Positions 1 to 27,908 of a stretch of 27,908 nucleotides of DNA are shown here, in pieces. How positions within the stretch are numbered: position 1 is the first letter of the stretch; the number at the start of each line of letters is the position of its first letter. The DNA lies in the NCBI GenBank assembly GCA_964408735.1, contig CAYPAX010000063.1, forward strand, positions 1-27,908, in the 5' to 3' direction. This stretch comes from an uncultured Rhodospirillaceae bacterium. Its GTDB lineage: Bacteria; Pseudomonadota; Alphaproteobacteria; UBA7887. The notes beneath the pieces are model-generated. The model had not been told where the DNA came from. It searched no databases and saw only the letters and a list, made by a program, of their open reading frames with translations. A program made the position numbers and the translations under genes.

Positions 1-252
1 CACGGGGATCACATCGCCCGGTTCATAGCGTCCGGCATCGAGCCAGAGCTGCCAGTCCGATTGGTTGTCCGCGACTTCGAATCTGTCATCCAGGCTCGCG
101 ACCCGATGCGTGCCAGAATCTAGCTCATCGACCGCTGTGGTGAGATCTTCATATTCCTCGACGACAGCCAGCGACTGACCCGCAGGCAGCCACAGCGCCA
201 AGCCCAATATTGCCAGGGCCAGCGGCCGCGCGCCTAGAGCAGGGCCACGCAT
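1..252 (-). CDS. Partial CDS (N-terminus only; continues past the window start): hypothetical secreted protein with a predicted signal peptide (MRGPALGARPLALAILGLALWLPAGQS...)
   Basis: Minus-strand ATG at 252 opens a reading frame that runs off the window edge. It has a hydrophobic signal-peptide-like N-terminus and G/C-rich third codon positions. It does not appear in the ORF track because it has no stop inside the window. Confidence 0.35.
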   Translation of the reverse strand, partial: MRGPALGARPLALAILGLALWLPAGQSLAVVEEYEDLTTAVDELDSGTHRVASLDDRFEVADNQSDWQLWLDAGRYEPGDVIPV

Positions 253-644
253 TTCCTCAGGCCATCGGCCTCGGCGCCGGCGTAGGCTTGCAGCTCTTCG
301 TCGGTGCTTTCGCCTGCCCCGCCAAGCGAAAATGCGACGCCGCCGCTGCTGCCCTTGAGCGGCTGGGTGGCGCCGATGCTCGCGCGGCCGAACTGGGCGC
401 GGGTGATATCGTGCTCGGGGACGGTGAGGCGGCACAGCACCACCACCTCGTCGCCTTCGCGGCGGCGCTCGGCGAACTCGACCTGCCAGCCGTCGCCGTA
501 GCGGTCGTTGAGAAAGCGCTCCGGCTCGGAAACCTCCGCTTCGCGGCTTGCCGCGCGCGCTACCGGCTGAGGCCCGCCGGCCAGGGCATCGAGTTCGCGG
601 CGCGCCTCATCAAGCATCGTATCGAAAGGCGAGTCGGCGGTCAT
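234..644 (-). CDS. Standalone small protein (~136 aa) carrying the recurrent ~90-aa domain that also forms the N-terminal extensions of both HyuB proteins; possible Rad52/Rad22-like fold
   Basis: Its ATG at 644-642 overlaps the upstream hydrolase stop at 643-641 (ATGA coupling). The motifs RYGDGWQVEF...VVVLCRLTV...G and ADGLRKCVALL are clearly paralogous to residues ~65-135 of the HyuB at 7642 (FGDAWTFEV...VTVLCKLIV...DDALIKCAALFG) and residues ~10-80 of the HyuB at 24862. Confidence 0.6.
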   Translation of the reverse strand: MTADSPFDTMLDEARRELDALAGGPQPVARAASREAEVSEPERFLNDRYGDGWQVEFAERRREGDEVVVLCRLTVPEHDITRAQFGRASIGATQPLKGSSGGVAFSLGGAGESTDEELQAYAGAEADGLRKCVALL

Positions 645-1345
645 GGGGCGCTCGCACTCTGATTCCACCACTGGCGGAAATCTGCCTGCACACGGTCTGC
701 GGTAGCCGTGGCGAGGCCGCGCAGCGCGGCCAGCACCTCGCCGCTTGGCACCACGTCGCCGTATTTGGCGTCGATGTCGAACAGGTTGGCCTGGTGTGGC
801 CCCTCGGCACGGTCGCCCACCGCGTCCTCCACCACCACGGTGAGATAGCCGTTTTGCAGCGAGTCGATGGCGGAAGCGCGGATGCAGCCGCTCGTGGTGC
901 AGCCAGCCATGACGATTGTGTCGACCGCCAGCGCCTGCAGTCGCGCCTGCAGGTCGGTGCCGAAAAAGGCACTGGCATATTTCTTCTCCAGCACCGGCTC
1001 ACCGAATTGCGGTGGTATGCGCGCGTCGACCTCGACCATGGCCGAACCCTTGACCAGGATCGACAGGGCAGGGACCTTCTTGATGAAAACGCCCGCGTCG
1101 CGGTAGTGGGGCTCGTAGGCGACCGTGGTGTAGAAGATCGGCAGCTGTTCGCGGCGAAACGCCTCCAAAAGCTGGGCCGTGACTGCAAGCTCCTTGGCGA
1201 AATCGCCACCCAGCCCTGTTGTCGGATCGGTGAAGCCATTGATGAAATCGACCACCAGCAGGGCAGGGCTCTTGCCGAAGCCCGAGCGGTCGGCGAAGCC
1301 CTTGCGCCGGTATTCGGCAAAGGTATCGGTCTGCGATTTATCCAT
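641..1345 (-). CDS. Isochorismatase-family cysteine hydrolase (N-carbamoylsarcosine-amidase / RutB-like)
   Basis: It has the LLVVDFINGF motif and the catalytic-Cys region MAGCTTSGCIRASAID typical of the isochorismatase/CSHase family. The preferred start is the second ATG (MDKSQ, minus coordinate 1345), with a GGAGG 5 nt upstream. The ORF-track start at 1357 would make that GGAGG part of the coding sequence. Confidence 0.85.
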   Translation of the reverse strand: MDKSQTDTFAEYRRKGFADRSGFGKSPALLVVDFINGFTDPTTGLGGDFAKELAVTAQLLEAFRREQLPIFYTTVAYEPHYRDAGVFIKKVPALSILVKGSAMVEVDARIPPQFGEPVLEKKYASAFFGTDLQARLQALAVDTIVMAGCTTSGCIRASAIDSLQNGYLTVVVEDAVGDRAEGPHQANLFDIDAKYGDVVPSGEVLAALRGLATATADRVQADFRQWWNQSASAP

Positions 1346-1477
1346 GCGCACCTCCATGCCTGGTACAGACGATACTCCTTGCGCATTGGCGCATCAATCT
1401 GCAGCCCCGCTTGATCGCGGCGGGTGGCGGCGCTATCAACGATGGTCGGGGAAACGCATTGGCTGCGGAGGCGGGTT

Positions 1478-2515
1478 ATGGGCGACGATAAGGGCGGCAT
1501 TTCCGGGCGCGCGACGCGCGCGGCAGGCATCGGGCCGAGCTACCGGCCGCAATCCCTGCTTGGCGCGCCAAGCGGTCTTTCGGCCTCGGTCTCGCGCCAC
1601 TCGCTGGCGACGGGCGCCGGCAAGAAGGAGATCCTCTGCGCCTTCGGCATCGATGTGGACGCGGTCGCCGGCTGGCTCGGTTCATACGGCGGCGAGGATT
1701 CGCCCTGCGACATCTCGCGCGGGCTGTTCTCGGGCGAAGTCGGCACGCCGCGCCTGGTGCGCCTGTTCGACAAGCTCGGCATCAAGACCACCTGGTTCAT
1801 CCCCGGCCACTCCATCGAGACCTTCCCGGAGCAATGCCGCCTGGTGGTCGATGCTGGCCACGAGATCGGCATGCACGGCTATTCCCACGAGAACCCCATT
1901 GCCATGACGCCCGAGCAGGAAGAGCGGGTGATGGACAAGTGCATCGAGCTTATCGAGAAGCTCTGCGGGCGCCGGCCTACCGGTTACGTGGCGCCGTGGT
2001 GGGAGTTCAGCCCGGTCAGCAACGAGCTGCTGCTGAAGAAGGGCATCAAGTACGACCACAGCCTGATGAACGATGATTTTCACCCCTTCTATGTGCGGGT
2101 CGGCGACAGCTGGACACCGATCGACTATTCCAAGCACCCGGACGAGTGGATGAAGCCGCTGGTGCGTGGCAGCGAGACCGAACTCGTGGACATTCCCGGC
2201 TCCTGGTATCTCGACGACCTGCCGCCGATGATGTTCATCAAGTCGGCCCCAAACAGCTTCGGTTTCGTCAATCCGCGCGACATCGAGGAGCTTTGGCGCG
2301 ACCAGTTCGACTGGGTCTACCGCGAATACGACTACGCCGTCTTCACCTTCACCATCCATCCCGACGTCTCCGGCCGGCCGCAGGTGCTGCTGATGCTCGA
2401 GCGCTTGTATGAGTACATCGCCAGCCACGCCGGGGTGCGCTTCACCACCTTCGACGATATTGCCGACGACTTCCTGGCGCGCTTCCCGAAGCCCCAGGCC
2501 AAGGCGGCGGAGTAG
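1478..2515 (+). CDS. Polysaccharide deacetylase / NodB-homology metal-dependent deacetylase (PuuE-allantoinase-like)
   Basis: Motifs [20 protein letters not shown] and [10 protein letters not shown] are typical of NodB/PuuE-type deacetylases. The start was chosen at the ATG at 1478, which has GGAGG 6 nt upstream. The ORF-track start at 1424 would add a low-complexity leader. Confidence 0.8.
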
Positions 2516-2519
2516 GCGT

Positions 2520-2828
2520 GTGTGCAGCCTCTGCGGCGTGCTCGGCGGCCGCGGCCATTGGACCGACAGCAGCGCCGCGCCCGAAGCCTTCCAAGGCCGC
2601 GCGGTAACGCGGCGGGCCGAGCGCCAGGCGCGTGCGCGGCTGGTCAACAGGGTGTTGGCCCATTACGGGCTGGTGCTGTCGGACTGGTCGGGCAGCGGCT
2701 ACATGCTCAAGACACGCACCGGGCGCACGGCCATGGTCGAAAACCTCAGCGAGGTCTGGGCCGCCGCCGAGACCCTGCTGGGCCGGCCCTGCGATCCCCT
2801 CGACCCGGCCCTGCTGGCTTCCCTTTGA
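2520..2828 (+). CDS. Small hypothetical protein (~102 aa) with an N-terminal CxxC..H motif, translationally coupled to the downstream COG0523 GTPase
   Basis: A GTG at 2520 has GGAG 7 nt upstream. The frame shows very strong GC3 bias. Its stop TGA at 2826-2828 lies 1 nt before the ATG of the next gene (TGATATG). The N-terminus reads MCSLCGVLGGRGHWTD. Confidence 0.45.
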   Translation: MCSLCGVLGGRGHWTDSSAAPEAFQGRAVTRRAERQARARLVNRVLAHYGLVLSDWSGSGYMLKTRTGRTAMVENLSEVWAAAETLLGRPCDPLDPALLASL

Positions 2829-2829
2829 T

Positions 2830-3813
2830 ATGGGCGCCTACGGCGAGCTGATCCCTGTCGATGTCGTCACGGGTTTTCTCGGCAGTGGCAAGACCACCTT
2901 GTTGCAACGCCTGCTGCGCGCGCCGGGCCTGCGCGACGTCGCGGTGCTGGTCAACGAGTTCGGCGAGGTCGGCCTCGACCACCACCTCATCGAGAGCGCC
3001 GAGGAGAGCACGCTGCTGCTCGACAACGGCTGTCTCTGCTGCGCCATGCGCGGCGACCTCAAGGACTCCCTGCGGGAGCTGTTTTCGCGGCGCGAGCGGG
3101 GCGAGATCCCGGCCTTCGCCCGCGTCGTTATCGAGACCTCTGGCTTGGCCGACCCGGTGCCTATCGCCTACACGGTGCTGGTCGAGCCTGTGATCCAGCA
3201 TCACTTCCGCCTCGGCGCCGTCATCGCCGTGGTCGATGCGGTGAACGGGGCCGAGCAGCTGCGACGCTTCCCGGAATCGGTCAAGCAGGCAGCGACGGCC
3301 GACCGGATCGTGCTGAGCAAGCTTGATTTGGCGGAGGATGTCTCAAGCCTGCGCGCGGCGCTGCGCGGCATCAACGCCGCGGCACCGATCCTGGCGATCG
3401 ACGAAGCGGACGAAAGCCTGCTCTCTGTCGCCGACACCCGCCGAGAGCTGTCAGAGCTGGAAGAGACAAGCGCCGACCACAGCCATGGCATCAGCTCCTT
3501 CAGCCTGATCGTGGACCGCCCGCTCGACTGGACCGCCTTCGGCATCTGGCTGTCCATGCTGCTGGCCTGCCACGGCGAGCGTGTGCTGCGCGTCAAGGGC
3601 ATGCTCAATGTCGTGGGCGTGGCCGAGCCGGTGCTGATCAACGGCGTCCAACACATCGTCCATCCGCCGACCCATCTCGGTGGCTGGCCCGACGCCGACA
3701 GGCGTTCGCGCATCGTCTTCATTACCCACGAGCTGTCCGAGACGGAGCTCCGCTCTTCGCTTGATGCCTTCAATACGTTGGGAGAGCGAATACTGGCACC
3801 GGCGGGCGGCTAG
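2830..3813 (+). CDS. CobW/COG0523 (G3E family) P-loop GTPase, putative zinc/metal chaperone
   Basis: The Walker A motif GFLGSGKTTLLQRLL sits near the N-terminus, followed by the CxCC motif (GCLCCAM) and a CobW-type C-terminal domain. The true start is the ATG at 2830 (MGAYGELIPVDVVTGFLGSGKTT). The upstream part of ORF 2632..3813 is a different gene in another frame. Confidence 0.85.
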   Translation: MGAYGELIPVDVVTGFLGSGKTTLLQRLLRAPGLRDVAVLVNEFGEVGLDHHLIESAEESTLLLDNGCLCCAMRGDLKDSLRELFSRRERGEIPAFARVVIETSGLADPVPIAYTVLVEPVIQHHFRLGAVIAVVDAVNGAEQLRRFPESVKQAATADRIVLSKLDLAEDVSSLRAALRGINAAAPILAIDEADESLLSVADTRRELSELEETSADHSHGISSFSLIVDRPLDWTAFGIWLSMLLACHGERVLRVKGMLNVVGVAEPVLINGVQHIVHPPTHLGGWPDADRRSRIVFITHELSETELRSSLDAFNTLGERILAPAGG

Positions 3814-3864
3814 TCTATCGAATCAGGGGACAGGGTTGCTAAACCCACATTCAGATTGCCCGCG

Positions 3865-3891
3865 CCGGCGTTAAATTGCAACGCCGGTTTC
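3865..3891 (+). terminator. Candidate intrinsic terminator: hairpin CCGGCGTT-AAATTGC-AACGCCGG followed by TTTCG
   Basis: An 8-bp GC-rich perfect stem with a 7-nt loop, followed by a T-run, lies ~50 nt after the GTPase stop. Confidence 0.35.
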
Positions 3892-3913
3892 GTGGCGTCA
3901 GTAGCTGCTAAAA

Positions 3914-3970
3914 ATTTACACTTCTGTGTATTTTCTTGTTGGCAAATTACACATAAGTGTGTATTTATCG
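3914..3970 (+). promoter_or_regulatory. Putative hicAB promoter/operator region containing two palindromic sites
   Basis: TTGGCA (3939-3944), a 17-nt spacer, then TATTTA (3962-3967). Palindrome TACAC-TTCT-GTGTA lies at 3917-3930. Palindrome TACACA-TAAG-TGTGTA lies at 3948-3963, between the -35 and -10 elements. The region is AT-rich relative to its surroundings. Confidence 0.4.
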
Positions 3971-3996
3971 GTCAACAGAGAGCGAACGAGGGCGCC

Positions 3997-4179
3997 ATGC
4001 GTTCCAGAGAACTTTTCCGTAAGCTTCGCAGAGCCGGCTGCGACATAGAGCCCCGCAAAGGCGGCCACCACCTGGTCACGCGCGGCAAGCGCCGCATCAT
4101 CGTGCCCTATCACGGCACCAAGGAGATCGGAAAGGGCCTGCTGGAGAAGATCAAAAGGACCCTCGACGTGGATCTGTGA
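3997..4179 (+). CDS. hicA: HicA-family mRNA-interferase toxin (type II TA)
   Basis: A 60-aa protein reading MRSRELFRKLRRAGCDIEPRKGGHHLVTRGKRRIIVPYHGTKEIGKGLLEKI, matching the HicA/YcfA signature. GAGGG lies 5 nt upstream of the ATG at 3997. Confidence 0.85.
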   Translation: MRSRELFRKLRRAGCDIEPRKGGHHLVTRGKRRIIVPYHGTKEIGKGLLEKIKRTLDVDL

Positions 4180-4189
4180 CAATGCATAT

Positions 4190-4243
4190 GAACCGCAACC
4201 GAACCGAAACCGCAAACCGCAACCGAAACAGAAACCGCACCCA
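4190..4243. repeat. Degenerate tandem (A)AACCG(C) microsatellite-like repeat (~8 units) in the hicA-hicB spacer
   Basis: Seen directly in the sequence: gaaccgcaaccgaaccgaaaccgcaaaccgcaaccgaaacagaaaccgcaccc. Confidence 0.6.
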
Positions 4244-4254
4244 AAGGTCCCACC

Positions 4255-4698
4255 ATGCTCGAATATCCCGTGTCCATGGAGAGCGACACTAACGATACCG
4301 TCCTGCTTCAGTTCCTCGACTTCCCCGAGGCCGTCGCCATCGGCGACGATGAAGACGACGCCCTCGCCAACGCCATCGAAATCCTGGAGATCGCCATAGC
4401 CGAAAAAATCGCCCGCCGGGAGGCCATCCCGGCCCCGTCCAAGGCCCGCAACAACCCGACCGTCACTCTCCCAACCCAGGTGGCGGTCAAGGTGCTGCTC
4501 TACCAGACCATGCGCGACGAGAAGGTTCGCAAGGCAGAGCTGGCGAGGCGCCTGCACACCCGCCCCAACACGGTGGAACGCCTGCTCGACCTGAGACACG
4601 CCAGCCGCATGGACCAGCTCGACGCGGCTTTCGCCAGCCTCGGCAAGCGCCTGGTGGTTCAGCTCTCGGGCGCCTCCGCGCGCCGAACCACCGGCTGA
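4255..4698 (+). CDS. hicB: HicB-family antitoxin with a C-terminal DNA-binding (HTH/RHH-like) region
   Basis: It lies immediately downstream of hicA. The N-terminal HicB-like fold reads YPVSMESDTNDTVLLQFLDFPEAVAIGDDEDDALANAIEILEIAIAEKIARREAIPAPS. The C-terminal part (ELARRLHTRPNTVERLLD) looks like a DNA-binding module. Confidence 0.8.
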   Translation: MLEYPVSMESDTNDTVLLQFLDFPEAVAIGDDEDDALANAIEILEIAIAEKIARREAIPAPSKARNNPTVTLPTQVAVKVLLYQTMRDEKVRKAELARRLHTRPNTVERLLDLRHASRMDQLDAAFASLGKRLVVQLSGASARRTTG

Positions 4699-4880
4699 GA
4701 GGCAGGCCCGAGCGCCAGGCTCTCGGCCGCCACCTCGGCCTCGAACAGCAGGCGCCGGTGGCGCTTCGCATCGGGCGAGGCGGGATCGGCCGCGATCAGG
4801 CGCCGCAGCGTTGCCGCCCTGGCATTGGCGCGCTTGATCCATTCTGACAGCACATCGTGTTGCGTGATAAAGGTCGGCAT
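4659..4880 (-). CDS. Possible small hypothetical protein (73 aa), convergent with hicB and overlapping its 3' end
   Basis: The ORF has high GC3 and an ATG at 4880, but only a weak, distant RBS. No recognisable motifs. Confidence 0.25.
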   Translation of the reverse strand: MPTFITQHDVLSEWIKRANARAATLRRLIAADPASPDAKRHRRLLFEAEVAAESLALGPASQPVVRRAEAPES

Positions 4881-4912
4881 TGATGCGCTGCCCGCCTCCG
4901 GCCGCCAATCTC

Positions 4913-5428
4913 TTAACGCGCCGCACCCCGTCCCGGCGGGCGCTTGGGGCGCCAGCCCGTGCGGAAGGCGCGCACCACGTGGTGCAGCAGGTAGAAGGCC
5001 AGCGTCAAAATCACCAGCAGCACGATGGTGACCAGGCGCGAGCCGAAGGCCGGGTCGAAGATGGCGCCGTTGCCGATCAGGTGCTCGCTGAGCATGACGA
5101 TGGCCTGCAAGGTGGCGCCGGCACAGAAGATCACCGCTATCAGGATGGCGATCTGCAGGGTGTCGAAGACCAGTTCCTCGGGCTCCAGCTCAGCGACAGG
5201 GCGGAAGAACTTGGCGCGGAAAGTCTGCCAATGGGCGATCGTGTAGCCCACCACGCCGACCAGGGATGCAAACCAGAAAATCAGGTTGTCCGAGCGGATA
5301 TGGGTCAGGCCCTCGACCACGAAGGCTTCGAACGGTTGGTAATAGTAGAGGAAAATCAACAGGATCACGAGGGCCACGACAGTGACCCAAACGCGCGTAA
5401 TCAGGGGATTGGCGGAGCTTTCTTCCAT
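4913..5428 (-). CDS. Small integral membrane protein (~4 TM), unknown family; paralogous to the ORF at 19730..20194
   Basis: It has hydrophobic segments and shares the motif LIFLYYYQPFE with LIFLYFYQPFE in the paralog. It is divergent from hyuA. Confidence 0.7.
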   Translation of the reverse strand: MEESSANPLITRVWVTVVALVILLIFLYYYQPFEAFVVEGLTHIRSDNLIFWFASLVGVVGYTIAHWQTFRAKFFRPVAELEPEELVFDTLQIAILIAVIFCAGATLQAIVMLSEHLIGNGAIFDPAFGSRLVTIVLLVILTLAFYLLHHVVRAFRTGWRPKRPPGRGAAR

Positions 5429-5487
5429 GCTTCGACGCTACACCAAAGCCACGGAAGCGTCCACACGCCCGCCGCCGCCCGTAGGAG

Positions 5488-5516
5488 TTGACCCACCGGG
5501 CCGCGGGCGCGATCAT
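5488..5516 (+). promoter_or_regulatory. Candidate sigma70-like promoter for hyuA (TTGACC-N17-GATCAT)
   Basis: A hexamer pair with 17-nt spacing lies in the divergent intergenic region ~55 nt upstream of the hyuA ATG. Confidence 0.25.
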
Positions 5517-5572
5517 TGGCCATCGCCGCAAGGCGAGGGTGGGACACGGCGTTGCGAGTGGGGAAGAACAGC

Positions 5573-7645
5573 ATGGCCAGCAGGCTTGGCATTGATGTCG
5601 GGGGCACTTTCACTGACCTCTTGCTGTTCGACGACGACAGCGGCGAGATCCATCTCGCCAAGACCCCGTCGACGCCTGCCGACCAATCGGTGGGAATCCT
5701 CACCGGCATAGAAAAGATCGTGACGGAGACTGGTGTCGCGCCCTCCGCCATCCGCGGGCTTCTGCACGGCACCACCGTATCGACCAATATCGTGCTCGAG
5801 GAGAAGGGCGCACGCGTCGGGCTCATCGTCACCGAGAATTTCGAGCAGGTGCTGCATATGGCGCGTTCGCAGACGCCGGGGCCGCTGGCGGGCTGGATGA
5901 TCATGATCAAGCCCGACCCCCTGGCCGATCTCGAGCTCACCCGCGGCGTGCCCGAGCGTCTGGATTCCCGCGGCAACGTGCTGACCCCGCTCGACGAGGC
6001 CCGCACCCGCGACGCCATAGCCGAGCTCATCGACGGCGGCGCGGAATCCATCACCGTCTCCCTCCTGCATTCCTACGCCAACCCGGTGCATGAGCAGCGC
6101 GTGCGCGATCTCGTGCACGAGGTCGAGGCCGATCTGCCGGTCTCTCTGTCGTCGGAAATCCTGCCCGAGTTCCGCGAATACGAGCGCGCCCTGGTGGCCG
6201 TGATGAACGCCTATGTGCGCCCCAGCATGCGCCGTTACCTGAGCAGCTTCGTCGATAAGCTCAGCGGCATCCAGTTCTCGCCGCATGTCAACATCATCCG
6301 CTCCGATGGCGGCCTGATGAGTGTCGACAGGGCCTCGGAATCACCGGTCCACACCATGTTGTCGGGGCCTGCCGGCGGTGTCTCGGGGGCGGCGTTCGTG
6401 GCCGGGCTTGCCGGCTTTCCCGATGCCCTCGGCTTCGACATGGGCGGCACCTCGACCGATGTCTCGCTGATCCGCGACGGTAAGCCGACTATCTCGCGCC
6501 AGACTTCGCTCGGTTACTACCCCATCAAGATTCCCTCGGTGGAGGTGCACAGCGTCGGCGCCGGCGGCGGCTCCATCGCCCATGTGCCGATGACCGGCGC
6601 GTTGCGCGTCGGCCCCGAGAGCGCCGGCGCCGATCCCGGGCCCGCCTGCTACGGCAAGGGCGGCGATCAGCCCACCGTGACCGACGCCAACGTGGTGCTG
6701 GGGCGCCTGCCGCCCGCTCTCCTAGGTGGCGAGATGGCGCTCGATGTGAAAGCGGCGGAGGAGGCGGTGGACAAGATCGGCCGCGCCATCGGCCTCGACA
6801 CCCACCAGGCGGCACAGGGCATTCTCGACATCGTCAACGAGAACATGTTCGGTGCGCTCAGGCTGCTGACGGTGCAGAAGGGGCTCGACCCGCGCGACTT
6901 TGCGCTCGTCGCCTTCGGTGGTGCCGGGCCGCTGCACGCCAATGCCGTCGGCATGCTGGCCGGCTCGAGCCCGGTCATCGTGCCGCCTACACCTGGCGTG
7001 CTTTCGGCCCTCGGATTTCTCTATTCCGACGTCAAGAACGAGTTCGCCCAGACCTTCATCCGCAATATCGGCGGTATCGAGTCCGGCGAGGTCAGCGAGA
7101 TTCTCGCCCGCCTCGGCAACGAAGCCCGCAACTGGCTGCGCGAGGAAGGCATCGAGGAGCGCCGCCAGGGCCTCAGCTTCGAGGTCGACGTGCGCTATTT
7201 CCGCCAGGGTTACGAATTCTCCCTCGATGTCGATCCCGAGCGCCTCGGCAATGGCGGCATGGCCGATATTGCCGAGCGCTTCGGCGGCGCTCATGAGCGC
7301 CTCTACGGCTTCCGCCTCGAACAGCCGGTAGAGCTGGTCAATCTGCGGGCGGTCGGCACGGGGCAGGTGGTCAAGATCGAGTTTCCCGCCCACGAGCCCG
7401 TCGGCCCGGATGCCTCGGCCGCCGTGGTCGAGCAGCACCAGGTCTATTTCGACGGCAATTTCTACAGTGCCAACATATACGACCGCAGCCTTTTGCAGGC
7501 TGGCCATCGCGTCTCCGGCCCGGCGGTCGTGCTGCAGAAGGATTCGACCACAGTCATCCACCCCGGCCATGTCGGCGAGGTGGACAGCTATCTCAATATT
7601 CTCATTCGTCCCGAAGGGGCGGCCATGAAGGGTGCCGAAAGATGA
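5573..7645 (+). CDS. hyuA: Hydantoinase A / N-methylhydantoinase A / 5-oxoprolinase-family subunit A (ATP-hydrolysing)
   Basis: The N-terminus reads MASRLGIDVGGTFTDLLLFD, with full-length HyuA-type similarity (IRSDGGLMS, DMGGTSTDVS). The preferred start is the ATG at 5573, with GGGGAAG upstream. The stop overlaps the hyuB start (ATGA at 7642-7645). Confidence 0.9.
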   Translation: MASRLGIDVGGTFTDLLLFDDDSGEIHLAKTPSTPADQSVGILTGIEKIVTETGVAPSAIRGLLHGTTVSTNIVLEEKGARVGLIVTENFEQVLHMARSQTPGPLAGWMIMIKPDPLADLELTRGVPERLDSRGNVLTPLDEARTRDAIAELIDGGAESITVSLLHSYANPVHEQRVRDLVHEVEADLPVSLSSEILPEFREYERALVAVMNAYVRPSMRRYLSSFVDKLSGIQFSPHVNIIRSDGGLMSVDRASESPVHTMLSGPAGGVSGAAFVAGLAGFPDALGFDMGGTSTDVSLIRDGKPTISRQTSLGYYPIKIPSVEVHSVGAGGGSIAHVPMTGALRVGPESAGADPGPACYGKGGDQPTVTDANVVLGRLPPALLGGEMALDVKAAEEAVDKIGRAIGLDTHQAAQGILDIVNENMFGALRLLTVQKGLDPRDFALVAFGGAGPLHANAVGMLAGSSPVIVPPTPGVLSALGFLYSDVKNEFAQTFIRNIGGIESGEVSEILARLGNEARNWLREEGIEERRQGLSFEVDVRYFRQGYEFSLDVDPERLGNGGMADIAERFGGAHERLYGFRLEQPVELVNLRAVGTGQVVKIEFPAHEPVGPDASAAVVEQHQVYFDGNFYSANIYDRSLLQAGHRVSGPAVVLQKDSTTVIHPGHVGEVDSYLNILIRPEGAAMKGAER

Positions 7646-9909
7646 CGGAGTCCGCGCAACGCCGCTCGATCTCCCTCGATGATCTGCTCAAGAGCAGCAA
7701 GGAGCAGTTCGATACGATCTTCGCCAGCCAGATGCGCGAGATCGGCCTGGTTGCCGCCGAGCGCCGTCCGCCCACCGCTGAGGATATCGCCTCCGCCAGC
7801 ATGCCCGCCGGCAATGGTGAGGCCGATGTCGGCGACCGGCTCAACGCCCAGTTCGGCGATGCCTGGACCTTCGAGGTGGTCGAGCACAAGAGCGAGCGCG
7901 GCTCGGTGACGGTGCTTTGCAAGCTCATCGTCAATGGCGCGTCGAAAATGCAGTTCGGCGCCGCGCGCATCAACGGCGATCCGGGTGCGGCGCTGCAGCG
8001 GGCGACGGATGATGCGCTGATCAAATGCGCCGCGCTGTTCGGCGAAGCGATGGAAGCCCCGCCACAGCAGGCGAAGCCGACCAGCACACCGGTATCGATG
8101 CCCGCGCGCCCGGCTGCCGCGCCCGGCAATCGCGGCCTCGACACCATCACCCTCGATCTCATCGAGAACGCGCTGCGCAATGCGCGCCACGAAATGGATG
8201 CAGTACTATTCCGCTCCGCCATGTCGCCGGTGATCCGCGAGCAGCACGACGAGTTCCCCATGATCACCGACGCCAAGGGGCGCATGATCGTCGGCCAGTT
8301 CGGCTCCTACGTCTCGGAGATGCTGCGCGAGCAGAACATGGACCTGCATCCCGGCGATATCATTTTGCAAAGCGATCCCTACAAGTGCGGCGGCGCCATC
8401 AGCCACATCAACGACTGGATGGTGCTAGTGCCGATCTTCCACGAGGGCGAAGTGGTCGGCTTCAGCTCCATGTTCGGCCACATGATGGATGTCGGCGGGC
8501 CGGTACCCGGCAGCATGCCGACGGCGGCCAGCTCGGTGTTCGGCGAAGGCATCAAGATTCCACCTCTCAAGGTCTACGAGAAGGGCGAGCCCAACAAAGC
8601 CGTGCTCGACCTCTTGATGAACAACACCCGCACCCCGGAGATGAACTACAGCGACCTGATGGCGATCATCGCCGGCAGCCGCGCCGGCGAGCGCCGGGTC
8701 ATCGAGATTTGCGACCGCTTCGGCCGCGAGACCTACAAGCAGGCTTGCGAAGCGTTGCTGGAACGCACCAACCGCGCCATGCGTCAGCTCATCGTGCAGA
8801 ACCTGCCCGAAGAGCCGCAATCTTTCGAGGACTACGTGGACGACGACGGCCTCGGCAACGGCCCCTTCAAGATGAAGCTCACGGTCTGGCGCGAGGGCGA
8901 GCACGCCTATTTCGATTGGACCGGCACGTCCGAGCAGGCGCCGGGGCCGATCAACTTCTATCTCCACGACGGCATGTTCAAGATGTTCATCGGCGTTTAC
9001 ATGATCATGGTCTTCGACCCGCAGATCCTCTTCAACGACGGCTTCTACGACCTCATCCATGTGACCCTGCCCAAGGGCTCGCTGGTGCATCCCAATTTCC
9101 CGGCCGCTCTGGGCTGCCGTACACACGCCCTGGCGCGCCAGTTCGACGTGCTCGGCGGCGCGCTCAGCAAGAAGGCGCCGGAGATGGCCACCGCCGCCGG
9201 CTATGGCTCCAGCCCGCACTTCCTCTATTCGGGCGTCGACGGGGAAGGCCAACCTTTCCAGCTCATGGAAATTCTCTATGGCGGCATTCCCGGTCGCCCC
9301 ATCGGCGACGGCATGGATGGCCATTCCTGGTGGCCGCTGTTCGAGAACATTCCTGCCGAGTATCTGGAGAGCTACTACCCGATGCTAATAGATGGCTATA
9401 CCACCATCGCCGACAGCGGCGGCGCCGGCCTCCATCGTGGCGGTAACGGTGTCGAGAAGATCTATCTGCTGCGGTCGGAGGGCGAAATATCAATCCATGA
9501 CGACAGGCACTTGACACAGCCCTGGGGTATCCTCGGCGGCAGGCCGGGGGCGTGTTCGGAAAAGTGGCTGCTGCGTGCCGACGGCTCGCGTGAGGCGCTG
9601 CCGTCCAAGATCGACAACGTCAAGGTCCGCGACGGCGACCGCGTCATCTTCCGCACCGCCGGTGGTGGCGGTTGGGGGAACCCGCTGGAGCGGGAGCCCC
9701 AGCAAGTGCGTGCCGATGTCGCGCGGCGGCTGGTCAGTCGCGAGGCCGCGCGCGAAAATTACGGCGTCGTGCTCAGCGCGGACGGTAGCAGCCTGGATAG
9801 TGCTGCCACCCGCGATTTGCGTGAGAGCATGAAGCGTGGCCGCAAGGAGGCGCCGGTGTTCGATTTCGGCGAGCGGCCATCGGCCAACGCCGCTGCGCGA
9901 ACGAGCTGA
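7642..9909 (+). CDS. hyuB: Hydantoinase B / oxoprolinase-family subunit B with a ~160-aa N-terminal extension (recurrent Rad52-like domain plus Pro-rich linker)
   Basis: The HyuB core starts around ITLDLIENALRNARHEMD and continues with typical HyuB blocks (DWMVLVPIFHEGEVVGF, GGGWGNPLEREP). The N-terminal ~160 aa are absent from canonical ~580-aa HyuB proteins. Confidence 0.9.
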   Translation: MTESAQRRSISLDDLLKSSKEQFDTIFASQMREIGLVAAERRPPTAEDIASASMPAGNGEADVGDRLNAQFGDAWTFEVVEHKSERGSVTVLCKLIVNGASKMQFGAARINGDPGAALQRATDDALIKCAALFGEAMEAPPQQAKPTSTPVSMPARPAAAPGNRGLDTITLDLIENALRNARHEMDAVLFRSAMSPVIREQHDEFPMITDAKGRMIVGQFGSYVSEMLREQNMDLHPGDIILQSDPYKCGGAISHINDWMVLVPIFHEGEVVGFSSMFGHMMDVGGPVPGSMPTAASSVFGEGIKIPPLKVYEKGEPNKAVLDLLMNNTRTPEMNYSDLMAIIAGSRAGERRVIEICDRFGRETYKQACEALLERTNRAMRQLIVQNLPEEPQSFEDYVDDDGLGNGPFKMKLTVWREGEHAYFDWTGTSEQAPGPINFYLHDGMFKMFIGVYMIMVFDPQILFNDGFYDLIHVTLPKGSLVHPNFPAALGCRTHALARQFDVLGGALSKKAPEMATAAGYGSSPHFLYSGVDGEGQPFQLMEILYGGIPGRPIGDGMDGHSWWPLFENIPAEYLESYYPMLIDGYTTIADSGGAGLHRGGNGVEKIYLLRSEGEISIHDDRHLTQPWGILGGRPGACSEKWLLRADGSREALPSKIDNVKVRDGDRVIFRTAGGGGWGNPLEREPQQVRADVARRLVSREAARENYGVVLSADGSSLDSAATRDLRESMKRGRKEAPVFDFGERPSANAAARTS

Positions 9910-9957
9910 GGGGGCAAGACATGATTTCGAAGAGAGTAGGCAATAGGTGCTGGGGCA

Positions 9958-12750
9958 ATGCTTGAGCTAGGCGTCACGATCTTCATCATCGCGGTGGTCG
10001 TCATCGCGATCGTCTACATCATCTCGATCTGGATCTACAAGAGGGCGCCCGCCAATATGGGCTTCATCCGGACGGGCTTCCTCGGCACCAAGGTGTGTGT
10101 CGGGCAGGGCGCGGTGGTGCTGCCGGTGTTCCACGAGATCACCTGGGTATCGCTTGAGACTATCAAGCTTATCGTCAGCCGCGCGCGCGACCAGGCGGTA
10201 CTGACCTCGGACAAGATCCGTGTCGATGTCATCGTCGAGCTCTATGCCCATGTCGGGCGCACCGAGGACGACGTGCTGGTCGCCAGCCGCAGCCTCGGCG
10301 ACAAGACCTTCGATCCCGATCGCGTGCGCAGTCTGCTCGAAGCCAAGATCGTTAGCGCCTTGCGCAGCCATGCCGCAACGAAGACCTTGAGCGAGCTGCA
10401 CGAGAACCGCGAGGATTTCGCCAAGGCGATCAAGGGAAGCGCCATCGAGAGCTTCCAGGCCAATGGCCTGACGCTTGAAGAAGCGACCATCGTTACCCTG
10501 GAGCAGGCCGGCAAGGAATATTTCAAGACCGACAATATCTTCGATGCCGAAGGCCTGAAGATCATCACCGCGGTCACCTCCGACGCCAAGCGCAAGGTGC
10601 ACGAGACGGAGAAGCGGACCACGGTCGCCATCCGCCAGAAGGACCTCGACACCCAGCTCGAGCTGTTGGAGATCGAACGCAAGGAGGCTTTCGCCCGGGC
10701 CGGCCAGGACAAGGACGTCTCAAACGAGCAGGCGCTGCAGCTTGGACAGAAGCAGGTCTATGTGCTCGACCAGCGCATGTCGGTCGAGCAGCGCGAGATC
10801 GAGAACGAGAAAGAGCTCGAACGCATGCGCACCGAGCGCGACGTGGCCGTCACGGAAGAGGCGCAGAAACGCCAGACCAGCGAAATCCGTATGGAGCGGG
10901 CGCTGGAGGCCGAGCGCCGTGAGAAGGAGATCGCGCTCATCGCCAAGGCCAAGGAAGAGGAGCTTGCCGACGTCGAGCGCAAGCTGGAATTGGAAAAGGC
11001 CGAGCGCGACCGCCAGATTGCGCTGATCGCCAAGGCCGAGCAGGAGGAGCTTGCCGATATCGGTCGCGACCTGGCCCGCCAGCAGGCCGAGAAAGACCGC
11101 GAGATCGAGATGCTGTTCAAGGAGCAGGAGCGGCAACGCGCAGACATTCAGCGCATCACGGCGGTTACGGCAGAGGAGGAGGCGGCGCGCAAGGCCCGCC
11201 ACGCCGCGGCCGAGGACGCCGCTCTCGACATGCGCAAACGCAGCCTGGAAACGCGGCTCGCGGTTCTCGATATCGACAAGGACGAGGCGGTCGCCACTAC
11301 CCAGCAGGAGCGCGAGGTCTCGGACGAGAAGGCCCGGGTGCTGGCCGAGAAGCAACGCTTCATCATCGAGCAGCGCTGGGCCGTGCAGCAGGAGGAGATC
11401 ACCAAGGAGGAGGCGCTTGAGAGGGCGCGCATCGCCAAGGAGACGGCCGTCATCGAAGAGTCGAAGCAGCGCGAGGCCGCCGAAGTTCGCCGTGCGCTCG
11501 CCCGCGAGCAGGAAGAGCGCGACCGTGAGATAGCGCTTGTCGGCAAGGCCGAGGAACTGGAAGCGGCGAAACGCGACCGCGAGATTGCCTTGGTCGCCAA
11601 GGACGAGGCTTTGCGCATCGCCGAGGAGCGTCAGGCCAAGGCCGTCGCCCTTGAGGAGCGCGAGCGCGAGATTGCCATCATTCAGAAGGAGCAGGAACGC
11701 GAGAAGGCTGACATCCAGCGCTTTCTGGCCCGCGAGCAGGAGGAGCGCGACCGCGAGATCGCTCTGGTGCGCAAGACCCGCGAGCTGGAGAGCGCCGAGG
11801 TCGAGCGCCTGGCGACCACGGCGGAGAAGGAGCGCGCCGAACATGAGGTCGAGTCCGTGCGCGTGGTCGCCGACGAAGAGCGCGCAAAGGTTATCGAGGT
11901 GCTGGCGGCGGAAAAGCTTGCCGAGGCCCAGCGTGTCGAGGAGGAGGCCAAGGCGCAAATCTCCAGCATGCACATGCTTAGTCAATCCACGGCGCGTAAG
12001 GAAGCGGCGGCGGAGGAGGCCGAGGCCATTCTTGCCCGGGCCCGCGCCAATAGCGAGGCGCAGCAGATCGGTGCGCTGGGCATCGAGCGCGAGGCCGGCG
12101 CGGCAGGCCGGGCCGAGATGGAGATCGAAGCGCTCAGGGCGGAGAATGCCCGCCGCATGCTGGAAGCCGAGGCCGGCGGCATCGAGGCCAAGGCCGATGC
12201 CCTGAAGAAGTACAACGACGCGGCCACCTTCCTCGAGCTGGCCAAGCTGCATATCGAGGCCGAGCGCGACATCCATATCGACCAGGCCAAGGCCATGGGC
12301 AACGCCCTGCAGAACGCCCAGATCCGCATGTATGGCGGCGGCGGTGGCGACGACGGCACCATCGATACCCTGCGCGGCCTGTTCACCCGCGGCTTCGGTC
12401 TCGGCGAGGTGCTGGAGGGCGTTGCCCAGTCGCTGCCGGAAGGCCTGCGCGAGCGCTTCGCCGCCAACGGCATTCGCGGCCTTTTCGGCCGGCCCTATCC
12501 GGGTGGCTCGCTGACCCAGGCCTACGCCCAGCTGGAAGTGCTGGTGGGCAAGGCCATGCGGTCGAAGAAAGCCCGCGAGATCCCGGTCGCAGAAGCCATG
12601 CCCAAGCTGGTCGAGGCGGCGGGCGAGGACGAGGCGGGGCTGGCCGCGGTGGCCATGTTGCGCGAATTCAACCAGCAGGGCGCTTTCGACGACGTGGCCT
12701 TCGAGACCGTATGGTCCTTGTTGCAGGCCGCGGCCGCCAAGCTCGATTGA
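9958..12750 (+). CDS. Flotillin-family / SPFH (band-7) membrane protein (YqiK-like) with a greatly expanded coiled-coil repeat region (930 aa)
   Basis: An N-terminal TM helix is followed by an SPFH core (YKRAPANMGFIRTGFLGTKVCVGQGAVVLPVFHEITWVSLETIKL...SELHENREDF) and then ~600 aa of E/R/A/K-rich heptad repeats (REIALIAKA..EELA repeated). Confidence 0.85.
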   Translation: MLELGVTIFIIAVVVIAIVYIISIWIYKRAPANMGFIRTGFLGTKVCVGQGAVVLPVFHEITWVSLETIKLIVSRARDQAVLTSDKIRVDVIVELYAHVGRTEDDVLVASRSLGDKTFDPDRVRSLLEAKIVSALRSHAATKTLSELHENREDFAKAIKGSAIESFQANGLTLEEATIVTLEQAGKEYFKTDNIFDAEGLKIITAVTSDAKRKVHETEKRTTVAIRQKDLDTQLELLEIERKEAFARAGQDKDVSNEQALQLGQKQVYVLDQRMSVEQREIENEKELERMRTERDVAVTEEAQKRQTSEIRMERALEAERREKEIALIAKAKEEELADVERKLELEKAERDRQIALIAKAEQEELADIGRDLARQQAEKDREIEMLFKEQERQRADIQRITAVTAEEEAARKARHAAAEDAALDMRKRSLETRLAVLDIDKDEAVATTQQEREVSDEKARVLAEKQRFIIEQRWAVQQEEITKEEALERARIAKETAVIEESKQREAAEVRRALAREQEERDREIALVGKAEELEAAKRDREIALVAKDEALRIAEERQAKAVALEEREREIAIIQKEQEREKADIQRFLAREQEERDREIALVRKTRELESAEVERLATTAEKERAEHEVESVRVVADEERAKVIEVLAAEKLAEAQRVEEEAKAQISSMHMLSQSTARKEAAAEEAEAILARARANSEAQQIGALGIEREAGAAGRAEMEIEALRAENARRMLEAEAGGIEAKADALKKYNDAATFLELAKLHIEAERDIHIDQAKAMGNALQNAQIRMYGGGGGDDGTIDTLRGLFTRGFGLGEVLEGVAQSLPEGLRERFAANGIRGLFGRPYPGGSLTQAYAQLEVLVGKAMRSKKAREIPVAEAMPKLVEAAGEDEAGLAAVAMLREFNQQGAFDDVAFETVWSLLQAAAAKLD

Positions 12751-12757
12751 GTCCGGC

Positions 12758-13849
12758 GTGGCCGACTACGACGTCGTCCTGGAGCATGTCGACAAGACGT
12801 TCGACGGTTCCGTTCGCGCTGTCATCGACTTCAATGCCGAGATCAAGCGCGGCGAGTTCGTTGCCATGCTCGGCCCCTCGGGCTGCGGCAAGACCACGAC
12901 GCTGCGCATGATCGGCGGCCTGGAAGAGGTCACCTCGGGGCGGATTTTCATCGCCGGAAAGGACGTCACCGACCTGCCGCCGTCTCACCGCGACACCTCG
13001 ATGATGTTCCAGAGCTTCGCGCTGTTTCCCCATCGCACGGTCTTCCAGAACGTGGAATTCAGCCTCAAGATGCAGGGTCGCAGCCGCGACGAGCGCGCCA
13101 AGCCGGTCTGGGACATGCTGGAGATGGTCGGCCTGGCGGAGCTTGCTTCCCGCCGCCCGCACGACCTTTCAGGCGGTCAGCAGCAGCGCGTGGCCCTGGC
13201 GCGGGCGCTGATCAGCGGCCCCACAGTGCTGCTGTTGGATGAGCCGCTGGGCTCGCTCGACTACAACCTGCGCCAGTCGATGATCGTCGAGCTGAAGAAA
13301 ATTCAGCGCGAGCTCAACCTGACCTTCATCATGGTCACCCATTCCCAGGAAGAGGCCATGTCCATGGCCGACAAGGTCATCGTGATGAGCGACGCACTGA
13401 TCCAGCAGACCGGCACCTCGCGCCAGATCTATGAGACCCCGCGTACCCGCTTCGTCGCCGAGTTCATCGGCAACAACAACATCTTCGCCGGCACCATCCG
13501 CTCGCAAAGCGGCTCGGTGGTCTTCGTCGAGGCGGGCGAGGCGCTCTATTACGTGCCGGTGCCCGAGCACATGCGCCGCGTCGCGGTCGGCAGCGAGGTC
13601 TCCTTTTCGGTGCGCGCCGATGTCATGCATACGGGCGAGCATCCCGACATGGCCAACCGGGTCGAGGGCCGCTACATCGCCACCGAGTTCAAAGGCTCGC
13701 TGGAGACCGACGTCTTCGAGCTCGAACCCGGTCACTTCGTCCATGTCGAGCAGCACCGCAGCGCCTCCGACCGCATCTACGACATGGGCGAGCGCGAGAC
13801 CATCTGCTGGTCCTCCGAGGTTGGCGTCCTGCTCGATCAGATCGGCTGA
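12758..13849 (+). CDS. ABC transporter ATP-binding protein, PotA-like (spermidine/putrescine-type importer ATPase)
   Basis: Walker A GPSGCGKTT, signature LSGGQQQRVALARAL, Walker B LLLDEPLGSLD, and a C-terminal TOBE-like domain. GTG start lies 7 nt after the flotillin stop. Confidence 0.85.
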   Translation: MADYDVVLEHVDKTFDGSVRAVIDFNAEIKRGEFVAMLGPSGCGKTTTLRMIGGLEEVTSGRIFIAGKDVTDLPPSHRDTSMMFQSFALFPHRTVFQNVEFSLKMQGRSRDERAKPVWDMLEMVGLAELASRRPHDLSGGQQQRVALARALISGPTVLLLDEPLGSLDYNLRQSMIVELKKIQRELNLTFIMVTHSQEEAMSMADKVIVMSDALIQQTGTSRQIYETPRTRFVAEFIGNNNIFAGTIRSQSGSVVFVEAGEALYYVPVPEHMRRVAVGSEVSFSVRADVMHTGEHPDMANRVEGRYIATEFKGSLETDVFELEPGHFVHVEQHRSASDRIYDMGERETICWSSEVGVLLDQIG

Positions 13850-13852
13850 CGC

Positions 13853-14680
13853 TCAGCGCATTCGGCGATAAAGAATGCTGTAGATGGCCAGGAACAGGCC
13901 GATCATGCAGAGCGAAAACAGCGTCGAGGCAGTGCCGAGCGCGAACAGGGTCGGGCGGATGCGCTGGGTCATCGAGGCGTTGATGTCGAGCGGGAGGGTG
14001 TTGAACTCGCCGGCCAGCAAGGTGGTGCGGGCGAATTCGTCATAGGACAGGGTGAAGCCGAACAGGCCCGCCGCCACCACGCCGGGGATGATCAGCGGCA
14101 AAGTGATCTCCTTGAACACCGTCCATTCGTCGGCACCCATATCGCGGGCCGCCTCCTCCAGGCTTTCGTCGAAACGGTTGAACACCGCCATCATCACCAG
14201 GAAGCCGAAGGGCAGGGTCCAGACCACGTGCACGCCGAGCGCCGAGGAGTACCAGGCAGGCGGAATGCCGATCTGCTTGAGCAGCGTTGCAAGGCCCAGG
14301 CTGAGCAGGATGCCGGGCACCATCAGCCCCGCCAGCACGGTATAGAACAGCAGCCCCGAGCCCCGGAATTTCTTGCGGAAGGCCATCGCCAGCATGGTCG
14401 AGAACAGCGCCGTCAGCACCATCACGATCAGCGCCAGTATCAGCGACCGCCCCATGGCACCCTGCAGGTCGCCCACCGTAGAAGGCTCGATGAGCTTCTT
14501 CCACCAATGCAGGCTGACGCCTCGCATAGGGAAGCTGGTGCCGCCGCGCTCGCCCTGGAAGGAGAGGATGAACATGGCGATCATGGGGCCGTAGATGAAC
14601 ACCAGGAAGATGCCGTAATAGGCGCTGAACCCGGTCTTGATCCAGGCCTTGCGGCGTCGGTCTGGCGTCCAGCGGGCCAT
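13853..14680 (-). CDS. ABC transporter permease, PotC-like
   Basis: A 6-TM permease with an EAA-like loop (EEAARDMGADEWTVFKEITLP). Its start abuts the upstream permease stop. Confidence 0.85.
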   Translation of the reverse strand: MARWTPDRRRKAWIKTGFSAYYGIFLVFIYGPMIAMFILSFQGERGGTSFPMRGVSLHWWKKLIEPSTVGDLQGAMGRSLILALIVMVLTALFSTMLAMAFRKKFRGSGLLFYTVLAGLMVPGILLSLGLATLLKQIGIPPAWYSSALGVHVVWTLPFGFLVMMAVFNRFDESLEEAARDMGADEWTVFKEITLPLIIPGVVAAGLFGFTLSYDEFARTTLLAGEFNTLPLDINASMTQRIRPTLFALGTASTLFSLCMIGLFLAIYSILYRRMR

Positions 14681-15658
14681 CTAGAGCTCTTTCCGGATGT
14701 TGACGAGGCGCAGGATGATGACGACGCCCATCATCATAGCCAGCATCAGCATCAGCGCGTTGACCGCCGCAAAGGGGTAGTTGGCAATGGCGTAATAGTT
14801 GAGGATCACGGTGCCCGTCGTCGTGGTCTTGCCGCCATAAACGACGACCGCGGTGGCGAACTCGCCCATCAGCATGACGAAAATGAAGATCATGCCGATG
14901 GCGACGCCGGGCAGGGACAGCGGGCCTATGATCTCGCGGAAGATCTGCAACGGCGTCGCGCCCATGTCGCGGGCTGCCTCCAGGATCGACTTGTCGATCT
15001 TGGCCAGGGAGAAGAACATCGGGCCGACGCAGAGCACCACATAGAGCTGCACCAGCGCCATGATGTAGCCGAACTCGGAATAGAGCAGGAAGGTGGCGGG
15101 CTTCTCGATGATGCCGAAGTCGACCAGGGCCCTGTTGAGCAGGCCGCGCCGTCCCAGCATAGGCAGCCAGGCGACGGCTCGGATCAGATAGCTGGTCCAG
15201 AACGGCACCATGGCCAGCAGGAACAGCGCCATCTGAAACTTGAACGACTTCACCTGCATGGCCAGGAAGTAGGCGATCGGATACCCCACCACCAGGCACA
15301 AAGCCATGACCATGACTGTGAACTGGAAGGTGCTGCCGAGGGTGCGCAGAAACACCGTCGGGCGCCAATAGTTGCGGGATTCGGGATCGAAGAAGCCTTC
15401 GGCGAGGAAATATTCGCCATAGTACTGTCCCGTCCAATCCGGCACCATGCCGTAGCCGGTGGCGGTCCAGAAACTGAAGATGATGATGCTGACCAGGGGC
15501 AGCACCAGGAAGATCAGCAGCCACAGCGTGGCTGGCGCTATCAGCCAGCCGACCCGAAAGCCGGCCTCGCGGCGGATCTTGACGCGCGCGACGACATCCT
15601 CGGGCGCTGCCGGCTGAGTGCCGATCAGCCCGCTATGCCTGGTCTCCGCTTGTGTCAT
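14681..15658 (-). CDS. ABC transporter permease, PotB-like
   Basis: A multi-TM permease with an EAA motif region (LEAARDMGATPLQIFREI), immediately upstream of the PotC-like gene. Confidence 0.85.
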   Translation of the reverse strand: MTQAETRHSGLIGTQPAAPEDVVARVKIRREAGFRVGWLIAPATLWLLIFLVLPLVSIIIFSFWTATGYGMVPDWTGQYYGEYFLAEGFFDPESRNYWRPTVFLRTLGSTFQFTVMVMALCLVVGYPIAYFLAMQVKSFKFQMALFLLAMVPFWTSYLIRAVAWLPMLGRRGLLNRALVDFGIIEKPATFLLYSEFGYIMALVQLYVVLCVGPMFFSLAKIDKSILEAARDMGATPLQIFREIIGPLSLPGVAIGMIFIFVMLMGEFATAVVVYGGKTTTTGTVILNYYAIANYPFAAVNALMLMLAMMMGVVIILRLVNIRKEL

Positions 15659-15723
15659 CTATGCCGGTTGTCCGGACAGGCGGCAGGCGTGACCACAGGC
15701 CACGCCTACCGGTCTCCGCTTAC

Positions 15724-17013
15724 TTAGGCGCTGAGGAATTCGGTCCAGCGCTTCACCAGATAGTCGTTCTCGTCCATCAGCGAGTTCCACACCGCGATGT
15801 TGCGGAAGCGGTCTTCGTAGGAGCCGCCGTCGCGGACCTCGCCTTCGGGCACGATGATGGTGCCGAAGGGATCCGGCAATTCGGTCGCTGCCGGCTTGCC
15901 CATGTACCAGTAATCCCACTCGTTGGGTTCCAGGTACTTCTGCACGTTCTCGGGCACCGACATGTAGTAGCCCTGACGCGCCACGAAAGCGCCGGCCCAG
16001 CCACTGAGCCACCAGTTGATGTACTCGTAGGCCTGGTCCAGGGCGGCACCCGAGGCATTGGCCGAGATCGCCAGGCCACCGTGCCAGCCGCGCATGCCTT
16101 CCTTGGGCGAGGCATAGACGCAAGGCACGCCCTCGGCCTTGATGGCGGTGACCGCCGGCGACCACATGCTCTCGATCACCACCTCGCCGCTGACCATCAG
16201 GTTGACCGACTGGCCGAAGGTCTCCCAGAACGCCCGGAAGTGGCCTTCCTGCTTTTTCTCAATCAGGAAATTGATAAGGAAATCAATTTCCTCTCGCGTC
16301 ATGTTACCCTTATCTCCGAAGGTCTTGAGTCCCAAGGCCTCGACCCCCAGCGCGGCGTCCATGACACCGATCTGCGGCACGTTGAGAAGTGCCACGGCGC
16401 CGGCGAAATCCTCGCTGAACATCTCTGCCCAACTGTCGATCACGCGGCCCGTATCGTCCGGGTTGTAGCCCATGGAATCGGCGTTGTGCCAACCGGGCAC
16501 CATAGAGACGTAACGCGACTGGCCATCGGCGCGGTTGCCGTCAGCGTCGAGCCAGATCTGGCGGAACGGCGCGTCGCCTTGGCCGGGATTGGAATCGGCG
16601 GTCAAGCGCCCGGTCTTGCAAAGGTCGGTCACCTTGTCCCAGTCGGTGATGCGCTGGGTGTCGATCGGCTGCCAGACCTTGGACGGGATGAACACGTCCA
16701 TGTCGTTGAAGTAGCCCTCGGCGACCTCGTACTGGTCGTTTTGGTTCAGCATCTTGCCGAACATGGCGCCATAGCCGAGCGCCTGGCCGCGCACGTCGAA
16801 GCCGAGATCCTCCGAGGCCTTGCTCTGGATCTCGTTGATCACGCTGACGCCGAGCCCGACGGTACGCACCGGGTCGGCTGCCCGGACAATGGCCGGAAAG
16901 CCGGTGATCGTGCCCGCGGCAACAGCCGCTCCGGCGGTGGTGCCGAGAAACTTGCGGCGGCTCAGGCCCGTCGATGTCTTGCTTGCGGATGTCCCTCTTG
17001 TCTTGGCCGGCAT
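15724..17013 (-). CDS. Periplasmic substrate-binding protein (PotD/PotF family, extracellular solute-binding family 1) with a Tat signal peptide
   Basis: A twin-arginine motif SRRKFLGTTAGAAVAAG is followed by a solute-binding-protein-like body. It is first in the minus-strand operon SBP-permease-permease. Confidence 0.85.
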   Translation of the reverse strand: MPAKTRGTSASKTSTGLSRRKFLGTTAGAAVAAGTITGFPAIVRAADPVRTVGLGVSVINEIQSKASEDLGFDVRGQALGYGAMFGKMLNQNDQYEVAEGYFNDMDVFIPSKVWQPIDTQRITDWDKVTDLCKTGRLTADSNPGQGDAPFRQIWLDADGNRADGQSRYVSMVPGWHNADSMGYNPDDTGRVIDSWAEMFSEDFAGAVALLNVPQIGVMDAALGVEALGLKTFGDKGNMTREEIDFLINFLIEKKQEGHFRAFWETFGQSVNLMVSGEVVIESMWSPAVTAIKAEGVPCVYASPKEGMRGWHGGLAISANASGAALDQAYEYINWWLSGWAGAFVARQGYYMSVPENVQKYLEPNEWDYWYMGKPAATELPDPFGTIIVPEGEVRDGGSYEDRFRNIAVWNSLMDENDYLVKRWTEFLSA

Positions 17014-17199
17014 TGCTAGCGTCCTCCCATAAGATTCGCTTTATTGGCGGCGAGACACACTCCCCCCGGCCTGCGACCGGCTCCCCGGGAAGCATGCTAA
17101 CTAACGAAAATTCCTACAAATTCTCGCCAAAACAGGGAATTATAATACAATGACAGAGGCCCGTTTTGAACCGAAAAGCCTGGGCCGGGGGACACGAGC

Positions 17200-18666
17200 A
17201 TGAGCGTATTGATCAAGAACGGCCGCGTGGTCACCGCCAGCGATGACTATCACGCCGATATCTTCATCAAGGATTCCACCGTCACGCTCATTGGCAAGGA
17301 CCTCGTTATCGAGGCGGATCGCGTCATCGACGCCGCCGGCAAGCTGGTGATTCCGGGCGGAATCGACCCTCACACCCATCTCGAGCTGCCGTTCGGCGGC
17401 ACCACCACCTCCGATACCTTCGAGACCGGCACCCGTGCCGCGGCCTTTGGCGGCACCACCTGTATTGTCGATTTCGCCGTGCAAAGCCGCGGCCATTCGA
17501 CCATCGAGGCTCTTGACGCCTGGCATGCCAAGGCGGCCGGCAACACCGCCATCGACTACGGCTTCCACATGATCATCACCGACATGCCGGAGAGCCGCAC
17601 TCAGGAGATGCGCCGCCTCGCGGACGACGGCATCTCGTCGTACAAGATGTTCATGGCCTATCCTGGCGCCATGCTGTCCGACGACGGCACCATCTTCCGC
17701 GCCATGCGCAAGGCGGGCGAGGACGGCACCCTGGTCTGCATGCACGCCGAGAACGGCATCGTCATCGACGAGCTGATCAAGATCGCGCTCTCGGAAGGTC
17801 ATATCGAGCCCAAGCAGCATGCCCTGACGCGTCCCACCCGGCTCGAGGCCGAGGGCACCCACCGCGCGCTCGCCATCGCCGAGGTGGCCCGCGCGCCGGT
17901 CTATATCGTCCATCTCAGCGCCTACGACTCGCTCAAGGAGCTGCGCGATGCCCAGGCGAGGGGGGTGATGGCCCATGCCGAGACCTGCCCGCAATATCTG
18001 CTGCTCGACGTCGACGCCTATGACGAGCCGGGCTTCGACGGCGCCAAATACGTGCTAACGCCGCCGCTTCGCGAAAAGTGGAACCAGGACGAGCTCTGGC
18101 GGGGCCTGCGCACCGGCGACCTCAACGTCATCTCGACCGACCATTGCCCGTTCTGCCTCAAGGAGCAGAAGGAGATCGGCAAGGACGACTTCTCCAAGAT
18201 TCCCAACGGCGGGCCGGGCATCGAGAACCGCATGAGCCTGATCTACCATTACGGCGTCAATGCCGGGCGCATCGGGCTGAACCGCTTCGTCGAGCTGACC
18301 TCGACGGCGCCGGCGAAGATTTTCGGCCTGTTCCCGCGCAAGGGCACCATCGCCGTGGGCAGCGATGCCGATATCGTCATCTTCGATCCCGAGCACGAGG
18401 AGACGATCAGCTACTACAACGCCAAGACCCACCACATGAACATCGACTACAACGCCTTCGAAGGCATGACCGTCAAGGGCTTCACCGAGACCGTGCTGAG
18501 CCGCGGCAAGGTTATCCTCGACAAGGGCACCTATGTCGGCCGCCCCGGCGACGGCCGCTTCGTCAAGCGCGGCCCCTATGGCGGCCCCTTCGCGCCGACT
18601 TTGGCCAGCGAGGCGGGCCCGCAAGAGACCGGCCCCGGCGTGGCCCGCAAGATGGCCGCCGAATAA
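17200..18666 (+). CDS. D-hydantoinase / dihydropyrimidinase (cyclic amidohydrolase)
   Basis: MSVLIKNGRVVT...GGIDPHTHLELPFGGT...GTTCIVDF, and the full-length cyclic-amidohydrolase architecture. The upstream region is AT-rich and divergent from the SBP gene, with a TATAAT-like element. Confidence 0.9.
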   Translation: MSVLIKNGRVVTASDDYHADIFIKDSTVTLIGKDLVIEADRVIDAAGKLVIPGGIDPHTHLELPFGGTTTSDTFETGTRAAAFGGTTCIVDFAVQSRGHSTIEALDAWHAKAAGNTAIDYGFHMIITDMPESRTQEMRRLADDGISSYKMFMAYPGAMLSDDGTIFRAMRKAGEDGTLVCMHAENGIVIDELIKIALSEGHIEPKQHALTRPTRLEAEGTHRALAIAEVARAPVYIVHLSAYDSLKELRDAQARGVMAHAETCPQYLLLDVDAYDEPGFDGAKYVLTPPLREKWNQDELWRGLRTGDLNVISTDHCPFCLKEQKEIGKDDFSKIPNGGPGIENRMSLIYHYGVNAGRIGLNRFVELTSTAPAKIFGLFPRKGTIAVGSDADIVIFDPEHEETISYYNAKTHHMNIDYNAFEGMTVKGFTETVLSRGKVILDKGTYVGRPGDGRFVKRGPYGGPFAPTLASEAGPQETGPGVARKMAAE

Positions 18667-18670
18667 AGCC

Positions 18671-18976
18671 TCAGTCCGCCAGGCCGCAGGCGCCGATCAG
18701 CTCCATCTCGATCGCTGACGGCGGCTCGCTGCAGCGCGCCGCGAGATCCTTCACGAAAGCCTGGAAGGCCGGCATCGCGGGCAGCGGATTGCTGCCGTCC
18801 GCGGTCTCGATGATGGCGATGTGCACGAAGGTCACGCCGTCCTCGGACTTGAAGGTCATGTATTTGAGACCGTCCTGCGGCTCCGCCGCCAGCGCCTCGT
18901 AAACCCCCCGCGCCAGCGCCTCGTTCTCAGCCACCTGCTTGGGCTTGACCTTGTAGCGCACCATAACCTGGCTCAT
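18671..18976 (-). CDS. Small ABM-domain-like (dimeric alpha/beta-barrel) protein, function unknown
   Basis: A 101-aa protein reading MVRYKVKPKQVAENEAL...LKYMTFKSEDGVTFVHIAIIE..FQAFV, resembling antibiotic-biosynthesis-monooxygenase-like domains. GGAGAGGAAG RBS upstream. Confidence 0.5.
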   Translation of the reverse strand: MSQVMVRYKVKPKQVAENEALARGVYEALAAEPQDGLKYMTFKSEDGVTFVHIAIIETADGSNPLPAMPAFQAFVKDLAARCSEPPSAIEMELIGACGLAD

Positions 18977-19187
18977 CGCTCAGCTTCCTCTCCGTGGCGT
19001 GTCATCGGGCCGGCGATGATGCCCCACGCGGTGGTCAGTTGCCAGACTGAACCGCGAGCCGCACACGCGCCATAATTGTGCCGCTTTGCTTTGCCAATAC
19101 TCGACGGGCCGTTAGGCAAAGGCGGACGAAATCTGATTCAGGACGCAGCACAGCGCCTAGAGACAGGGCGGCACAAAGGAGTCTTCG

Positions 19188-19733
19188 GTGAAATCAAGAA
19201 TCCAGCATGTAATTTTGCTTGGGACGCTAATTGCCCTGGCCGGCTGCGCGCGCCTGACCGGTCCCTGCCCGACATGGGAGTACACCGAGGAGTGGGAAAA
19301 ATGGGCCGGGTACGCCAACACCCTTCTGGAGGTCAATGCCAAATACGAGATCAGCGGCGATCCCCGCTATTCGACCATGGCGGGCGCTGCATATGCTGGT
19401 GGCGGCGGAAATTTTCGCAGCGAGGACGCGCGTTATGGGGTGGCGTTACGCTTGATCAAAAAGGCCAGCCTGTGTGGTGACCTGGACGCCGTCAAGGCGC
19501 TGTCGAGCATCTATCGCGAGGGCAGGCTGGGGGTGCCGGCCAATCCCGAGCGGGCACAATGCCTCGAAGACTTCATGGACAGTGGCGGCGAATTCGCGGC
19601 CTGTCGCATTCGTCTCGACGAGCTGCACGATTTCCCGCCCGAGGCCCTGCTCAGCCCCACGACCATCGATCCCGACGACCCCTGCGATGTGCACGACTCG
19701 GGGCGGCCGAGAGGCCAGTGCGACGAGCGTTAG
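19188..19733 (+). CDS. Sel1-like repeat lipoprotein
   Basis: GTG start with AAAGGAG 7 nt upstream. The lipobox LIALAGC is present. Sel1/TPR-like segments are present (ARYGVALRLIKKASLCGDLDAVKALSSIYREGRLGVPANPERA). The local GC content is visibly lower than in the flanking genes. Confidence 0.65.
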   Translation: MKSRIQHVILLGTLIALAGCARLTGPCPTWEYTEEWEKWAGYANTLLEVNAKYEISGDPRYSTMAGAAYAGGGGNFRSEDARYGVALRLIKKASLCGDLDAVKALSSIYREGRLGVPANPERAQCLEDFMDSGGEFAACRIRLDELHDFPPEALLSPTTIDPDDPCDVHDSGRPRGQCDER

Positions 19734-20194
19734 GCCGGACGGGTCGGGCGCACCACTTTCAGCAGCCAGAAGAGGATGCAGAAGGCGCCGGTGAGCAGGA
19801 CGAGCGCGATGATCGAGGCGAGGTGGGCGCTGAAGCCGGTGGCGACGTTCTGTTCGGCGCGCAACAGGGTGATGCAGAGGCTCTGCACGGACTGCAGCGC
19901 CGCGCCGGAACTCAGCAATATGGCGACGAAGGTCGAGCCGCGCAGCGAGCTCAACACCATCTTCTCGACGCTCTGCTGCTGCACGATATAGAGCCTGTAG
20001 GCGCGCCAGTGATAGGCGCAGAAGCCGAGAATGCCCGTCAGCAGGGCCGCCCAGAAGATCACATTGTTGAACGTGATGCCGTAGACGATGAGCATGAACA
20101 GGTCTTCGAACGGCTGATAGAAATAGAGGAATATCAGCACGATAATGAAGACCAGGAACCCGACAAGGGTCCAGAACCACCGCCAGCCGCTCAT
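19730..20194 (-). CDS. Small integral membrane protein (~4 TM), paralog of 4913..5428
   Basis: Shares the LIFLYFYQPFE motif and TM topology with the paralog. It lies at the end of the minus-strand hyuA'-hyuB'-membrane-amidase gene string. Confidence 0.7.
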   Translation of the reverse strand: MSGWRWFWTLVGFLVFIIVLIFLYFYQPFEDLFMLIVYGITFNNVIFWAALLTGILGFCAYHWRAYRLYIVQQQSVEKMVLSSLRGSTFVAILLSSGAALQSVQSLCITLLRAEQNVATGFSAHLASIIALVLLTGAFCILFWLLKVVRPTRPA

Positions 20195-20254
20195 TGCCTC
20201 ACGTCCCCCTGAACTCGCATCGCCATCCTTCTTACCCGATCGCTGCCACCGGTA

Positions 20255-21655
20255 TCAACCGAGCGGCGGCCGCTGCTCGTGCCACGGCGTCGCCTGCTCG
20301 TAGGCATGGGCCAGGCGCAGCAGGTCGGCCTCCTCGAACCAGCGGCCGATGAGCTGTAGGCCGATGGGCAGGCCGCTGGCGGTAAAGCCGCAGGGCACGG
20401 AGACCGCTGGCTGGCCCGTGAACGGCGCCAGGCGGGTGAGGCGGCCGAGCACCTTGACGCCGTCGACCGTCTTGCCGGCCACCTCGATCTCGCAAGTCTC
20501 GATCGGCACTGTCGGTATCGGCGCGGTGGGGCAGAGCAGGGCGTCGACGTTTCCCATCAGCGCGCGCATGGCCGCGATGGTGTCACCTCGAACCAGCTCC
20601 GATTCCGCCGCCTGCTCGGGCGTCATCTCGCTGCCGCGCAGCAGGCGCTCGCGCACGTCAGGCGAAAAATCGTCGCGATGGTCACGCAAATTCGCCTCGT
20701 GCACCTTGTAGGCATCGGTCAGGGCGAGAATGTCCCAGGCCCTGTTTGCGGCGCGAATATCGAAGGGCAGGGTGATTTCCGTCACCTCCGCCCCCAGGCC
20801 CGCAAGCACGGCGGCGGCGGCGCGTACGGCGGCCTCGACCTCCGGGTGGAGGTCGTCGAAGAACACCGGGTTCGGCAGGGCGATACGCATGCCCGTGATC
20901 GGCCGGCCGAGCCCTGCCGTGTAGTCGGCGGTCTTGGCGTCGGCCGTGCTCGGGTCGTTGGCATCGCTGCCGGCGATCGCGGCGAGCATCAGCGCCGCGT
21001 CGCTCACCGTGCGTGTCAAGGGCCCGCCGTGATCGAAGCGCTCGCTGAGGGGCTGGATGCCGTGGCGGCTGGCCAGCCCGTAGGTCTGCTTCAGGCCGAC
21101 CACGCCGCACAGCGCCGCCGGGATGCGGATCGAGCCGCCGGTGTCGGTGCCGAGCGTCGCCGCCGCTAAATGCGCCGCCGTGGCACAGCCCGAGCCGCTG
21201 CTCGAGCCGCCGCTGACGCAATCCCGCTGCCAGGGATTGCGCGCGCTGCCGTGGTGGGGATTGACTCCGGTCGGCCCGAAGGCGAACTCATGCAGGTTGA
21301 GCAGGCCGAGGATAACCGCGCCGGCGGCCTCCAGGCGCGCGACCGAGGTGGAACTCTCCGTCGCCGGCTCTTCACGGAAGAAGGCCGAGCCGCAGGTCCG
21401 CACCATGCCTTCGACCTTGAACAGGTCTTTCACTGCCAGCGGCACCCCGTGCAGCGGCCCGCGATAGTCGCCCGCCGCGATCTCGGCCTCGGCGCGCTGC
21501 GCCGCGGCCAGCGCCCGCTCGCCATCGACGGTGATATAGGCATTGAGATCGGCGTGCGCCTCGATGCGGTCGAGATAGGCCTGTGTCAGTTCGACCGGTG
21601 ATATCTCGCGGCGGGCGATCAGCGGTGCCAGGGTGGTGATGTCCATATCGATCAT
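20255..21655 (-). CDS. Amidase-signature (AS) family amidase (GatA-like)
   Basis: GGSSSGSG, AATLGTDTGGSIRIPAALCGVVGLKQTYG, and the Ser-cisSer-Lys region. Start taken at MIDMDITTL (minus coordinate 21655), overlapping the upstream gene's stop (ATGA). The longer ORF-track N-terminus overlaps the upstream gene and is rejected. Confidence 0.9.
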   Translation of the reverse strand: MIDMDITTLAPLIARREISPVELTQAYLDRIEAHADLNAYITVDGERALAAAQRAEAEIAAGDYRGPLHGVPLAVKDLFKVEGMVRTCGSAFFREEPATESSTSVARLEAAGAVILGLLNLHEFAFGPTGVNPHHGSARNPWQRDCVSGGSSSGSGCATAAHLAAATLGTDTGGSIRIPAALCGVVGLKQTYGLASRHGIQPLSERFDHGGPLTRTVSDAALMLAAIAGSDANDPSTADAKTADYTAGLGRPITGMRIALPNPVFFDDLHPEVEAAVRAAAAVLAGLGAEVTEITLPFDIRAANRAWDILALTDAYKVHEANLRDHRDDFSPDVRERLLRGSEMTPEQAAESELVRGDTIAAMRALMGNVDALLCPTAPIPTVPIETCEIEVAGKTVDGVKVLGRLTRLAPFTGQPAVSVPCGFTASGLPIGLQLIGRWFEEADLLRLAHAYEQATPWHEQRPPLG

Positions 21656-22746
21656 GCGGCAGCCTCCGGGATGGCGACGAGCAGCAGGATACCGTAGAGC
21701 ACGATGAACACCGCGTCCTTGAAGGCCCCGATGCCGTGGCGCGCCGTATCGCGCGAGGCAATGAGCTGGATGATCTCGAGCACCAGGAAGATCAGCGTCA
21801 GCAGGAAGCACGGCCACAGGCTCTCCCACCACGAGCCCTCGACCTCGGGCACAGCCTGCACGCTGCGCCAGATCAGCAGCAGGATCGGCAGCAGCGCCAC
21901 ATAGGCATAGGCGAGCAGGAAGCGCAGGCGGAAGCGCTTGCGGTCGACGAGCCAGAAGGCGAGCAAGAAGGCGGCGATGTTGACCACGTCCCAGAACATT
22001 CCCCGATAGACCTGCTCTTCCAGCGGCTGCCAATGGCGCAGGTTGAGATAGGCGAGCATCAGGAACAGCACGAAGGCGTCGCAGAACAGCCACTCGCGCA
22101 GGGTCTCGGCGGTGCCCTTGTTGGCCCAGGCCCGGCTGGCCTTGTCGACCAGCAGGACGAGGCCCACCGCCAGGGCAGCGGGATAGAGCAAATCGCGCAA
22201 GATTAGGTACTGGTCGGGGCGGTCGAGATAGGTCCAGTTGAGCAGCAGAATGGCCAGCGCGAAGCCGAGCAGGCCGAGCAGGCGTACCGCGGACGGTGTC
22301 TCGAACTCGGCGGCCGGCTCAGGCTCGGGTTTGGGCGCGGCGGGCGCGGCGTGGCCTTCCTCGGCGGGCAGGATACGGGCGAACAGCACCACCACGAAAG
22401 CGACGAGGCCGAGCGCCGCGGCGATCAGCATGACGGTGAAGAAGTTGTCGGCGCGGTTGCCGCTGCGCCAGTCCTCGGGCTCCGCCGCCAGCGGCGCCTC
22501 TTCGCCCTCGACCACCTCGACCGGAATCTCGTCGGGGCCGCCGAGCAGGGGCGGGAACTGCCAGGCCAGCACGACCACCACCAGCACCAACAGCACCAGT
22601 GCCAGGGCGAACTCGTACCAGCGCGGTGCCCGCACCAGCCGCGTCCCGCCGGCGCTCCTGGTCAGCAGCAAGACCAGGAACGCGACGATGCCGACGATGG
22701 CGACAGCCGCCATCACCTCCAGGAAAACGATATGCTGACTATCCAT
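21652..22746 (-). CDS. Polytopic integral membrane protein of unknown function (~9-10 TM) with an acidic/Pro-rich loop
   Basis: It has multiple hydrophobic helices and the loop EEGHAAPAAPKPEPEPAAEFETPSA. It sits between hyuB' and the amidase with coupled stops and starts. The start at 22746 (MDSQHIVFLEV) is preferred; the alternative at 22797 would overlap hyuB'. Confidence 0.65.
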   Translation of the reverse strand: MDSQHIVFLEVMAAVAIVGIVAFLVLLLTRSAGGTRLVRAPRWYEFALALVLLVLVVVVLAWQFPPLLGGPDEIPVEVVEGEEAPLAAEPEDWRSGNRADNFFTVMLIAAALGLVAFVVVLFARILPAEEGHAAPAAPKPEPEPAAEFETPSAVRLLGLLGFALAILLLNWTYLDRPDQYLILRDLLYPAALAVGLVLLVDKASRAWANKGTAETLREWLFCDAFVLFLMLAYLNLRHWQPLEEQVYRGMFWDVVNIAAFLLAFWLVDRKRFRLRFLLAYAYVALLPILLLIWRSVQAVPEVEGSWWESLWPCFLLTLIFLVLEIIQLIASRDTARHGIGAFKDAVFIVLYGILLLVAIPEAAA

Positions 22747-22756
22747 CGGCGTCGGA

Positions 22757-24862
22757 TCAGCGGCCACGCAGGCGCTGCGTTTCCGCCTCGTCCACACTTT
22801 CGCTCTTCGTGTCGATGGCGACTCGGTAGATCTCGCGCGCCGCCTCAGCCGTGATGTAGTCGTCCAGCCAGTCGTCGAGCACGGCCTGTGGATCGCGCTC
22901 CTCAGGCTTGCCGTAGCCGCCGCCGGACGGCCCTGTGATGCGGATGAGATCGCCGGCGGCCATCTTGGCGCCGGTCACTTTCGACGGCCAGCTCTGCTCG
23001 CCGTCGCCGCCCGGGTTCTTGGTCAGTGCCCCTGTCAGGCCCTCGGCACCGCCGAAGATGCCGTGCGGCGCCTCCAGGTGGCGGTCCGCCTCGCAGGAGA
23101 TGTATCCCTCCGACAGAAAGCGGTTCTCGCGCACGATTCCGATACCGCCGCGCCATTGCCCCGCCGCCGGCGGATCGGGGCGCAGCTCATAGCGCTCGTT
23201 GCGGATCGGGTAGTGCATGTCGAGTTCCTCGACCGGATTGTTGCGGGTGTTGGCCACCAGATTGTCCACACTGTCCAGGCCGTCCTTGCCGTAGCGGCCA
23301 CCGTAACTGCCTTCGTCCACCTCGAGATAGACCCAGTATTGCTGGCGCTCGGGAAGGAAGCCCGAATAGGAGATGAAGTAGAGCGAGGCCGAGTTGCCGC
23401 CCGTCGCTTTCTCCGGAATCACCGGGGCGAGGGCGCGGATGATGCAATCGACGACGCGCTGGATCTGGGCGAAGCGCGAGAAGCAGGCGCGCGGGAAGTT
23501 GGGGTTGAAGATGGTACCCTTGGGCGCCTCTACAGTGATGGGCCGGAAGATACCTTCGTTCTGGGGGATGAACTCTTCGTATGCTACCTCGTCGAGCAGC
23601 AGAGTGCGGATGATGTAGTTGCAGGCCACCACCAGGCTGCCCTCGAAAGGCACGTTGAAGCCCGTCTCCACCTCCGCCGCCGAGCCCGCCAGGTCGATGG
23701 TGATGTCGCTGCCTGAGACGCGCACGGTGACGTTGACCTTGAGCGGCACATCACGGTTCTTGCCATCGTCGTCGAGCCATCCTTCGGCGTGGTACTCGCC
23801 GTCGGGCACCTTGGCGATCTCGGCCCGCAGCATGCGCTCGGAATAGTCCATCCAGTACTTTGCGGCGCCCATCACGGTCTCGGGCGAATATTTCTCCACC
23901 ACGGCGGAAAAGCGGTCGCGGCCAAGCTCCACCGCGGCGATCATGGCCTCGATATCGGACGAATCCATGTCGGGGGTGCGCACATTGTCCTTGATCAGTT
24001 GCCAGACCTCTTCGTTACGGCGGCCCTTGTCGTGGAGCTTGACCGCATTGAACAGCTTGGCTTCGGCATAAACATCGACCACGTCCACATTGATGCCCGG
24101 CGCGGCGCCGCCGACATCGAGCAGATGCGCCGTGCAGGCGGCGAAGCCCAGCATGCGGCCCTTGCGGAAGATCGGCGTGATCACCGCCAGGTCCGGCGTG
24201 TGCGAGGCGCCGAAATAGGGGTGATTGTGGATGATGATGTCGCCTTCGTTGATCCGGCCCTTGAGCCGCTTGTGCATGCCGCGGATGTACCAGGGCAGGG
24301 AGCCGATATGCATCGGCGTGGAATCGCTCTCGCAAAGCTCGGCGCCCTCGATATCGAAGATGCCGCAGCCGAGGTCTTCGGATTCGCGAATGATACTGGA
24401 ATAGGACATGCGGTAGAGCACATGCGCCATCTCCTTGGCGATGGCATCGAAGGCGCCGCCGACCACGCGGAGCGTCACCGGGTCGAGGCTGTCATAGGCG
24501 TAGTCCGTGACCTTGGTCGGCCGCGGCGGCAACGGCTTGCCCGGGTCCGCCATCTTAGGCATGGTTGGCGCCGGTTCGGGCTGCGGCTCGGCCAGGGGCG
24601 GCGGCGGTGCTACCGCCGTCTCGCCGAGCAAGGTCGCGGCACAGGCACTGAGACTACGCGCGGCGGCGATATCGAGACGCTCGCCGAGGCTGCGGCCTTC
24701 GCCATTGGCGCTGCCGCTCTCGCGAATGCGCGTGCCTCCGGCTTCGAGCACGCCGACCACAGTCGCGTTCGCCCCAGTGGTCTTGTGCTCGGCGATGTCG
24801 AAGCTCCAGGCCTCGCCATAGGCGGCTCTCAATCTTGCCAGTATCTCGTCGGTCTGCGTCAT
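22757..24862 (-). CDS. hyuB: Hydantoinase B / oxoprolinase-family subunit B (second copy) with a ~130-aa N-terminal extension (recurrent Rad52-like domain plus Pro-rich linker)
   Basis: The core starts around LDPVTLRVVGGAFDAIAKEMAHVLYRMSYS and contains HyuB-typical blocks. The N-terminus reads ARLRAAYGEAWSFDIAEHK...ATVVGVLEAGG...ARSLSACAATLLG, followed by an APPPPLAEPQPEPAP linker. ATGA overlap with hyuA' at 24859-24862. Confidence 0.9.
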   Translation of the reverse strand: MTQTDEILARLRAAYGEAWSFDIAEHKTTGANATVVGVLEAGGTRIRESGSANGEGRSLGERLDIAAARSLSACAATLLGETAVAPPPPLAEPQPEPAPTMPKMADPGKPLPPRPTKVTDYAYDSLDPVTLRVVGGAFDAIAKEMAHVLYRMSYSSIIRESEDLGCGIFDIEGAELCESDSTPMHIGSLPWYIRGMHKRLKGRINEGDIIIHNHPYFGASHTPDLAVITPIFRKGRMLGFAACTAHLLDVGGAAPGINVDVVDVYAEAKLFNAVKLHDKGRRNEEVWQLIKDNVRTPDMDSSDIEAMIAAVELGRDRFSAVVEKYSPETVMGAAKYWMDYSERMLRAEIAKVPDGEYHAEGWLDDDGKNRDVPLKVNVTVRVSGSDITIDLAGSAAEVETGFNVPFEGSLVVACNYIIRTLLLDEVAYEEFIPQNEGIFRPITVEAPKGTIFNPNFPRACFSRFAQIQRVVDCIIRALAPVIPEKATGGNSASLYFISYSGFLPERQQYWVYLEVDEGSYGGRYGKDGLDSVDNLVANTRNNPVEELDMHYPIRNERYELRPDPPAAGQWRGGIGIVRENRFLSEGYISCEADRHLEAPHGIFGGAEGLTGALTKNPGGDGEQSWPSKVTGAKMAAGDLIRITGPSGGGYGKPEERDPQAVLDDWLDDYITAEAAREIYRVAIDTKSESVDEAETQRLRGR

Positions 24863-26943
24863 TGTGGCTGCATCCTGATGACGAGGTTGCCGTGGGTGTC
24901 GGTCTCGGCGGCGAGCCCCGGCGGCACCACGGTATTGGTATCGGCCTGCTCGATGATAGCCGGCCCCGCCACTTTATCGCCGGCGCTAAGCTGCGACCGG
25001 TCATAGATCGGCGTATCGATGCTGCGCGCCTTGCCGCCCTCGTCGAAGATCACCTGGCGGCTGGCCTCGGCACTCGGCTGACCACCGCCCTCTGGCAACC
25101 GGGCGGCAGCAAGCTCCGGCATCATACCGGTGCCGACCACGCGGATATTCACCAATTCCACCGGCTTCTCGTCAAAACGACGGCCATATTCGCGCTCATG
25201 CGCGGCATGGAAAGCGGCGGTCAGGCGGCCGACGAAGCCACTGTCCGTGCTGCCGTCGTCGAGATCGACTCGCAGCTCGTAGCCCTGGCCCTGGTAGCGG
25301 CACTCGGCGATACGCTCGAAACGGCGCTGATCGGCGGCGATGCCGTCCTTGTCGAGGCGTTCCGTGGCGAGATTCTCCAGCTCGCCGAACGCTTCCCCGA
25401 TCCGGGCGACGTCGGCCTGGCCGAGCAGCTGCAGGGTGGTGCGGCTGAAGTCGTAGGAGACGTCGGTGGCGAGCAGGCCCTCGGCCGAGGTCAGGCCGGG
25501 GCTCGGCGGGATTACCACGGCGGGAATGGCAAGCTCCGCCGCCACCGTGCAGGCGTGCAGCGGGCCGGCGCCGCCGAAGGCGACCAGGGCGAATTCGCGC
25601 GGATCGTAGCCCTTGCGCACGCTGTTGAGCTCGATCGACTGGATCATGCCGTGGTCGAGGATCTTCAGGGCTCCCAGCGCGGCCTCCTCGAAGCTCATGT
25701 CCAGCGCCGGGCAGAGATGGGTCTCGATGGCGCGGCGCGCCAGGTCTGTGCGCAGTGCCATGCGCCCGCCCAGGAAATTGTCCGGATTGAGCCGGCCGAG
25801 CACGGCCTGGCAATCGGTCGCCGTCGGCTGCTCGCCGCCGCGGTCGTAGCAGCACGGACCGGGGATGGCGCCGGCACTGCGCGGGCCCACGCGGAAGACG
25901 CCGCCGCGATCGACATAAGCCAGCGAGCCGCCGCCGGCGCCGATGGTGTCGATATCGGCCATCGGCACCATCGCCTGATAGGCGCCGATGCGCGTGTCCA
26001 GGAGATGCTTCATGGTCATCGAGCCGCCGGGGGCGACGCCGATATCGGCCGAGGTGCCGCCGACATCGAGGGTGATGGCGTTGTCGAAGCCGGCGAGGTT
26101 GGCCGCGCGGATGCCGCCGATCAGCCCGGCGACCGGGCCTGACATGAGCAGCGTCACCGGGCGTTCGCTGGCGCCCTCGGTGGTCGCGGCACCGCCATTG
26201 GCCTGCATCAGATGCAGCTCGGCGCCGAAATCCTTCTCCGCCATCGCCGTGTCGAGATTGCGCACGTAGGAGGACGTGCGCGGTCCCACATAGGCGTTGA
26301 GGCAGGTCGTGCTGAAGCGCTCGTATTCGCGATATTGCGGGATCACTTCGTGGCTGACGGAGAGGTAGACCTCGGGCCATTCCTCGCGCACGATCGCCGC
26401 CGCGCGCTTTTCGTGCGCCGGATTGAGGAAGGAGAACAGGAAGCAGATTGCCACCGCCTCGACATCGGCTTCCTTGAGCCTGGCCACCGCAGCGCGCACC
26501 GCGTCCTCGTCGAGCGGGGTCAGCACCTCACCGTCCGGTGCTGCGATGCGCTCGGGCACGGGAAGGCGATAGCGCCGCCGCACCAGGGGGTGGCTCTGCC
26601 AGGGCAGGTCCTGCTGGATGCTGAAATTGTAGGGCCGCTTGTGCCGCGCGATATGCAGGATATCGCGATAGCCCTCCGTGGTGATCAGGCCGGTGCGCGC
26701 GCCGTCATGCTCGAGCGCGATATTGGTGGCGATGGTGGTGCCGTGGAAGAACTGCCCGACATCCCGCGGCGCCACCCCGGCCTTCTCGCAGACCTCCAGC
26801 GCGCCCTCGATGACGCCCTGAGAGGGGTCGTCGGGCGTCGTCGGCAGCTTGTTGAGCGTCGCCGCGCCACTGGCATCGTCGACCAGCACCAGGTCCGTAA
26901 AGGTCCCCCCGACATCGACACCCAATCGGATCACACGTGACAC
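24859..26943 (-). CDS. hyuA: Hydantoinase A / oxoprolinase-family subunit A (second copy)
   Basis: The N-terminus reads (V)SRVIRLGVDVGGTFTDLVLVDD. It shows full-length similarity to the first hyuA at the protein level only. GTG start at 26943, or the GTG 3 codons downstream (26934); GAGGGGA lies just upstream. Confidence 0.9.
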   Translation of the reverse strand: MSRVIRLGVDVGGTFTDLVLVDDASGAATLNKLPTTPDDPSQGVIEGALEVCEKAGVAPRDVGQFFHGTTIATNIALEHDGARTGLITTEGYRDILHIARHKRPYNFSIQQDLPWQSHPLVRRRYRLPVPERIAAPDGEVLTPLDEDAVRAAVARLKEADVEAVAICFLFSFLNPAHEKRAAAIVREEWPEVYLSVSHEVIPQYREYERFSTTCLNAYVGPRTSSYVRNLDTAMAEKDFGAELHLMQANGGAATTEGASERPVTLLMSGPVAGLIGGIRAANLAGFDNAITLDVGGTSADIGVAPGGSMTMKHLLDTRIGAYQAMVPMADIDTIGAGGGSLAYVDRGGVFRVGPRSAGAIPGPCCYDRGGEQPTATDCQAVLGRLNPDNFLGGRMALRTDLARRAIETHLCPALDMSFEEAALGALKILDHGMIQSIELNSVRKGYDPREFALVAFGGAGPLHACTVAAELAIPAVVIPPSPGLTSAEGLLATDVSYDFSRTTLQLLGQADVARIGEAFGELENLATERLDKDGIAADQRRFERIAECRYQGQGYELRVDLDDGSTDSGFVGRLTAAFHAAHEREYGRRFDEKPVELVNIRVVGTGMMPELAAARLPEGGGQPSAEASRQVIFDEGGKARSIDTPIYDRSQLSAGDKVAGPAIIEQADTNTVVPPGLAAETDTHGNLVIRMQPQ

Positions 26944-27103
26944 TCCCCTCGCTCAGCGACACCATGCTAGCAGCATAGGCGAGGGAGAGGCGAGAGATGT
27001 CGGTTTCTCGATCCAGTGCCGGCAACCCCCTCTTGAGTGACTGAAGACCGGCGTCTAAGTTTCCGGGTACAGCTCCTTGCAGCGGTTTAGGGCAGTCCGA
27101 ACG

Positions 27104-27904
27104 ATGTCGGAAGAGACCAAATACGCTTTGAGTGACAATGTCAGCATCGCCTATCAGGTCGTAGGCGATGGGCCGATCGACTTGGTGCTGGTTCCGGGTT
27201 TCGTTTCCAATATCGAGGTGTTTTGGGAGGAACCCAATTACGCCAGGTTCATCCGCCACCTCGCCGAGTTCTCCCGCGTGATTCTGTTCGACAAGCGCGG
27301 CACCGGTCTATCGGACCGGGTATCGCGCATGCCGATCCTCGAAGTGCGCATGGATGACGTGCGCGCGGTCATGGATGCGGTGGGATCGGATCGTGCCGCT
27401 TTAGTGGGATATTCCGAAGGCGGTCCTTTATGCGCGCTGTTTGCGGCTACCTATCCCGAACGCGTCTCCAATCTGATCATGATCGGCTGTTTCGCTAGCC
27501 TGTCGAAGCGCCCCGATTATCCATTTGGATTTGACGAAGCCCAACAGAAAGCCGCCTATGACTGGATCGAGAACGATTGGGGAAGCGTGGAAGACCTCTC
27601 GTCGAAGGCGCCGAGTGTTGCGAACGACGAGCGTTTCCGGCGCTGGCGATCACGATGCCTGCGCATGAGTGCCAGCCCATCGGCCGCTATGGAGATTCAG
27701 CGCTCGGCTATGGAGATTGATATTCGCCAACTGCTGCCTACGGTCCGTGTGCCGACGCTGATCGTTCACAGCAAGTTCGATGCGTTTGTCGAGTTCGGGC
27801 ATGGCAGTTACCTGGCAGACAATATTCCTGACGCCAAGCTGGCCCCATTGGACTGTAGCAGCCCGTTGACGAAGTCTGCTCTGGACGCGTGTCGCTGTGT
27901 CTGA
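27104..27904 (+). CDS. Alpha/beta-hydrolase-fold protein (N-terminal hydrolase-domain type); the C-terminus looks atypical and may be truncated
   Basis: Blocks LVLVPGFVSNIE, ILFDKRGTGLSD and ALVGYSEGG (a GxSxG nucleophile elbow) are present. The region has lower GC than the rest of the window. Start taken at MSEETKYA. Confidence 0.65.
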   Translation: MSEETKYALSDNVSIAYQVVGDGPIDLVLVPGFVSNIEVFWEEPNYARFIRHLAEFSRVILFDKRGTGLSDRVSRMPILEVRMDDVRAVMDAVGSDRAALVGYSEGGPLCALFAATYPERVSNLIMIGCFASLSKRPDYPFGFDEAQQKAAYDWIENDWGSVEDLSSKAPSVANDERFRRWRSRCLRMSASPSAAMEIQRSAMEIDIRQLLPTVRVPTLIVHSKFDAFVEFGHGSYLADNIPDAKLAPLDCSSPLTKSALDACRCV

Positions 27905-27908
27905 TTCT

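Follow-up and report, generated by a model that had tools for sequence, protein, structure and literature searches.

What is the small domain that occurs three times at this locus, and what does it do beside enzymes that hydrolyse amides? The window (by which we mean the whole stretch of DNA that we analysed, 27,908 nucleotides of a contig from an uncultured Rhodospirillaceae bacterium) encodes one copy of it as a separate protein and two more as N-terminal parts of HyuB proteins.

The free-standing copy is encoded on the minus strand at 234..644, with its ATG at 644-642 and its stop codon at 236-234. The protein has 136 amino acids and a pI of 4.6. This is a real gene that is conserved as a protein. 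A word-indexed search found 20 full-length homologues, and an exhaustive search gave a family of 568 clusters at 50% identity, whose taxonomically named relatives are all uncultured Alphaproteobacteria. The original prediction held that a lack of conservation, or disrupted frames in relatives, would speak against translation of this ORF; instead, we found that it is conserved, that the homologues share its start position, and that there is no frame disruption in clean assemblies. Compared to an orthologue that is 73% identical (from locus L006), there are 23, 20, and 38 differences at codon positions 1, 2, and 3, respectively.

The predicted model and the alignments give this protein an N-terminal helix, a linker rich in proline and alanine, and a core with the order alpha-beta-beta-beta-(hairpin)-alpha. 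The N-terminal helix is amphipathic (residues 6-22, at 579..629 on the minus strand) and has the family consensus SSxFDxMLxxNRxxFDxL. The linker (residues 23-39, at 528..578) is variable: its alignment columns are gappy, its length differs among the homologues, and the pLDDT of residues 23-37 is below 50. In the core (residues 40-136, at 237..527), the model places a helix at 40-49, strands at 54-63, 66-75, and 80-89, an inserted hairpin at 96-107, and a final helix at 113-135, which has the consensus DALAxCAxxL. W53, A124, and C132 are invariant in an alignment of 42 sequences. In a larger alignment (124 sequences), strict invariance holds for A124 alone, while W53 and C132 reach a conservation of at least 90%.

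As originally predicted, the start codon of this gene overlaps the stop codon of a cysteine hydrolase gene: the letters tcat at 641-644 read ATGA on the minus strand, which joins the start of ORF 234-644 to the TGA of ORF 641-1357. The upstream gene (641..1357, minus strand) belongs to the isochorismatase family (PF00857, E = 4.7e-33, 115 bits versus a cut-off of 27). It matches no NCBIfam equivalog at cut-off, and among solved structures it is closest to N-carbamoylsarcosine amidohydrolases (PDB 26st at 9.4e-65 and 1nba at 8.8e-34). The motifs VVDF, KKYASAFF, and GCTTSGC are conserved in all of the hydrolase's orthologues, and we take these to hold the catalytic Asp, Lys, and Cys residues of the family. 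The hydrolase also carries a conserved extra tail at its C-terminus with the motif DDFxRWW.

The original prediction asked whether free-standing homologues elsewhere also lie beside cysteine hydrolase genes, and they usually do. An isochorismatase-family gene is directly upstream on the same strand at 15 of the 18 informative loci. Where we read the junction, it is a 4-nucleotide overlap or a gap of at most 10 nucleotides; L017, for example, has the same 4-nucleotide overlap. At L015, the pair is present with no hyuAB within 10 kb.

The original prediction also held that the other two copies are related to this protein, and both BLASTP and profile searches bear this out. By BLASTP, the HyuB1 N-terminus matches the standalone protein and the HyuB2 N-terminus at 2e-10 each, and the standalone protein matches the HyuB2 N-terminus at 6e-4. 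We built a profile from free-standing homologues alone, in which ORF 234-644 was the sole sequence from the window, and ran it on all 286 segments from a six-frame translation of the window. ORF 234-644 itself matched at 1e-41, the N-terminus of HyuB1 at 6e-22, and that of HyuB2 at 9e-9; the next best segment was at 0.26. With a profile from HyuB1-type domains alone, the standalone ORF scored 1e-13 and the HyuB2 copy 3e-11, and no other segment did better than 0.17. Judging from these comparisons, the three copies are homologous, with a similarity beyond chance, and there are exactly three of them in the window. Across the window and 16 other loci, we found no fourth copy of the domain, and an HMM of the N-terminal helix motif matched only the N-termini of free-standing and HyuB1-type proteins. 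The motif is absent from HyuB2.

We considered whether 47 matches to the HyuB1 N-terminus, most of them 100-230 amino acids long, form a second free-standing family, and we rejected this idea. The 20 that we examined, and the two loci that we inspected, are fragments of fused genes. They arise from frameshifts in noisy long-read assemblies or from contig ends, and they have out-of-frame tails, with pieces of HyuB called directly behind them.

Both fused copies are followed by a linker and a complete HyuB, the B subunit of an ATP-dependent enzyme of the hydantoinase/oxoprolinase type. On the plus strand, HyuA1 (5516..7645) is followed by HyuB1, whose start overlaps the hyuA1 stop in an ATGA at 7642-7645. 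The N-terminal module of HyuB1 (7642..8049), as delimited by BLASTP and profiles, has the helix motif, a linker, and the core (residues ~62-136), without the hairpin insertion of the free-standing form. A second linker, rich in proline and alanine (8050..8142, EAMEAPPQQAKPTSTPVSMPARPAAAPG), leads to the catalytic Hydantoinase_B part (8143..9909; PF02538 at 2.7e-148, with the match starting at residue 167). On the minus strand, HyuA2 (24859..26943) overlaps HyuB2 in the same way, with the ATGA at 24862-24859. In HyuB2, the same methods place the core at residues 1 to ~80 (24623..24862), and it is joined by a proline-rich linker (24485..24622, TAVAPPPPLAEPQPEPAPTMPKMADPGKPLPPRP) to the catalytic part (22757..24484; PF02538 at 1.1e-152, from residue 127). 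Both proteins match PF02538 over its full length (model positions 1-519), as hydantoinase B/oxoprolinase proteins should. The best solved relative of HyuB1 is the N-methylhydantoinase 7hk5 (3.7e-76). None of the four closest solved HyuB-family chains has such an appended domain: the alignment starts close to the first residue of the chain, or the chain has an unrelated N-terminus.

The original prediction was right about these two ATGA overlaps, but its broader rule, by which translation of the domain would always come directly after that of an amidohydrolase, does not stand as a feature of the domain itself. HyuA and HyuB are partner subunits, and we therefore view the ATGA between their genes as ordinary coupling of subunits. 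Where the domain is at the C-terminus of HyuB, the ATGA junction stays with HyuB rather than with the domain. Also, at three loci (L001, L008, and L016), the free-standing gene has no isochorismatase gene next to it.

In contrast, the suggestion that the domain is an autonomous module is strengthened. The strongest evidence is that HyuB2 of the window has the domain at its N-terminus, while its orthologues at L001, L011, and L012 have it at the C-terminus, behind a linker that is rich in proline and alanine. The domain is thus mobile between the two ends of the enzyme. Wherever both HyuAB pairs lie inside the stretch that we fetched (the window, L004, L005, L011, and L012), the domain occurs three times, with one copy attached per enzyme unit.

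We identify the domain as a minimal Rad52/Rad22-superfamily core: a helix, a three-stranded sheet, and a long helix. In the predicted model, the sheet packs against the long C-terminal helix, and this arrangement is found in Rad52-type annealing proteins. Double-stranded RNA-binding domains (dsRBDs) and the N-terminal domain of uS5 are also alpha-beta-beta-beta-alpha, and they matched the model at slightly lower Z, below every Rad52-family match and with fewer residues aligned. They also lack support from sequence profiles: dsRBD families were absent from every Pfam scan of the window copies, the HyuB1-type domains, and the free-standing members. And the surface of our domain is acidic, unlike theirs.

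The sequence evidence for this assignment comes from relatives of HyuB1. Rad52_Rad22 (PF04098) is the only family that recurs: it matches 9 of 14 HyuB1-type domains, with a best E of 6.3e-7. Two HyuB1 orthologues exceed its curated cut-off of 20.3 bits, namely the one at L002 (E = 2.9e-6, 27.7 bits) and P0032 (E = 6.5e-5, 23.3 bits). Just 3 of 42 free-standing members touch PF04098, at a best E of 0.13. ORF 234-644 and the N-termini of both HyuB proteins in the window do not match it at E up to 1, and ORF 234-644 has no Pfam or NCBIfam match of any kind. When we compared family profiles to PDB sequences, no Rad52 chain came up, and what did match was spurious (Pumilio repeats and designed armadillo-repeat proteins). 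We also aligned the family profiles, with hhalign, to a single human RAD52 sequence, whose numbering reproduces the known functional residues. The probabilities were low, and although one alignment fell on the expected FG..GW region, we do not count it as support. Because the Pfam, PDB-profile, and hhalign comparisons of ORF 234-644 and its family gave no direct link, the connection of this ORF to PF04098 is transitive, via the HyuB1 copies, as well as structural. In PHROGs, the three copies have no significant match (the best, at 2.8e-4, is between the HyuB1 copy and a family of unknown function).

The DNA-binding features of Rad52 are gone from this domain. Human RAD52 binds single-stranded DNA via R55, Y65, K152, R153, and R156. 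Compared to the N-terminal domain of Rad52/Rad22 (PF04098; human RAD52, yeast Rad52, Mgm101, and phage Sak/DUF1071), our domain is much shorter and has neither the basic groove for single-stranded DNA nor the beta1-beta2 hairpin. We judge that the hairpin has no counterpart because a disordered linker rich in proline and alanine occupies the stretch ahead of the core. When we mapped residues by eye onto the human RAD52 sequence, R55 and Y65 presumably had no counterpart, and the positions that we take to be equivalent to K152 and R156 were not conserved. Most members of the family are acidic, with pIs of 4.6-5.9. The free-standing form has an additional hairpin, which is inserted ahead of its final helix. 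Cores of the Rad52 type typically line up next to one another to form rings (of about 7 to 19 subunits) or filaments. Our domain does not have the C-terminal helices that contribute to the ring contacts and close the ring in Rad52, so it need not form rings. And in contrast to the relatives in phages and eukaryotes, it is chromosomal, in Alphaproteobacteria, and is fused to or encoded beside amide-hydrolysing enzymes rather than recombination genes.

We propose that the annealing role was lost as well, and that the domain serves as a protein-protein assembly module that gathers the enzymes of a cyclic-amide pathway. This proposal is tentative: we consider it a good possibility, short of a probable one. 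Under it, the free, HyuB1, and HyuB2 copies would associate with one another or with a common partner. HyuAB would open a ring like that of N-methylhydantoin, an N-carbamoyl-amino-acid amidase of the isochorismatase type would then remove the carbamoyl group, and the assembly would bring these consecutive enzymes together. The amidase itself is untagged. The free copy, which would be made along with it via the ATGA-coupled junction, could be an adaptor that recruits it, and the contact might involve the DDFxRWW tail of the amidase and the N-terminal helix of the adaptor. We infer oligomerisation, binding to the amidase, formation of a metabolon, and localisation at the membrane.

Several lines of evidence led us to this view. 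The gene set is conserved, and the pathway is logical given that the closest solved relatives are an N-methylhydantoinase (for HyuB1) and N-carbamoylsarcosine amidohydrolases (for the hydrolase). N-methylhydantoinase and N-carbamoylsarcosine amidase catalyse consecutive reactions in the degradation of creatinine. Coupling to the amidase is suggested by the adjacency at most loci, the tight junction, and the extra tail. The linkers, the placement at either terminus, and the presence of one copy per enzyme unit all favour a tethered assembly module. The acidic pI, the absent hairpin, and the metabolic context count against a role with DNA.

In the literature that we searched, we did not find a description of a free-standing partner protein for the creatinine-pathway enzymes, or of the domain in such a role. 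Searches that paired Rad52 with hydantoinase/oxoprolinase, or flotillin with hydantoinase, returned nothing relevant, and nor did searches for PF04098 or for creatinine-pathway gene clusters. A functional analogy can be made with modules that assemble or target enzymes via flexible linkers, such as the encapsulation peptides of bacterial microcompartments and the peripheral-subunit-binding domains of 2-oxoacid dehydrogenases. As in those systems, a small module may sit on a linker (here rich in proline and alanine) at either terminus of an enzyme, with a separate small protein as well. There is no kinship in sequence or fold to those modules, and the cluster has no genes for shell proteins or an E2 core.

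The gene that follows hyuB1 suggests where the assembly would sit. It encodes a flotillin-like protein of 930 amino acids (9958..12750, plus strand; PF01145 at 2.9e-13) with an N-terminal transmembrane helix, an SPFH/Band_7 domain, and a very long repetitive region rich in Glu, Arg, Ala, and Lys, which is probably a coiled coil. A flotillin-like gene directly follows hyuB1 at all 8 loci that cover this position. On the flanks of the two hyuAB pairs, there are genes for a protein with four transmembrane helices and for a polytopic membrane protein, and the cluster also encodes an ABC importer. Together, these suggest that the assembly is at the membrane.

We also put forward a more specific and more doubtful version of the proposal: a Rad52-type core that forms rings was co-opted in a group of Alphaproteobacteria as a scaffold that is independent of nucleic acids. 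Free and tethered copies would then co-assemble in one oligomer, which would hold the two ATP-dependent amidohydrolases that open rings together with the amidase that acts next. This oligomer would lie beside an importer, with a giant flotillin-like protein as the scaffold at the membrane. To our knowledge, the ring-forming core has been seen only in proteins of DNA annealing and repair.

The same membrane proteins are consistent with another explanation, namely that the domain is a targeting tag, which would dock the enzymes on the flotillin-like scaffold, or on a different membrane protein from the cluster, with no binding among the copies. The constant position of the flotillin-like gene, the membrane proteins around both hyuAB pairs, and the adjoining importer all fit, and targeting peptides are typically found at either terminus on flexible linkers. 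However, HyuB2 lacks the N-terminal helix motif that the free copy and HyuB1 share. This explanation overlaps largely with an assembly module and is hard to separate from it computationally. We think that pure targeting is unlikely, but it deserves to be taken seriously.

It is rather improbable that the domain still binds nucleic acid, in the manner of dsRBDs or Rad52, and acts as a regulator. For instance, it might bind the operon's own mRNA and tune the translation of the coupled genes, or it might anchor the enzymes on RNA or DNA. In favour of this, Rad52-type annealing proteins have the same fold, dsRBDs and uS5 match it nearly as well, and the gene lies in an operon with translational coupling. 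There is also a conserved basic turn (ERRRE) at what we take to be the position of the K102 loop of RAD52, and many members have a lysine at the presumed position of R153 (both mapped by eye to the human sequence), so some residual binding of nucleic acid may persist. But the proteins are acidic, the hairpin that bears R55 and Y65 is missing, the equivalents of K152 and R156 are not conserved, and there is no Pfam dsRBD match. Nor is there any evident regulatory logic in tethering the domain to either end of two enzymes via long linkers.

Another role that we consider improbable involves metal. The neighbour that most constantly accompanies the free-standing gene is a divergent gene for a protein of the polysaccharide deacetylase family (1424..2515, plus strand; a match to DUF2334, and PDB 3qbu at 3.6e-150). 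It is followed by genes for a small CxxC protein and for a CobW-family GTPase of the COG0523 type (2632..3813, plus strand; PF02492 at 3.3e-44 and PF07683 at 2.5e-22). This trio is present even at the three loci without the isochorismatase gene. The domain could be an adaptor or client of this CobW-type metallochaperone, and with its conserved cysteine, it could help to insert metal into the deacetylase-family enzyme or HyuAB, or act for them as a sensor of metal or redox state. Cys132 is highly conserved, as described above, is present in all three classes of paralogues, and corresponds to an alanine in the human RAD52 sequence. But there is just one cysteine per domain, with no cluster of His, Cys, and Asp residues, and a deacetylase-family enzyme that needs metal would explain the CobW gene more simply. 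Furthermore, helical periodicity puts Cys132 on a stripe of the C-terminal helix with A124, A128, and L136; this face is expected to lie against the sheet, where the cysteine is probably a small buried residue. Because this position suggests a role in packing, we retain a metal or redox function of the cysteine as a minor alternative.

Finally, it is very improbable that the domain is a genuine single-strand annealing or DNA repair protein, like DdrA or Sak, that lies beside metabolic genes by chance: it does have the Rad52-family fold and the link via Pfam, but the metabolic synteny is kept across diverged genomes, the domain was fused to HyuB twice, the protein is acidic and without the DNA-binding hairpin and groove residues, there is no significant PHROG match, and its surroundings (hydrolases, HyuAB, CobW, an ABC transporter, and the SPFH protein) include no phage or recombination genes and no Sak/DUF1071-like module.

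If the domain is an assembly module, as we propose, then its interest extends beyond this locus. The core fold of Rad52 is seen as a hallmark of the proteins that anneal single strands in eukaryotes, mitochondria, and phages. Here is a conserved bacterial family, with several hundred clusters, in which that core has lost the features for DNA binding and is joined to catabolic enzymes. With free, N-terminal, and C-terminal forms, this would be a clear case of the reuse of a DNA repair fold for another purpose. At 136 amino acids, the free-standing protein is small and expressible, and it could be used to probe the oligomerisation, partners, and residual nucleic acid binding of a bare Rad52 core. 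If the domain is merely a generic small fold with a stabilising role, then our finding reduces to the annotation of a new domain family.

The domain also flags an uncharacterised, well conserved cluster for nitrogen-rich cyclic amides in uncultured Alphaproteobacteria from marine and soil environments. The cluster comprises two HyuAB pairs, the carbamoyl-amidase-like enzyme, the deacetylase-family enzyme with its CobW chaperone, the flotillin-like protein, and the ABC importer, and its organisation suggests a physically organised pathway.

We also note that the original prediction did not recognise the domain as a Rad52/Rad22-superfamily core. Two neighbouring gene calls need correction as well. 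ORF 2522-2851 was a candidate for the small gene between the deacetylase and CobW genes, but its frame is incorrect. The true gene shares its frame with ORF 2409-2828; it spans 2520..2828 on the plus strand, with an approximate start, and encodes a conserved protein of about 102 amino acids that begins with CSLCGVLGGRGHWT. And the listed start of the CobW ORF is probably too far upstream, as the domain begins at residue 75 of that ORF.

The open reading frame at 234-644 on the minus strand (ATG at 644-642, stop at 236-234; 136 amino acids) is a real gene. Its differences from a 73%-identical orthologue (locus L006) fall 23, 20 and 38 at codon positions 1, 2 and 3. A word-indexed search found 20 full-length homologues of 133-182 amino acids, all annotated as hypothetical or nameless. 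Clustered at 50% identity, the hits of an exhaustive search with a family profile form 568 clusters at E ≤ 1e-3, of which 171 remain at E ≤ 1e-10; most of the clusters are free-standing proteins of 130-200 amino acids. Species-representative genomes yielded only seven loci, all from bins of uncultured Alphaproteobacteria or Rhodospirillaceae.

Alignments of the family show a single architecture: an N-terminal helix (consensus in free-standing members, SSxFDxMLxxNRxxFDxL), a Pro/Ala-rich linker of variable length, and the core (consensus RxLNxRFGxGWRxE..ERRREGDEVxVLCKL...SKTQFGRA...GSAxGVxF...AAxxxAxxxALAxC..L). W53, A124 and C132 are invariant in a sample of 42 sequences; in an alignment of 124, strict invariance is limited to A124, with W53 and C132 conserved at 90% or more. 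The helix motif is common to the free-standing proteins and HyuB1, is lacking from HyuB2, and was not found elsewhere in the window or the loci.

As originally predicted, the free-standing protein is related to the N-terminal segments of the two HyuB proteins, HyuB1 (7642-9909, plus strand) and HyuB2 (22757-24862, minus strand): pairwise BLASTP among the three gave E values of 2e-10, 2e-10, and 6e-4. We searched all 286 six-frame segments of the window with a profile of free-standing members, in which the ORF itself was the only sequence from the window. This matched the ORF (1e-41), the HyuB1 N-terminus (6e-22) and the HyuB2 N-terminus (9e-9), and the next best match was at 0.26. A profile of HyuB1-type domains only recovered the free-standing ORF (1e-13) and the HyuB2 copy (3e-11), with the next best at 0.17. 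Since both searches stop sharply after these segments, the window contains exactly three copies of the domain.

We place the domain in the Rad52/Rad22 superfamily, as a divergent member. Family scans of ORF 234-644 itself gave no Pfam, NCBIfam, or significant PHROG match, so for this protein the assignment is by fold similarity and a transitive sequence link rather than a direct profile match. A second predicted model, for which 124 sequences were used (mean pLDDT 78.9, with core blocks at 89-93), repeats the topology of the first and its top four structural matches, all Rad52-family structures (8.8, 7.8, 7.7, and 7.5); uS5 and dsRBD domains rank next, at 7.4 or less. The sequence link runs through HyuB1, whose orthologues include some with the precomputed Pfam label "Rad52_Rad22 (weak)". 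When we re-scanned these orthologues with PF04098 (Rad52_Rad22), those from L002 (27.7 bits, E = 2.9e-6) and P0032 (23.3 bits) exceeded the curated cut-off of 20.3. PF04098 also matched 9 of 14 isolated HyuB1-type domains (best 6.3e-7), among which no second Pfam family recurred, and, weakly, 3 of 42 free-standing members (best 0.13). PDB sequence-profile searches with the family returned only repeat-protein artefacts, and hhalign of the family profiles against one human RAD52 sequence gave a low probability. In the full-text literature we found no paper that links hydantoinase with either Rad52 or flotillin, or Rad52 with oxoprolinase, and the papers that cite PF04098 concern phage or DNA repair. 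This is a known fold superfamily in a new role, apparently not a DNA-related one, with new architectures.

A conserved gene cluster surrounds the domain. We compared the window with 19 fetched loci and one locus known from gene calls only. The theme of the cluster is the predicted uptake and hydrolysis of nitrogen-rich cyclic amides. The isochorismatase-family hydrolase (641-1357, minus strand; PF00857, E = 4.7e-33) has N-carbamoylsarcosine amidohydrolases as its closest solved relatives (26st at 9.4e-65, 1nba at 8.8e-34), and the closest solved relative of HyuB1 is an N-methylhydantoinase (7hk5, 3.7e-76). Opposite the hydrolase and domain genes, and more constant than any other neighbour of the free-standing gene, is a divergent trio: a polysaccharide-deacetylase-family gene (1424-2515, plus strand; H. 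pylori HP0310, PDB 3qbu, at 3.6e-150), a gene for a small CxxC protein (2520-2828, plus strand, with its start near 2520; about 102 amino acids, CSLCGVLGGRGHWT...), and a CobW-type GTPase gene (2632-3813, plus strand). ORF 2522-2851 (plus strand) was considered for the small gene and is an Arg/Pro-rich wrong-frame artefact; the true gene is in the frame of ORF 2409-2828 (plus strand). Deacetylase-family orthologues from alphaproteobacterial loci are 77-92% identical to the window protein, and because this conservation is so strong, we suggest that, instead of deacetylating peptidoglycan, the protein has a specific enzyme function that has gone unrecognised.

Near the free-standing gene are a gene for a 4-TM protein and then hyuA1-hyuB1, whose HyuB1 has the domain at its N-terminus; in several loci, hyuA2-hyuB2 directly follows the free-standing gene. 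The 4-TM protein, encoded upstream of hyuA1 (4913-5428, minus strand), is conserved, is 171 amino acids long and has about four hydrophobic, probably membrane-spanning segments; it has a paralogue downstream of hyuB2 in L011 and L012, and in the window a polytopic membrane protein gene (21652-22797, minus strand) follows hyuB2. Both soluble HyuAB pairs are therefore flanked by membrane proteins. Directly after hyuB1, in all eight loci that cover the region, is a gene for a flotillin-like protein of 850-930 amino acids (9958-12750, plus strand; 930 amino acids in the window), with an N-terminal transmembrane helix, an SPFH domain, and a long charged region whose internal repeats match each other in tblastn and which is probably a coiled coil. 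An ABC ATPase gene comes next in all three loci whose sequence continues past. Elsewhere the window encodes ABC permeases, a binding protein, an amidohydrolase, and an amidase.

The original prediction that the domain is an autonomous module is correct, and orthologues of HyuB2 that carry it at the C-terminus strengthen the case. In the window HyuB2, it takes up residues 1 to about 80, with a Pro-rich linker after it. In the orthologues from L001 (17317-19461), L011 (12932-15157), and L012 (about 13094-15272), all on the plus strand, a single ORF encodes the catalytic part (52-54% identical to that of window HyuB2), then a Pro/Ala-rich linker, and then the domain. The domain has thus moved between the two ends of HyuB2, and since it also occurs free, it works at either end of an enzyme and as a separate protein. 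Tethered or free, it is always on or after a flexible stretch. The short database proteins matching the HyuB1 N-terminus that we examined (20 sequences read, two loci inspected) are not further free-standing copies but fragments of fused genes, due to frameshifts or contig ends. In L004 and L005 (ENA long-read contigs), frameshifts split many genes, including hyuA, hyuB, cobW, and the flotillin-like gene, which accounts for many such proteins.

The junctions behind the claim that the domain is always translated right after an amidohydrolase gene are present: "tcat" at 641-644 is ATGA on the minus strand and joins the TGA of the hydrolase gene to the start of ORF 234-644, and ATGA is also found at the hyuA1/hyuB1 (7642-7645) and hyuA2/hyuB2 (24862-24859) junctions. 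Of 18 informative loci, 15 have the isochorismatase gene directly upstream of the free-standing one; where the junction was read, the two genes overlap by 4 nt or are at most 10 nt apart. However, the rule does not belong to the domain as such. HyuA and HyuB are two subunits of the same enzyme, so an ATGA junction between their genes is nothing unusual; where the domain is C-terminal, it is HyuB that keeps the junction; and L001, L008, and L016 lack the isochorismatase gene, although the divergent trio is there. The hydrolase does have a C-terminal extension, A.RA.DDFxRWW (641-712, minus strand; the last ~23 codons), conserved in 10 of 11 aligned sequences, all paired with a free-standing domain gene. 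The part that aligns to the N-carbamoylsarcosine amidases of known structure ends before this extension, a possible docking element.

Rad52-type folds pack into rings or filaments. The reading that best fits our data, which we hold tentatively, is that the domain derives from a Rad52-type core and acts as a tethered, non-catalytic module for protein-protein contact. The putative contacts are as follows. Each enzyme unit has one of the three paralogues; these would bind one another, or a common partner, and consecutive enzymes would thereby be brought together. The free copy would be an adaptor for the untagged amidase that is co-translated with it. Assembly might be at the membrane, beside the importer, as suggested by the flotillin-like gene and the other membrane proteins in the cluster. 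Pure targeting to the flotillin-like scaffold overlaps with this reading and would suit the constant position of that gene after hyuB1, but we consider it unlikely.

Comparison with human RAD52 (a sequence whose numbering reproduces the known functional residues, mapped to the family by eye) bears on the other alternatives. What the family shares with RAD52 lies in the core: the FG..GW motif, the Gly that precedes the loop, and, in the last helix, the Ala and Leu. RAD52's beta1-beta2 hairpin, which carries R55 and Y65, has no counterpart in the family: the stretch before the core of the free-standing protein is predicted to be a disordered linker (pLDDT < 50). Equivalents of K152 and R156 are not kept (the last-helix consensus is DALAxCAxxL), and the helices beyond residue 160 are missing. 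The proteins are acidic (pI 4.56 for ORF 234-644, 4.71 for its core, 4.79 for the HyuB1 module, and 5.24 for the HyuB2 domain). Residual nucleic-acid binding with a regulatory role therefore seems improbable, even with a Lys often retained at the R153 position. That the conserved Cys connects the domain to the CobW metallochaperone system, as the constant presence of cobW nearby might suggest, is also quite improbable: Cys132, which is nearly invariant, sits with A124, A128 and L136 on one stripe of the last helix. This stripe should face the sheet, and we therefore take the Cys to be a packing residue. That the domain is a genuine annealing protein, as the fold alone might suggest, is very hard to reconcile with these differences.

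Amidase ORF 20255-22093 (minus strand) matches PF01425 from residue 168, after a 167-residue Arg/Ala/Pro-rich extension with no family match; its GTG start is probably too far upstream, with the true start near the Met residues of the RMIDMDI stretch. ORF 4255-4698 (plus strand), which overlaps the longer ORF 3916-4926 (minus strand), has a weak match to a HicB-like antitoxin (E = 4.2e-5; its 24.1 bits fall short of the cut-off, 27). In L016, the locus of a distant member, where no isochorismatase gene adjoins the free-standing gene, the first part of a hyuB truncated by the contig end (12212-15345, plus strand) weakly matches (E = 1.8e-4) those positions of the family profile that cover the N-terminal helix and the linker. 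The same system may be organised here in a more divergent form.

Follow-up and report, generated by a model that had tools for sequence, protein, structure and literature searches.

What is a DNA-annealing fold doing on a metabolic enzyme? The question is raised by a HyuB subunit (HyuB1) encoded in the window, the whole 27,908-nucleotide stretch of DNA from an uncultured Rhodospirillaceae bacterium that was analysed here. A first-pass annotation had called its first 160 or so residues foreign to canonical HyuB proteins and had likened them to the core of the Rad52/Rad22/Mgm101 annealing proteins. In public records, the fusion protein's sole name is 'N-methylhydantoinase B'. Its parts, and its partner subunit, are as follows.

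5573..7645, + strand: HyuA1, ATP-binding partner subunit, 690 aa in public records, translationally coupled to HyuB1
7642..9909, + strand: HyuB1, 755 aa, consisting of N-terminal helix, linker, Rad52-like core, linker and Hydantoinase_B catalytic domain
7669..7749, + strand: conserved amphipathic N-terminal helix (aa 10-36, SLDDLLKxxKxQFDxIF), from AF2, orthologues and hhalign
7750..7824, + strand: linker 1 (aa 37-61), Ala/Ser-rich and of low confidence, at the place of the Rad52 β1-β2 hairpin
7825..8055, + strand: Rad52-like core, subtype T1 (aa 62-138), corresponding to human RAD52 residues about 69-160
8056..8139, + strand: linker 2 (aa 139-166), a flexible Pro/Ala-rich tether, hypervariable in sequence and length
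8140..9909, + strand: catalytic region (Hydantoinase_B, by Pfam)

The Pfam Hydantoinase_B match runs from aa 167 to 681 and takes in positions 1-519 of the 519-position profile, and residue 5 of caprolactamase CapB (6yra_B, 581 aa), where its alignment begins, pairs with the residue that directly follows the extension. Therefore, the 166 N-terminal residues are indeed surplus to a canonical HyuB, which begins at the catalytic domain. The nearest solved relatives of the catalytic region are N-methylhydantoinase 7hk5 (E 3e-76) and CapB (E 1e-60). Together with the adjacent HyuA, whose stop codon overlaps the HyuB1 start (ATGA), aa 167-755 form a complete HyuB like other PF02538 members (N-methylhydantoinase B, CapB, the 5-oxoprolinase subunit).

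The exact 755-aa protein is recorded by NCBI, JGI and ENA on 9 contigs, and a survey of HyuB homologues found the fusion intact, as the same continuous ORF, in 53 species-level alphaproteobacterial MAG genomes. The fusion is therefore real, and an assembly artefact is ruled out. Across the 53 orthologues, identity to the window is 66% in the core, 60% in the N-helix and 17% in linker 2. The latter ranges from 30 to 55 aa and is 22% A, 13% P and 13% R, bearing out the earlier description of a Pro-rich linker to the catalytic domain.

The core recurs twice more in the window, in places that the first-pass annotation had already pointed to.

234..644, - strand: T3, a free-standing 136-aa protein; its start codon and the isochorismatase-like gene's stop codon overlap (ATGA)
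641..1357, - strand: isochorismatase-family hydrolase, translationally coupled to T3, the pairing being kept in related loci
22757..24862, - strand: HyuB2, with Hydantoinase_B starting at aa 127
24620..24862, - strand: Rad52-like core, subtype T2, at the HyuB2 N-terminus (aa 1-81), without the N-helix
24485..24619, - strand: Pro-rich linker of HyuB2 (aa 82-126)
22757..24484, - strand: catalytic region of HyuB2 (Pfam Hydantoinase_B, beginning at aa 127)
24859..26943, - strand: HyuA2, the subunit paired with HyuB2; stop and start codons of the two overlap

By BLASTP, copy 1 (HyuB1) matches copy 2 at E 1e-10 (38% over 72 aa) and copy 3 also at E 1e-10; copies 2 and 3 match each other at E 3e-4. 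Residues invariant in all three include G72, W75, E81, V91, L95, G106 and C129. T3 consists of an N-helix (aa 6-21) that also bears the SLDDLLKxxKxQFDxIF motif, a disordered linker and a core (aa 40-134). Its predicted topology is that of the HyuB1 domain, with an additional β-hairpin inserted ahead of α3. T2 is N-terminal on the window HyuB2 and C-terminal in related genomes. In one of these (L074), a HyuB 52% identical to the window HyuB2 carries at aa 663-737 a copy matching aa 6-79 of HyuB2 at 47% identity (E 2e-15). The domain is position-independent, occurring N-terminally, C-terminally or free-standing. T1, T2 and T3 are three paralogous subtypes in one conserved cyclic amide/ureide catabolic island.

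Direct searches of the HyuB1 extension against Pfam, NCBIfam and PDB sequences gave no match, so a direct hit to Rad52_Rad22 was not obtained, and Pfam finds no family besides Hydantoinase_B in either window HyuB. The link to Rad52 is transitive. A profile built from HyuB-linked copies only (A2) and searched against 1.8 billion sequences retrieved 910 proteins at E<=1e-3, of which 176 reach E<=1e-10. Among the best 150 of the 910, PF04098 Rad52_Rad22 was matched by 71 of the 143 new representatives, Mgm101p by 8 and SSAP_Sak by 2. Bona fide Rad52_Rad22 proteins were found at E 1e-15 to 1e-11, and P0082 and P0074 score 58.7 and 47.2 bits against PF04098, both above the Pfam gathering cut-off of 20.3. 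By hhalign, the HyuB-type family (A4) matches a bacterial/phage Rad52-like family (A5) at 99.7% probability (E 5.8e-26), and the A5 profile in turn finds yeast Rad52 8g3g (E 7e-10) and human RAD52 1h2i and 1kn0 (E 1.6e-6) in the PDB. In the A4/A5 alignment (columns 11-139), the N-helix lies opposite the pre-hairpin N-terminal segment of the Rad52-like proteins.

The fold agrees. In the AF2 model, the domain (pLDDT 85.4) has an α-β-β-β-α core made of α2 (63-71), β3-β5 (75-85, 88-97, 100-109) and α3 (114-138), and the N-helix spans 12-35 (pLDDT about 90). Foldseek against the PDB puts RAD52 rings on top, with dsRBD-type folds scoring just below in structure searches, and the best BFVD match is a phage Rad52/59/22 protein (32% identity). 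The dsRBD-like fold proteins (dsRBD, uS5 N-domain, HPF, Rv1738) have no sequence-profile relation to the domain; all its significant sequence links lead to Rad52. The Rad52 reading is thus supported by transitive sequence evidence together with fold, and we regard homology as very nearly certain. The motif alignment given in the first-pass annotation (FG..W / V.V / G / DxLKxxLxxFG) agrees with the computed one. The stretch originally quoted, LNAQFGDAWTFEVVEHK...ALIKCAALFG, lies at aa 67-134. In the comparison with the eukaryotic RAD52 N-terminal domain and Mgm101 (PDB 1kn0, 5jrb, 8g3g, 9yi6), F71, G72 and W75 correspond to human RAD52 F79, G80 and W84, and D124 to G134 correspond to D149 to G159.

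The nearest relatives are phage/prophage Rad52/22 proteins of about 200 aa, and the extension is apparently derived from a phage recombinase. The core is 30-44% identical to those of PF04098 annealing proteins of about 200-240 aa (P0082, P0074 and a 230-aa protein of viral contig L082), and they share the topology α2-β3-β4-β5-α3 and the motifs RLNxxFGxxWSFEVxEH, V.VLG/C.L, K.QFG and A..DALKKC. The phage proteins sit in a recombination or terminase neighbourhood, whereas the window domain occurs in fusion or linkage with metabolic enzymes. The window domain lacks their N-terminal PF..IKxRxGxxGxxLxYV hairpin segment, their C-terminal GVGLxLY segment and tail, and their near-invariant lysines.

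The proposed Rad52/Rad22/Mgm101-type core therefore stands, but in reduced form, with about two-thirds of the Rad52 domain retained. The kept parts are the N-terminal helix, α2, the three-stranded sheet β3-β5 and the long α3 with its buried cysteine. C129 would fall on the α3 segment that holds the buried C194/C195 of Mgm101, going by a K/R-C motif (PMC12633383). The AF2 model has no strands ahead of residue 75, the hairpin region being low-confidence coil, and of the 153 positions in the PF04098 model, the match takes in only those from about 35 to 132. The missing hairpin leaves no counterpart to human R55 or Y65. RAD52 helices α4 and α5 are also absent, and an enzyme tether stands in place of the disordered partner-binding tail. 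The β1-β2 hairpin, outer wall of the ssDNA groove, has decayed into the disordered Ala/Ser-rich linker, and in place of the C-terminal helices there is the hypervariable Pro/Ala-rich linker 2, by which the domain is tethered to the catalytic body of HyuB. The canonical ssDNA groove has probably been lost, and as an annealing protein the domain is non-canonical.

Our main reading, to which we give a probability of about one half, is of an exapted, truncated domain of the Rad52 superfamily that now serves as a tethered assembly module. The domain would no longer anneal DNA. On a flexible tether, its self-associating core would mediate protein-protein interaction or multimerisation, so that HyuA/HyuB complexes, and possibly neighbouring enzymes of the pathway, are brought together in a higher-order assembly. 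Since Rad52, Mgm101 and phage annealases form rings or filaments (PMC12633383), we infer that the domain may self-associate, and a role in protein interaction or assembly is suggested tentatively on this analogy. The Asn of the RLNxxFG motif, kept in 85% of T1 sequences, would correspond to Mgm101 N128 by the LNxxF motif; N128 is assigned to a subunit interface (PMC12633383). In RAD52 rings, however, the hairpin and C-terminal helices also help subunit packing (PMC12633383), so with these missing, ring formation has perhaps been lost too. A pure tether role could account for the free-standing T3 only if the N-helix of T3 docked on a partner.

Alternatively, the domain might act in cis like the small γ subunit of acetone/acetophenone carboxylase, docking on HyuA/HyuB and promoting α-β assembly or regulating ATP-coupled catalysis, with no higher-order clustering. 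Both fused window copies lie where HyuA meets HyuB, the stop codon of one gene overlapping the start of the next, the domain co-evolves with a particular HyuB clade, and relatives in the enzyme family do have small accessory subunits (PMC5214803). We nevertheless consider this unlikely: known γ subunits are four-cysteine metal-binding proteins missing from all hydantoinase complexes, and Pfam detects nothing besides Hydantoinase_B in the two window proteins. Furthermore, the 30-55 aa hypervariable tether and the N- to C-terminal swap disfavour a fixed docking geometry, and the T3 gene is separate from any HyuB in its source genome.

In another rival reading, the domain would still bind nucleic acid, either ssDNA or, dsRBD-like, RNA, in a moonlighting or autoregulatory role (e.g., on its own mRNA or operator); autoregulation through nucleic-acid binding was one of two options raised by the first-pass annotation. 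Such binding would follow the domain's descent from a DNA-annealing fold, in a fold class common to dsRBD, uS5 and HPF RNA binders. In Mgm101, basic residues of the α3 helix contact the phosphates (PMC12633383). That helix holds alignment columns 59 and 67, lysines conserved at 100% and 92% in the Rad52-like group, but Q or variable in T1, E or R in T2 and R or A in T3. In HyuB1, human K152 and R156 are replaced by I127 and A131, and only R153 is matched, by K128; at this position (column 68), K or R is retained in 53-90% of each subtype's sequences, and the conserved K102 (SKMQFG) is shared with the Rad52-like proteins. With a net charge of about -2 the core is acidic, but this is uninformative because true Rad52-like proteins have the same charge. 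With the groove's hairpin wall missing and the phosphate-binding lysines not conserved, nucleic-acid binding is weakened relative to a repurposed oligomerisation or interaction domain. Pfam gives no dsrm match, and one specific target is hard to square with three paralogues, attached N- or C-terminally to different enzymes. We judge this reading doubtful. Finally, a Rad52 likeness due to generic α-β-β-β-α convergence, or a functionless decaying remnant, would suit the lack of direct database matches and the close scores of dsRBD-type folds, but is highly improbable given transitive profile statistics far above chance, the common motifs (RLNxxFGxxWSFEVxEH, KxQFG, and ALKKC with its buried Cys), and a core held at 66% beside a linker that drifted to 17%.

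As the first-pass annotation supposed, the architecture appears to be undescribed: in the literature searched, no paper links Rad52 with a hydantoinase or oxoprolinase, and no PF02538 member with a Rad52-like module is described. A Rad52-type fold on ATP-dependent hydantoinase (HyuB) enzymes is thus a combination new to that literature, carried by dozens of uncultured Alphaproteobacteria.

The domain sits in a conserved island for N-heterocycle catabolism, with no recombination genes around it. About 60 loci share the gene order [T3, isochorismatase] - polysaccharide-deacetylase-like - CobW - membrane ORF - HyuA - T1-HyuB - YqiK-like - ABC ATPase. An isochorismatase-type hydrolase has its place in the pathway from N-methylhydantoin via N-carbamoylsarcosine to sarcosine, and the HyuB cluster here also has one, a likeness drawn from established knowledge. 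In nearly every related locus, HyuB1 is directly followed by one further neighbour, possibly a partner or scaffold.

9958..12750, + strand: SPFH/Band_7 (YqiK/flotillin-like) membrane protein, 930 aa, with a long coiled coil

The window has a G+C content of ~65% and carries two hyuA–hyuB pairs. A Rad52-like domain occurs in it three times, as subtype T1 at the N-terminus of HyuB1, as T2 at the N-terminus of HyuB2, and as T3 in a free-standing ORF. The genes concerned are as follows:

234..644, minus strand: T3 ORF, 136 aa; its start overlaps the stop of an isochorismatase-family gene
641..1357, minus strand: isochorismatase-family gene, adjoining T3
5573..7645, plus strand: HyuA1, the Hydantoinase_A partner of HyuB1, with overlapping stop and start codons
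7642..9909, plus strand: HyuB1, 755 aa; its start ATG overlaps the hyuA1 stop codon (ATGA)
22757..24862, minus strand: HyuB2, 701 aa, with a 126-aa extension
24859..26943, minus strand: HyuA2, the Hydantoinase_A partner of HyuB2, with overlapping stop and start codons

The pairing of HyuA next to HyuB is kept in related loci. In HyuB1, the Pfam scan places Hydantoinase_B at aa 167–681, covering positions 1–519 of the 519 in the profile (E 2.7e-148), and residue 5 of the caprolactamase CapB (6yra_B, 581 aa) pairs with the first HyuB1 residue past the extension. Because the full Pfam profile and the 6yra_B alignment both begin after it, aa 1–166 of HyuB1 are additional to a canonical HyuB; the C-terminal 590 residues of the fusion protein are a true HyuB. 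In HyuB2, Hydantoinase_B occupies aa 127–653 (E 1.1e-152). The T1, T2 and T3 segments are homologous to one another (BLASTP E 1e-10, 1e-10 and 3e-4), and G72, W75, E81, V91, L95, G106 and C129 are invariant in all three copies. The first-pass annotation had placed domain-bearing segments at these positions, and both the three homologous copies and the 166-aa extension of HyuB1 bear it out.

The Rad52-like domain on HyuB is a real feature. The identical 755-aa protein is recorded by NCBI, JGI and ENA on nine contigs, with public names giving only 'N-methylhydantoinase B', plus '5-oxoprolinase (ATP-hydrolysing)' for one fragment. With each species represented by one genome, a scan gave 76 loci, almost all of them from uncultured Alphaproteobacteria (Rhodospirillaceae, Xanthobacteraceae, Hyphomicrobiales, Amylibacter and Ruegeria MAGs); the nearest, at 94% identity, is from an uncultured Rhodospirillaceae bacterium. 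In 53 of the 76 loci a single uninterrupted ORF of 750–830 aa encodes both the domain and a complete HyuB, and those without an intact fusion are contig ends or broken ORFs. Searching a plasmid collection gave zero matches.

Identity to the window among the 53 orthologues, by segment
Catalytic domain: 83%
Core (aa 62–136): 66%
N-terminal helix (aa 10–36): 60%
Linker 1: 38%
Linker 2 (30–55 aa; A/P/R-rich): 17%

The high identity of the core against the low identity of the linkers argues for a folded module carried on a flexible tether, and judged from these alignments the domain is under purifying selection.

Stand-alone matches of 160–230 aa in the first homology search were rejected as separate proteins: most are fusions cut short or frameshifted in error-prone assemblies. 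Tails such as STRFRSI* come from reading LDTVSLDLI in the +1 frame, and the contigs of origin hold many split genes. The loci L001 and L002 and the proteins P0003–P0045 come from ENA metagenome assemblies (contig_NNNN names) in which hyuA, hyuB, cobW and the Band_7 gene are split, and the Arg-rich tails of these 'proteins' are HyuB read out of frame. Database clusters drawn from the split assemblies thus give a false impression of a stand-alone domain. This first search was word indexed and failed to retrieve the query's own 755-aa cluster. Two further candidates were discarded: a HyuA–domain–HyuB triple fusion in locus L049 (stop-to-stop ORF of 1486 aa) is an alternative frame over hyuA that happens to lack stops, and an isochorismatase–T3 'fusion' (P0162) looks frameshifted.

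Rad52-type homology of the extension, also proposed in the first-pass annotation, stands in profile and profile–profile comparisons and does not appear as a direct PF04098 match. By hmmscan, aa 1–173, full-length HyuB1, HyuB2 and T3 gave zero matches to Rad52_Rad22 (PF04098) even at E<=10. Direct scans of the domain against Pfam and NCBIfam found nothing, the profile A2 described below had no match to PDB sequences, and the single direct PHROGs match was a weak one to an uncharacterised family (phrog_37405, E 3e-4). Since the direct Pfam, NCBIfam and PDB-sequence searches are negative, the homology is visible only through intermediates, one of which (P0059) reaches only E 0.019 against PF04098. 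Only the three window copies and relatives linked to HyuB went into A2, a profile of 77 positions. In 1.84 billion representatives its matches number 910 proteins at E<=1e-3, of which 176 reach E<=1e-10, and they include Rad52_Rad22 proteins at E 1e-15 to 1e-11. Among the 143 new proteins in the best 150 A2 matches, Pfam identifies Rad52_Rad22 in 71 (best E 2e-19), Mgm101p in 8, SSAP_Sak in 2 and Hydantoinase_B in 14. Two typical Rad52-like proteins of ~200 aa, P0082 and P0074, score 58.7 and 47.2 bits against a Pfam gathering score of 20.3, and sequences of their type read ...PFxPxxIKQRxGxxGxxLDYVEGHxVIxRLNxAFxGxWSFEVxEH...VVLGKL...KxQFG...DALKKCATLxGVGLHLY. An alignment of 55 HyuB-type domains (A4) matches one of 50 Rad52-like proteins (A5) in hhalign with 99.7% probability (E 5.8e-26, 115 columns), and among PDB sequences the A5 profile finds yeast Rad52 (8g3g) at E 7e-10 and the human RAD52 entries 1h2i and 1kn0 at E 1.6e-6. 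By alignment transitivity, F71, G72 and W75 correspond to human F79, G80 and W84, G106 to human G125, and D124 to G134 to human D149 to G159; the RAD52 motif alignment of the first-pass annotation was essentially right. Together, these comparisons show that the domain descends from Rad52. The names Rad52/59/22 or Sak3 are given to relatives found in viral contigs and BFVD; in viral contig L082, an ORF of 539 aa that by eye alone looks like a phage terminase is ~1.7 kb away from a full-length relative. A Desulfosarcina locus (L075) first taken for a HyuB-type copy is instead a truncated Rad52-like ORF. Other architectures among the A2 relatives P0102, P0122 and P0082 are a SWIM zinc finger with a Rad52-like core, the core with Cds6_C/NTF2-like, and a Rad52-like protein with a weak HTH_32 tail.

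The AlphaFold2 model of aa 1–148 was built from an alignment without any canonical Rad52 sequence and has a mean pLDDT of 85, with the core above 95. It consists of helices at 12–35, 46–52 and 63–71, strands at 75–85, 88–97 and 100–109, and a helix at 114–138. [quoted passage not shown] Despite an alpha-beta-beta-beta-alpha fold of the kind found in dsRBDs, the domain has no sequence-profile match to dsrm. T3 is modeled with the same topology and an extra hairpin ahead of the last helix. The insertion at T3 aa 90–112 (window 237..530, minus strand), GSSGGVAFSLGG, is conserved as G-S-x-x-G-V-x-F-S, and AlphaFold predicts it as an extra beta-hairpin between beta5 and alpha3 with pLDDT about 63. 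The beta5–alpha3 loop is longer in true Rad52-like proteins too and is shortened in T1 and T2.

The annealase core is built of alpha2–alpha3 flanked by a beta3–beta5 sheet and a beta1–beta2 hairpin; the sheet and hairpin are the two walls of the ssDNA groove, basic residues of alpha3 bind phosphates, and the hairpin is a defining SSAP motif (PMC12633383; PMC11783212). The HyuB-type domain spans only ~35–132 of the 153-position Pfam model. Its beta1–beta2 hairpin has been lost: the HyuB1 model has zero strands N-terminal to residue 75, and aa 37–61 are low-confidence coil and a short helix. In T1 and T3, hhalign pairs the N-terminal helix (SLDDLLKxxKxQFD) with the pre-hairpin segment of Rad52-like proteins, and a low-confidence Ala/Ser-rich linker takes the place of the hairpin, while T2 starts directly at alpha2. 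The GVGLxLY segment and the C-terminal helices are replaced by a Pro/Ala tether. At the DNA-backbone residues, human K152, R153 and R156 (Mgm101 R193 and K196), HyuB1 has I127, K128 and A131, and the alpha3 lysines are relaxed across the subtypes:

Residues at three alpha3 columns
Column 59: K in 100% of Rad52-like proteins; Q in T1, E in T2, R in T3
Column 67 (human K152): K in 92% of Rad52-like proteins; variable in T1, R in T2, A in T3
Column 68 (human R153): K in 90% of Rad52-like proteins; K or R in 53–90% of T1, T2 and T3

The near-invariant C129 falls on the alpha3 segment where Mgm101 has buried cysteines, a match drawn from the motif (PMC12633383). The fold scaffold has thus been retained and the DNA-groove features lost or relaxed. 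Unlike the SSAPs, the domain lacks the hairpin, the conserved alpha3 basic residues and a recombination context. Because it departs from them in these three features and falls below the direct Pfam threshold, we file it as homologous to the phage Rad52/22 annealases and of the same fold, a divergent and truncated offshoot of the superfamily and not a Rad52-family recombinase. Net charge of the core was tried as a discriminator and did not separate HyuB-type from true Rad52-like sequences, and a candidate metal site (E81, H82, C93, C129) is not conserved across subtypes.

In other genomes, T3 is followed by HyuA and then by a HyuB with a T2-type domain at its C-terminus. The catalytic domain of this HyuB (L074 4015..6240; also L072 and L077) is 52% identical to that of HyuB2 in the window, and residues 663–737 of the L074 protein align with the window's N-terminal T2 at 47% identity (E 2e-15). 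The N- and C-terminal placements of T2 are a natural domain permutation between related enzymes. Since T2 occurs at either end and T3 separately, the module is usable N-terminally, C-terminally or free-standing, and the loci show three co-located paralogues that are independent of position and set in a metabolic context.

That context is read from the gene order. On the left are T3 and the isochorismatase-like hydrolase (both minus strand), a polysaccharide-deacetylase-like gene, a CobW GTPase, a HicAB insert and a four-TM membrane ORF (minus strand); in the middle HyuA1, T1-HyuB1, a 930-aa SPFH/YqiK-like coiled-coil membrane protein and an ABC ATPase; and on the right two permeases and a solute-binding protein (minus strand), an amidohydrolase, and then an amidase, T2-HyuB2 and HyuA2 (all minus strand). 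The order T3 with isochorismatase, deacetylase-like, CobW, membrane ORF, HyuA, T1-HyuB, YqiK-like and ABC is kept in ~60 loci. The association of Rad52-type proteins with phage or recombination genes (exonuclease, SSB, terminase and others) was not found here: the window and these ~60 related loci hold a conserved metabolic and transport cluster. The nearest solved relatives of HyuB are an N-methylhydantoinase and the caprolactamase. Together with the isochorismatase-type hydrolase, amidase and amidohydrolase, they point to an island that would degrade hydantoin- or lactam-like N-heterocycles, a reading that leans on the established creatinine/N-methylhydantoin pathway. Four neighbors have features of their own:

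9958..12750, plus strand: SPFH/Band_7 protein, 930 aa, called YqiK by JGI
4913..5428, minus strand: membrane protein, four-TM-like by eye, 171 aa, without a family match
3997..4179 and 4255..4698, plus strand: HicA toxin and HicB antitoxin pair, from Pfam matches on an identical public contig
1..252, minus strand, continuing in L080 at 10393..12255: 620-aa ORF with a clear signal peptide

In the YqiK-like protein, an N-terminal TM helix accompanies a very long coiled coil with internal repeats (ERDREIALV...). Its gene is directly downstream of HyuB1 and upstream of the ABC ATPase in nearly all related loci, and one would not usually expect an SPFH protein of this kind in an operon with a soluble amidohydrolase. 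The 171-aa membrane ORF is conserved immediately upstream of hyuA1 in nearly all related loci and is divergently oriented.

We propose that the domain has abandoned DNA annealing and would act as a tethered module for protein–protein contact or self-association, by which the HyuA/HyuB enzymes are assembled or clustered; we infer this with a probability of about 0.45. Self-association is weakly suggested by the intrinsic formation of rings or filaments in the Rad52 family and by the Asn of RLNxxFG, kept in 85% of T1 sequences. By motif correspondence, this Asn would be Mgm101 N128, which is at the subunit interface (PMC12633383). It is rather unlikely that the extension is instead a cis-acting, small-subunit-like assembly or regulatory domain. 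The four-cysteine metal site of the acetone/acetophenone carboxylase gamma subunit was not found in it, the conserved Cys being two only (C93 and C129, with C93 missing in T2), and aa 1–173 match no Pfam family; the hydantoinase complexes themselves are reported to have no gamma subunit (PMC5214803). Retained RNA or ssDNA binding is less likely again: the basic residue at column 68 and the fold scaffold speak for it, and the missing groove wall and the relaxed alpha3 lysines against it. A relic or convergence is highly improbable in view of the A4–A5 match and the conserved core.

Starting from the self-association module, a fuller scheme can be drawn, which as a whole seems doubtful. A phage recombinase core would have been domesticated as a self-assembling scaffold, T1, T2 and T3 would co-oligomerise in the ring-like manner of Rad52, and both ATP-dependent, ring-opening HyuA/HyuB amidohydrolases and the downstream amidase would be gathered into a metabolon, possibly docked on the co-transcribed YqiK/flotillin-like SPFH protein beside the ABC importer. 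An equally novel alternative would have RNA or ssDNA binding couple catabolism to nucleic-acid sensing.

In the literature searched, no paper was found that links Rad52 to a hydantoinase or oxoprolinase, and to our knowledge the only roles described for Rad52-superfamily proteins are in DNA annealing or recombination. Here the core is trimmed, without a DNA-groove wall, tripled into subtypes and selected on metabolic enzymes. The fusion is kept in at least 53 alphaproteobacterial genomes, mostly of uncultured soil and marine lineages, and falls in an annotation gap, with no Pfam or NCBIfam family for the domain and public names that mention the enzyme only. If it is an assembly module, it reveals what the Rad52 core does without DNA and which part carries self-association, and it offers enzyme clustering a compact tethered scaffold of natural origin. 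It would also draw attention to a clade of ATP-dependent hydantoinases or lactamases that is large, uncharacterised and relevant to creatinine, hydantoin and lactam biocatalysis; the quaternary structure of these enzymes may not be the alpha2-beta2 one of the known enzymes. A scaffold of T1, T2 and T3, if true, would be a previously unknown way to organise a bacterial catabolic pathway.

A few observations concern the rest of the window. The HicAB pair is placed between cobW and the conserved membrane ORF. An overlapping minus-strand ORF (3916..4926), queried in place of the HicAB proteins, has zero counterparts in the ~60 related loci, and HicAB may have entered the catabolic island recently. 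The 620-aa signal-peptide ORF has no Pfam or PHROG matches; its start is 19 nt ahead of the T3 stop codon, and the window's left edge cuts it off. Beyond it, L080 holds an AAA_25/DnaB-like helicase gene, several tiny ORFs and then MerR, HU and plsX. Because other genomes have a HyuA/HyuB pair after T3, the source genome may carry an inserted element beside T3. Finally, a 167-aa 'extension' of the amidase ORF (20255..22093, minus strand) was rejected as a spurious upstream frame. About 145 upstream codons of this ORF are Arg/Ala/Leu-rich, of implausible composition and without a family match, and the real amidase start is probably the MIDMDITT methionine near 21655.
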